A stretch of 64,000 bases of DNA from Chrysochromulina tobinii. Its lineage: Eukaryota. The notes under the pieces were generated by a model. The model made no database searches, was not told where the DNA came from, and worked only from the letters and a program-made list of their open reading frames with translations. Shown here piece after piece: positions 1 to 64,000 of this stretch. Where the stretch lies: NCBI GenBank assembly GCA_001275005.1, contig JWZX01003263.1, forward strand, positions 1 to 64,000. The letters run 5' to 3'. The translations under genes and the position numbers were made by a program. The first letter of the stretch is position 1. Each line of letters begins with the position of its first letter.

Positions 1-578
1 CGCCCCAGCGGCTCGCCGCCCGGTGGTGGCGGGCGCATGTGCAACAGCATGCGCCCATCGGGCGTGGGGAGCTGGCACGCGGTGTCGATAACCCATCCGC
101 TGCGGCCGCCTGATGCCGGCGGCGGCCCGACGTGCTCCTCGTGCTGCCCGCCCGGTGGAGCTCCGAGCCCGCCCAGCCCCAGTCCACGCGCGCGCCCAAA
201 GATGATTGGCCCGGTCGCCGGCGGCGCGAACGATGGGTCCCACGCCTTCAAGGTCGCCAGGCTGGCGGCCACGCTGCCTAGCGCAGCCTGCATGCGCGTC
301 CCCCCGCCGCCGCCGTCGCCTCATGCGCACACGGCTCAAGGGGTTTCGTTACAATCGCGACGCTATAAAAATAGAATCTTGCCGGACCACACACACGGTA
401 AGAAGGGCGACGGGGGCAAGGGAGCCGGTTGGGGTGAGGGCGTCTCCTCGGGCACGGTTGCGAGAGGCCCAGAGATTTTTGGGTCGGCGCCAACAGCATC
501 CAGCCACTTGGGGCCAGCCGTGAGCCGTGAGCCGAGAGCAAGCCGAGAGCAAGAGCCGGGAGTGAGCCGCGAGCCGTG

Positions 579-1343
579 ATGGACCTCAAAGCCGATATGC
601 ACGCGCTGTTAAGCAGCATCGAAGATGAGGCCACCAGGCTTGGCTTGAGGATCAGCCTTGCAGAAATTGAGCAAGGCGCTGCTCATCTGCGCCAGAGAAT
701 TCAAGTGCTGGAGGAGCAAGCCGCTGAATTCGTCGTTGATGACGCTGCACACGTCGTCTTCAACGACGCACGCAACTTTGCCTCGCAGGACGATGGCGGC
801 TTTAGTGATGCAATTGAAGATGATTGGAGTGGCCGCTGCAACGTCGCCGAGCCCGCGCAAATTGACGGCCAGCAACAGCCTGCTCCAGAGCAGGCTACAG
901 ATGGTGACGTCGTGGATGAATCTGCCAACTTTGATCGCTGCGGCACATGGGGCTGTCTTTTGCCAGATAGGCACTCAGGCCTACATTCATTCGCTGCACC
1001 AGAAGGCCGTCGGCCACGTATCCCTGTGCTCCCTATTGGGAAGCAGGCAGGCCGTCGCCTCCAACGCATGCTCTTTGCGTGCTTAATCGCACAAGGCTCG
1101 GACGGACCTCTCCAAGGACGAAGAGGAAGGCCAACTTGGGTGACAGAAGTTCAGGCGTGGGCACATCATCAGACCCGCATGTGCCAGGCCCCTCGTCCTT
1201 TTTGGAAATGTCCACCAGCGAGACCAACTGGCTGCTTGGCGGTGTGCGCCGATTCTTGGAGAAGAAGCTGTCCACACCGCCTGAAAGCGATATCGTGCAG
1301 CAGACCTACACTTTTCACAAACGTCAATGATTCCCCGTCATGA
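579..1343 (+). CDS. Hypothetical protein with a small Cys/His motif (CGTWGCLLPDRHSGLH); 3' end uncertain
   Basis: ORF with a plausible acidic/helical N-terminus and a C-x4-C-x5-H-x3-H putative metal-binding motif; the sequence after ~1050 looks less coding-like. Confidence 0.4.
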   Translation: MDLKADMHALLSSIEDEATRLGLRISLAEIEQGAAHLRQRIQVLEEQAAEFVVDDAAHVVFNDARNFASQDDGGFSDAIEDDWSGRCNVAEPAQIDGQQQPAPEQATDGDVVDESANFDRCGTWGCLLPDRHSGLHSFAAPEGRRPRIPVLPIGKQAGRRLQRMLFACLIAQGSDGPLQGRRGRPTWVTEVQAWAHHQTRMCQAPRPFWKCPPARPTGCLAVCADSWRRSCPHRLKAISCSRPTLFTNVNDSPS

Positions 1344-1561
1344 CGAATGAGCTCACGCTCCTGGCACTCTACTGCTACTGGGAATACCTTCGATACCCGG
1401 AAACTTTGAATTCTTACGCCCACCGAAGTGGCCATGACGGGGGATCGCGGGGCGGCGCGCCTTTACTAGGATCAAGTTCTCCCCCCTCCCCCCTGTTTGC
1501 ATGCGGACGATAGCACCATCACAGCGCCGTCGAAACTTCCCAAGAAGCCGACCCTCCGCGC

Positions 1562-2506
1562 ATGCCGCAAGGCACGTTCTTCTTCTTCATCTGGACGACT
1601 CCGCCCGCCACGTTCCTCGCACGCCATTACCGGTGTATTGAGTCCATCTGCCGACATCATCCACGAGGCGTCATCCGCGGGCTGTCGAACACGCTCCCAA
1701 CCTCCTTCTTTGACGAGTTGAAGCGCGCAGACGTTGCATGCGACGTGGAGATCGAGAGGTACGATCTCGCGCAGCTCGTGCAAGGCTCGATCGCGCAGGT
1801 ATGGTACGACTTTCGCCGTTTCTGGAATCGGTCAGCATTCTTCCCAAACCACGAAGCCGACCTGCTGCGCCTACTCACCCTGAGGGATCGAGGTGGCACC
1901 TATGTGGACACCGACGTCATCTTCGTCAGCCCTTTGGCGCTCGGACCGGGCTGCCCAAACGCGGTCGGCATTGAGGCGGGCGACGGGGGCATGGGCGCGA
2001 CGCAGGCCGCGCAGCAGGCGAAGGCGGGTCGTGCTTCCTTCGACGCGAGCACTGCCGTTCTCTGCAATGCCGTGATGCATTTTCAGGCCGGGGCTCCTCT
2101 TCTGCAGCGTGCCATCGACGCGTTCGTGCGCGGCTACGTTCCGTACACCCCTGGGCTGAGCATGCTGGAGTTGCACGCGCTCGGTCAGTGGGGCGCCATG
2201 GGCCCGGTGCTGCTCTCACGCATGGTCCACGGCGCGCCGCCAGGCGAGGGCACCTGCGTCCTCGAGCGCAACGTTCTGTTCCCGCTCGAGCCGGGAGAAA
2301 CGGCCAGCTATTTCGGGCCGTGGGACGCGCGACGCGATGCGCCTGTCTGGGAGCGACTGCACACGCGCGCGGTCGCGGTGCATCTGTGGAATGCGCTGAC
2401 CAAGGCCACCTCCATCACGTGCGGCTCGCTCGTCCATCGGCTGCTCGAAGAGAATTGCGTCGTGTGCAAACGGCTCGGTTGCGAATCCATTGAAAAGCTT
2501 GCATAG
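1562..2506 (+). CDS. Glycosyltransferase family 32 (alpha-1,4-glycosyltransferase-like, DXD)
   Basis: RCIESI..HHP, ADLLRL..L...GGTYVDTDV (DXD), CNAVM.F, WG..GP.LL, AVHLWN motifs. Confidence 0.85.
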   Translation: MPQGTFFFFIWTTPPATFLARHYRCIESICRHHPRGVIRGLSNTLPTSFFDELKRADVACDVEIERYDLAQLVQGSIAQVWYDFRRFWNRSAFFPNHEADLLRLLTLRDRGGTYVDTDVIFVSPLALGPGCPNAVGIEAGDGGMGATQAAQQAKAGRASFDASTAVLCNAVMHFQAGAPLLQRAIDAFVRGYVPYTPGLSMLELHALGQWGAMGPVLLSRMVHGAPPGEGTCVLERNVLFPLEPGETASYFGPWDARRDAPVWERLHTRAVAVHLWNALTKATSITCGSLVHRLLEENCVVCKRLGCESIEKLA

Positions 2507-2879
2507 TGACTTGAAAAGGTGTTTCCTGTGACATTAGATTCCCAAACGGGTGTAGGGGTGGGCCCTCATAAACATGACAAATAGTCTAGACCCGCTCCCC
2601 TCGCGCTTCGCTTTCTGCATTCTGGGTCGAGATCGTCAACATACAACCGAACAAGAGTCTCAAGCGATACAAGAATATTCAATCGATATCTCAGTAACAG
2701 GAAACAGCTCTAACGACTCAGACACGGTACTCGGTGTGGGATTTCAGGGTTCGGTCGCTTCGGTACTCGGCGGGATTCCGGGTTTGCCCCCTCCGCCCTT
2801 GGTTTGGTACCTCTTGCCCTTTAATACGGTCCGGTTCCGTCCGCCCTTTTTGGTACTCTCTCGCCCGGCCTCATCGCTC

Positions 2880-5800
2880 TCATTGATAATACACTTGGAT
2901 TTGCGGCTGGGGCTGCATCATCATGGGCTGCATCATCATCGGCTGGTAGGCGGGAATGCCACCATACATGACCGTGGAGGTGAAGCTCGTTGTCGTCGAG
3001 GTCGTGCCGGGGTACGCGCTCGCCACAGGCATGCCATACGGATTGGCGTACGGGTTGACGGTGCCATACGGGTTGACGGTGCCATACGGGTTTGGCGGCT
3101 GCGCCATTGCTAACGGCTGCGCCAACGCAATCGGCTGCGCCATCGCAATCGGCTGCTGGTACGGCGTGAGCGGCGCGGGCTGCGCCATCACAAGGGACGG
3201 CTTCCTATTTAGGGCGGCCGGCTTCAGATTCCACAGTCCCTCGATCTCCTTGAGGCTCACGCGCTTTTCGGCGACCATCGACTCGGTCACGTCGAGCCAC
3301 GACTTGAAGAAGTCCCTCGTCGTGCCCGCCTGCTTTGGGGGCCACTCGGAGTCAAACAGTCGCAATCGGAGGCACTCAGAGGCACTCAGAGGCGCTCAGA
3401 GGCGCTCGGAGGCACTCGTAGGCAAGCTGAGGCACTCTGAGGCCATCAGATGAAATGAAGGGGAATCAAGGGCTGCGTGGGGGGGTGGCCCACCTGCTCA
3501 AACTGGGCATCGTCGACGGTGTTGAACCAGATCATCGTCCAGTCATCCTGTACACCTGCTTCCTTCTTGTACTCCGCGGCGAGCGCGTCAAAGTACCCTC
3601 GCAGCAGGCCGTGCGAGCTCTCCGTGGGCGGGTTGGCGAGGAGCAACCGTTGGTAGTGATCGGCCTTTCGCTCCTTGCCCATTTCATGGTACCTGATGAG
3701 CGCATCCCATGCGTACACGGATGCACAATCAGCTGCGCAATCAGATGAGTACTTGCGGTACTGACTAGCCCACATGCTGACGAGCGAGGCAATCAGCTGC
3801 GCAGTCAGCTTGCGTACTTGCGGTACTTGCTCGTCCACATGCCAACTTTGGCACGGTAGAGAGGCTCGGACGGCTTGTGGTCTCGGCTGACGAGCTCGTC
3901 ATCCTCCGAGATCTCGTTGTCGAGCTCGTTGTGGAACCCACTCGAGAGGGCGATGGCGCCCGCGATGGAGCCCGCGTCCTCGGCCTTGCTCGGAACCTCG
4001 ATCTTCTTCTGCGGCTGGCCGAGTTGGTCCGGCAGGTCGATCCACGCGACCGCCAGCCGCTTGTAATTGCCCTTCAGGGTCGCTGTTAGGACGCGCGCGA
4101 GGGTCTCGTTGTACTTCTTCTCGAAGGCGAGCGCAATAGCTTTCACCTCATCCTTGTCGTGTGCGCCCAGGATGCGGCACACGCGCCTGTCATTGGTTTC
4201 GGAGCCTGAGAGAGCTGCCTTGAGCTGCGCCGCGTACCTGAGCGGGAGTCAGTGGCACTCGGTGAGTCGTCATCATGAGTCGTCATCTGCTGGTCGCACA
4301 GCCAAGGGGGGAGTGTCGGCTGATCACAGCTAAGGGATTAGTGTCAGCTGATCACAGCCCATCAGAGGTTCGTCAATTGTGTCAGCTGATCACAGCCCAT
4401 CAGCTGGTAGAGGGTAGGGGGTTAGGGGGTAGGGGGAAGGGTAGGGGGTAGGGTGGATAGCGTACCACTCGGCCGGCCCTTGGAGAAGTGCGAGGAGAGC
4501 GTCCTTGACGGGGCCCGAGTACTCCTGCGTGAGCGCCCGCTTGAGTGACGTGTTGTATGCCTCCTCATAGTACTTAGCCACCATCGCGTTCTGCGGCGCC
4601 GAGTTGTCGCAGAGGGTCTCGATGTAGTCGATCGCGCCTTCGTGCAGCTGATGGGCCTGGCGACGAGCGAGGGGTTCGTCAATCTTGTCGTCGTCCACGT
4701 CGCGCTTGCCCTTGAGCATCCGCAGCGCCAGCGCCTGCATTCGAGGGATTCAGAGACACCCAGAGGCACTTAGAGGCCATCCGAGGCTATCCGAGGCCAT
4801 CCGAGGCCATCCGAGGCCATCCGAGGCTATCCGAGGCCTTCCCAGACCCTCAATGGCCCATCACGGTGCATGCATCCAATCACGGTGCATGCATCCCATC
4901 ACGGTGCATGCGTCCCCCACGCGCACCTGCATGTCGCCACTCAACTCATCCGCGAGTTTGTCGACGAGTGAGTCATCATGGTACCCTTCCCACTTGGCCT
5001 TGGCAGCGCGCACGCGCCGCGGGTGGCGCGCGCAGAGGAACTCGACGAGAGCCCCATGGTCAACAGACGAGCCCTCCATGGCGAGGTCAAGAATCATCAG
5101 GTCCGCCTGCTCGGCCAGGGCGGCGCTTGGTCAGAGAGGCAATCAGAGGCCATCAGAAGAGGCCATCAGAAGAGGCCATCAAGAGGCAAGTAACGGCGCT
5201 CGCCTGCTCGGCCTGCACCACCAAGAACTTGGCGAGGTACGCATACCAATCGGAGCCGAAGAGTGAGCTCCCGCCGATCTCGTCGTTGATGAGCTCCTGT
5301 AACGGTTTCCCGTAAGCTTCACGGTAGCCGAGGTTGACGCGTGCGAGCGCGCGCTTGTCGCGCGTCGCGAATGCGCGAATGAGGGCGGTGTCGTCCGTGC
5401 CCCACCCTTTGATGGCTTCGTGGATCGTCTCGACGTCCAGGTACGCGACGAAGACCTGATGGAGAAGGCAATCAGAGGCGCTATTAGAGGCCATCAGAGG
5501 TCATCAGAGGTCATGAATGGTCATGGTCGCATACCAGCAAGCTCTCATGCTCAAGGAAGAGGTAATCAGAGGCCATTAATGGTCATTAGAGGTCATCAGA
5601 GGTCATTAATGGTCGCATACCAGCAAGCTCTCATGCTCGAGGAAGAGGTAATCGAGCATGCTCGCCATCGACGGCGCGTCGCCCTTGTGCGTCGTGGCCA
5701 CGTCCACCTCGGTGAATATCTCGGCGCCCGAGCTCGGGTCGTGGAAGCTCCGCAACCAGAAGAGCGCGGCTGAGAGCAGGTTGTTCGTCGTGCTGATCGT

Positions 5801-7787
5801 GCCCGCATCGTACTCGGAACGGGGCGAGAGCGCCGCGCGAAGCGCCGACCAGAGCGGCTGGCTGTACTTGCGCTCGAAGGCCTCGGCGACGCCGACCATC
5901 TTGGGCCCATCGAGCCCGCCGAGCAGGCGTGAGAGGACCTAATGAAGGAGGCCATCCGCGGTCATTAAAGGCCATCAGAGGTCATTCAGGGTCCTCAGGG
6001 GTCATTGGGGGCCGTCAGAGGTCATTCGAGGCTAGCAGGGGTCATGAAGGGTCCTCAGAGGTTATGAGAGGTCTTCAGAGGTCCCATCGCAGCTCCATCG
6101 TAGTCCTCAGAAGTCCTCAGAGGTTATTAGAGGTCATTAGAGGGCCATCAGAGGTAATGAGAGGTCCCATCGCAGCTCTGTCGTACGTCTTTGTTCGTAA
6201 ACCAGCCCTCCATCGCGTCATGCAGCCGCATCGCGATGAAGTCGGCTGTGGGAAGTAAGAGGGCGCTCAGCGCGAAGTAGAGGCGTGAGCCGCACTTGTC
6301 GTTGAGCGCCGCACTGAGCGACTGGTCGAACTTCTTCTCATACAGCGCCGCAACGAGCATCTGATGAGGGACGCAATCAGAGGTCATCGGAGGCGATCAG
6401 AGGCGATCCGAGGCACTCTTCTCAATAGCGTCGTGGCGAGCACATTCTGCGCGCGCGAGTTGGCGCCGATGATCTCGATGATCAGCGACTGGTCGGCTTC
6501 CTCGAAGAAGCCTTTGGCGCACCTGATTGAGGGATGCAAGGACAGGTCATACGAGGCACTCACAGGTCATTAGAGGCCATCACAGGTCATTAGAGAGCCA
6601 TCACAGGTCATCAGAGAGCCATCCAATTTCATTAAGGGCCATCAGAGGTCAATCCCACTCCGTTCGAAGTAGCCCTCGGCGCACTCGTCGTGCAGCTGCT
6701 GCGCTTGCTCAGCCGCGCGGGCCGCGTCGCTCGTGTCACTCTCGTCGCGATCTCCCTTGTACAGTAGATAGATCAGGCGCTTGAGATGCGTGTACCTGAT
6801 GAGAGGGACGTAATCAGACCCAATCAGACGCAATCCGACGCAATCAGCCAACTGATGATGAGGGACGCAATCAGAGTCCATCAGAGAGGCCCTCAGAGGC
6901 CCATCAGATGGCTGATTGCGTCTGATTGCGTCTGATTGGGTCTGATTGCGTCTGATGAGGGATGCAATCAGAGGCCCATCATATGGGCCTCGGCAGCTGC
7001 GTACGTGCCGCTCGGCCACGTGAGCTCCTTGGTCACGTAATCGATCAGTGACCTGTCCGTCCGTCCCTCCCACTTTCGCTTGCCCGCCTGCAGCTCCGAC
7101 TGGGTCTGCGTCACGAAGAGCTCGATGAGGCAAGTTTCGTCGCAGCCGAGGCTCGTGAGGATCGACGCGTCGCACGCGAGATCGATCATGTCGGCCACGT
7201 ACCTGACGAGAGAGGCCATCAGAGAGCGCACTCAGAGCGCGCACGCAGAGGCCCACTCAGAGGCCATCAGAGGCGCAAGCAGCGACGTACTCGTCGGGCG
7301 CCGCCATCCCGAAGAACATCATGCGGCCATAGCCGCCGCTACCCGTCTCGCCCTTGACCTCGGCGCGCATGTCCTTGTCGTACAGCTCCCGGTACTGCCG
7401 GCGCGTGCGCGCCAGCTGGCTCTTGGTCCTCGTGCACAGGCACGCGATCAACTTGCGGTCGTTGCGGCCCAGGCCGAGGAAGCCGCCGTCGGCGGCCTCC
7501 TTGACGGTCTGGGCGTCATAGATGGCCACGTACTCCTTGAGACGCCGGTTGTGCGCCTGCAGCCGCGTGCAGCACTCCGTCATGACCTTCGCGTCGTCGG
7601 CGTGCTCCTCTCTCGCCTTGAGGCACGAGGCAATGAAGGTCTCGTTGCCCGCCTTGGTTTTCACCGACTCGGCCTCGGCGATCGTGAGATTGTCGCGAGC
7701 CACCTCGGCGCGCGTCGAGCCCCGCTCGGCCTCGGTCACACGCGCATCCTTGATCGTCTCCACGGGGGCGCTCGCGCCGCAGCCCAT
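2880..7787 (-). CDS. Multi-exon annexin with 8 annexin repeats, N-terminal MGCGAS acylation motif and Pro/Gln/Tyr-rich C-tail
   Basis: Annexin repeats such as EAIKGWGTDDTALIRAFATR, GLGRNDRKLIACLCTRTKSQL and LGCDETCLIELF. The frame is kept by introns 7203-7290, 6796-7004, 6523-6684, 6361-6443, 5939-6186, 5456-5620, 5107-5203 (GC-AG), 4735-4926, 4238-4465, 3693-3817 and ~3375-3493 (last acceptor uncertain). Confidence 0.85.
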
Positions 7788-8020
7788 GATGCAGGGGATT
7801 ATCGGAACAGTTTGTGTGGAACGGGCGGTTAAATATGAATACATGTATGGCAGCTTGTGTGAGCGAAACAGCAGACCCACAAAGACAAGTCAAGTTAAGT
7901 CAATCCTCTATTTTCGGGGAGACAAGGTCGGTCCTCAAACGCCCTGTGCGGAATTTTTCAACTGTCAAAAGAAGCCACGCTTGCGGACGGCTGGTGTCTC
8001 ACCGCGACGTCCACCAGCCG

Positions 8021-10840
8021 ATGCCGTGCTCGTTGAGTGCATTGCGCTCCTCCCATGCGCCAACTCCACAGCTCTCGGCTGCCTCGTTAGAGCTGCAGCA
8101 GTGGCTGCTCGTCGAGGCCAAGATCCCCGAGGCACGCATGGCGGCGCTCCTCAAGATTCTCGAGGACAACTGGATCGCCGACGTCGCCACGCTCGTCAAG
8201 TCTGTGTCCGTGCTGGAGAAGCACTTGCCCGCGGCGGCCTACGTGGCCATCAAGAGTGCTGCGGTCGCCGCTTCCATATCTGCCACGTCACCCGAGAGGA
8301 ACCACGGCCGTGCTGCCGTCGCGTCCATCGCCGACACCGCCTCCGAGGTGGCTGCGCCCGATCCACCGGGTGGCGTCTCGACGCCGATGAAGTTTGGGAA
8401 CGAGTCGCGATTGGAAACCTCGATCCGCACCAATGTGGCGCAGCCGCCGCGCTCGCCGCAGCGCCTCCAACGCGGCGGCGCCTCGACGTTCGAGGATCCG
8501 CTCGCCGAGCGCGAGCGCGCGCTGCGCCGCGCCGAGTTCAAGGCTGAGACGCAGCGGCACCGCGCGCAGCTGCAGAGGGCGTCCCGCATGACGCTCGCAC
8601 CTGACGGCTGGGCGGCGCGCGTGTGGGAGCACGGCGTCCTCGCGCTCGCGGTGCTCTTTGTCCTCGTCGTCACGCCGCTGGAGCTGGGCGTGCTGCTTCA
8701 CAGCGGGGAGAGCGTCGCGTACGAGGGCGGGACGCAGCGCCCCTTTTCGCCGTTCTGGTGGGCGAATCGGCTCGTCGAGCTCATCCTGTGGGACGGACGT
8801 GCTCTTCCGCTTCCACGTCGCCTTCCGTGAGCCCGACGCGTCCGGTGGTCGGTTGGTGTACGCTCGTGGGCGCATCGCGCGCCGTTACGTGTGCTCGTAT
8901 CTCGCGCTCGATCTGCTCGCGGCGGCGCCTATCGAGCTCTCGATCTGGGCGATGCGCAATCTGGTGCTCCGCGGAGAGCTCCGCAGCCTCGACGCGTTCC
9001 ACGTGGGCACGTACGAGGCTCTCTACCGGCTCACCCGCCTCGCGAAGCTGCTGCGCCCGGGGCACGTGTACGGGTGGCTCCCCTCGGCGCGGGCGCAGGC
9101 GCGCCAGCCGGTGCTCACGACGGCGCTGCTGCTCGGGCTCGGCGCGCTGTTGCTGGCGCACTGGCTCGCGTGCACGTGGGCCTTTGTTGGGCTGCGCACT
9201 GCCGAGCCTCTGCTCGCGCACGTCGCGCCGCCGCCCTCGCCGCCCTTGCCGCCGCCCGCCCGCCCGCCCCTGTGGAGTTACAACGCCTCTGAAGCCGCCG
9301 AGCTCGCCGCCGAGGCGGTCGCGACGGCGATGACCAGTGCCAGGGCCCGTGCCGGGGCCGGGGCTGGGCCGCCGTGGATCGCGCCGCCTCTCTTGGCCAG
9401 CTCGTCCTGGATAGGGTCTGCAGGCCTCCTTGACCCCCCAGCGCACGACGGCGACCCCCCGACTCTCCCTCGCCCCTCGAGGCTCTACGCGGCGGCTCTG
9501 CGCGCGGCGGCCGCGTTGGTCTTCGGCTTGGGTGGCGGCGGGCCGGCGCCGGTGACGTGGCAGGAGCAGTACGTGGCCGTGGCTCTGCGTCTGGGTGCCA
9601 CCGCGTGCTGGCTGCACGCCCTCATGTACGGCTGCGCGGTGCTCCTCGCCGCGGCCGCGCCGGGTGCGCTGCGCTACCGAGAGACCTTCGAAGACGTGGG
9701 CACGCTCTGCCGCGAGGGTCAGCTACCCTCGAGCCTCCAGCGGCGCCTGCGTGCCTACTTTCGGAACGTACCCGCCCTCGAGGGCGCCGAGCGCCGTGTC
9801 GAGCTCCTCGAGCGCACGCCCCCCCACCTTCGGCTGGAGGCAGCGTTCGCTATGGCGCCCGGGCTCTTGGGCGCGGTGCCCTTCCTCGCGCCCACCTTCC
9901 TCGTGCCGTCGGTGCTCGGCGCGGCGCGACGCGGCGTGGCGGCGTTGCCTCTGGAGAAAGTCTTCATCGGATCCGTTGTGCTCGCTTTGCTGCCCGTCAT
10001 CCACTGCCCCCGTGAGTACCTCGCCGCCGACGCGCTCTCGATTGTCGAAAAGGGGCGCGCGGCGCTCAAGGGACGCGTGCTGCGCGCGGGCGGCGCATTC
10101 GGCCTCGACGTGCTGCTTGCTCGAGCGGACCTTCGCGACGCAGCGCCCGCCATAGCGCTCACGCACTGCCAGCTACTTCGCCTCTCCCGCGACGCCCTTC
10201 TCACTCTCGCCGCCCCCCACCCAGCTGCCTCCCATGCACTTCGTGTCGTCGCGATCCATCGGGCCCTGCGCCGGGGGTTTGTCCTCGCCGCACGCCACCG
10301 CCGGCACAGCCTGCTGCGCCGGGACCCGTCGGCAAGCGACGCGCTCACGACGGCGCTCGCCGGCGACCGCGCCGCCGCCGGCCGAGGCCGTGGCGCCCAC
10401 GACGGCGCCGCCACCCTCCTCGCCCTCGCCTGCGCGCGCCGTGCTGAGCTCCACTTACGATCTGCTTCCCCCGTGGTACTGCGCGGAAGCGCCGCCGTGG
10501 GCACGTCCGGAAGCGCCGCCGCCGCCGCCGCACGCAGGCGCCGTCGTGAGCGCGCCTCTCGGCGGGGGGTCGGAGGCGTTGGGCGAGGCACGCACGCGCG
10601 CGCTCGTCACGGCGCTCGAGGCGCGCGTCCTCGCCAAGCTGGGCGCGCTCACGACGGCGCCCGCCCCGTGGGTGAAGCCGCGCGGTGCGGACGAGTCGGC
10701 GCCGTCGTGGGCACCTGCAGGGGGCAGCCTCGTGCGGCGTAGCTCGCCCGACCGGTCGGAGGACGCGGACGACCCTCGCCTCGCTATCCTGCGCGCCGGG
10801 GCGAGCCGCCGCAGACAGTCTCGGATGCTCGCAGAGGAGC

Positions 10841-10875
<35 letters not shown>

Positions 10876-11472
10876 ATCGGTTGCAGCGGTGGCAGCGGTG
10901 GCATCGGTGGCGGCGGCATCAGCTGCGAGCCAGCGCGTCGCGGGTCGCCCGGCACGGCGCGTCACGGGTCGCCCGGCACGGCGCCGCGGCGCTGCAGCAG
11001 CCACCGGGTGCAAGCTAATCAGAGCCCCCATCACGTGCACCACACGCCCGCGCGTGCGGCGAGCGCTCGCCATCTCGTGAATGCCCGAGACAGCGCTCGC
11101 CATCTCGTGAATGCCCGAGACAGCGCGCGCGGGGCGTCGAAGGAGAACCATCTGGTCGCGCCGCCCATCCACAGCCGGCAGGCATTCCCACAGGCGACCG
11201 CTGCTCTCCTCGATCGGATCGAGCGGCTCGAGCTGGCGGCCGCGAAGCCGATGGCGTCGTCGTGGGCTGCCGCCGCCGGCCATGCGCCGCCGCCCACGAC
11301 GACGCCTAGCACGCCGCCCAGCCATGGGCCGAGCGGCCCTTCGAGGCTTTCTCCGATGCGCCCTTCGAGGCTGTCTCCGCCCCTGAGCGCCGAGGCGCGC
11401 TATGCTCGAAGCGTCGCCATGGCACAAGCTGGCGAGCAGCAGCCTCCGGGCAGTGGCGCTCTGAAATGCTGA
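8021..11472 (+). CDS. Cyclic-nucleotide-binding-domain (KCNH/CNG-like) ion channel with SAM-like N-terminus; apparent frameshifts at ~8790 and ~10520
   Basis: VTPLELG, DVLFRFHVAF, IARRY..SYLALDLLAA.P, S4-like YRLTRLAKLLR, LAHWLACTW, C-linker LQRRLRAYF and a CNBD-like tail, spread over three frames (ORFs 7814, 8658, 10234). Confidence 0.7.
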
Positions 11473-11571
11473 CCGTCGAGGGGCCGGTATGTTATTCTCC
11501 GATGCACAACTTCAAACTTGAAATAAGCGAGCACCTCTCGCTCACGACGGCTCCTGGCAGGGCGAACATAC

Positions 11572-12292
11572 ATGCAAGCGCTCGCAGCGATGTGCTGTCC
11601 ATTCGGCTCATCCAGCATCCCAATTGTGGAGATGACGAGCTTTGCGGACAAGGATAGCGCCGTGATGTCCAACGGGGAGGACGGTCCGTCGCTCGCCCAG
11701 CAGGCCGCCCAGCAGGCCAAGGGGTTGATGGGGAAAATCGCCGCGCCGATCAAAGAGCTCGAAAAGGAGCGCGCCCGCGACAAGAAGCTCGACGAGCTCA
11801 AGGCCGGCGCGATGATGCAGCTGCTGCCAGACGGGAAACAACGCCAAAGTCTCACGGTCAAGGTTGCGGTCTCACCCGATGGCGCGATGGTCACATGGGC
11901 GGGCACGGGGGTCTCAGGCGTGATGGCGTTGGCCGCTATCCGTGAGGTGAAACCGATCATGAAATCAGGCATCGTGTTCGTCAGCGAGCCGACGATCATC
12001 CCGAACCAGTTCAAGCTGATCGCAGAAGATCAGGCGGTGGGCTTTGAGGCGAAGGACGAGGAGGTGAAGGAGAAGTGGATGAGCACGCTCCAGGAGTGGC
12101 TCCGTAGCAGCCGCGCAGGCAAAAGTAGGACGTAACACGATGCAGAAGCAGGTAAAGCGGGAAATGGGTCTTGAGGAGAGGAGAAGAGCGAACGAGCGGC
12201 GCAAGGCTGAGATCATCAAGGGTGCCGGTGGGATGAAGCACACAGCAGCGGCGAAGATGAATCGGGGAGGAGCCAAAGAGGAAGAATACTAA
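11572..12292 (+). CDS. PH-like domain protein, paralog of 12343-13032; +1 frameshift at ~12098
   Basis: High similarity to the convergent minus-strand copy; removing one G restores SVAAAQAKVGRNTMQKQVKREMGLEERR...MKHTAAAKM to TAA at 12290-12292. Confidence 0.7.
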
Positions 12293-12342
12293 AGGTTTTC
12301 TTTTTACTAAGACCACAGATCGTTCATCGCACGGGGCGGGCA

Positions 12343-13032
12343 TCAGGCACGACTCATCATCGCCGCTGCTGTGTGCTTCATCCCACCGGAGCCGACTGAC
12401 TTCATGACCTCGGCCTTGCGTCTCTCGGCCTCGCGTTTCCTCTCGTCGAGCCCCATTCTGCGTTTTGCCTGTTGCATCATCTTCCGGCCAACCTTGGCCT
12501 CCGCGGCCGCTGCGGCGCACTCCTCGAGAGTGCTCATCCACTGCGCCTTGACGTCATCGTCCTTGGCCTCGAAGCTCACGATCTGATCGTCCGCAATCAG
12601 CTTGAACTGCTTCGGTATCGGCGCCGGCTTGCTAAAGAACGTGGAGCTCATCACCGGCTTCACCTCACGAATCGCTGACATGGCCATCACGCCGGACACG
12701 CCCGAGGCCGTCCACGTTACCATCGTGCCGTCGGACGAGACCGCAATTTTGACCATCGTGCCGGCCTTGAGAGTTGAGCCGTCGGCCTGCAGCACCATAG
12801 TGGCGCCGGCCTTGAGCTCCTCGAGCTTTGCTTCGCGGGCACGCTCCTTGTCATAATCGTCCTTCATCGCCGTGATCGGCGCGGCGAGCTTTCCGAGCCA
12901 GCCCTTGGCCTTTAAAGCGAGCGATGGAGGGCCCTCCTCGCCATCTCTGTCGCTGGTATCGTCTCGGATCGGCTGCTTGTCTACGCTGCCGGGAATGGGC
13001 ATACACGGGCAAAGGACGGCAAGCGACTGCAT
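12343..13032 (-). CDS. PH-like domain protein with coiled-coil C-terminus
   Basis: MQSLAVLCPC... ORF; IREVKP...FKLIADDQIVSFEAKDDDVKAQWMSTL resembles the PH C-terminal strand and helix with conserved Trp. Confidence 0.7.
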   Translation of the reverse strand: MQSLAVLCPCMPIPGSVDKQPIRDDTSDRDGEEGPPSLALKAKGWLGKLAAPITAMKDDYDKERAREAKLEELKAGATMVLQADGSTLKAGTMVKIAVSSDGTMVTWTASGVSGVMAMSAIREVKPVMSSTFFSKPAPIPKQFKLIADDQIVSFEAKDDDVKAQWMSTLEECAAAAAEAKVGRKMMQQAKRRMGLDERKREAERRKAEVMKSVGSGGMKHTAAAMMSRA

Positions 13033-13282
13033 GCGGAGTCGCTCCGCACGCGCGCTGGATGAGCTTCGAGGCCAGCGAGGTCGAGCCGCTCGTTTTTGCT
13101 GAGGCAAGAAGTCACTTGCGTTCGCGGACCCTCGGGAGCTCAACGCGACGCCACGCGACGCCGTCATGTCGCAGAACGCCGAAGCGATTGTATTGAAGTT
13201 CCGCTGCTTTCCGACCATTTTGGTTGAATTCCGCGCCCTGCTCTTTGACCCGCCGACCACACGACCGTCTTCGCCTGCCGCA

Positions 13283-13642
13283 ATGTACACGCCAGACCTC
13301 TCGGACACAGAGATGGAGCTAGAGAGCATGAGTGCTCGCTCGTCCTTCGGCAGCGTGCGCTCCTCCATCTCTGGTGGCCGGCGTAGCTCTACCGGAAGCA
13401 TGGCTCGCACACCGCTCGGCGTCGTGGACAACTTGCAGCGCCGCGCATCCATCGGCATCTCTTTCGACAATGTGAGCCAGATGAAAAAGAACACAAACGG
13501 GGACCTCGCTTGCGTAGTGGCAAAGCGTGCCAATCTCGACGAAGTGCAGGCTGAAAAGGACGAGGTGCTCGCGCAGCGCGGGCTCGAAGAGCGCGCGCGC
13601 CCCTCTGCCTGGTTGCTAAGGATGCGGGCGGTCCTGGTATGA
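13283..13642 (+). CDS. Small hypothetical Ser-rich protein
   Basis: ORF MYTPDLSDTEMELES... with coding-like composition; no recognisable domain. Confidence 0.4.
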   Translation: MYTPDLSDTEMELESMSARSSFGSVRSSISGGRRSSTGSMARTPLGVVDNLQRRASIGISFDNVSQMKKNTNGDLACVVAKRANLDEVQAEKDEVLAQRGLEERARPSAWLLRMRAVLV

Positions 13643-14027
13643 ACCATAGCCTCTGTTTAAGCGAGCTTTCTTGTACCTGCATGGCATTTCCGAATCCACA
13701 AGCAGCTCCGCACCACACACTTGCATGCCCACGACACAGTGGGTCACCCAGTGTGGGCTGATGAATGTGGAGATAGAGAGACGATGAGCCATCATAGCTC
13801 CCGTGCGCGACGTCATCGGCGCGCATGCGTGGGCGCACCCCAAATGCCCACACCACGCCACCGGACACACGTTAGCGCCGCCGAGCGGGTCCGCGTTCAT
13901 CTCGCTGTGCCTCGCCGACCACGGCTCGACTTCGCGAGGGTGGCGCTCACGGCACAGCCGCTGCGCCTCGCCCCCACGAAAGAGCGCCCGACCAGCAACG
14001 TCCGGTCGGCGCGTGCTCCTGAGCACT

Positions 14028-15351
14028 TTAATTGACGGACGAGCCCTGGCGCACCATTCGCGGCTTCTGGAACGTGGGCACCTCGATGTCGAGCTTCTTG
14101 CCCCCGGCGGCCTTCACCTTCTTGCCACTCGCCGCCGCCGGCGGCAACTTAATGACCGCAGCATCGTCCTCCTCCTCCTCATGCTCGGGCAACTCGAGCT
14201 TGCCAATGAAGCGGTAGTAGGGCACCTATGGCAGCAGCCCACCCGACACACACAGCCGTCGGTTGTAAGCGTGGGCGCCATCCGTCGAACGCGGAGGCAC
14301 TCAGCGTCGGGGTCATCAGTGGCAATCAGGGGTGCGTCCTCAGTGGCACTCGTCCTGACCTTCGGGAGCAGCCAGCCGATGTAGGGCACGTCATCAGTGG
14401 CAATCAGGGGTGGGTCCTCTGTGGCACTCGTCCTGACCTTCGGGAGCAGCCAGCCGATGTAGGGCACTTGTGCCAGCCCCTCGACCACCGCAACTTTTTG
14501 GAATTTCTGCGCACAGCACGAGGCGATCGGAGAGCCGGGAGCGGGGTCAGAGGAGCCGGGGCGGCGGCGGGAAGGCGGGCGTCGTCGTGGGCGCCGGGGG
14601 TCAGAGGAGCCGGGACGGCGGCGGGAAGGCGGGCGTCGTCGTGGGCGCCAGGCCAGGCCTTCGGTCACACGCGTCCACTGCGTACCCGCAGCAGATATGG
14701 CACGTGGTCCATATTGAGGCGAACATCGTCCATGAGGAACCAGGTCGGCCAGAAGGTGCGCTGCAACCACGAGTGCTTTGCCATGCCCTCGGCCGGGTGC
14801 TTTCGCGCCACGTAAAAGTCGACAGTGCCGATGAGGCCGCCGGGTGCGAGCAGCGCTGCCGCGTGCTCGATCGCGGCATACCAGTCGGGGATCATCGTGA
14901 GCGAGTACGAGAAGGTGATCAGATTCACCTGCCCGTAGCCCTCCTCGGGCACCCACGTTGTCGCATCGTCCTCGACGATCTGCACGTTGTGCCAGCCGCG
15001 CTCCTCGCACCGCTTGCGCGCGACCTCGAGAAGCGGGCCGCACAGGTCAACAAGGTACACCTTGGCGAACGACATGATGGCCTCGTCGCCCATCATCTCG
15101 AGGTTGGCGCCGGTACCGCCGCCGAGGTCCACCCAGATCCCTCCTTCGCCGTGCGCAGCCTTGGCCTCTGCCATGAGCTCCTCGCGTCCCTGTAGCAGCC
15201 GCTTGCGGAAGGCGTCGTAGTCGCCCGCCTGCGCCTGGTAGAAGGCCTCGAGCCGTTCCTTATGCGACTCGCCCGCGTGCCGGAAGGGCGCCATCGCCAG
15301 GTTGGCCAGAACGCGCACGTCGCTCACGATCGATGAGATAGTCTGCCCCAT
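14028..15351 (-). CDS. SAM-dependent methyltransferase of the betaine lipid pathway (BtaB / BTA1 methyltransferase-domain type), 3 exons
   Basis: [62 protein letters not shown]; introns 14507-14685 and 14226-14437. Confidence 0.8.
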
Positions 15352-15497
15352 GTCCAGTGGAGCCGCGGGCGACGAGCGAATCGCGTTCCAATCGCGCAAA
15401 GATGCACAGGAACCCACCAATATGACAGCGAACTTGAGCGTACCGGTAAAGTTGTGATTATCAGTACGTACGACAGAACCTAGCGTCCCATCCGTGC

Positions 15498-17918
15498 TTA
15501 GGCTGGGAGAGCGTTCCATCCGGGGCCAGCTCCATCGCTGGCCCGCCAGAGGGCTTCAACCTCCCAAAAATGCGAGTACTGTGACTCGATGGCCCTTCGC
15601 AGGTTGTACTGCGACTGCCAACACTCTGAGCTCCGGAGCAGCGCCGTATCGGGCACTGAGAGCGTGGCCGGCGCCTCCAGCCCCACGACGTACGCATAGA
15701 TGCGGGCGAGATCGGCGACATCGTTCGGATCTTCTTTGCGGATGCGCGTGGCCATCTCGAACTGTGTGTAAAGGGTGCCGGCGTCGTCGAGCGGGTAGGC
15801 GCGCCACGGCTTGTACGAAGCCCACCAGTGCCGTCCAAACAAGCGCACCGAGCGGCGCCTGGGCCAGGCCCTCCCAAACGCGCCGAGCCGGTGCTTGACG
15901 TACAGTAGGTAGAAGAAGAGGCCCTGGTCGCAGTCGGAGCTCGTAAAGTCCCAACTGTCGGTCCGATAGGCTTTCGTGGCCTGCAGCCGCTGCTCAAAGT
16001 CGCGAGCCACCGAGGAAGGATCATAGTCTGGTCTATGGCGCGACGAGCGCAGCAGCAGAGGCGCGACGCGAAGTGTGCTCGGCCGACCGACAGCGTCCCA
16101 CCCCACCGTCCGGTTGTACACGCAGCGCTCCATCACCGCGAGCCCTTCGTCAAAGATTTGGGCGTCAGGCTTGAGCAGCATGAACCCAGTGTTCAGTGGC
16201 GCGTCCGAGTCGGGGTCGGCGACCACCTTCGCCGGGCTCGCACGCAGGCGTGCAAGGACGCTCGACCACACCTTCGTAATGAGCGACCGAGGCGCCTCGG
16301 CATACGGTACTATTTCCAAATCCGCATCGGCGAACAGGATCACTTCGAACTCGTGCATCGCGAAGATGTGCCACTTGAGCATGTTGATCTCCTTGAAGTA
16401 GGCGGAGTCGTGCACGTAGCCCGAGGTTCGTTTGAGCAAGGCCAGATGGGCGTAGCTGGATGCCGCCACACGCGCGGCGCACGAGGCTGCTGCGTTGCGT
16501 AGCCGCGGCGCCGGCGTTACTGGCTCCAGCGCGCACCCCGCAGACGAATTAAGCCATGCGGTGGATTGGCCAAGCGCGACGATCACTAGCCGGCGCACGC
16601 GCCACGCGGGCAACGCAGCCTCGAGGCGCATGACGCTCAGGCACCATTGGGTGAGCGCGCAGCGCACGTCGTAACCCCACTTGACACGCGTTCCACCGCG
16701 CGCGGCCACGGTCACGACTCCGAGCTGCGGCAGAGCGCGCGGCCCAGCCGAGCTAGGTGCGCGGCGCAACTGTGGCGTCCTCGCCTCAGCACCCTTGCTT
16801 TCGGCGCCCTTGTCTTCCTTGTCTTCAGTGGCGTGAGTAGTTTCGTCACGAGTTTGGGGAGGGCTGATGGAGGCGGCAGCAGCCGTGGAGCCTAACGGGC
16901 CTTTGACCGCAAGGGTGACGTAGCCCTCGGCGTCCCCAGTTTGGCGCAGGTCGGCCAAGTCGCACGCGCGGTACCACCGACACCGCCACCAGTACGGCGC
17001 GTGTGCCGACATCGGCGCCCGACGGGCAGACGTGTCGCCCGTTACGGCGCTCGTGGTACCGGTACGAAACGGAGTGCTCGCGTCGTGCTGGGCGGCAAGG
17101 CTCACGGAGACGTAATTGCAATTGGCGCAGCCCGCACAGCGAGCGACGCACTGCTCCGCGCTCAGCGTCTCGGCCCAGGAGCCCTGGTCGTCGGCGTCGC
17201 AGCTGCCGAGCGATGGGTCCATCAGCGAGCAGTATCCAGGCTTGCTACCCGACGGAGCTAGTTGAGCGGGCGGCGGTGGTGGCGGCAGCGCGAGCGCGGC
17301 GGCATCTCGAGGCTCCGCGCGGACCTTGACGGTGACAAACTGCCCTCCGTACAGCCAGTGAAGGCGAGGGCATCGGTGGTACCACGAGCACTCATTCATG
17401 TCTTCGTTTAACCGAGCCCAGCTGACGAAGTTGCAGCGTGAGCACTGCGTCTTGCAGTGATGAATGCATGCGGCGAGATTGTGGATTTGGTGCGCGACGA
17501 CGTCGAAGAGGCCCTTGTCATCGGCTGTGCAATTCCCGGGCACGTTGGCGTCGGTCGTTGCGCAATATCCGCGCTCCGTGGGATATTTTGCGAGGGTGTC
17601 GACACTTGTGCCGGCTACTGAGTTGCGCTTCTGCAGCACAGCCGGCGCCGACTTGAAGCCCTTTGGTTCGTTGCGCAGCGCGTCCATGTTGCACGCATGG
17701 AACCACGAGCAATCCTTCCAGTCGATCGACACTGAGATGTAGCGGCAGCGTTCGCATCTAGCGCAGTGCTCCGCGCAGTAAGAAAAAGCCGCCTGCCACG
17801 ATCTCTGGTTCACAAATGGCAAGCGCACGGTGCCTTTCTTGCCGCTCAAGCAGTTGCCGACACGGCCTGCGATGGTGTTCTGACAGTACCCGGTGCGGGC
17901 GAGCGAGAACTCGTTCAT
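15498..17918 (-). CDS. GT8-like glycosyltransferase with three N-terminal Cys-rich (PAN/apple-like) modules
   Basis: Three GYC...C..C..C.YVS....C.W...C modules; KW.IF.M.EFE.ILFADAD (DXD), [17 protein letters not shown]...KPW. Confidence 0.7.
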
Positions 17919-18123
17919 GCAAGTGTCGTCCTGGAGGAACTTTTAGGAAACCTTCCATGGTCGAGAACATAAGAAGTCAAGTCAAGTCAAGTCAAGAAGA
18001 GGCTGTGGACATCTCTGAAACGGCCGCAAACTCGCAGGTGTTCGGGCGGATCGGGAGCTGACGGCCGATGATGCCGTGCTCGATGATTTCCGGCCGTGGC
18101 CAACCCTACCAGGAGAGGCAGGA

Positions 18124-20130
18124 GATGGCCGAGTACCGTGTCGTCCACCAGCCAACTGTAGCCGTTCGCGACCGGCCGTGGGGCTCGGTCATCGGAGCGA
18201 AGAAGGCGGATGAGCTCGTACCGACGTGCGCACGCTCGGTCGGACTGGCCGAGGGCACATGGGTCAAGACCACCGAGGAGTTTGAGTATAAGGGCGCGCG
18301 GACGCACGGCTGGATGCTCTTGCACGGCCAGGCGATCAACCTGGGCCAGCTGCTCGACAAGGTCGAGAAGGACCGGATGGGCATGGTCGTGCGCTACCAG
18401 GTGATGGTGGCGAAGACGGACATCCGTGAGCGGCCCATGCTCGCGGGCGTGCCCGTCGTGGGCGCGCGCAAGAAAGGTGACATCATCCGTACGGACCAGC
18501 AACTCAACGGCTGGGTACGGCTGCAGCATGATTTCTACGCCGTGGGGAAGGCGGATCCTCTCGAAGGCTGGGCGCAGATAGACGGGCACGCCATCGGCCA
18601 GGGCCTCATCCTACAGCGCTGGGATCCTCCTACGCTGCCTGCTGTAGTCATCGGAGGCCTCGGAGCACAGGGAGGAAAAACGCAACGATATTGGGTGCTC
18701 GCTGCCGAGGGTGTGCCGGTGCGTGAGAGCGCCTCGGAGGGCCACGGAAGGCCACTGATGGCCTCTGATGGCCACTCATCGCCACTGATCGCATCTGATC
18801 GCCACTGGTGGACGCCTCTGATGGCCTCTGACTGCCTCCCTTATCAGGTGCGCGAGCGGCCCTGGGGCCGCGTGCTGTGTGTGAAGAGCCGAGGTCACCT
18901 GCTGCGCCTCGACACTCTGAAGGAGGGCTGGGCACGCCTTGAGGCAGATTTCACCGAGGAGGGTCAGATCGAACATGTGAATGCGGTCGAGGACGACACT
19001 CCAGTGCTTGAGGGATGGGTACGTCGGATGGCCGCTGATGGCACTGATGACCACTGATAACCGTGGATGGCCACTGATGACCACTGATTGCCACGGATGA
19101 CCACTGATTGCCACTGATGACCACAATCTTCCTCTGACGGCTCTCCGATTACCTTCCTCATCAGCCACTGATTGCCTCCTTCATCAGGTTCTGCTCGACG
19201 GGCGCGATCTCGGACTACCTCGCCAGTGCCAAAAGTACGAGCCATCCGAAGATTCCTCGGATTGCGCCGGATGAACCCTTTGATGACGAGATCTCATCTC
19301 GCCTGATTGCCTCCCAAATTAGGTACGAGCGAGAGAAAGTGCCTCCCGCGGAGGAGCCTCGACGGAGCTCCGACGAGATCGCATCTCGCCGCGCGGCCAA
19401 GCACGCCGCGCACGCCGCCAAGGGTAAAGACCTCGGATCGCCTCGGATGACCTCGGATGACCTCTGATGACCTCCGAGTAGCTATGATTACCTCTGATGA
19501 CCTCGGATGACCTAGGATCGCGTGCATGCATGCACGTATGGCCTGCATGAATGGCATCCGTGAATGTGAATGGCATCCGTGAATGTGAATGGCATCCGTC
19601 CGTGAATGGCATCCGTCCGTGAATGTGAATGGCATCCGTCCGCAGGTGAGGACTGCTCTCTGTCGACGTTGCTTCGGGAGGCTCTGGTGTCCGCAGAGGT
19701 CATCGAGCAGTTGGCGCAGGCGGGTGTGAATGACCTCGAGGAGCTCATTACGATCGTCTCGCGCGCCGACCACCACGAGGAGTTGCGCAAGTGTGGCTTC
19801 AGCAAGCTCGGCGCGCGAGCCAAGCTTGTCACTCTTGTCCAGCCGCATTGGAAGGCCCTTGCTTATAAGGAGCAAGGCAACGCACAGTACAGGGCCTCTC
19901 GCTTTGAGGACGCGGCGCAGCTGTACACGCAGGCCCTCCAGCAGATTGCATGCGCCTCGACCGAGCTCGCGCTCAGCTGCTACTCAAACCGCGCCGCATG
20001 CTTCCAGCAGATGCGAGAGCCCCAATTGGCTCTGGCGGATGTGGAGCATGTGCTGCGCTTCGACCCGGGCAACGCTAAGGCGCTCGCGAGGAAGGCGGTG
20101 TACGATCAGCAGCTGGCGGGGGGGCTGTAG
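18124..20130 (+). CDS. SH3b-like repeat + SAM-like + TPR protein, 5 exons
   Basis: Three VR(D/E)RP..G.V.G.....GW repeats; L.K.GFSKLGARAKL; KEQGNAQYR...A...YT.AL and YSNRAAC TPRs; introns 18719-18847, 19019-19187, 19235-19322, 19424-19645. Confidence 0.7.
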
Positions 20131-20236
20131 AGCTCTAGGGGTCAAGAGTCGTAAACATGCGTTTCGTCGAAAAGTATCGTGTTAACATTCACACCAGCCA
20201 GGGCCCAGCCTGTGAGTAGTGGGCGACCGTCCCAGC

Positions 20237-22648
20237 ATGCTGCCCACGGTGCTCTCGATCGTTGCAGCTGCGACCGGCGTGCGCATGCCCAACTTCGGTC
20301 CCGACTTTGTGCCATCGACGCTCGACAACATGAATGGCGAGTACATCTACTCGACCACCCCGGGCGGCACACCGGGGATGATGCCAAAGCAATACCGAGA
20401 TTACCCTGGAGGCGCTGAGGCCTACGACGTCTACTCGGGCCCGGTCTCCACGCTGTACTCACAAGTGTGGTGGACCGCGCTCGCGCCGACCGCGTTCCCC
20501 GATGGGATGGTGCGCAAGTACAATGGGTCAAAAGTCGCGATTGTGGGCTGGGAGATCGACCAAGTGCGCCGCACGCCAAAGGGCGATATCTCCGTGCCCA
20601 TATCGGCCTCGTACAACCACCATTTCGTCGCTACGATGATCGGAGCGGGCGCACGCTTTAAGAAGATCTCGTTGAATGGACCCGATGATCCCCGCGCGGC
20701 CCCTCTGCGTAAGCGGTGTCACGGAATGCTCAACTGGGAGCAGCCGCAGTACGTGGTCGAGGAGCTGGCCGGCAGCAGCAGCACGGGCGCCACCTCCAAC
20801 GCGCAATTCTCGAGCGCCAACGGCGGCGAGTATCGCAAGTCGTACCACGGCTTCCCGCCGGGCTTCGCACTGGTGCTCGATTCGCCGACCGAATTCCAAT
20901 TCACTCCGATGCAGATTGACACTTGGAATCGCGAGAAGATGAACATCTCGGGCCCGTTGCCGCCAGCTTTCGTCGCCGGGCCGGAGCCGGCCGCTTCGCT
21001 CGCATCGTCAGGCTCTTCTCACAGTGGGCTGCTTGAGTGCCCGATGACCTCGAGGCTCACGAAGGAGGTCGATGTCACGTACGCCATACGGACCGATGGC
21101 TGCGCAACCCCGATTCTGAGCTTTCAGGAGTGCTTCGCGGCGGCGGCCAAGACCTTGAGCGCCTCGGGCCGACCGCCCCTCGCCTATCTGAATACGACGG
21201 GCTCGGATCCCCACAGACCCGTCGGATGCTCGGTGGTGCTAGTCGATGAGGTCGCCAAGGCTGGTCTCCCCACCACCACGACTCTCACGGCGAGGGTCTA
21301 CTTCAACCGCATCGTCTACTCAACTGCCCCGTGCGGCTCGATGGAAAAGCTCCCCGGCTCGTGCGTCTGCTCAGTCAACCCGCCGCCTTTTGGGCAGATC
21401 GGCGGTGTCCTCATGTACCACGCCAACGCGAGCCAGGCAGCGGATGTGGGCTCCGGCGCTGCCGATCGATTCAGGTGAGTGCCGCCGATGACCACTGATG
21501 ACCACCGATGACCACTGATGACCACCGATGACCACTGATGCCCACGGTGTGCCCCTGGCCGATTGCATCAGCCCGGGCAAGTGCGCGCCGTCGCCCGCGA
21601 CGACGATCCTCGAGCAGCGCAACCCAACTTGCGACATCCGTAACTACCAAGGAGGCCAGTGGGCGTGCCACCACATGTGGTCACTGTTGGACAAGGAGCA
21701 GCCTATCCCTTGGGCCGATCAGCCTCTGGTCTTCCAGCACAAGTGTGCCAAAGTGCCTTCGAACGCCACCGCTCGCCCCTTCATACCCAACCCCCTCCAC
21801 TTCAACCCCCCCTGCTTGACTCTAAAGCTCCGTGCTCAGCCTCCCTCCATCAATCGCCTCTCTCGCGCGCGCGCGCCCTCAGGTGGCGTTTCTGGGTTCA
21901 GCCGTACGACCCGAGCTACCACACGGCACTTACGCTGGGGGAGTCAGTGGGCTCTGCGATCTTGCTCGGCTCGCCGTGGGAATACGATGTCCCCCAGTGT
22001 GGGCAGGGCGTGCCAGGGTGCTCATGGGAATGTGGCACGGTGAGCCCGGGCTGCACCTGGGTCCACACGGTCACTGGAAGCCACATGGGCCAGCACACCT
22101 TTGTCGCATTCAATCCCCAGTGCGTGTGAAACGGCCTCGAACACACACAGGCCTCTGCTACGGCGGCTCACCTGCTGATCAACTCCCCAACCTCCGCGGC
22201 GGTGGCTTCGCTCCTCGCCTCCGCTGTACTCTCTCATGGGCCTCGCCTTATTTGCGCACACGCACGGGCTAGCGGATCGGATCTCGCGCCTAATCTGGCG
22301 GATCGGATCTCGCGCCTACGCAGCTGCCACGCACCCACGTGCCTCCAGATCGACTTGTACACCTGCGACAAGGGCACCGCGCTCGACCAGTGCAACGCGA
22401 CGACCGGTAAGCTGGCTTGTAGAGTCAAGCCTGTCTACGGCGATGCCGGTCACCCCGCCATCCAGAACACACGCTTCTCCGAGCCCGGCTTCATTGCCAT
22501 CCCCGATTGCTTCTGGGGCAAGGCGGAGAATGGACTTGAGCCGCCTCTCAATCTGACGGACGTGCCGCTCCACGTGGTCAAGAAGTGCAACGCGACCGAA
22601 GGGCATTATGGCGAGATGAGCGGAGGTCAGCCTTGGGTGATCGTCTGA
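20237..22648 (+). CDS. Secreted protein, SURNod19 / copper type II monooxygenase-like, 4 exons
   Basis: Signal peptide MLPTVLSIVAAATG; YNHHF, NGGEYRKSYHG, spliced NPHCHAP, C-terminal HYGEM; introns 21475-21571, 21743-21882, 22120-22323. Confidence 0.6.
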
Positions 22649-23214
22649 GCAGCGTCTGAGTCGAGCGTGCGTGAGCGCGGAGTCGATCTCGCGCGACAAA
22701 GCTGTACCTTTCGCGCCCGGAACGGATCATCCAAGCTCTGAGACGTCTGTGACTGTGTGCGCCCCGGCGTGTGGCTGTGAAACGCCTCTGTCTGTGCACA
22801 AAAGTAGTCTGCGAACGCCGCTTGCCGCGCGGGGGATTATAGCGCGTACTTGTAACTGTATCGTACTGCCGGATGAGAAAATCTCGTCTTGTCTCCATAC
22901 ACTCGACTGCACACTCCAGGAGAGGGGTCGAACATGGCATAACATCTATCTGTCTGGCCGTGCAGACTGCAGTTAGTAGAATAGTACGACTGCTATCTGC
23001 GACCACGTTAAAGCCGTAAGCATATGGTCCGTCTCACATGTCCCAGCTCCCGGGCATCGGCGACAACACCATGCATGAGCCAACAGCGGGTAGATGCCGT
23101 CCAAATCCAAAAATGGGTCCGGATCTTTCCGCACATATCGACGCTCGTGGTGCTGCCGAGATCCCCCTCAAGGTGAAGGTCCCCCTGGACCATGGACCAT
23201 GGGGTCCTCGCGTC

Positions 23215-24285
23215 CTACAACTGGTCCTCCACCTGGTCCTCCAACTGGTCCTCCACCTGGACACCATCATTCAGTTCCATAGCATCCACGTCGTCATTCC
23301 TCAGGCGCGTGTGCTGTCGCAATCGATCCCGACCCGAAGGATAGGCGGCGCGGCGCGCGTGCATCGAACCTCGCTGTAGGCGTGTCGTCCAGGGCACCAG
23401 CGATCGGGCTGCCCCCCCCCAAGCCTTGAGACGTGCCACGACGGGCGCCTGGACGCTGCACCGGTAGGCGAGGTAGCAGAGTAGCGCTACCGGTAGGAGA
23501 GCCAAGCCCAAGCCCAATGAGACGCCCAGCGCCAAGCTCTGTTGGGTGTTGAGGGTGTTGAATTCGGTGGTCCAGGTCGCCGCCGAGGCGTCGGCGGGCG
23601 TGAAGAACTCGGGACCGAAGTCGACCATATTTGGAACGCTCGCCGACATTGGAGGCAGCGGTGCGATCGTTTCCACACCCACACCGGGCGGCGGCCAGGG
23701 CGGGAACCGAGGCAATGAGCGCAGATAGCGATCATACAGCTCGGCCTCGTGCACGCTGCGAGGTGGCGAGGGCGATGGACGCGGCATATGCCACCAGGGT
23801 GGCGGCGATGGGACGGGTGCCGGAGGCCAGGGCACTGGTGGGGGGCGTTCAGGCGGCAGCTCTGGCGCAGGCGCGCGCGCTCTGCTTGGCGGTGGCGGTG
23901 GGTACGGTGGCAGCGTGAACTCGGGACAGCCGTTGTGCAGCAGGCATCGGTCCCCATCGTACTGCAGGCACCGGCTGGCAACCAGCGTGCGATTCACGCA
24001 GCACTCTTGGTCGTGCTCCAACCGCAATGACCACGTCTGTGGCTGGCCATCCACGGCAGCGTCGGCTCTCGGCTCGATGTTCTTGTCGCACCAGAACTGG
24101 CCCGGATCCCCCGCGACCCACGGAGGCACGTAGCAGTTGCTTGAGACCTCCTCGCAGAACGAGGCGTAGTAATTCAGACCATGGACGATGTTACGGCTGA
24201 AGCCGTAGACGAGGCATTTGCGATGCCCGTACCAGTTGTTCGTGCACGCGCCATGGCAAGTGATCTGGCCCTCGCACTTCGGCAT
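23215..24285 (-). CDS. Hypothetical single-pass membrane protein (Cys-rich domain, Pro-rich stalk, TM)
   Basis: Cys-rich N-terminus, PPPP stalk, hydrophobic LALGVSLGLGLALLPVALLCYL, C-terminal QVEDQLED repeat. Confidence 0.6.
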   Translation of the reverse strand: MPKCEGQITCHGACTNNWYGHRKCLVYGFSRNIVHGLNYYASFCEEVSSNCYVPPWVAGDPGQFWCDKNIEPRADAAVDGQPQTWSLRLEHDQECCVNRTLVASRCLQYDGDRCLLHNGCPEFTLPPYPPPPPSRARAPAPELPPERPPPVPWPPAPVPSPPPWWHMPRPSPSPPRSVHEAELYDRYLRSLPRFPPWPPPGVGVETIAPLPPMSASVPNMVDFGPEFFTPADASAATWTTEFNTLNTQQSLALGVSLGLGLALLPVALLCYLAYRCSVQAPVVARLKAWGGAARSLVPWTTRLQRGSMHARRAAYPSGRDRLRQHTRLRNDDVDAMELNDGVQVEDQLEDQVEDQL

Positions 24286-24477
24286 GGCGTTTTCTAAATG
24301 GCGATCTAAAGGACGCTCCGCGCAGGCGATCAGATACCGGGCGTGCCGGGTGCGCCCCTTCCCTTGGGACCTGTAAACTTCAAGGAGTCATCGAGAAAAT
24401 TAGGCCGCACGTGTCTAAAATAGACATTGCATGCAAGGCGCAGATTAAACTTCCGAAGGTTTCATCATGTTCGCCTC

Positions 24478-24717
24478 AAACATCCACCAAGTCCTCCACG
24501 CGCCATACAATCGTCATCCAATCGTCGCGAGATAAATTGACGCACCCCGGATTCTCGATGTCGCACCCACATGACCGGTCGGGTGGGAGGCCCCTCACCC
24601 CTTCCTGTGGCCTGTGCGCCTGCTATGTCTTCTCAGCTAAGCCACACGGGATTCGGCCCCGCTGCCTCCGACGGCATGACTGCAAACCTGTCGACCGCCT
24701 CTATCCGCATGGGATGG
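24478..24717. repeat. Direct repeat copy A (~240 bp) of 27342-27563
   Basis: Near-identical AAACATCCACCAAGTCC...CTCTATCCGCATGGGATGG, with indels. Confidence 0.9.
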
Positions 24718-24781
24718 ACTCACTCGATCTAGACTCTAGCATGTTTCGCCATGTTTCGCCATTCCGCATTCGGTGTTGGGT

Positions 24782-26842
24782 TTAAACCACCCGTGCCATC
24801 ACCCATTGCTGGACGGGCTCGCGACAGTACGGACAAATCTTCATGTTGGCCGCGCAGCACTCGCACGCGAGCAGATGGCCACACGGCACCGCAAGGTGCG
24901 ACTTGGACCCCACCATGCACACGATGCACGTGGTCTGGCCACCGATGGTCGATTCGGGCGCCTCGTTGTGCACACGGCCGGTGATGTTGCCCACGTCGGC
25001 AAGCGTCAGATGCCTCTCCGCTGGCATCAAACCTGCAGCCGGTGCTGGGGCCGTTGGCAGCTCAGGGGCAGGGGTCGGAGGATGCACGGTAGTCAGGCCG
25101 CGCCCACCGCGCCCTCCACGCCCTCCACGCCCCCCTCGCCCGCCGCGGCCAGCGCTTTCTGCCACAGCCAGCGCCACTGCGCGCTCCACCTCCGCGCGCT
25201 CCACCTCCGCCCTCTCCGCCTCGACCCTCGCCTCCACGTCTCTCTCCACTGCCAGCTCTCCTTCTGCCTCCGCCCTCTCCGCCTCCGCCCTCTGCACCGC
25301 CAAGCAGTGAGCCTCTGCCTCAGCCTCGTTTGCCCGCGCTGCCTCCGCCTTGGCGGCCTCGTGCGCTGCCGCCCGTGCTGCCGCCTCTTCGGCCACCTTC
25401 ACCACCTGCTCAGCCGGCGCCTGCTGAGCCGCCGAAGCCGCAGCCGCAGCGGCAGTCTCCGCGGCTGCCGCCTCTGCTGCAGCGGTTGCCTTTACGCCCT
25501 CCTCCTCGATCTTCTCTTCTGCCACCAAATCCACTTCTGTCGGCTCTAACGGCGGCGCCGACAAGCTGGTGGCCGCCTCGCCTGCGGCTGTCGTCGTCAC
25601 TTTACCCTTTTTCGCCTTCTTCTTTGCCTTCTTGGACGCCTTTTCGGCTCTCGCTTCCTCCTCAGCGATCAGGCTTGCCATCATCGCGTCGGCACGCGCC
25701 TGCTTGTCGTCGCGCGAGAGGCCGCCTCGAGCGCCGCCAGCCACGACGGACGCGCCAACTGCACTGGACGCTGCTGCGGCGCATGATATGGCGCTGTGCT
25801 GGGTCGCAGCCATAATTGCAAGTTGGCCCTGCGCCTCGGCATGACCCTGGTCCGCAGCGAGCCTGAACAGCGCCGCAGCCCGCGTATCATCTTCGGCCAC
25901 ACCGCGTCCGACAAGGTGCATGTATCCAAGTGAGCACTGCGCCATGGCAAAGCTCTGGTCCGCAGCGAGCTTGAACAGCGCCGCAGCCCGCGTATCATCT
26001 TGGGCCACACCGCGTCCGTCAAGGCGCATGAGTCCAAGATAGCACTGCGCCGCGGCATTGCCCTGGTCCGCAGCGAGCTGAAGCAGCGCCGCAGCCCGCT
26101 TGTCATCTTGGGCCACACCGCGTCCGTCCAAGTGCATGCCTGCAAGTTCGAACTGCGCCGGAACATTGCCCTGGTCCGCAGCGAGCTTGAACAGCGCCGC
26201 AGCCCGCTTGTCATCTTGGGCCACACCACGTCCATCACGGTGCATGTGTCCAAGTGAGCACTGCGCTGCGCCAAAGTCCTGGTCCGCAGCAAGCTTGAAC
26301 AGCGCCCCAGCCCTTTCGTAATCTTGAGCCACACCGCGTCCATCACGGTGCATGGCTCCAAGATAGCACTGCGCCGCGGCAGCGCCCTGGTCCGCAGCGA
26401 GCTGGAACAGCTCTGCGGCCCGTTTGTAATCTTTGGCCACTCCGCGTCCGTCATGGTGCATGACTCCAAGATCGCTCTGCGCCGCGGCAACACCCTGGTC
26501 CGCAGCGAGCTTGAACAGCGCCGCAGCACGCTTGTCATCTTGGGCCGCACCGAGTCCGTTACGGTGCATGCGTGCAAGTTCGCACTGCGCCGCGGCATGA
26601 CCCTGGTCCGCAGCGAGCTTGAACAGCGCCGCAGCCCGCTTGTCATCTTGGGCCACACCGCGTCCGTCCAAGTGCATGCCTGCAAGTTCGCACTGCGCCG
26701 CGGCATCGTGTGGATTCTCGTCGTTCGCGTTGTAGAGAGTGAGAAGACGCGTGCGCGTGGCAGCGTCGATCGGAGCGAGCGTGGCGGCGTCGCTCGACTG
26801 CAGGCTGGACCCGACAGTGGAAGACGTTCCGGCGGACAACAT
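24782..26842 (-). CDS. Sel1-like repeat protein (~8-9 x 36 aa) with coiled coil, RGG tract and C-terminal RING finger
   Basis: AAAQC.LG.MH.DGRGVAQDDKRAAALFKLAADQG repeats; CIVC...PCGH..ACECC....CPYCR. Confidence 0.9.
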   Translation of the reverse strand: MLSAGTSSTVGSSLQSSDAATLAPIDAATRTRLLTLYNANDENPHDAAAQCELAGMHLDGRGVAQDDKRAAALFKLAADQGHAAAQCELARMHRNGLGAAQDDKRAAALFKLAADQGVAAAQSDLGVMHHDGRGVAKDYKRAAELFQLAADQGAAAAQCYLGAMHRDGRGVAQDYERAGALFKLAADQDFGAAQCSLGHMHRDGRGVAQDDKRAAALFKLAADQGNVPAQFELAGMHLDGRGVAQDDKRAAALLQLAADQGNAAAQCYLGLMRLDGRGVAQDDTRAAALFKLAADQSFAMAQCSLGYMHLVGRGVAEDDTRAAALFRLAADQGHAEAQGQLAIMAATQHSAISCAAAASSAVGASVVAGGARGGLSRDDKQARADAMMASLIAEEEARAEKASKKAKKKAKKGKVTTTAAGEAATSLSAPPLEPTEVDLVAEEKIEEEGVKATAAAEAAAAETAAAAAASAAQQAPAEQVVKVAEEAAARAAAHEAAKAEAARANEAEAEAHCLAVQRAEAERAEAEGELAVERDVEARVEAERAEVERAEVERAVALAVAESAGRGGRGGRGGRGGRGGRGLTTVHPPTPAPELPTAPAPAAGLMPAERHLTLADVGNITGRVHNEAPESTIGGQTTCIVCMVGSKSHLAVPCGHLLACECCAANMKICPYCREPVQQWVMARVV

Positions 26843-27341
26843 TAGCGACGGCGCTCTCGCGGCGCACAGGCGCCTGGGCAACTCTGCTTGAGTGGAACTC
26901 TGTGCTGTCAACTTGCATGCATGCAAAAAAGATACGAGGGTTTTGGCAACGAGGCTGTCCCCCCAACACGATACTGAAGTCTTCTGTTATATTTTATTAC
27001 CTCTTCGGCTGATACGTGCAAAGTCGATGGGACTCGGCGACGGCTCGCACGCCATCGGAACGGGAGGATGATTCGGAAGGGCACCGTTCTCTTTGTGGCG
27101 AAGGACTCGAAGTCGGTGTGCTGGGTGGCATGGCGACGAGGAGCAGGCGGACGGAGCAGCAGCGCATGCAAAAAGCCTGCGATTGCGCTAAAGAAGACGT
27201 GCGAGACCCGGAAGTGCGCAGCTCAGAGAAAACGAATGGAAATTTCCTTTTAGCTTTTTATCGAGTCAATCGTGAATCGAGTGACAACGCGGCCGCACTG
27301 GAATTTGGTCACATACTAGCTAGCAGCTAGCTAGCAGCTGT

Positions 27342-27563
27342 AAACATCCACCAAGTCCACATCCCTCCACGCGCCATACAATCGTCATCCAATCGTGCGG
27401 TCGCACCCAACATGAGTCATGACCGGTCGGGTGGGAGGCCCCACCCCTTCCTGTGGCCTGTGCGCCTGCTATGTCTTCTCAGCTACGCCACACGGGATTC
27501 GGCCCCGCTGCCTCCGACGGCATGACTGCAAACCCGTCGACCGCCTCTATCCGCATGGGATGG
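27342..27563. repeat. Direct repeat copy B; overlaps the 3' end of the upstream minus-strand gene
   Basis: Matches 24478-24717. Confidence 0.9.
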
Positions 27564-30500
27564 TCGCTACCGCTACCGCTGCAGCTGCCCATGAATGCCA
27601 ACCGCTCGCCACCGCTGAGCCCTTGGAGATCGGCCGCCGGGCGCCACGAGATCGGCGTCCTCGTCTTGGAGATCCCGTGGTGATCGTGGGGGGATCGTGT
27701 GGAGATCTCGTGGCCAGAGGCACCAGGGAGGGCTTGTGCACGTGAGGGCGCCGTGACGGGCGCACTCGTTGGGCGATTGTCAAGCACTGGCTCTGCGGCC
27801 GGGGACTGCGGCGGCGGGGGTGGCTCAGCGTCATAATACGGTGTCTTGGGCTCCTTGATCACAAAGGGGGTGTTCGCGCGCCGGCGGGGTTCCCGGAGTG
27901 TCTCCATGAAGAGAACCTGGCGCCCTCGACCAAAGGTCCCTAGAATGGTTACGAATTGTCGCGGTGAGATCGTAGCGAGATCGTAGCGAGATCACAGGTC
28001 GCGGTGAGATTTGAGCGAGGCTGCAGTGAGATTGCAGCGAGATTGTAGCGAGATCATGAACGCCTTGCATTGGCGTGCTCCATCAGTGAATCCATCAGTG
28101 ACACCATCAGTGGACACCATCAAACGCAATCAAGAGCACAATCATTTGGTCTCATGTCGTCGTCCAGGCATACCTTCACGCAGCGCAAGGTCATGCACAG
28201 CCTTCAGTCGATCGATCTCTCGCTGCAGGCGATCGCCTTCGCGCCCTTTCGCCGCGACGACGCGTCCAATCTGAGCATGCATCGTCTCCTCGAGCTCCAC
28301 CTGATGAGAGGGGCAATCAGAGGTCATCAGAGGCACCTCGAGCTCCACCTGATGAGAGGGGCAATCGGCGTGGATCGTCTCCTCGAGCTCCACCTACCAG
28401 TGTGCACGTAATTGTGCCCGGATTGGTGCCCAATCAGTCGCAATCAGTGTGCCAGTCCGACACACAAGCAGGGTGCGACCAAACAATCAGTTGCCCCCAC
28501 CCACGAACCAGCCGCATTCACAGAGCCGCAACCCTCTCCACAGAGAATCCTCATCACCTCAATGGCATCCCAGCTTGTGTGCATGCAGCTCACTAGCAGC
28601 TCACCTTGTTTGCATGCAGCTGCTCGTGCGCACCCCGCAGCTGCATCAGCTGCCCGTGATAGTCATCGCGCTCATGCGACGCCTGCGCGAGCGCCCGCCG
28701 CAGCGCCTCCACCTCCGTTGCATGCGCACGCTCAGTTCTCGTGAGCTCAATCTCAGCCTGCGAGGTCGTATCTGCCACCTCGGCGCGCCAGAGCCGTTTC
28801 GCGCGGGAATTGTCGTTGAGTGCCTCGCGAAGCTCGGCCTCGAGATTCTTCACGTGCTCCGTCGCCTGTGTTCACGCGTCCGAGGCAGCACTCGCGTGAA
28901 CACAAGGCAGCGCTCGCGCAGCTCACAGGTCGGCCATCCAAATCTCCACCAATCTTCAATCAACGGCCCTGCATCGCCATCAATCTGTGGAGACTTGCAA
29001 GGAGATGCGATGCACAGCACACCTGCCCGAGCTCGCGATCAAGACGCAATCCAGACGCAATCAAGACTTGCAAGGAGATGCACACCTGCCCGAGCTCGCG
29101 CTGCGCCGTCCTGAGCGCCTCTTCGAGCGACTTCTTCTCATCGGCCAGCCGCCGCCGCTCAGCCTCGATCGTGTGCTCAGCACGGCGCGTCTGCGAGTGC
29201 GCGAGAGCACGCAGAGAGGCACATTCAGAGGCACTCAGAGAGGCACTCAGAGACGCAGAGAGGCACATTCAGAGGCACTCAGAGAGGCACACTCAGAGGC
29301 ACTCACGACGTAATCACTCGACGCACCTCAGCGAGCGCGGCAGCCTCAAGCTGCTCGATGGTCCCAGCACTCTCGAGCTCGAGCACCTGATGAGGGAGGT
29401 CATCAGAGGGTCATCAGTGGCAATCAGATGGTCCCGCAGCGCTCTCGAGCTCTCGAGCTCCGGCACCGTGAGCTCATTAAGCAGCGTGCGCTCCGCAATT
29501 GCATGCTCGTGGTCCAGATGGCCTGATGAGGGAGGCATTTAGTGGCCATCGGTTTGTGGTCAGGGGAGCTCCAACCTCCCATGAGGGAGGTCATCGGAGG
29601 TCATCGCAGGTCAGGGGAGCTCCAACCTTCTATGAGGGAGGTCATCGGAGGTCATCGCAGGTCAGGGGAGCTCCAACCTCCCATGAGGGAGGTCATCGGA
29701 GGTCATCGCAGGTCAGGGGAGCTCCAACCTTCTATGAGGGAGGTCATCGGAGGTCATCGCAGGTCAGGGGAGCTCCAACCTCCAATGAGGGAGGTCATCG
29801 GAGGGCCATCAGAGGGCCATCAGAGGGCCATCAGAGGGCCATCAGAGGGCCATCAGAGGGCCATTAGAGGGCCATCAGAGGGCCATTACCGAAGCTTGTG
29901 GCCGCGCGCTCCCATTGCGCCTGTGCCTCGCCCGCATGTACTGCATGCACTGCATTGGCCTCGTGCTCGAGCTGCTCGGCGGTCGAGCGTACCAGCGCGG
30001 CCGCCTTGAGCACGTGCAGCACGATCGCGCGTGCACAGAGCCCAGCGAGTTGCGTAGGCCAGACGGTGCGGCCGAGCTCGGCGGTCGCCTCGTGCTCGGC
30101 ACGGCGCGAGGCCTCGCGGGCCGTGGCTGACTCAGCGAGGGCGCCGTCCAAAGAGGCGCGTAGCTTGGCGATGGAGTCCTGCCGAGGCGCGAAGACGTCA
30201 CTCGCCACCGTCCTCAGGCCCAATGAAGGCGGGGCTCTCATCCTGGGCGGCGAGCGCCGGTATGCTGCCGCCGCCGCCGCCGCTCCCGCTGCGGCCGCCG
30301 CCGCCGCCGCTGCCGAGGACATCTCGTAAATCTCGTTCCCCGGCGGCGCGGACGGTGCCGCAAAGATGGCGTGCGGGTCCGCCTGCATGGCCGCAGCGGC
30401 GGAGACCGCCGCGGACGGCCAGCCCGGTAGCCCGTTCCCGTGCGCATCCTGTAAGGGAGCAGCTTGCGGCTTGTGCGCGCCCGGCATGGCGCCCGGGAAT

Positions 30501-30820
30501 CCAAAGGAGACCCGACGTCCAGAGACAGGGCCATGTGCTTGTCGGGTGTCTGCGGTGCGTACGGGGACGACTTGGGGGTAGCTCGCAGATCGCTGAACGG
30601 CACCGTGCTTGGCGAGTTGCAGGTCACGTTGAAGGGCTCCGCCCCATGGCGAATGCTGGTCGGCGCGTACGCTGGGCGCAACCAACCGATGGCCGTGGCC
30701 GGTCGCGTAGTGGATGTTGCTGATCGAGGAGGCCAATGAGCTGGTGCGGAGTGGAATTGCGCCCGGGTGAGGGCTTCGCAGCATGCGCTCCCAGATCTGC
30801 CTGGAGCGCTCCTCCGCCAT
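27479..30820 (-). CDS. Multi-exon hypothetical coiled-coil protein
   Basis: Coiled-coil exons (IAKLRASLDG, ERRRLADEKKSLEEAL, KNLEAELREAL, LQREIDRLK) separated by repeat-filled introns with CCTCATCAG-type acceptors (e.g. 28301, 29387, 29523); exact structure unresolved. Confidence 0.55.
29561..29888. repeat. Intronic minisatellite: ~5 x 51 bp units, then ~8 x 11 bp GAGGGCCATCA
   Basis: CAGGGGAGCTCCAACCT at 29561, 29612, 29663, 29714 and 29765. Confidence 0.9.
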
Positions 30821-31655
30821 GCGAACGATTCGTGTGGACTCGCTTGACTGTCTGTGAGTCCAGATGAGTCGGTGTCGCGGGAGCCCAGGTGCCTGCGAGA
30901 GCAACGGCTCTCTGTCCCCTATCGATGAAAACTTGATTTTCGACAAACTTGCTCCGCATGCACGTAGAGTTACGAAAAGCGCCGTCCTGGTGATTTCGTA
31001 AGTCGACGCGCGCTCGAGGGGAGTCGTGTGTGTCCGGTGTGTTATTCCAGAACACCGGTTCGACCTTTTCAGCCCGGCGTCCGAGAGGGACCAAGTCTAC
31101 AGCATACAGGCCGCTGGACCCCGCCCCCAAGGTAATATATGTCATGTATTGTGTGAAACTAGTCCTAAAAAAGCACCGCGGCGCGTGAACACACACCGTG
31201 ACACTCAATGAAAGACGCTGCACGTTGATACCTCTCTCATTAGTACATTGAGCGAGTCCTCAAGATCATCTCGAAGGGTCTGGAGGCGAGGTCGGCTGGC
31301 GCCCTGAGGTGCCCTGATATGGCATCATTACATATCAAGCAAGCCTAAAGCCCCAGTCCCCGTCGCTCGTTCCGTGAGCGAGGCCGCATACGCACACATG
31401 CCGCAGTTCACGCAAATGGCAGGGGGCTGGCGCTGCCACAGGGGGCTGGCGCCGCTACAGGGGGCTCGTTTTCCTCGGCCGCAGCATTCACCCAGAGTCA
31501 ACATCTGTCGGGAGGCGCTGCGGCGGCCAGCGGACGTGGTGGTGGTGCAAGCGCAAGCGCGGTCGTAGCTGGCCTGGTTGACGTTCTGCCGTCGGCAGAT
31601 GCGGTAGGGCGTGCCGCCGACACGGTCGGCCGCGTCGCCTTTATCGACAGCCGTT

Positions 31656-34600
31656 TCAAGGTTGGTGTGTGGAGAGGCTGCGCCAAAATCGGAGATTGCG
31701 CTGGACGTGCTCTCCGATTTGGTCGATCTTCGAAGGCGCAGCAGTGGGCCGAGAGGAGGATGCTTCAGCAGTGGGCCGAGAGGAGGATGCTTCAGCAGTG
31801 GGCCGAGAAGAGGATGCTTCAGCAGTGGGCCGAGAGGAGGATGCTTCAACATGAGTGGGCCGAGAGGAGGATGCTTCAGCGTGACCATGAGCATGATCCT
31901 CTGAGATCACAGATTGCGGCGGCTTGCCTGATCGCACGCAATGGGCTTGCATGCACGCTTCGAGCCTCTCGAGCACGGTGCTCATGTTCGGGCGGTCCTC
32001 TGGACGCTGCGCCCAACACCCCTGCATAAGGTCTGCGAACCCGTGGTGATTGGGGGGTAGCGAGATCGGCGGCCGTTGCCCCCGCATGGCGCTGAGGCAG
32101 GCATCTATCCCCGACATCCCCTCAAAGGCGCGGCGCTCATGCATGAGCTCATAGAGCAGCAGGGCAAAGGCATAGACATCTGTGCGGTCCGCGCAGCTGA
32201 TGAGCGTGCGGTGTTTGGAGCTGACGCTGCTACAGTCGCCACGTTCAAGGCTCGCATAGTTCGCATCCACGATCTCGGGCGCCAGATACCGGAGCGTCCC
32301 CCCCCCCATGGGAGGCCTGCATCTCCCCCGGTACGCCTCACCTGGTTCAGGGAGAGGCTCGCTAAACCAAAGTCGGAAAGCTTGCACACGGTGAAGCTAA
32401 TGTCGAGCAGTGCATTATCTGTCTTGACGTCGCAGTGCAAGATGTCGTTCGAGTGGAGGAAGCACAGCCCGCTCGCCAGCTGCACAGCAAACCCAAGGTG
32501 CTTGTCGAAATCGGGGGTTGCTAGACAAGGATATCGCGGCGCCTCCTGCAGTGTGTAGCCGTCGGGCGCCGCTTCGCGTGCGGGGATGGACCTCGCCCCA
32601 CTCGTGAGACGATGGTACGAGGAAGCCAGGCTCGAAAGCCCCCGTGAAAATGCGTCGTGCAGGCCGGTCTGGACATGCCCGTTTGACGTCAGAGTAGGCT
32701 GGAAAAGGTACGCGGCGAGCGAGCCGCCGGCCATGTACTCGAGGACGAGCGCGGGCTGCTGCTCAACCCGCATGTGCCCGAAGAGGGCGCAGATGCACGG
32801 GTGGCGCAGACGACGAAGGATGGCCACCTCCTGGAGCGCCGACCCGTCAAAGTTCTCATTCGCCACGTGAAGGACTTTGACAGCCAGGGTCGTGCCCTGC
32901 CACCGTGCCATCCAGACGGTTGCGAAGCCACCCTTTCCGATTGGCCTGGCCATCGTGAGCGTCGAGAAGTCCACCACCTCGAGCTGCTGCGTCGGCGTGT
33001 CGGGCTGCGCGTCAAAGGCAGTGGCGGCGGCGGCAAGGCTGGTGGTGGCAGCGGCAGGGACGATTGTAAAGGGGGGGGCGCACAAGGAGATGGAGGGAGC
33101 GCCGCTGGTGCCAGGGCTTGCCCGCGGCGACATCACTATGCGCATCCACTCCAGCGGCACACGCAGCCGGCCGCTCATCTGTTTGCGTCGTGCCCACCGC
33201 TGCCCACAGCAAACACAGAAGACGATCACCATGAGAATGGCAACAGAGTAGGCGAGGGCTGTCACCACAAACGGTCCATGTTCTGGTGCAGCTGCCCTTA
33301 TAGGCGTTGCCGTAGGCGTTGCCGCTGGGGAGCTTGATGGTGGCAGGCTGATTAAGTCTACCTTTTCCGAAACTGGCAATGGAGGGCGTAATGGCGCCAT
33401 AATAGAAGCAGCGAAGCAGCTTGCGGCGTCCCCTCCCGTAACCATCTTAGAGCCGAAAGTTACGTCGCCTACGAAGTGGCCCGTCACGAGAGCACCTCCG
33501 CCGCCGCCATCATACGCGACTCCATAACCGATGGCCTTTGACCTACCGCCCGCCTGGACTGCCACATCGATGGCGCCCGACGCCGTCACGTGCATCACGA
33601 ACGCGTCCACCATGCCCCGACTCAAGAGTGATGTCGAGCCAAACCATGCCGCGCCGCTGAACCCGCCAGTCGCGAGAGCACCGCCCGCGCCATCATGCGC
33701 GATGCCGTAGCCGATATCATTGGCCGTTCCGCCTGCCTGGATGGCCCAGTCGATGGCGCCCGAAGGCGTCACGTGCATCACAAACGCATCGTGCTCGCCT
33801 CGACTGTGGAATGTCTTGGAACCGAACCATGCGTCGCCGCTGAAGCCGCCCGTGACGAGAGCGCCTCCCGCGCCATCGTACGCAATATCATAGCTTCCGA
33901 GTGCCGCCCCCCCCCGAACGCCGCCCGCCTGGACGGCCCAGTCGATGGCGCCCGACGCCGCCACGTGCATCACAAACGCGTCGTACATGCCGCGGCTTGT
34001 GAGTGATGTCGAGCCGAACGACGACGCGCCCTGGAAGTAGCCTGTCACGAGAGAACCGCCCGCGCCATCGTGCGCGATGCCGTGGCCTTTGTCATCCAGA
34101 TCGCCGCCCGCCTGGACGGCCCAATCGATGGCGCCCGATTTCGTCACATGCATCACGAATACGTCGAACACGCCGCGGCTTGCGAATGACGATGAGCCAA
34201 ACGATGCGTCGCCGCAGAAGTGGCCCGTAACGAGAGCACCGCCCGCGCCATCGTACGCGATGCCAAGGCCTTCGTCGGAGTACGATCCCCCCGCCTGGAC
34301 GGCCCAGTCGATTGTGCCCGACGCCGTCACATGCATCACGAACACGTCGAACTCGCCTCGGCTCGTGAGTGACGTTGAACCGAACCATGCGTCGCCACTG
34401 AAGCCGCCCGTCACGAGAGCACCGCCCACGCCATCGTACGCAATGCCACTAACATGGTCAATGGACGTACCCCCCGCTTGGATGGCCCAGTCGATTGTGC
34501 CCGACGCCGTCACGTGCATCACGAACACGTCCGACCGCACGCGTTCGTACCCGCCTCGGCTTTTGAGTAACGTCGAGCCGAACCAAGCGTCGCCGTGAAA

Positions 34601-36004
34601 GGTACCCGTCACGAGAGCACCGCCCGCGCTATCGTGCGCGATGCCGAGGCCGGTATCGTCGAGTGTGCCGCCCGCCTGGACGGCCCAGTCGATGGCGCCC
34701 GATTTCGCCACGTGCATCACAAATACGTCGAGCGCGCCGCGGCTTCTGAGTGACGTGGAGCCGAACGAGACGACACCGCTGAAGTAGCCCACCACGAGAG
34801 ATCCTCGACCCTCCAGTACGTCACCATCGTGCGCGATGCCTTGGCCACGGACCATTGACATGCCGCCCGCCTGGACGGCCCAGTCGATGGCGCCCGAGTC
34901 CGTCACGCGCATTACAAACATGTTGGCACCACCTCGGCTGTTGAGCGTCTTCAAGCCGAACACGAGGTTTTCGCTGAAGAAGCCCGTCACGAGAGCACCG
35001 CCCGCGCCGTAACGGGCAATGCCGTTTCCTTTGACCTCGGCTGTGCCTCCCAATTGCACAGCCCAGTCGATGGTGCCCGACGCCGTCAAGTGCATCACGA
35101 AAGCGTCGGAATGGCCTTGGCTGTGGAGTGCTGTCAAGCCGAAGACGGCGTCGCCCATGAAGTAGCCCGTCACAAACGCACCGCCCACGCCGTCATGCGC
35201 AATGCTGCTTCCTTTGACCTCGGCTGTGCCTCCCACTTGCACAGCCCAGTCGATGGCGCCCGACGCCGTCACGTGCATCACGAAAGCGTCGAAAGTGCCT
35301 CGGCTGGTGAGCGAAATCGAGCCGAAGGATGCGTCGCCGCCGAAGGTACCCGTCACGAGAGCACCGCCTGTGCCGTCGTACGCGATGCCGTAGCCTTCGT
35401 CAATGGCCGTGCCGCCCGCCTGGACGGCCCAGTCGATGGCACCCGATTTTATCACGTGCATCACAAATATGTCGTACTCGCCATCGCCTCTGCTGGTGAG
35501 TTTCACCGATCCGAACGATGCGTCGCTGCTAAAAAAGCCTGTCACGAAAGCACCTCCCGCACCATCATGCGCGATGCCGCTCCCTTGGTCTCGGGCCACG
35601 CCTCCTGCCTGTACGCTCCAGTCGATGGCGCCTGATGCCGCCACGTGCATCACGAACACGTCGTAATCGCCTCGGCTCGTGAGCGACGTTGAACCGAACG
35701 ATGCCCTGTCGCTGAAGTAGCCCGTCACGAGAGCACCACCCGCGTCATCACCCGCAATGCCCAAGCCTTGGTCCTTGAGTGTACCCCCCGCCTGGACAGC
35801 CCAGTCGATGGTGCCCGACGCCGTCACGTGCATCACGAAAGCGTCGTAATTGCTTCGGCTCGCGAGAGACGCAGAGCCGAATGATACATCGCCACTGAAG
35901 TAGCCCGTCACGATAGCACCACTTGCGCCATCAACCGCGATGCCCATGCCTTGGACTGTGCCGCTGCCGCCCACCTGAACAGTCCAGTTATACTCTGATG
36001 TCAT
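31656..36004 (-). CDS. Receptor-like TKL protein kinase with 14 beta-propeller (SBBP-like) repeats, TM helix and kinase domain; frameshift at C10 run 32298-32307
   Basis: 14 x ~60-aa WAVQAGG...GIA.DG.GGALVTG.F repeats; TM ALAYSVAILMVIVFCVCC; GKGGFATV, AVK, HCDVKTDN, DFG, GTLRYLAPE, DVYAF. The start may lie further upstream (36139). Confidence 0.85.
31735..31880. repeat. 27-bp coding tandem repeat (AEASSSRPT x5)
   Basis: CAGTGGGCCGAGAGGAGGATGCTTCAG units. Confidence 0.85.
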
Positions 36005-37334
36005 CCAGTGAGAGAAGCTAGCGCTGCAACCTGCAGCGCACAGTTCTTGCAGCCCAGCAGGTCTGTTCCCCGGCCACGAGGGAAATTTTCCTCGGTGAGA
36101 CTTCGGTGAGCCCCTGCTCTTCTCATCAAAAACTGCCATTGAGTGCCGCTGATTTTTCTCCGACTAATCAGATTTCCGTCAATAGGTTTCTAAACAAAAC
36201 TGGTCTTCGACTCATAGATCGGCTCAGTTTTCGTCGACTTCGCTACAAGGCAGAGCGGAGCCGTCCTTTGAGACGGTACTTGTACAATTGTATGGTGCGT
36301 GAGCGCGTGGCCCGCGACGAAACGGTCTTGACTTGATTGCCGCATGAGGAGGCTCGGGTTTGAGTGTTTTTGAGTGCAACCGCAATCGATATGGGCCCAG
36401 GGGGCGAGGGCTGGGGACCCGCTTTTCTTTTCGTCTCTCTATACAAAAACTTGCACCCGGACCCGGTCGGGGAAACTGCGGACGCCACCTACGGACGCCT
36501 CCCACGCAGCCGGGCGGGTCGGCGGCGGGCGCGCGCAGGCCATCGGTGCGAGGCAACCTCTGTGGGTTACGCACACGCACCAGGCGGGGAGGTGACGATG
36601 GCAGGGCGCGCGGCGCATGGAGACTAGATGGCGGGGCGCGGCGCGTGGAGACAATCGCGCCATCGTCGCCTCCCCCGGTTCTGCTCGGATGCCGTCTCCC
36701 ACATCACCTTGCAATGCGCCCACGCTTCCTGTTGCTACCGTCCCCGTCGGGGCGGCGTTGGAGACGCCGGCGGCATCGAACCTGCGTGCACCGATGCGCC
36801 CGATGGCGCGCCTCCCCCGTGGGGAACGCAAAGACGCACTCGACACCGTCGCATGACGACGGTGTCGAGCACAAGTGGTGGCTTCCATCGCCGCCGCCGC
36901 CGCCGCCGCCTCCTCCGTGGGCGTCAAGCCGCAGGCCGAGGCACCACATTCGGCGCCGGTTGCGCCGCGCGGCGCGCTGCGTCGGCGCCTTCGCCGCCGC
37001 ACCTGCACAGCACGCGCGCGCTCCGCGCCATCGATCCGTGCTGCGCGGGCACGAGCTGGCCCGAGCTTGAGAGTCCGAGCGCAGCTCCTCCGTAGCGCGC
37101 GCGCGTCAAGACGCGCGGCGAAAGGCGCGGGCAGGTCGATGGCAAATGGAGAGATGGTTGGGAGCAGCGCCGTCCGCCGACGCGCCTGGATGGAACCGGC
37201 CGCAGCGGGGCGGAGGAGGCGCGCATCGCGCGGAGCGCAAAAAAAGGTTGCACGAATTAAAGGGGGTCCGAGCCAGTACCCTGAAAGGCTGCTGCGCTCG
37301 CCTTTTTCAAAGTCCCCAGGATTCGACACCCACC

Positions 37335-39413
37335 ATGTCGATGCAGCGAGAAATGGGTGTTCCCTTCCAGCCTGATGACCTCTTGAACGCGCGCGGAAAG
37401 CTGCGCAGGAGCGAACGACGGCCATCGTTCGAGCTGCCCCTCAAGCCATCCTTTCAGCGTCGCGAGCTATCGATCCTGCATCAGGGCTGGCTGATGAAGC
37501 AGAGCCGACACGGAACCGTAGCACATTGGAATCGTAGGTGGTTCATCTTGATAGGCGGGTCGCTCTACTACTCGCGCTCGGCCGCGCCCTCCGTGGCAGA
37601 TCTGCACGTCTTCACTGAGCTGCTCGAGGCCCTCAATATCGAGCTGGTGCCGTCGACGGCGGCGCTGATGCACGCGTTCAGAATTGTGCGCGCGCAGCCA
37701 CCGCCGCTCTCACAACGCGGCGCGCGCGCGCGCCGTGAGTACCAGCCGCATGCCGATCGGCGGCTAACTCACCGACGGTTCTCACGTTCTCCCACAACGC
37801 GCTCGCAGCTGCTTCCGGACGGCCACACTCTCCTCTTCTCGGCGCAGTCGAGCGAGGCGCGGCTGACGTGGATGTCGTTCATCGAAGCGTCGATCGGCAT
37901 GCAGCCCGTCTCAGTCGCGGTGCTGCTCGCAGAGATGCGGCGCGAGCAAACAAAGGCGGGCGGCGCGGTGCAGCTGCGGGCCATCTCGTCAGAGTTGGCC
38001 GACGTGCATGCCGCACTGGCCGCCGCGCTCTTGCGATCGGGTACGCTTCAGTCAGACGTGAAGCGTCTCGAGGAGACGGTGGAGGCGCTACGTGGCGCGC
38101 TCCAGGCGAAGGACGAGCGGCTTTGGCTCATCGGCACCCAGCTGGCCGAAGTGTCTGGCGCCGCGCTGCCCGCGACCGCCGCTGCGACGGGTGCCCACGA
38201 CAGCGCCGTGGCGGGTGTGCCGGCGCTGGCGCTTGGCGCAGTCGCGGGCAGCCCGGACGGCAAGGTCAGCAGCAGCTGCGGCAGCACAAATAGGCTCTCG
38301 GTGCTGCGCGGCATGGTGGGCTTTCTCTCGCCTCGTCTGTCGCCCCGCTCGCCCCGCGTGCCAGCTAAAGGATCCCCCCCCGAGCGCCGCCCCGAGCGCC
38401 CCGAGCAAGCCAGCGCGGACGAGCAGACAGGTGCCCACGACAGCGCGTTCTCCAGGGCGCCGGAGTTTCGTGAGTTTCGTGGGCGCCGGTCTAGGGTCGA
38501 GGGCCGCGAGATCATGAAGCAGGCCAGGAGCGAAGGCGACCTCGAGGGCTGGGGTGAGTGGGCGGACGAGAGCCACCACGGCAACAGGCATGTGAACCAG
38601 TGGTCCCAAATTAGGCAAGCCCCCATGGCCGGCCGTTTCCATTCGTCAGAGGTTTCGTCAGAGGCGTCCCCCCTGACAGCCCGAGGCATGGGCGCGCGCG
38701 CGCACGGGCCGATGCCTCGCTTGGGCGCGCCCAAGACGGCGCTATTTGTGCTCAAGGAGGGCGTGCTGACGAAACTCTCCAAGGGGGGCTTCACCGCAAA
38801 CTGGAACCGGCGCGCATTCGCTCTCATCGGGTCGTCGCTCTTTTATGCCAAGGACCGCGAGCACCTGCTGAACCAGCCGAAGCTCTTCGCCGAGGTGGCG
38901 GGCTGCGTCTGCTCCTCGTGGTACGAAGCCGCGACGAATCGGAACAACACACTGGCCATCCAGCTGCCTAATTTGGACGACCCTGACGGAGACTCCGAGG
39001 TGTTAATTATGGCCGCCGATACGGTGCGCGAGAAGCTTGCTTGGATCGAGGCCATCACGCACGCCGCGCGCATGCCGCCGTGCCCGATCGAGTTTGTTCA
39101 CAGGCTGCTCACGGACGCCGACCCCACAGGCCCCTGGCCCAGTGGCGGGTTGGCTCCCGACTCCGGAGATCCTATCTCGCCCATTCTATGGGATCGGGTG
39201 GCCGCCAATTTCGCCGCCCACGACGGCGGCGGCGGCGGACGCAACTGGGCCGTGCGCGAGAGAAGTGACGGTTACCACCAGCATAGCGGCGATCATCATC
39301 ATCACTACGGTAGCAGCCACCGGCGCCATCAAACCCAGCCGGAGCCCGATGCGGGTCTGACATGGGGTCCGTTCAACCTCGAGGCCTGGTTGCCCTTCGT
39401 CAAGAACGTTTGA
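37335..39413 (+). CDS. Protein with two PH domains and a coiled coil
   Basis: HQGWLMKQS...WNRRWFIL and KEGVLTKLS..GFTANWNRRAFAL...AWIEAI; probable in-frame intron 37686-37808. Confidence 0.85.
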   Translation: MSMQREMGVPFQPDDLLNARGKLRRSERRPSFELPLKPSFQRRELSILHQGWLMKQSRHGTVAHWNRRWFILIGGSLYYSRSAAPSVADLHVFTELLEALNIELVPSTAALMHAFRIVRAQPPPLSQRGARARREYQPHADRRLTHRRFSRSPTTRSQLLPDGHTLLFSAQSSEARLTWMSFIEASIGMQPVSVAVLLAEMRREQTKAGGAVQLRAISSELADVHAALAAALLRSGTLQSDVKRLEETVEALRGALQAKDERLWLIGTQLAEVSGAALPATAAATGAHDSAVAGVPALALGAVAGSPDGKVSSSCGSTNRLSVLRGMVGFLSPRLSPRSPRVPAKGSPPERRPERPEQASADEQTGAHDSAFSRAPEFREFRGRRSRVEGREIMKQARSEGDLEGWGEWADESHHGNRHVNQWSQIRQAPMAGRFHSSEVSSEASPLTARGMGARAHGPMPRLGAPKTALFVLKEGVLTKLSKGGFTANWNRRAFALIGSSLFYAKDREHLLNQPKLFAEVAGCVCSSWYEAATNRNNTLAIQLPNLDDPDGDSEVLIMAADTVREKLAWIEAITHAARMPPCPIEFVHRLLTDADPTGPWPSGGLAPDSGDPISPILWDRVAANFAAHDGGGGGRNWAVRERSDGYHQHSGDHHHHYGSSHRRHQTQPEPDAGLTWGPFNLEAWLPFVKNV

Positions 39414-39572
39414 CAGCGGGCTCTCAGGCCTGCCGTGCGTGTTTCGTCTTTCTTCTTCTTTGCATTATAGTGATAGCCGTACTACATGCGTTATTTTTAG
39501 CACGCACGACGGGACACGAGCTGTAATATCCGATCGTTTATCGTTGTATGCAGTCGCTGTAACGTGTGAATA

Positions 39573-42532
39573 GGGTGGGGGTGGGGTTTAAAAGCTGAGG
39601 GCAGTTTGGCGAAAGACGGTAAAAGTGTCCACTGTGGACCGAACTCCGAAGATTCGCGTAAAACCAAATAAGGGCCTTTGTAAAACGGTAAAAGTCATCG
39701 TTCATCGACATCGTGCCTCCGTATCCGAGGTAAAAGACACTTTTGCCGAATGTTAGTACCAGTACTTCGCTAGCAACCGAGCGTGATTGTCATTCGATAT
39801 GAAACAAGCTCTCGAAACCTACTGGTACTTCAATCCTTCGTTTGCGTGCCCGGACCGACGCTCCGACGCACTCCATCGGTTGTTCGGTTCAGACGCACAT
39901 GGAGTCGACACATGGAGCATGACATGGAGCATGACATGGAGCATGGCATGGAGCCTCTGTCTCATTACTCGTTCATCGCTCATTACTCGATCAACGTCTC
40001 ATTACTCGCAAGAATCAAAGTGCCTAAAGGGTATTTATATGGGACCATTCGATTTCAGGTCCGACACATGCAAAAAGGGTTTACTAAGCTCTGAGGGGAA
40101 ACGATGCTCGAACGAGAGTTTCCAAAAACAGATCGACAGCGCGCCGCGTCCTGTGGCCTTGCTGTGGCCGCTGCACCACGCGTACTAGGCTACTAGCTGC
40201 GCCTCGGACGAGCGTCAGGACGAGCGCTGCGCCTGTGGAGCGCCGCTTGGTGACACAGAGCGTCCGACGGCACTGACCAAGACGGCACTGTGATCAATCG
40301 CCTCCCAATTGCTCAGATGCTCACATCAGCACGGGGGGCTGCTCGTCGACGCATCGCAAGTGCAAGCTCACTCCACCGCTTCCTGCGGCCGCTGCTACAC
40401 GCGTAGCTCAATGCGTCTAGCACACGAGCGCTGCGTCTATCTTTAGCTGCTCAAAACGTCACAGCTCACAGCGTGAGACTCGCAAGGTCAGCTTTTTTGC
40501 ACAAGACCGAGCATAAGCACGGTTGTTGCGACCTGCTACGACCTGCGACCCATCTGCGTGTGGTGATGCACAGGAAAGGAATTGGGGAGCTAGGGGACTC
40601 ACTCTAGGCTTGCTGAGGGAGGAGAGGGTTCAGTGTACCTCATGTGCCAGCGCCGACCTCTCTCAGAGCTCTGTACAGAACCCTCTGGCTTAATACCTTC
40701 TACAGAGCACAATGCAAATGCACATCGATGAGGCAGCTTTCTGCGGCCGCTGCTACACACGTAGATGTGTGGGTATGCAGACTGGCTATGAGCGTCGTTG
40801 AGCGCAAGATGGTCCTTAGCTTGAGCGTGGATGAGCGCAAGACGCTTGCGAGCGTGAGCAACGATGAGGAACGATGAGTGTAGGGCTGTTGCAAGCATGT
40901 GCGATGATGATGAATGCAAGGCATGTCTCTAGCATGAGGATGGATAAGCACACGATGGGTGAGCGCAAAGCGAGTGCAAGCACGAGCGACGATGAGCGCA
41001 AAACGTTCTCTAGCTTGAGCGTGGATGAGAGCGCAAGGCTGTTGCAAGCATGAGCGGCGATGAACGCAACTACGCAAGGCATTCTCTAGCTAAGGAGCGT
41101 ATAGGGAGCGTGGTTGAGCTATGGTTGAGCGTCACACGCTAGGCATTCTCTGGCATGAGCAACGATGAGCAGCGATGAACGCAAAAGACGTTCTCCAGCC
41201 GAGCTTGAGCGTGGATGAGGGCAAGACGCTTGCGAACTGAGCGATGATGAGGGACGATGAGTGCACAGGGCTGTTGCAAGCAAGAGCGACGACGAGCGCA
41301 AGACTGTTGCAAGCATGAGCGGCGATGAACGCAAGGCGTTCTCTAGCAACGATGAGCAGCGATGAGCAGCGATTGAACGCACCAGCTTGAGCGTGGATGA
41401 ATGCACGCTGCTTGATAGCATGAGCGACGATGCGAGTGACGATGAGTGCAGGGCAGTTGCAAGCAAGAGCGACGATGAGCGCAAGTCTGTTGCAAGCCTG
41501 AGTGGCGAGGAACGCAAGGCATTCTCTAGCTAGGGAGCGTGGATGAGCGCAAGACCGAGCGACGAGATACTTGGTCTACCAGTCGCACGTCCGGCCTGTC
41601 AACAAGCTTGCCCTCGTTCGAGGTAGCCTCGGCCTTCCGCCGATTTTACCGCGGCCCTTCGCCCCCTTCCTCGACTCCTGCACAGTACAGTAACGCAACG
41701 CGGCGGCACAGACTTTGCTCACGTGCAAGATGGCCACTATAAGGCCACCCGCAGGCCACAGCGAACGGTGGATAAACGGTGTGACGTCATCACCGGCCTC
41801 GGCCCACGCCAATTCCACGTGCCCTCGAACTCTCGCCAAGTCGAGGCGTCCGAACAGCGTGTGACGAGTAGCATCGCTAAGGGACCTCGACGTCCTCCTG
41901 TCGTCGCACCTCGGCACCTGCTGGGACTTGCCTCGTACCTGTAACGGAGGAGGCGCATCACATAAGCACCGGCTTGTGTGTCTGGGTGCGGTAAATGCGC
42001 CGCTCTCGAGCGGGAGACCACAGTCGAAAGAGTAGCACGTCGGGGCACTCAATCACCGGATTTGCAATCGACAGTAATCAATCAAGTACCGAACAGATGT
42101 TACTGAATAAGTTTCGAGTTCCCTATTGCAAGCATGAGCACGGTTGTTGCGACCTGCAACCCATCTGCGTGTGGTGATGCACGCGAAAGGAATTAGAAAG
42201 GAATGGGGGAGCTATAGGGGAGCTAGGGGACTCATTGGGGACTCACACTCTTATAAACTCACTCTAGGCTTGCTGAGGGAGGAGACAGGGCTCGGTACAC
42301 CCCCTGTGCTTCCTAGGGCCTAGACACTCAGTAAACCCCCTGTTGATGAGGACGAGGCACATTGAGGTGTGCGGCGGCGGCACGCGCACTGCGCCGATTT
42401 AAACGGTAAAAGTGACCGCAGGAATATGGGCGTAAAACGTTTAAAGTTGCCTCTTGGCGAGTTTCAGTTTGTATCTTAGTTTCTCGTAAAACGGTAAAAG
42501 TTCCGGACCCTCCGGAAAAGCTACCCCCACCC
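39573..42532. mobile_element. Putative non-autonomous DNA transposon (~2.96 kb) with GGGTGGGGGT terminal inverted repeats and TA flanks
   Basis: ATAGGGTGGGGGT (39570-39582) is the exact reverse complement of ACCCCCACCCTAT (42523-42535); subterminal ACGGTAAAAGT at both ends; more AT-rich; no credible ORF. Confidence 0.7.
40780..41555. repeat. Degenerate tandem array inside the element (GCAAGCATGAGCGACGATGA / TTCTCTAGC / GAGCGTGGATGA units)
   Basis: Recurring shuffled motifs over ~780 bp. Confidence 0.75.
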
Positions 42533-42922
42533 TATAAACGTGTGGTATTGATGCTTGATGGTTCAGTACCCGCGGCCTACCTCTCGCCGCGCCTGAAAAG
42601 ACGGGTATACAGTTATGTTTATTTGCCGGTCCGGTGCTTGCGTGCGTCTCCTCGCCTGTACGTCGCACGCCTACAATTTCAATTACGAATAAAATTGCTC
42701 CTGTTCTTTTCGTATTCTCATACCGTACTCCTACCGACTACTGTCGTTCACGTACAGCGGAGAACGCAGCATGAGAAGACGGAGTATTCATCCTCAAGCT
42801 GAGTCGCGACCGTCCGATTGACGAGCTGCGCCAGTCTGCCAAGTGAGGTGTCATAGCGCACATATCCTCACGTCGACATCAGAGGCGACCGTATAAGGCG
42901 ACCGAGACCGTGCTGAGCCTAG

Positions 42923-45250
42923 CTAAACTTGCTTAGGTGAAAGCCGGCTAAACTCTTCCGCTTCGGACAGTGAGCCGAGCCTCGGCTTGTCCGCCCGCGT
43001 CGGTTTCGTGCTCATTTCACGGAGCATTGCGAACGATAACCTTGACGACAAGGGCCTCCCATGCCTCTCTGCTGACGAGGGCTTAGACGAGAGCCCGTGC
43101 TTCTCGAGCCGCTCGAGCCGCTCCGAGAGCAGCTTCATGCCGTCGGCGACCCGCTTGAGCTGCAGCGTACTCTGCGTCTGGCCTCGCTCGAGGCCCCGCA
43201 CTATCTCCAGGAGCACCCTCGTGTTCCTGTCGCCCTCTGAGGGGCCCCGATCGGGGGGGGCGCTCGATGGACCCGGGAGCTCGGCTGAAGCATCTGCAAG
43301 GATAGAACCAGTATCGCCCTGCAGCTGTCGCAGCACGTCAAGAGGGCTGTCGAGGTCACCTTCGTCTGCAGTCATGCCGCCTGTCTCGCCTTCGGCGGCG
43401 GTTGATGCTTTCTTAGTCTTCTTATACTTGATGTATGAGGAGATGAGGAGGATAGATCGACGCGTGGCCAGCTTCAGACCGGCGAGGCGGATCTCGCCGG
43501 CAGAGGCGGGGAATGCCTTGACCACCTTCTCCAGGCCGGAGCGGGTGAGAGAGACGACCTCACAATAGCCGAGCGTCTTCGCCGGCCGAGTATCTCGAAG
43601 GAGCGGTGAGGCGAGGATGATGTCGCCCCACGACATACCAGAAGTGAAGAAAGCACCCCCGCGCGAGGCAATCCCGCTCACGATAATGTACATGCGTGCC
43701 TCACCATCGAAAGTCAAGCTTTTGATGTACTCGTCGGCTGCGAAGGATTCACGTTCGAGTTGCATGCTCAACTCCTCCAAGAAGGCATGCTCGCACTGTT
43801 GCAGCCACCAGACCGCTTTGAAGATGCCCGCGGTGATCGTGACCTTGGTGTCGTGCCGCAGCTGGGCCGAGAGTGTGCTGTCGATGAGGTCAATGTACCG
43901 CTGCCGCTTGGCCATCGTGCGCGTGCGCAGGTAAAATTCGCGTACGCGCGATTTGAGGGCTGGCGGGAAGAATTGGTCGTCCATCATGTAATTGAGAGCG
44001 TCGAGGTTCGTCCGAAACGCGATGGCGTCCGGATTGCCGGTGGTGAGCGCCGAGATGATGACGCCCTGCACCCACGCAAACGCGAACGCGGCAATGATGA
44101 AGATGACCATGAAGAACGAGTACTCATAGTCGTTGGTAGGGTACACAACGCTCGTCCCGCCCAGCATCGCCATCAACGCTACCATCAGCGCGGAGAGCCA
44201 CACTGTGTACGGCTTGTCAACAAAGTCGGACGGGAGCAAGCCGTCGGTCGAGGCGCGGCACATCCACGACTCCATCATATGGACGTGGGCCTCATTCGAG
44301 TGGGTCACGTTCGCGGCCACCTCGATCTCGCAAGGCGTGAGGCAAGGGGAGCTGCATGCTTCCGAAGCTCGATCACCCGCGCACAGGCATGCATCGCATG
44401 TGGGGTCCCTCAGCACGCGCTCCTCCAGAGCTGCAATCACGAGTGGCTCGTCGCGCCAACTGTTCTGCAGCTGCGGCATCAGCGCCCAGAGGCACGCCAG
44501 CCAGTGGACCAGGATGATGAACGCAAACCAGGCGGTAAAGAGCGATTGTGTCGTCGACGACAGATTGAGCTGGCTCTGCCAGCGAGTGACGATGCGCGAG
44601 GCACGCAGCACGCGCAGGAGTTTGAGGAGTCGAGCCACACGCACGATCCGGACGGCTTTTAAGAGCATCCCCGTGCTGTCCCCACACGCACCATCTGTGG
44701 GAAGAGCACCCATGAGCTGGAGCGAATCGAATGGCAGGACCGTGAACAAATCCATGGCAAACCACCCGCGCAAGTACTTGCATGCGATCTTGTAGTGGCT
44801 GCGGACGAGGTTGCCTTCCTTGTCGGGCACCGGCAAAAAGAACTGCCAGATAATGTCCATAACGAAGATGATGTTGATTGCGGTGTTCACGTAGAAGAGA
44901 ACGTTGAGCTTCGTTTCGAGGCCAAGCCCCACCTCGAAGGGTGTCACCGTGGCGGTGTACGCGAGCGCCAGGGTCGTAATACCGTCCCAGTACGCTTGGT
45001 ACACCGAACGCGGGTTGATGAACCCGCGGCGCGTCTCGGTCAAGTGCGCGCGGAGTTGCTCCACGTCGCACCGGAATCGAGAGATGCGTGTATTGTCCGC
45101 CTCGCTTCCCTTGGCCGGGCCACCGCCAACCTTGAAGCCATCCATCATCTCCATGAATCCCACCGAGGAGAAGCCGCTCGTAGGCCTTCGTTGGCCCCTT
45201 GACTCCGAGTCCTCCCAGTACGAGGCACGGGCCCTCGACGCGGCCAGCAT
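42923..45250 (-). CDS. Cyclic-nucleotide-binding-domain (KCNH/HCN-like) 6TM ion channel, intronless
   Basis: INPRS...WD, TPFEVG, YLRGWFAMDL...PFD, S4 RIVRVARLLKLLRVLRASR, HWLACLW, C-linker and CNBD; start M uncertain (45250 or 45154). Confidence 0.85.
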   Translation of the reverse strand: MLAASRARASYWEDSESRGQRRPTSGFSSVGFMEMMDGFKVGGGPAKGSEADNTRISRFRCDVEQLRAHLTETRRGFINPRSVYQAYWDGITTLALAYTATVTPFEVGLGLETKLNVLFYVNTAINIIFVMDIIWQFFLPVPDKEGNLVRSHYKIACKYLRGWFAMDLFTVLPFDSLQLMGALPTDGACGDSTGMLLKAVRIVRVARLLKLLRVLRASRIVTRWQSQLNLSSTTQSLFTAWFAFIILVHWLACLWALMPQLQNSWRDEPLVIAALEERVLRDPTCDACLCAGDRASEACSSPCLTPCEIEVAANVTHSNEAHVHMMESWMCRASTDGLLPSDFVDKPYTVWLSALMVALMAMLGGTSVVYPTNDYEYSFFMVIFIIAAFAFAWVQGVIISALTTGNPDAIAFRTNLDALNYMMDDQFFPPALKSRVREFYLRTRTMAKRQRYIDLIDSTLSAQLRHDTKVTITAGIFKAVWWLQQCEHAFLEELSMQLERESFAADEYIKSLTFDGEARMYIIVSGIASRGGAFFTSGMSWGDIILASPLLRDTRPAKTLGYCEVVSLTRSGLEKVVKAFPASAGEIRLAGLKLATRRSILLISSYIKYKKTKKASTAAEGETGGMTADEGDLDSPLDVLRQLQGDTGSILADASAELPGPSSAPPDRGPSEGDRNTRVLLEIVRGLERGQTQSTLQLKRVADGMKLLSERLERLEKHGLSSKPSSAERHGRPLSSRLSFAMLREMSTKPTRADKPRLGSLSEAEEFSRLSPKQV

Positions 45251-45412
45251 GAGGTAGCTTCGTTTGAGGCCGCTTCCCAAAAGTGATTCTGGCTCCCGGA
45301 AGTTGAATCTGGGAAAAAACAGTAAAACCCTGCATGCAGATCACCGGAGACAGTCCTTTTTGAAATTCACAGGCCTATCCCCGTCTTCGCTAACAAGGCC
45401 CTGGCCAACACT

Positions 45413-48400
45413 TTAGCCTCCGAATGGCGCCCATGGCTCGCACTCGGAGACGCTCGTCTCGCCCTCGCTGCCCACTTGATGCGTGCGCGCGAGCGCGACG
45501 AGCGGGTCGAGCGGCAGGGCGGCGAGCCGCATCGTTCGATCCATCTGCCCAAACGAGAGCAGCACGACGCCGCCATCGGCGCGCGCCGTGTCGGGCTCGA
45601 CGATCAGTCCGACGACGTACTGCAGTGCGCAGCGGGGCGAGGTCGCGATCTCGAGCTCACGCTCGGAGATGCACAGCTTGGGCGAGATCGAGATCACGCG
45701 GAAGGGAGGTGCGCCCGAGATTACGTAGAAGACAGTCGCATACAGTGCGGGCGCATGCGCACCATCCTTGACGTGCATCGCCGCTAGAAAATCCCCATTC
45801 GGAAGTCGCGCGTATGGAGTGCCGCCTCGAAGCCCTTGCCGCTGCGTGTCATACGTGCGAAGGAAGTCGGCGCTCGAGTTGTATGCTCGGTGGCATGAGC
45901 CCCCAGTCCAAGCGCAGCGCAGCACCACATGAGGCTCGATTGAGTAGCTGAGGTGGAGCGCGCCGTCCTGAGCGAGGGATCGAGCGCAGCGGTACTCATC
46001 GGAGGGGCCAGAGAGAGAGGCCCTCGAGAGAGGCCAGAGAGAGAGAGGCCAGAGAGAGATAGAGGCATTCAGACGGTCTCTCAGACAGGCACCCAGGGAG
46101 ACACACTCAGACACACGCAGAGAGGGCCATCCGAAGTCATCAGTGGTCGTGGGCGCACTTGTACAAAGGGCACCCAATTCTTCTCATTGTCCTGTAGTGT
46201 AAACGGACCGTCAGGCCCTTCGTCGATCGACAATTCCCACACAGCCTCCTGATGAGGGAGGCAATCCGATGTCATCAGAGGGCATCAGAGGCACTCAGAG
46301 CCGCGCCACCTCGGGCGCCATGTACCTGCCTCAGTGTGCCACTCGCTGCATCGCCCGCTAGGCGCAGCAAGCACAGCCGACGCCGCCCGCGGCAGTCCTC
46401 GTGGTTGGCGACGAGATAGAGCGTGCCGCGGTGCACGAGCACACGAGCGTCCTCGTAACCGTCGTACTCGATGACGTGGCGGCGCGGCGCGGCCGGCGCT
46501 GGTGCCGGCGGCGCTGGTGTAGGCGGAGGGAAGTCTTCAAAATTGGCCCGAACATTGGCGGCGTCCGCCGCTCGTACGTCGGGGCCGTGCGCGCTGCGGC
46601 TCCGGGTTTGATTGGAGCCTCCGCCAACAGCACGGCCCACACGAACGGCTCCAGAGACGCTGCCGCTGCTTGTGGTGGTGTTGCCGCCGCCTTGCCCATG
46701 GCGGCCACCGCCTTGCTCGTCGCCCCCATCGGCGCTACGGCACCGTTCAAACGCAGCGACGGAGCGGCAGTTGGTGATGGGCATGGCTGCGCCGAGCAGC
46801 AACAGTGCGCGTAGTAACCGCCCACGCGCCAGCCGCCGATGCGCGCGTGTGCGTCGGAGCGCGCAAAGCAGTTGCGCCACTCCCGCCGCGAAGCATCCGA
46901 AGATGAGGGATGAGGACAAGCGAGGTGCACCGGCCGCTAGCCGGCAGATGGCAGGCGAGAGGTCCGACCAGAGGTGCTCTTCACATTCACACGGTGGGAA
47001 GGGCGCACTCAAGTTGAGCCACGAGACGAAACCGAGGCGTATCTCTCCAGTGCGCCGCTGCCGCTCCACCGTAAAGTAGCCTACCGCACTGAAGCCGCCA
47101 CGCACGGCGCCGACGCCGCTCGCGCCGAGCGCCATCGCCTGGTCGTTGATCCACTGTTCGGTGGCGGGGAGGATCAAGGGCGTGCCGTCGGGCGCCTCCT
47201 CTACGTCAAAGATCTGGAGCTCGTCCTCCGAGATCGCGAGCTCGTCCTCTGAGATCTGGAGCTCGTCCTCTGAGATCGTGAGCTCGTCCTCCGAGATCGC
47301 GAGCTTGGCTCTGCGCCTGCTACTGCTGCTGCTCCTACTGCTGCTGTTGCCGCTGCTCCAACTGCTGCTGCTCCTACTGCCGCTGCTCCTATTGCTGCTG
47401 CCGCTGCTATTGCTGCTATTGCTTCTGCTGCTGCTAGTGCTGCTGATACTTCTCGTGCTCCTGCTGCTGGTGGATGCCCCGTTGTCCTCACCTTTGTGGG
47501 CCGCCAATCCCACGGCCTCAATCTCGGCCTCAATCTCGATCTTGGCCTCAATCTCAGCGGAGGCCATCTCAATCAGTGAACGCCAGCGATCCGCCGCCCC
47601 ATGGCCGCGCGCCTTGCTCTGCGCCTGCTCGATCACGGCGGCCAACTCAATCTCGGCCTCAATCTCGGCCTCAATCGACGACAGCGCGGACGTCTCCTCC
47701 TTCGCCTGCTCGTCCTCCATGTCCCCATCAAGAGTTTCGACACCCTCGGCGTCCTCGGTGCCTGCCATATAATGGCCACTTGGCCGGCGCATTGGGATCC
47801 TCATGGCTTCAGCCGCCCCGCCCTTTGCAGCGCCCATCAGCAACGGCCGACTCGGCTGCTCTGATTGCGGTTCCAATTGCTCTGATTGCGGTTCCAATCG
47901 CTCTGATTGCGGCTCCACTTGCTCCCGCTCGCCCGCCAGGATGGAGCCTACTCCGGCGCGTGCAACCGTGCCGCCTTTGGCCCCGCGAAGCAGCTCCCCG
48001 GCCTGCCGAACCTCGGTGACGAAACCCCGCTCCCCTGCTCGACGCTGCGCCGTTGCGGGCGTCTCGAGCTCGGGCACATGCCCCTGCGAGAGGGCGGCGC
48101 GCCACTCGGGCCAGTCGACTGCTCGTTGCCACGCGCCAGCGGTCGTCGTCGTCCAAATCGAGCGCACCTGCATTCAGAAGCCATCAACGGTCATCAGAGG
48201 CCATCAACGGCAATCAAGGCGTCGTCCAGATCGAGCGCACGTTCGAGAAACGGAAGATGACGACGTAGCGTGCGATGTCGTCGTCATCATCGGCGGCGCC
48301 GAAGTCGTCAGCTGCCCAACCAAATGCGGAGCGTGGCGGCAGCGCTGCGATCGCTGGGTTGAAGGCGAAAAAGGGCCGTTGTGGCGCAGCTGTCAGGTGT

Positions 48401-48900
48401 TCGGACAGCGCCTCAGGTGGCAAAGGCTGGGGCAGCTCGATTGTGTGCGGTGGCGGCGGCTCCTTCCCGGTGGAGGCGCTCCCTGCGGCGTTGTGACGGG
48501 TATCAGCGGGCACGAGCGGCACGGTCGGCCGCAGGCTCGAACTCGACGTGACGCAGGCGTGGTAGGAGCCGACGGTGATGTCACACGGCATCTGTTCGCA
48601 CGTGGTTCGATACGACTCGTCGGCCTCCTTTCGACGCTGCGTCGCATACAGCAGCTGCCACACCTTGTAGTGCAGCGCCAGATCGTTGGGCATGCTGCGT
48701 AGCACGCTGCTGTACTCAGAGCGCGAGAGCTCCTCCCTATCTCCAGAGCCAAAGTGCATGGCGGACTCGGCGAGCTCAATCTGACGCAAGATGTCGTGCG
48801 TTGAGGCAGAACGCCTCGGCCGGTACTGGTAATTGGACGGCGGCCCGAGCCACTCGGCCAACGCGCGGCTGGAGCTCGGCGTCGCGAGAGAGCTCGCCAT
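45413..48900 (-). CDS. Membrane-anchored protein with a C-terminal GH130 / beta-mannosyltransferase-like propeller and low-complexity N-terminal half
   Basis: GYEDARV....G.LYL, EKNWVPF, LSYSIEPHVVL, LRGGT, AAMH motifs; introns 48168-48240, 46249-46325, 45968-46158. Confidence 0.55.
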
Positions 48901-48960
48901 ATCACCGATCGGGGAACCGTGTGAACAGGCTGTTAATAAACCCGAAGAAACTAAATCACA

Positions 48961-51900
48961 CTATTTGAGGATCAAATCATCGTCCAGCTGCTCGACCGCT
49001 TCGAGCCAGGTACCCTGCACCTCATCCCACCCGCTGTAAAAGTCGAGTCGGTCTTCAAAGACATCGAGGAAGAGGGAGAGGTCTTCCTTCGACACCGCTA
49101 GGAGCGTCCGAAGCCCGTCGAAGAGGATAAACTGTGCGGTGACGATGATGGCCAGTGAGAGGCAGCGCTGCTTGACGCCAGCGTACAGCACCGAGGCCTT
49201 AGCTGCCACGTCATCGGACTCAGCACCCGCGAGCACATCGTCCAGCGCTGCGCGCCAGTTGCGTCCAAATCCGCGGGCCGCACATCGGGTGACGACGGTA
49301 TCGGCCGGATGGCTGACCAGCGCACCCATGAACCCGGCGACGATCCCGGAGATGAGGGAGACGACGAGTGCGAAGGAGGGCCGTTCACTCGCCGCGGGCA
49401 AGATCGAGAGCAGCGCGTCCTGAGTGCTCGCGTACACGAGGAGTTTCGTCACCTGCATGCAACGAGACTCGCAGTCAAGTCAAGTCAAGTCAAGTCAAGT
49501 CAAGTCACCTGCATGTAACGAGACTCGCAGGCGTTTCAGAGCGGAACTCAACGAGGGGCACTCAGAGGGTGCACTGACTCAGAGGGGTCGCACAGAGGGG
49601 TCGCACAGAGGGGGCGATCTCGGTGCAATCTCAGTTCTCACCCCAAACGGGAGCTCGCGCCCCATGAGCGTGGGTAACCCGTCCCATGGCCGGAGCACAT
49701 CTCGCTGTTTATCTCGCTGTGCCGTGGACGAAACCACGCGCGCCGTCGCGGGCGTCGAGGTGACCACGGCAGCGCTGCTCGCGGCGGCGCGCTGTCGTGA
49801 GCTCTCATCTGGCATCGTGAGTGACAGCTTGGTCGACGTCGTCGCGACGCCTGCGCCTTCCGTGGCTGCTCGGGCAGCAGGAGCGTCACCTCGCATCACG
49901 AGGTCGAGAGCTTCCACAAGGTTCTGTGGCGCGTCGGGCGCGCCACTGCCCGTCATGATCTTCACTCGCGCCGTCTCAAAAGGGGAGGAGCACACGGAGG
50001 CCGCCACGGCCTGCAGCAAGCAAGCTGTGAAGAGGATCGGAGTGGCGAGGTCTGCGGGGGCCGCTGGGCCCATGACGAACGCCGCCAGCTGCGGAATCGT
50101 GCGCCTGAGGAATTCAAACGTCCCAAACGAACCCGCACCTGCCGCGAAGCCCGCAGCAATGGACGCTTCGATGCCCAAAAAGGGCGACGAAGGGGGGGGC
50201 GGTGGTGCAGTCGCGGCAGCGGTGGGCGGGGGCGGGTCCCCGACGCCCGGGACGATGCCCCTAATGTGCTGCTCCGACTGCGCTGTGCTGTTGAGCGATG
50301 GCTGCGTAGGAGTCCCGGCGGGCGCTTTGGCTGTCTTGATCGCTGCCTGGCGACGCGTCTTGATGAGGTCGATGGGCGACGTGACTGCACGGGTCGTGGC
50401 GGAGCAGAGTCCGCCGGCGATGGCCAGTCGAGCGACCAGCGCGGGGCTGAGCGGAACGTCCTGACGAACCCCACCCGAGATGGATGTGGGCAGCGTGGAG
50501 ACCTCCTGCGAGAGGAGACTCTCACTCTTGCGACCGGCCACTTGGTTTCCGACGAGGTTCCCCCTGCACACCGGCAGGCGCGCGCACCGCGTCCGAGGCG
50601 TTGGTGAGGGCACGGGTCCATTGGTCACGGGTCCAATCTCGGTGCAATCTCGGTGCAATCTCGGTACAATCTCGGGCACGGATCCAATGGTAACGGGTCC
50701 AACGGTCAGAAGAACAGGGGAGGGCACCGCGGCGCGCGTAAAGCCCGCAATCTCGGTGCCATCTCGGGGCAATCTCCCGTACAGCCCGAAAGGCAGTCTC
50801 GGCGGCAATCTCGACGGCAATCTCGGCGCAATCTCGCGTACAGCCCGAGAGGAGCTTCGAAGACATAGTCAGGGTTGATCGACTCGTACAGAAGGGATGG
50901 GAAGCGATGGCGAGGCGGTACGCCCACCGGGTACGTTCGGCTAGGCGGCTTGCCAGGGTCGAAGATGGGCGCGCCCTCTTCCGGCGGCAGGAGCGCGAGG
51001 AGCCGGTCGATGACGCCGTCGACGTCACGAGGATTCGAGGGCGGCTTTGGTGGGCGCTGCGGCGGCGAGTCCCTCTCGTCTTCATAACGGTCTTCTCGGT
51101 CACGCAGATCGATGCTACGGGATCGCCACGCCCATGCATCGATGCCCAAATTGGTGCTCGGGACGGCGTTACGAAGCCGGGAGATGCTCTCCTCGTACGA
51201 CGGCGCCAGTCCGTCTGTCGCTGCCCGCTGCCGGCCGAGGGCCAGTGTCGCGCGCGGCGGACGTAGCATGAGGATGTCGGAGGTCGAACGCGCTGAGACC
51301 TGATCGCCGTACCGCGCCGCCATCGACTCGAGCGACCAGGGCGTGGAGGCGAATTCCAGTGGCGAAGGGGTGCGAAAGTTGCTCGATGGCGCCGTGGTGG
51401 GCGCCGTCGCCCTCGCGGCCATCGACTTCCGCACGCGCTCGTCACTACGCTCGCGATTGGAGTCACGCGAGGGGGTGCGCGGGGAGAAGAAGCGAACGTC
51501 GAGATCCTGTGAGGACCCATAGCCGGCGCCAAACCGGCTCAGCGGGACGGACCCTACCTCGTACTCCAAGAGCACCTGATGAGGAGAGCCATCCGAGGGT
51601 CATCAGAGGTGCGCAATCAGCCGCAATCAGGGCTCGTACTCGTCGAGTATGCCGCAATCAGGGCCCTCGGCGCCCGTGACGACGCCTGAGATGCAATCAA
51701 CCACAATCGACTGCAATCAACCGCACTCAGGCGCACCTTGCCCTTGGCGCCCGCGACGACGCCGGTGAGGGCGCGCGGAGGTGGCGCGACCACAACCTGC
51801 ACTCGATCCGTGCCCTTATAGCCTGCGCCCGGGTCCGTCAGCACAAACGCGACGACGGAGCCGTCGCGCACGATAGCTCGTGCCTGGGCGGCGCGCCTGC

Positions 51901-53090
51901 CACGGCGCCAAGGCTCGAGTTTCAAGAGAGTCGGGTCCTTGTAACGACCATCCTCCGGTGTCGAGCTGCTACCGCCTTGGGGAGCCGTGATTGAGACGAG
52001 GGGTGGACTCGTGTCATTGTAGCCCGAGCCGCCCGACGTGACCACCATCTCGTTCACTCTGCCGGTAGGGCGCAGCTGAGGCACGCCAGCGACCGCGGCC
52101 TTGGATGCTTGGCGGACCTGATGAGAGAGGCAATCAGAGACCATCGGAGGCCATCGGAGGTCATCGGAGGGCATCGGAGGGCATCCGTGGCAATTAAGTT
52201 GCAATCAGAGCTCATCGGTGTCATCGGATGTCATCAGATGTAATCAACTACAATCAGGCTCCTCAGGGCTCCGGCAATGGACGAACCAGTGGCGCGGCGG
52301 GTAGGGGCAGCGCGGGGATCGGCAGCCCGGCCGCCAGCCCCGCCTCGCTCAGGACGAAGGAGCCGCCATCGATCACCACGATGCCCGAGGCACGCCGGTT
52401 CTCTTGCTCAGCCGCTAGCTGCTCGATCGAGTCGGTTGGCTGCACGCCCGGCGGGAGGAGAGAGAAGAGGAGCGCGAGCTGCCGGAGGGCATCGGGCCTC
52501 GCACCGTAGCGCGAGCGCAGCAGCGTCAACAGCTGCCGGATGCGCACGGCGTCCTGCGACGTGATCGGCTCAGCCCACTTTCCACTTGGCGGTGTGAATG
52601 AGCACAGGGCCTTCTCGACGGCGCCCGAGTACTCGCGAAGCTGCGTGATGCGCGCTTCCGAGACCTGCTTCCTCGTCCACGCAAGGGGTATCTCGGCGGC
52701 GCGTGCGCGCCACAGCTGCCGTGACGGCCGATCGTAGGTGAGGAGAAAGCGCGACAAGTAATTGATGAACTTAGGCCCGAACGCAGCTCGTGCGTCTATC
52801 GCAGAGCAGGAGCCACCCACGGAGCTGCTCGCAGCTTTCCACACCAGGAGCCCGTCTGGCACCCCGACGACCGTCGCCGGCGCTGGCGCTGGTGTCAAAG
52901 CAGACAGCGCGGATCCGGCGGCTGCGAGTAGGAGGTGGCGCCGGCGCTCGTGAAACGTAGGATCCGGAGCTGTGTGGCGCCCTATCTCTGGAGGCGCCTG
53001 TGGGCTGTGCAATGGATGCGGAAGCCCTCCACAACGTGGAGCCATCCGAGGCGATGCACTGAGTCCAAATACTACGCAGAGCAGCAACAT
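48961..53090 (-). CDS. Mitochondrial carrier family protein (phosphate-carrier-like) with a long N-terminal extension and signal-like N-terminus, 5 exons
   Basis: Three carrier motifs PIDLIKTR, PFETARVK, PADTVVTR, plus RELPF; introns 52118-52286, 51576-51736, 50564-50841, 49453-49641. Confidence 0.75.
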
Positions 53091-53362
53091 GGCACACCTC
53101 GGCGACCAGACGTGGGCAAGCGTGGGTTTAGGAGGCCTCTATTGGCTCCGACCTTCCATGAATTCCTTTTCCTGATCACAAGGCGGTGCCGAGATCGACC
53201 GAGATCAAGACGCTCTTTCCCCCGACTCAGGAGGAGGCGCGTACTCGAAACCACACCACACTTTCAAATTCAGGGCGCAAGACGCGTGTGCGCGCGCCCG
53301 CCCGCCGCACCTCTGGCGTTGTCCTAGTCTCCTAGCTGTACTTTGCTCGTGGTTTTCGAGAC

Positions 53363-54171
53363 CTAACGCAACGTATCCACGACCGAATACCCCTGATCGA
53401 ATGGCACCGGGATGCCCTGCCGTTCGAGTTCAGAGCGTGTGTGGTACTGGAAATGCGCGGCAAGCTGCGTGAGGAGCGGAGGGGCGAGCACGCTTCAGTG
53501 ACGCACAGATGTGCTCGATGGGCTCGTGTCTGGAAGTCTCGCAAAAGGGCTGTACGTAAGGCTGTACGTAGGCTAGTTCGTAGGAGTCATCATGGGTGGA
53601 GCGTGCTGCCGCGAGTCACGGCTCGCGCGGGTCGATCGAGCATCATGCATCAAGGGCGAGCACAACGACGGAGCGTGTGCGCGCGCCGGCGCACCAGCTT
53701 GCGCGCGCGCTCAAACTTCAACTCTTCGGGAAGCGCTTGACCGCCAAGGTCCGCCGGGATGCAGAACTTGGCAGGGGCGGTCGTGCTGAATTCCAGTGGG
53801 AAGTCCTCCGTGCCGCCCCGCGCCTTGATGAGTCCAAAGCTGTCGGTGATCTTCACAGTCGTCTCTATGGCGTTGCTGTCGCTCGTGAAGGAGATGGAAT
53901 GCCGCCCGGCCGGCGCGCAGTAGGGCCCAAACGCACGGTGCAGCCCCCAAAACGATCCGATCTCGTACGTTAGGGTGGAATTGTCGGTTGCGTTTTGGAG
54001 CCGGAGCAGCCCACTGCCCTGGTTACCGTCGCCATTCTCGTCTCGGAAGTCGATGACGATCAGGTCGCCGTCACAGCAGCCGCTCTGCCACACGACACGG
54101 TTGTCGCCCGTGTGGACCCCCACGCGCGGATAGGCGATGGCGAGCGCGAGGTTGGGTAGCAGGAAGGACAT
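53363..54171 (-). CDS. Small hypothetical, possibly secreted, protein (2 exons)
   Basis: MSFLLPNLALAIA... ORF; intron 53465-53694 gives in-frame ...RKL|LAAHFQYHTRSEL...TAG. Confidence 0.5.
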
Positions 54172-54325
54172 GGGACCGTTCTGAGTCCGAGAAAAAAGGG
54201 ACCAAAGCGTAAAAATTCGCATGCAAAGCCAAATGCGCGAACACATAGGCGACGATGACGCATGCATTCAATTGTATAGCCATGCGTAAACATGTCGTCT
54301 CGGGGAAGTTTCGAATCAACGTGTG

Positions 54326-57300
54326 ATGTTCCTTTCTATGAAGCGCATCCTCTGTGCGCTCGTCTGTGCGCTCGTGCTCGCGCTGCTGCAGCTCGGACCG
54401 CTGCAGCAGCGTATCTTGCTGGACGCCCGAGCTGCGTCAGATACGCTGCAGCAAGCTAACCTCTGCCGATTAGAGTGCACGGTTGGCGGCGGGGCCGAGC
54501 CGGGATTCCTCGACGAAGGACCTTTGGTCGTGCCGCTGCCGCCTGGCGCGACGCTGCATCTGGCTGGCCGTCCCGGCCGAGGATGCGCCGTGGCGCCCAA
54601 GAGCATGCTGCAGCTGCCCCATGGCATCGGTCGGCTCCCTCGCATCCATTCCGCCTTTGGTGATCTTCGTCTGGTGCCGCATGGAGCACTGCTGCGATCG
54701 CCGCTGCCAACTGCAGATCGCCGCAACGACAGCCGATGCGTCGAGCCGTTTAACGAGCCTTCCGCTCACGAGCATGCATCCATGGCCTCGACACGATGGC
54801 TCGCGTCGCGCTTGCACGCGCGCTGCATGCTCCCGCCAGGTACCTTGTTGGCCGACCTCTCCCCTGATTGCCTCTGATTGCCTCTGATGAACTCTGATGA
54901 ACTCTGATTGCCTCCCACATCAGGTACCTTGTTGGCCGACCTCTCCTCTGATTGCCTCTGATTGCCTCTGATGACCTCTGATGACCTCTGATTGCCTCCC
55001 TCATCTTTCCCTCATCAGGTACCTTGTTGGCCATGTCGTCGGCCGCCGCCGCCGATGGCGCGCCACCGAGCTCAGAGGCCCATCACACGTCGTCGCGTGC
55101 CAGCGCAACGGACGAGGGATCTTGCGTGTCGGCGCCGCTGCGCCAAGCCTGGCTCCGTCCGTCTGCCTCTTTACAGCTTCGCTCTTCACAGCTCCATCCG
55201 TCTCCCTCGGCGCACGCGGGTCGCCAGTGGGTCGCTAGCGGCCACGACCCTCTAGGGATGACACGTACCGCGGCGGCAGCGGATGAGGAGGCAGCGAGCA
55301 ACGCGGCGCTCAATGCATCGCTGGGTGCGGATGTAGGCGGCGCGGCGGCGCTCGAGGTGCCCACGACGGCGCTCGTGGTCTCCGTGCTCCTGCAACTGCC
55401 CACGACGGCGCTGCCAGACGAAACCACCCTCGCCACGCTCCGCCACCTCATCGCCCAGCTGAGTTGGTCCGCGAGCGCCGTCCCGGGCACGAGCGCCGTC
55501 CCGGGCACGAGCGCCGTACCGGGCGCGAGCGCCGTACCGGGCGCGAGCGCTTTACGGGCGCACCTCGAGGCAAGCGCTGGGCAGCCTAGCGCTGGGCAGC
55601 CTAGCGGCCTTGCTGCACGACCAAAAGGCGCGCGTGCCGCCGACGTGGCAGCTGCTGCTGCTCAGCGCCCGCCCGCTCTGTTCCGAACCTCCAGAGCTCG
55701 TCGATCTCCTCCGGCAGCTGCCCGACGGTGGTGCACTTGGCACCGGCGCGGGAGCGGGAGCCGAGCGCCGTACCGGGCGCGAGCGCCGTCACGGTCGCGA
55801 CTGGCGACCTGGACGAGAGCGCCGTCTCGGGCGCGGATCAGAGCGTCGTCTCGGGCGCGAGCGAGGCGGCGGGCAAGCGCGCGCCGGTGCTGCTAGGCGC
55901 TCGGCCAATGCCGGCGCAGGACACGATGGCGCCCGTCACGGCGCCCCTTGAGGCTCCCCCCACGCCGCTGAGTGCGGAGGTGCGGCGCGTTTGGGACCTC
56001 TCCCCTGATTGCCTCTGATTGCCTCTGATGACCTCTGATTGCCTCCCTCATCAGGTGCGGCGCGTTTGGGACCTGCTGGCTCCTGCAACAGCGACACGCG
56101 TGCTCGCGGACTCGAGATCGCATCTGGCCGCTGGGGCACTGGCCGCGCGACTCTCGCTCCTTCACAAGAGCCCTCAGTGCGACGTGCTGTTCACACCGGC
56201 GGGCGCCACGGTCGCTGTGGACGGCGTCATGGCTGCTGGTGAGTTGCATGCAAGTGCTCACCACGGCGTCATGGCTGCTGGTGGCGGTGGTGCACGCGTC
56301 GGCGGCGCTGGTGGCGCCAAAGGCTCTGGCGAAACGCCCAAGGCGGTGCCCGACGCCACCGCCGCCACCAGCACTGCCTCCGCCGCCGCCGCCGCCACCG
56401 CCGCCGTGACTGGGGAGTCTATCGGTGGCAATCTCGGTGGCAATCTCGGTGGCAATCTCGATGGCAATCTCGGTGGCAATCCCGGGGATGATGCCTCGTT
56501 GTCATCCAGTGCAGCGTCCTCCACCTCCTTTGATCCCACCTCCTCCTCCTCCTCCTCCTCCACCGCCGCCGCCGCAACGGAGATCGCCGCCGAGATGGCC
56601 GCCGAGATGGCCACGTACAGATCCGCCGTCGAGCCACTTCGCGCGTGGCACTTCTTCGCGCTCGCGCCAAATATGGCAACCGACCACTCGACAGCCTACA
56701 GCCACGCCCCGCCGGCGCCGGCGGCCGCGGCGACGATGCCCCTCCCGTGGCTTCAACGAGCTGCGGTCGAGTCCGCCAGCGTGCCGCGTGGTGCCTGGCC
56801 CGTGTGGCGACCGTTGAGGCTGCCTGCCGCATGCCGCTCAGCCGGAGGGCCCTCGGCGGAAGCGCTCGGTACGGCGCTCGAGGCGGCGGCGGCCTTGGAC
56901 GTCCAGCACGGCGCTTCCACAGATGCCGAGGGTGCGCCCAGCACGGCGCACAGAGCGTGGCAAGCGGACTACGCGGCCGCGGCGGTCGAGTTGGACTACT
57001 GGCTACGCTGCTTGCATGCGGGCGCCTCCATCTGCCATGTTGTGCCGGCCATCGACCCAAATATGGAGGGCGAGAGCGATGAGCATGCAAGTGCTCACCA
57101 CGGCGCGGCGCTCGGCCCAAATATGGAGGGCGAGAGCGATGAGCATGCACATGAGTATGCACCGGCCGCGCTGCACGGCGCGGCGCTCGGCGAGCTGCTG
57201 GCCCGGCATCGCCGCCCGTCGGCACTTCGCATCTTGGTGGTCAACGAGCAGGTGCCTTTGCATGCATGTTGATTAGCTTCGCATCTTGATGGTCAACGAG

Positions 57301-59240
57301 CAGGTGCCTTTGCATGCATGTTGATTAGCTTCGCATCTTGATGGTCAACGAGCAGAGGTGCCCGGGGCCGCGGAGGGAGGTCATCAAGCTGCATGCAAGT
57401 GCTCACCACGGCGCCCCTCACCCCCTTCATCAGGTGCCCGGGGTCACGGAGGGAGGCGATCTGCGGGCCGCGCAGCTCGTCAGCGAGATCGCGGCCGAGG
57501 GGCACGCGGTCACGTACGTGTCCCTGACGCCGGCGCGTCGGCCGGAGGATATCTCGGCGTTGCGAGATGCGGGCTGGCGCGCGTTCGCGCCCTCGTGTGC
57601 GGACTCTCGCGCCGCGTGGTGCGACGAGTGCGGCCAGGTGCAGAGTCGCCCGTTTGTGAGTTGCATGCAGGTGCTCACCACGGCGTCCCACCCCCCTCAT
57701 CAGGTGCAGAGTCGCCAGTTTGTGAGTTGCCGCGTGCAGTCAGCCTCGCGGCTGGCGCACCGCGTGGCCGTGATCGATGACGACGCTCATCTGGACGCTC
57801 TGAGCAGCGCTCGGCACGACGCTCTGGGCAGCGCTTCCAGTGCGGTGGCAGCCGAGGCAGACGTGGTGCTTCTCATCGCATGGTTCTGGCGCTGCGGCGC
57901 TCACCACGGCGCGGCGGAGCTGGCGATGCAGCGGCTGAGTCAGCAGCCGCTGGTGCGGCATTCGCGCGTCGTCGTCGTGAGCGACGACGTTCACTGGGTG
58001 CGTGACGCGTCCGCCCCTTTCTGTAACGACTCTGCGGCCATCCGGGTGCGCGAGCTCTGATGACCTCTGATGACCTCTGATGACCTCTGATGACCTCTGA
58101 TTGCATGCCTCATCAGGTGCGCGAGCTCGCTCTCTACTCGAGCCTCTGATGGCCTCTGATGACCTCTGATGACCTCTGATTGCATGCCTCATCAGGTGCG
58201 CGAGCTCGCTCTCTACTCGAGCGCCGCTCTCACCCTGACTATCACCGATGAGGACCGCGCAAAGCTGAGCGGCCAGCGGCCCGGACTCCCTCTCCGCACA
58301 CTCCCGTTTGCGGCGACGACACCAACGGCAACCGCGCTCGCCGCTGGCTGGGCACAACGGCGCGGCGTCCTCTTTGTCGGATCGTACCACCGGAGTGGCA
58401 ACACGCGCGCACTCCGGTGGTTGCTGCGCCGCGTGTGGCCAAAGGTTCGTCAGGCGGTCCCGTCGGCGAGATTGCATCTCGTCGGCGCTCACGAGTGGCG
58501 CACGGAGGTGTGCGAGCTCTGATGACCTCTGATGATCCCTGATGACCTCTGATGACCTCGGATGGCCTCTGATGGCCTCTGATGAGTATCTGATGAGGAC
58601 CGCGCGGAGGTGCGCGAGCTCACTGATGGCCATTGATGGCCACTGACTACCTCTGATTGAAATCAATTGCCACCGAGGACCATTGATGGCCTCTGATGAC
58701 CGCTGGTTGGCTCGGATGACCATTGATCGGCTTGGATGACCATTGATTGGCTTGGATGACCGCTGTGATTGGCTTGGATGACCGCTGGTTGGCTTGGATG
58801 ACTGATGGGCTTGGATGACCGTTGATTCGCTCTGAGTGCAGGTGCGCGAGTCACGTGCCGAGGGCGTCGAGTCGCTCGGTCAAGTGGAGGATTTGAGTCC
58901 AGCGATGCTCGAGGCTCGTGTGCTCGCGGCACCGGTGCTTGTGCATTCAGGCCTCGCGACCGAATGCATGCTAGCCTTGGGCCATGCGGTGCCGCTCGTG
59001 ACGACGCCGGTGGGCGCTCGCGGGCTACTGACGGCACGCTCGCCCAGCGCGATCGCGATCGCGCGCACAAGCGACGAGTTTGCGGCGGCGCTAGTCTCGC
59101 TGCTGCTTGACCGAAGCGCGTGGGACGCGCAGCGCGCGCGCAGCGTTCACCATGCGGCTGCATATCTCGGCGCGCCCAGGCTGCATCGGCAGCTTCGCCG
59201 CGCCCTCAGCGAGATGCGAGGCGAGTTGGGCTTGGAGTGA
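54326..59240 (+). CDS. Large multi-exon GT4 (GT-B fold) glycosyltransferase-like protein; apparent frameshifts near 55600-55760
   Basis: N-terminal TM; RILVVNEQ|VP....GGDLR; VLFVGSY...N..AL.WL...VWP.VR; GQVEDL, AAPV...SG, VPLVTTPVGARGL; introns 54840-55018, 55980-56054, 57252-57433, 57638-57703, 58046-58195, 58508-58841. Confidence 0.7.
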
Positions 59241-60019
59241 CCAAGGGCAGCTAGAGAACGCCTATACTATTTAGGGACCCAACAATAAGGTGGGTCGCGA
59301 TTAAGGATTTAAGGTTGCGTGACTGTTGCGATCTGTGGGCGCATCTCGTCTGGCGAGCGTTTACTCTATTTATACAGCTCGGTCCTCGGCATGGTCCTCG
59401 GACGTGGGTTGTGCGTCGTGGCGTTTTTCGTGTCTGAAGGATCGATATCTCTGCGTTGCTTACTGCGTTGCTTACCGTACGCGACCGCAGCGCGGCCGCG
59501 GGCTTTTTCTTTCGTGCAGGTCATCTCGGCGAGCGTGACGCGGCGCCGACTGGCCTTGAGCACGTGAAAAGGCGTCCTTGTAGCACACGGTCGATGTGCG
59601 TGACAAAGCCAGCCCTCAGGTGCGTCACCGAGTGCTGCACGCACCTGCTTGGCGATGCGAGTTTGCAGCCAGCCTCCAGCGCTGTTGTGCGCAATTGCGC
59701 GCCATCTTGCTTCTTGGTCAGATGGACCGGGCGGGCGGGCTGGTACGCGTGCAGGCGGTGCGCAGACTACGCCGGCACCCGCGGGCGGCCGTCGTGCCGT
59801 GGGCCGTGGCTTAGGGCGCCAGCCGCCGTCACAGCGCGAGTCCGGGCTTGGCGAACGGCTCGGACGTCGGAGGGTGACTCGGAGGGCGCGGGTGTCTGGA
59901 AGAAGGCCAGCATGGCGAGCAATTTTCTATCAGGTTCGATAGCTTCCACATTAGGAAATAACGTCACTGAACTCAAAGCATCGATCCACACATGTTCACA
60001 GTGCTCTCACAATCATTTT

Positions 60020-62155
60020 CTACAATACCAACACAAATCCACTCCGGCCCTTCACCGCATCTCGCACCGCTTTTTTTCCTGCTTTTCCTATGTCGTTGTA
60101 CTCGAGGTCGAGCTTGGTCAGGACCGCGTTGACCTTCAGAGCCTTCGCAAACGCCTTGGCTCCCTTGTCCCCGATGTTGTCGCATCCGACCATGGGGTTG
60201 TCGTTGCCGTTGCGTCCGAGGGAGAGGGTGGTCACCACCGCGTTGACCTTCAGCGCCTCCGCGATCGCTATGGCACCATCATCGCTGATAGAGTTGACCT
60301 GCAGGTTCACCGAGGTCAACACCGCGTTGACCTTGAGCGCCTCCGCAATCGCCTTGGCACCCTCATCCCCGATCTTGTTGCTGATCAGGCCCACGGTGGT
60401 CAGGACAGCGTTGACCTTCAGCACCTCCGAGATCGCGATGGCTCCCTCGTCCCCGATGTAGTTCTGGTACAGGAGCAGGGTGGTCACCACCGCGTTGACC
60501 TTCAGCGCCTCCGCGATCGCCTTGGCACCCTCCGCACGGATCTTGTTCTCGTCCAGGCGCAGGGTGGTCAAGACCGCGTTGACCTTCAGAGCCTCTGCGA
60601 TCGCCTTGGCACCCTCTGGACCGATGTTGTTGTGAATCAAGTCTAGGGTGGTCAGGACCGCGTTGACCTTAAGTGCCTCTGCTATCGCGATGGCTCCCTT
60701 GTCCCCGATGCCGATCGCCTTGGCACCCTCAACCACGATGGAGTTGTACCCGAGGTTGAGGGTGGTCAAGACCGCGTTGACCTTCAGCGCCTCCGCGATT
60801 GCGATGGCACCCTCATCCCCGATGGAGTTGTACCCGAGGTAGAGGGAGGTCACCACCGCGTTGACCTTAAGCGCTTCCGCGATCGTGATTGCTCCCTCGT
60901 CCCCAAACTGGTTGTGTCCGAGGACGAGGGTGGCCCCCCCCGCGTTGACCTTGAGCGCCTCGCCGAGTGACGATGCGCCCTCCGGACCGATGTTGTTTCT
61001 GGAGAGGTCGAGCGTCCTCAAGGCCACAAAGCGGGGCAGCACCTCGCACAGCTCGACGACGTCGGCGGCGCCCCACTCGAGCCCTTGGAACTCGAGCTCG
61101 CCAACGTTGGTGACCTTGCCGAAGAAGGTCGCGTACAGGTCCGCGACCTTGCTCACGTCGGACGAGTTGGTGAAGCGCTTCTCCGTCTGCAGCAGGCGCC
61201 GGACCGTTTCCGGCGATGGCGGCGGCGGCCGACGCCGCGCGCACACGCGCGCGAGTATGTAGTCGGCTTCATCCCACGGCATCCCGGGCCCGTAGGCGCA
61301 CGCCATCGCCAGCACCGTACGCTTGGCGAGGTCGAGGCGCAGGAAGCCGGGCTTGATGGCGGCGCTGATGGCGGCCTCGACGTAGCACCAGCCCGAGTCC
61401 TCATACGTCTCCGCGAGGGGCGGCTCGCTCGCCCGCATCCGCGCCGCAAACCCCTCGGGCAGCTCGCTCTGCATCCACACGACGGTGCGCGCGTGGCCAT
61501 ACCACACATTGGAGTTCTGCAGGCCCTTGGGGAAGAGCTTTGCCTCGGCGTCGGTGCGCGGCGGCTGGTGCAGGCTCGCATAATCCCAGAACAGCGCGAA
61601 CTCGGGGAGGCCGAGCCCGTGCTTCCGGAACGCCGCGGTGAGCTGCGACTTAAGTTTCCCCCCCCTCGGGTCGAGGTAGAGCTTGGCGACCGACGCCACG
61701 ATGCCGAGGTGGAAGCCGTCGGGGTCGGGGTGCTCCTTTGTGAGCCACCGGTACGACAGCGCGACGAAGAGCACGCCAAAGTCGTCGCCCAGCGCCAGCG
61801 CGACCCTCCGCAGCTCGCCCGCCGACCAAAAGGCCTCGGGCGGAAGGTCCTGCCGGCGCGAGAGGCGGCCGCCGCGCTTGTGCAGGCCGACGAGCCAGGT
61901 GCCCTTCACCGCCGCGATCGCGCCGCTCTCCACCGATGCGAGCAGCGTCTCAACGTCAAAGTAGGGGTTCGGTGCGGCGGCGGCGGCGCTCGCGACGCTC
62001 GTCTGCGACTGGGCCGTGGGCGGCCCGCCTTGTGTTACTTTTTTCGGAGTTCGACCTCCTCGGAGGACTCGGCGGAGGACTCGTCGGAGCACAGCGCGAA
62101 TCGTGGTGGCCTCTGTCGAGGTGGAGGAGGAGCCTTTCGAGTTGGAGGCGCCCAT
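60020..62155 (-). CDS. HET-like domain + ribonuclease-inhibitor-type LRR (NLRC3-like) protein with N-myristoylation motif
   Basis: MGASNS; ALSYRW..KEHPDPDG, FWDYASLHQ, SGWCYVE; ~11 x 28-aa AIAEALKVNAVLTTL.L..N.IG.EGA repeats. Confidence 0.85.
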   Translation of the reverse strand: MGASNSKGSSSTSTEATTIRAVLRRVLRRVLRGGRTPKKVTQGGPPTAQSQTSVASAAAAAPNPYFDVETLLASVESGAIAAVKGTWLVGLHKRGGRLSRRQDLPPEAFWSAGELRRVALALGDDFGVLFVALSYRWLTKEHPDPDGFHLGIVASVAKLYLDPRGGKLKSQLTAAFRKHGLGLPEFALFWDYASLHQPPRTDAEAKLFPKGLQNSNVWYGHARTVVWMQSELPEGFAARMRASEPPLAETYEDSGWCYVEAAISAAIKPGFLRLDLAKRTVLAMACAYGPGMPWDEADYILARVCARRRPPPPSPETVRRLLQTEKRFTNSSDVSKVADLYATFFGKVTNVGELEFQGLEWGAADVVELCEVLPRFVALRTLDLSRNNIGPEGASSLGEALKVNAGGATLVLGHNQFGDEGAITIAEALKVNAVVTSLYLGYNSIGDEGAIAIAEALKVNAVLTTLNLGYNSIVVEGAKAIGIGDKGAIAIAEALKVNAVLTTLDLIHNNIGPEGAKAIAEALKVNAVLTTLRLDENKIRAEGAKAIAEALKVNAVVTTLLLYQNYIGDEGAIAISEVLKVNAVLTTVGLISNKIGDEGAKAIAEALKVNAVLTSVNLQVNSISDDGAIAIAEALKVNAVVTTLSLGRNGNDNPMVGCDNIGDKGAKAFAKALKVNAVLTKLDLEYNDIGKAGKKAVRDAVKGRSGFVLVL

Positions 62156-62322
62156 GTTGATTTGCCTTTGATGAACTTTCGTACTAAGTTGAACCTCGAT
62201 TAATTAACGAAACGTTGGCTTTCTGAACAAAATCTAGCGTTCTAGCTTCTAGGTCCGGGTGAATCCACGACGTCATCTTCGACGCATGGAACCCCAGTAT
62301 ACCCGCAGACTTCAATCTTCTA

Positions 62323-63205
62323 CTATCTACTTCTATCCATGCGATGCAATCCCATCAGCAGTTCGCCTCGAGACATCGCTACGCAACAGCCGCCTATCCG
62401 AACTGCTCCGACGCCGTCTGCCAGCCGCTCCGCCTCTGCCCGCAGCTCGCTCGGCCGCCCCATCTCCACCCCCTGAACGACACGTGCCCTCACGAGCGCG
62501 GCGGAGCAGCCTGGTGGCGGCGCCAGGCTGGCGAGCACGCCTGCGAGGCAAGCGTTCGCCGCGCCCGTGCCGGCGTCTTCGGTGCCGTTCGCGCGGTGCA
62601 TCCGCGCCCGAATCTGGTGCACCACGCCGCCGGCGCCCTCGCCTTTCTCAGTGCCTGTGTGCGTGTAGAGCAGCACCTTAGGCGGCACCGCGGCGAGAGC
62701 ACACAGCTCCTCAAACGCGGCAGGCGCGCCGCGCGAGCGCGCGAGCGCATCGAGGCTCGCGCATTCGGCCACGATAAAGGGCAGGCCCGTGGTGGCCACG
62801 AGCGGCGGATGGTTGGACACGACCAGCTCCGAAGGCTCGAGACTGACGGCCGCGGCAACGTCCTTGACGGGCAGCGATGGCACGGGCAGAGAAAACGGCT
62901 CGGGCGCTGTCAGCATCGCACCCGTGGGCTGGCCGGCGGCATCGTGCAGGATGTTGAGGAGCACGAGGCCGGCCTTCTCCTCAAACCGCACGGTGTGGCC
63001 CACCGGCCGACCCATGAAGTTGCCGCGCCAGGCGAGCGCAGTAGCCGTGCCCACGTTCGGATGGCCTGCAAAGGGCATCTCATAGGTCGGCGAGAAGATT
63101 CGAACGTGCGCGGTGTTTGCCTCGTCGCTTGGCGGCAGCACGAAGGTGGTCTCCGAGTAGCCGAATTCGGCCGCGATGCTCTGCATCTGTGCAGCGGTCA
63201 GCTGC
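62323..63205 (-). CDS. PhzF-family isomerase/epimerase; N-terminus missing or on an unidentified exon
   Basis: MQSIAAEFGYSETTFV, VRIFSP..EMPFAGHPNVG, EDAGTGAAN, QGVEMGRPS, VRIGG. Confidence 0.8.
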
Positions 63206-63327
63206 TTCTCCCGATCTCCGGGCCGTCTTTCGCCGTCAGGCGGGCGCTCGCAGTCTTCGCCCCCATCCCCTAGCAAGCGCGAGGCCGAGCGGGCCTCAAG
63301 CTGGGTCAGCGTTGACCAACGTCGTGC

Positions 63328-63455
63328 TCCACACGCACTATACCACAGTCGTTGGGCGAATCCCCAACAACTCTCCCTCCACACGCACTATACCACAGTC
63401 GTTGGGCGAATCCCCAACAACTCTCCCTCCACACGCACTATACCACAGTCGTTGG
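63328..63455. repeat. 51-bp tandem repeat (~2.5 copies) with an internal hairpin
   Basis: CACGCACTATACCACAGTCGTTGGG at 63332, 63383 and 63434; GTTGGG-CGAATC-CCCAAC stem-loop. Confidence 0.85.
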
Positions 63456-63567
63456 GCTCTTCATCGCCTTCTTCAACAAAACGCAGGCCAGGTGCTGCCC
63501 AGCAAGCAGCTTCGCCTCCCACTCCAGGCTCTGAGATTCGTGCGCCGCCTTCGGTGCAGATCCTGCC

Positions 63568-63837
63568 TCAGCCGCCTTCTCCGCCGCAAGTACCTTCTTC
63601 TTCACCATCTTCAGCGCCCTCGAAGTCCTCGACGTTGAAGTCCTGCGCTGCCTTCCACGCGTGCCACATCGTATCCGTCGGCGAGTATACGCGGTAGTAG
63701 GTGACAAAGTCGTCGTAGTAGTCGAACATGTACATAACTGGCCCAGCACCGGTGACCCAGCCAGCGTCGACGTTGTCGCCCGCCTCGGTGAGGAGGTCGG
63801 ACTCCGTCTCGCTGTAGTCCGGGTCGATGTCCGCCAT
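63568..63837 (-). CDS. Small acidic hypothetical protein
   Basis: ORF MADIDPDYSETE... with coding-like codon pattern. Confidence 0.35.
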   Translation of the reverse strand: MADIDPDYSETESDLLTEAGDNVDAGWVTGAGPVMYMFDYYDDFVTYYRVYSPTDTMWHAWKAAQDFNVEDFEGAEDGEEEGTCGGEGG

Positions 63838-64000
63838 CAATCGGATTGATTTCGGTGCATCACCGCAACGTTAATTTCATGGACACTTTCGTATCAGCCC
63901 AGGGGGGGTTAACCTGGCACACGTTGTGTCGTTTGAGTTGTGTCTACCGTACATCACATGAGATCAAAGTGTTCAACTGATCGTGTCAACAATTGCCCCG

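Follow-up and report, generated by a model that had tools for sequence, protein, structure and literature searches.

The window analysed here, a single 64-kb stretch of DNA from the genome of a freshwater alga of the Chrysochromulina tobinii/parva group, contains a gene for a membrane-anchored glycosyltransferase with a GT1-type C-terminal domain (54338-59240, plus strand; PF13692 matches) and six intron sites. The spliced ORF is open in two halves, with a frame break near 55620-55770, and the ORF test of intron retention and removal was run on the two halves separately. Deletion of base 55623, which is missing in runs X1, X4 and X15, did not restore the frame. The orthologs P0151 and P0176 are single 1087-aa ORFs on contigs of 5.3 and 9.5 kb, and P0151 (56% on one exon) aligns seamlessly across the five sites from 55980 onward. 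The ORF and ortholog evidence suggests that the introns of this focal gene are spliced.

The first site (54840-55018, plus strand) is a compound intron of two stacked units, 54840-54923 and 54924-55018 (84 + 95 nt), each with a copy of the exon start (14 nt at this site), a 10-mer filler and then CATCAG. In the ORF test the frame opened only when both units were removed, and 15 of the 15 cluster ORFs listed, the window's own included, read into this intron. The next intron (55980-56054, plus strand), whose retention leads to a stop, combines an exact 20-nt exon-start copy (22 nt with the shared AG) with repeat filler; 5 nt of microhomology lie at its 5' junction and AGGT at its 3' junction. 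A 35-nt multi-unit string, including a non-repeat head, is common to the fillers of 54840 and 55980, which points to the copying of an existing array.

Among the remaining sites, all on the plus strand, 57358-57433 and 57638-57703 have a second, non-repetitive filler family (family 2) in place of the 10-nt repeat. The compound intron 57252-57433 comprises copies of the upstream exon end and then the unit 57358-57433, a 23-nt exon-start copy plus family-2 filler. Where the window's exon near this intron encodes VPGVTEGG, the relatives P0153, P0156, P0159 and P0160 read VPGAAEGG, the peptide encoded by the window's intron copy. The 66-nt intron 57638-57703 (27-nt exon-start copy, 26/27 matches, and family-2 filler) is in frame and stop-free, and the ORF does not force its splicing; its peptide repeat is perfect in P0150-type relatives, and its 22 residues are missing from ortholog P0151. 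The polymorphic intron 58046-58195 carries a 12-nt exon-start copy and two stacked units (71 + 79 nt), the second of which, at 58117, is a plain tandem duplication across the acceptor. Over its first 28 nt the polymorphic intron agrees at 27 positions with the beginning of the compound intron 58508-58841 (9-nt exon-start copy). The latter, an older intron, is present also in the lineage that lacks 58046 and is a candidate local template for 58046. Two insertions in the same gene have the same build in frame: a non-intron 42-nt insertion that stays in the ORF, with a 21-nt duplication around a 21-nt family-2 filler (56221-56283), and a 60-nt insertion with a 34-nt duplication around family-2 filler and 7 nt of junction microhomology (57056-57149). 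The exon-start copies listed in the preliminary description for the four introns at 55980, 57638, 54840 and 58046 were all recovered with their coordinates (20 nt exact, 26/27, 14 and 12 nt); 54840-55018 and 58046-58195, listed there as introns, are each two stacked units.

The same layout had been proposed for other genes of the window and does recur there. The intron 48168-48240 (minus strand) has a 21-nt exon-start copy with 20/21 matches and no shared upstream bases, 18719-18847 (plus strand) a decayed 9-nt copy with 8/9 matches into which relatives' ORFs read, and 19235-19322 (plus strand) an 8-nt copy. A multi-domain annexin gene (2880-7787, minus strand) has 11 introns with boundary duplications of 2 to 21 nt. 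Two more minus-strand introns, with boundaries taken from the ORF, are 29387-29466, which has a decayed exon-start copy of at least 17 nt, and 28301-28604, an older intron lengthened by two units with 20-nt and 13-nt exon-start copies, where the second unit, at 28348, is a plain tandem duplication across the acceptor.

A metagenome scan for annexin orthologs returned five loci, two of which, L003 and L004, hold annexin boundary duplications. At a donor site of the window's annexin gene lies a strain-polymorphic 86-nt insertion (5553-5638, minus strand), a 45-nt duplication plus a 41-nt repeat filler without an AG end, which is missing from the DNA of L004 although the L004 exons are 99.4% identical. 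Besides this insertion and one exonic indel, about 6-7 intronic indels distinguish the two loci. At 6911-6951 (plus strand) a 41-nt inverted copy, with 2 mismatches, of the 3' part of the annexin intron in which it lies sits inside an insert with a 14-nt direct repeat on both flanks.

The boundary duplications were compared with chance expectation in 34 hand-annotated introns and the filler junctions in 19 hand-picked events, all from the one window, with at least three introns omitted. An 8-30-nt copy of the flanking exon was found at the ends of 12 of the 34 introns against 0.9 expected, in the alignment of intron ends to flanking exons against a shuffled null that the preliminary description had proposed, carried out here within the window. 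A score of at least 8 was reached by 12/34 introns and by 2.7% of 1122 mismatched intron/exon pairs, and none of 20000 derangements of the 34 introns attained the observed mean duplication score. Among the 27 introns that the preliminary description did not name, 6 scored at least 8. Over all events the duplications range from 8 to 45 nt, long and variable as had been suggested. Some, such as 5203-5107 and 3493-3330, copy the end of the upstream exon or run across the junction, and many occur without an upstream AG (e.g., 48240, 19235 and 6684). The next exon begins with GT at 23 of the 34 introns, while AG stands upstream in only 14; the donor often does come from the exon's own duplicated GT. 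The acceptor at 56054 recurs in at least 194 contigs of run X1 from other loci, whose sequences part from it 2-5 bases inside the exon; across the genome, GT therefore follows many members of the family too.

We considered whether the duplications might be an assembly artefact, a concern raised in the preliminary description, and rejected this. Contigs of runs X1 and X4, which may be from the source strain, cover 57397-58079 and 47647-49500 with 0 differences; the reading frames of other strains' ORFs also enter the duplications, and L003 and L004 carry them at the annexin gene.

The fillers fall into two classes, 10-mer repeat arrays and family 2. The 10-nt filler and common 3' ending described earlier are present in many introns and are not universal: TCATCAG forms the 3' end of 14/34 introns, the 10-mer core lies inside 21/34, and neither 57358 nor 57638 has the repeat. 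Within introns the core occurs 68 times in sense and 0 times in antisense orientation. Repeat units are uneven (10-13 nt, numerous variants), and the longest string common to two fillers measures 9-35 nt, the 3' end being common and the 5' end not. Family-2 filler has varying internal entry and exit points (56242, 57090, 57381, 57665). A protein search for family-2 filler elsewhere gave five matches, all at this locus, and motif scans gave 0, 0, 1 and 0 matches in viral contigs and 0 and 0 in prokaryote genomes.

At the 5' junctions between duplication and filler, microhomology summed to 41 nt against 13.0 expected, a value reached in 0 of 20000 draws (14 testable among 19 hand-picked events); outside the focal gene the sum was 13 against 5.9 nt (p=0.010). 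Ten of the 19 events are of the exon-start type, with a variable TSD, a fixed 3' end and a truncated 5' end. The process is not intron-specific, because the other 9 are not of this type and 7 of those 9 have fillers without an AG end; duplication-plus-filler events also yield in-frame, intronic and inverted inserts. Filler similarity within genes (p=0.021), a nearest match in the same gene for 10/34 against 5.7 expected (p=0.068), and evidence of local copying from one inverted copy (6911-6951) and two local matches weakly suggest local templating of fillers.

The preliminary description had predicted ready-to-splice introns. The annexin transcript L002 lacks 97, 192, 228 and 164 nt, so four annexin introns are spliced, and it retains one more; for the focal introns, splicing was deduced from ORF and ortholog. 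Presence and absence of introns in relatives, which had been put forward as a check, did vary. Of the 25 relatives' ORFs listed (predicted proteins), 6 are empty at site 58046, 18 carry the insert and 1 is uninformative; P0174 carries one 51-nt unit there, and the outgroup site is empty at the protein level. The six empty ORFs, on contigs of 1.3-8.8 kb, have common haplotype markers and still read into 57638 and 58508. Partial splicing is an unlikely source of the empty site, because the six share markers that are missing from the 11 filled ORFs compared. One gain at 58046 appears more parsimonious than a gain and a loss. Nine annexin homologs from three clades (predicted proteins on 6.7-425-kb contigs; quick version of the tree) are uninterrupted at 11 of 11 intron positions. 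Recent intron gain is thus supported by predicted sequences, at the protein level for 58046 and the annexin sites, and polymorphism is seen at the protein level for 58046 and in DNA for the 86-nt insertion. The introns are likely to be lineage-specific, with new ones probably still being made.

On balance we lean towards a model in which staggered breaks are filled by repair synthesis that, guided by microhomology, copies the 3' halves of introns already present, with splicing then acting as the filter on which inserts survive. Repair synthesis would start at a staggered break or a pair of nicks; guided by microhomology, the polymerase would switch template to the 3' half of an existing intron, copy it and rejoin the original strand at an upstream point, leaving the copied filler between duplicates of 8-45 nt of target. 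The filler would supply a branch-point-like CTGAY run, a pyrimidine tract and often CAG. Where the duplicated target starts with GT or GC, or holds AG|GY, the insert could be excised and the mRNA would be unchanged. Selection would keep excisable inserts and in-frame exonic ones, and within introns any form could persist. Each new intron could in turn be copied to give another, and stacking or exact loss would be made possible by the repeat on its flanks. What we infer in this model is which way the change went, that there was a break, that the template was DNA and that a selective filter acted; the polymerase would presumably be Pol theta-like or work by MMBIR. Staggered-break repair, suggested at the outset, remains the likeliest frame. 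Against the template-switching reading count the 22/34 introns, 8 of the 11 annexin introns among them, from which a significant duplication is missing, and the 7/14 testable junctions with only 0-1 nt of microhomology.

The 68:0 strand bias and the ends of a few nested fillers at acceptor-like AGs other than the acceptor used (3762, 19164, 51683, 57277) are also compatible with copying from RNA. In that case excised intron RNA or pre-mRNA could be reverse-transcribed at a nick by a non-LTR or Penelope RT acting in trans or by an RT-capable repair polymerase, starting at the 3' AG and truncated at the 5' end, with a second nick 8-30 nt away giving a duplication of variable length. Target-primed reverse transcription leaves a variable TSD starting at the first nick, a fixed 3' end and a truncated 5' end; this geometry, with 5' microhomology, is matched by the exon-start events here, and the TCATCAG ends agree with it. 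Non-LTR-derived introners do exist, at about 5% of classified families (PMC12130899). The events outside the exon-start type that mostly lack an AG end, an antisense copy 3' of an acceptor end, and the in-frame insert at 56221 bounded by local matches on both sides speak against this route. Of the window's 319 ORFs, 130 were scanned and contained no RT, a result of little weight for the genome as a whole. We regard an RNA template as a serious but rather unlikely alternative. Much less probable still is the addition of a 10-nt unit de novo at a break from a short RNA template, the telomerase-like process of the preliminary description. Fillers do form arrays whose copy number varies, and at several duplications (55980, 58046) the last bases are in register with the repeat. 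The units are nevertheless heterogeneous, ordered multi-unit strings with a non-repeat head are common to different introns, as in the 35-nt example, and the repeat-free fillers of 57358 and 57638 show the same anatomy, so this idea is scarcely tenable.

It is improbable that the introns stem from one or two conventional non-autonomous Introner elements whose ends were defined and which a transposase spread, slippage and unequal exchange later blurring their lengths and TSDs. Family 2 can be read as a complete GTGAGT...CATCAG unit with copies near-identical over 24-39 nt, an internal 7-bp CTGATGA/TCATCAG stem occurs in 3 of 6 folded introns, and Symbiodinium and Polarella have introners that likewise take their donor from the TSD. 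Published DNA-type introners, however, have fixed TSDs of 3-8 nt rather than 8-45 nt; here the 5' ends differ between copies with no end-to-end near-identity, the six introns folded no better than shuffles (z -1.23 to +1.15), and a published introner screen found 0 families in C. tobinii. It is more doubtful again that old introns were remodelled in place, by tandem duplication across the acceptor or partial cDNA conversion with later repeat expansion, the empty alleles being exact losses through recombination of the repeats on either side. The second units at 58117 and 28348 show that tandem duplication across an acceptor occurs, repeat-number indels are common between strains, and exact loss via splice-site microhomology is a published model (PMC3020277). 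Remodelling does not account, however, for first units where the outgroup and the three-clade homologs have no intron, and for 58046 it would need a gain and a loss where a single gain is more parsimonious.

The favoured repair model resembles several known systems in part. Published introns from filler capture at staggered breaks are likewise new and polymorphic, with direct repeats that overlap their splice sites; those repeats are called short in the accounts, and the filler exogenous or for the most part untraceable, whereas in the present case duplications of up to 45 nt occur and the filler comes from a recognisable family of intron 3' halves, so that the process would feed itself. In TSD-co-opting introners (Symbiodinium; Polarella classes 4/5 and 6/8/10; E. 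huxleyi fam24) the insert also brings the acceptor, the duplicated target gives the donor and the mRNA is unchanged, but these have fixed 3-8-nt TSDs, near-identical full-length copies and often TIRs. E. huxleyi fam24 is described as 'co-opt 5', carry 3'' with '10bp terminal direct repeats', in 5 copies and with its mechanism unknown; in a Tara Chrysochromulina sp. the introner brings the 5' site with it and has a TSD of 4 bp.

TMEJ by Pol theta and MMBIR share with our events variable duplications, junction microhomology and in-cis templated inserts; they are recognised as a mutational signature and are not known to generate families of introns. Inverted templated inserts occur in repair of this type. 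Staggered breaks give microhomology-associated tandem duplications with in-cis templated inserts (PMC5730883). In tandem genomic duplication of AG|GT the duplicated exon supplies the splice sites, which partly accounts for 5203-5107 and 3493-3330 and also suits the stacked second units; that route gives an intron of duplicated exon only, whereas here foreign filler makes up most of the intron and an upstream AG is often missing from the duplication (48240, 19235, 6684). Target-primed insertion of non-LTR elements or SINEs shares the variable TSD, fixed 3' end and truncated 5' end, but we found no poly(A), promoter-like head or RT partner here, and many events lack a fixed 3' end.

Where most new spliceosomal introns come from is an open question; recent surveys credit transposons, and traceable cases of intron gain by break repair are few, with five unambiguous ones in the table of PMC3443670. 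Here, in a culturable alga with a 59-Mb genome in which a screen found no introners, long footprints mark about one third of the introns in one window; their fillers can be traced, and empty, one-unit and two-unit alleles segregate. It is quite possible, though we would stop short of calling it probable, that a transposase-free intron replicator is at work in Chrysochromulina, in which 3' halves are recopied by repair from DNA or intron RNA and the donor comes from a long target duplication; it would be the main, currently active intron source, reversible by recombination of the flanking repeat and missed by introner screens that look for near-identity. If this is true, similarity-based screens overlook a class of intron gain. 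Population genomes or mutation-accumulation lines could test repair-only intron propagation and distinguish a DNA from an RNA template. As to the 10-nt repeat, Read et al. are said to have described E. huxleyi introns in 2013 as rich in 10-11-bp tandem repeats.

The boundary duplications are real and above chance. A sequence check located all the intervals named in the preliminary description. Across 34 hand-annotated introns of seven genes, a duplication score of at least 8 was found in 12; among 1122 mismatched pairs the share was 2.7%, and the observed mean score was attained in 0 of 20,000 derangements. For half of the 34 introns (17), those of the annexin gene (2880..7787, minus strand) and the glycosyltransferase gene (54338..59240, plus strand), alignments to homologs or tests of the ORF support the annotation; the remaining 17 are placed by reading frame only. 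The same score was seen in 6 of the 27 introns that had not been named before and in 3 of the 11 annexin introns; the other 22 of the 34 carry duplications of only 1-14 nt, which may reflect decay or a separate origin. An assembly artefact was ruled out because contigs from runs X1 and X4, possibly of the source strain, cross two introns with zero differences and because other strains share the duplications. Two of the four focal introns are stacks of two units (54840-54923 plus 54924-55018, and 58046-58116 plus 58117-58195), and intron 57638 has no 10-nt repeat, its filler belonging to a second, non-repetitive family (family 2) also found at 56242, 57090 and 57381.

At least three further introns, near 14467, 52200 and 50700, lie outside the 34-intron set; the one at 14228-14467 (minus strand) opens with 9 nt copied from the next exon and has a 47-nt duplication around repeat filler. 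Inside another intron, 29558-29804 (minus strand) holds five tandem 51-nt units, and every unit closes with a pyrimidine tract that resembles an acceptor but lacks the final CAG. At 3493 (minus strand), the window has a GT donor, and the related-strain loci L003 and L004 have GC together with a perfect 11-nt duplication.

The introns are spliced wherever this is testable. In L002, an annexin-matching sequence that reads as a transcript from the same strain, four annexin introns are missing exactly (97, 192, 228 and 164 nt) and a fifth is kept. Alignment with 18 homologs, two of them partial, gave seamless junctions at 11 of 11 annexin introns. For the focal gene, whose product is a glycosyltransferase by domain match, we infer splicing from the ORF and the outgroup ortholog P0151. 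Removal of five introns yields a single open frame from 55605 to the stop at 59240, which is broken if 55980, 57252, 58046 or 58508, or just half of a stack, is retained; intron 57638 is in frame and stop-free. A frame break persists at about 55600-55780 and probably reflects assembly errors in this repeat-rich stretch. Base 55623 is absent in runs X1, X4 and X15, and dropping it alone did not restore the frame. A single-exon window protein shares a 90% cluster with C. tobinii KOO22662.1 and one C. parva model. At 57897-57911, the exon matches 13 nt of family-2 filler at a place where the outgroup protein lacks one residue, possibly marking a small conversion tract. In introns with at least three 10-mers, a TGA-bearing 10-nt period would place stops in each of the three reading frames, and decay would therefore be expected if such introns were retained.

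ORF calls in the protein collection enter introns and terminate inside them, and therefore mirror genomic structure. At site 58046, the 25 ORFs listed from two clusters (73 members, 50 examined) were, at the protein level, empty in 6 cases, intron-bearing in 18 and uninformative in 1, an ORF ending at the four duplicated residues being scored as meeting a stop within the intron. The six empty ORFs, on contigs of 1265-8846 nt, are 93-94% identical to the window within that exon, read on into introns 57638 and 58508, and have common markers missing from the 11 filled sequences compared. The relative P0174 has a single 51-nt unit at 58046 and the window has two, and in the outgroup ortholog (P0151/P0176), found on contigs of 5.3 and 9.5 kb, the coding sequence is a single 1087-aa ORF. 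At least one site appears polymorphic. The simplest history would be one gain of 58046 in the window's lineage; alternatively, the intron may have been gained and then lost exactly through its 12-nt repeats. Nine annexin homologs, whose contigs range from 6.7 to 425 kb, include the C. tobinii/parva paralog cluster and are spread over three clades in a quick tree; each runs as a single ORF through 11 of 11 positions, as judged from proteins rather than DNA. P0004, the closest homolog, lies on a 4.1-kb contig and might represent a transcript. In DNA, the related-strain locus L004 (exons 99.4% identical) is without an 86-nt insert that the window carries as a 45-nt duplication plus 41-nt repeat filler. 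That old introns were remodelled at these sites is very unlikely.

Four observations, namely copied fillers, junction matches, non-intron inserts and an inverted copy, point to copying with template switches over repeat addition or a fixed-end element. Fillers 54840 and 55980 have 35 nt in common, non-repeat head included, which disfavours the telomerase-like repeat addition proposed in the preliminary description, a mechanism that we now consider scarcely credible. Of the first 28 nt of young intron 58046, 27 agree with the older intron beside it, 58508. The end of a duplication often equals the sequence preceding filler elsewhere (sum 41 nt vs 13.0 expected in the 14 testable of 19 hand-picked events, with a match of 0-1 nt in 7 of the 14), and outside the focal gene the value is 13 vs 5.9 expected (p=0.010). 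The insert-making process goes beyond intron formation: it also yielded two inserts that keep the reading frame (56221 and 57056), as well as others at donors or within introns, and among the 9 events outside the exon-start type, 7 have fillers without an AG end. In one insert, 41 nt of the surrounding intron recur in inverted orientation. A classical element with fixed ends is disfavoured by these same four observations and is unlikely.

On a slight balance of probability, DNA template switching is the source of the inserts. According to PMC5730883, end joining at staggered breaks produces such duplications, microhomology and in-cis templated inserts. On this reading, the GT start and CAG end of the exonic cases would be whatever selection allows through. 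In the stacks, the second unit is an ordinary tandem duplication spanning an acceptor. Against or neutral for DNA template switching are the overall weakness of local templating (p=0.021 and 0.068), the orientation of the 10-mer core (68 sense vs 0 antisense) and a few nested fillers that end at an unused AG. Such ends are predicted by an excised-intron RNA template, and RNA-templated insertion is possible, though less likely. The CTGAY units in the fillers match the branch-point consensus. The feature behaves like intron gain through break repair, with a filler that feeds itself.

E. huxleyi introns are reportedly rich in 10-11-bp repeats (Read et al. 2013). Introners, in the available portions of their descriptions, have fixed TSDs of 3-8 nt (10.1101/2022.06.06.494994, PMC9860276, PMC12130899, 10.1101/2020.10.14.339549), and the present introns lack two defining traits of a DNA-type Introner, a fixed short TSD and near-identity of copies along their whole length. 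Passages of PMC4580454, PMC8469720, PMC3443670, PMC7789003 and PMC3020277 were compared as well. The PMC12130899 supplement scores 0 introner families in C. tobinii; the nearest haptophyte case to the Chrysochromulina anatomy there is E. huxleyi fam24, with 5 copies, a co-opted donor, 10-bp terminal direct repeats and a mechanism given as unknown. A literature search, with subscription journals largely outside its coverage, found no publication on this anatomy in Chrysochromulina.

At its end (4492-4554), the IMG/VR contig L006 carries family-2 filler and, after it, an acceptor plus a donor-like motif; this end is probably host-derived or chimeric. A convergent pair of paralogous genes, about 71% identical, lies at 11570-12260 (plus strand) and 12346-13030 (minus strand), where it appears as a 1.2-kb inverted self-match; neither paralog had a Pfam match. 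Degenerate repeats of a different kind occupy 40800-41560, and Pfam gave nothing among the few ORFs scanned nearby. Five-base (AAGTC)n tracts, two intergenic and one intronic, occur at 7882-7903, 17974-17996 and 49473-49504, and the last attracts many contigs from other loci.
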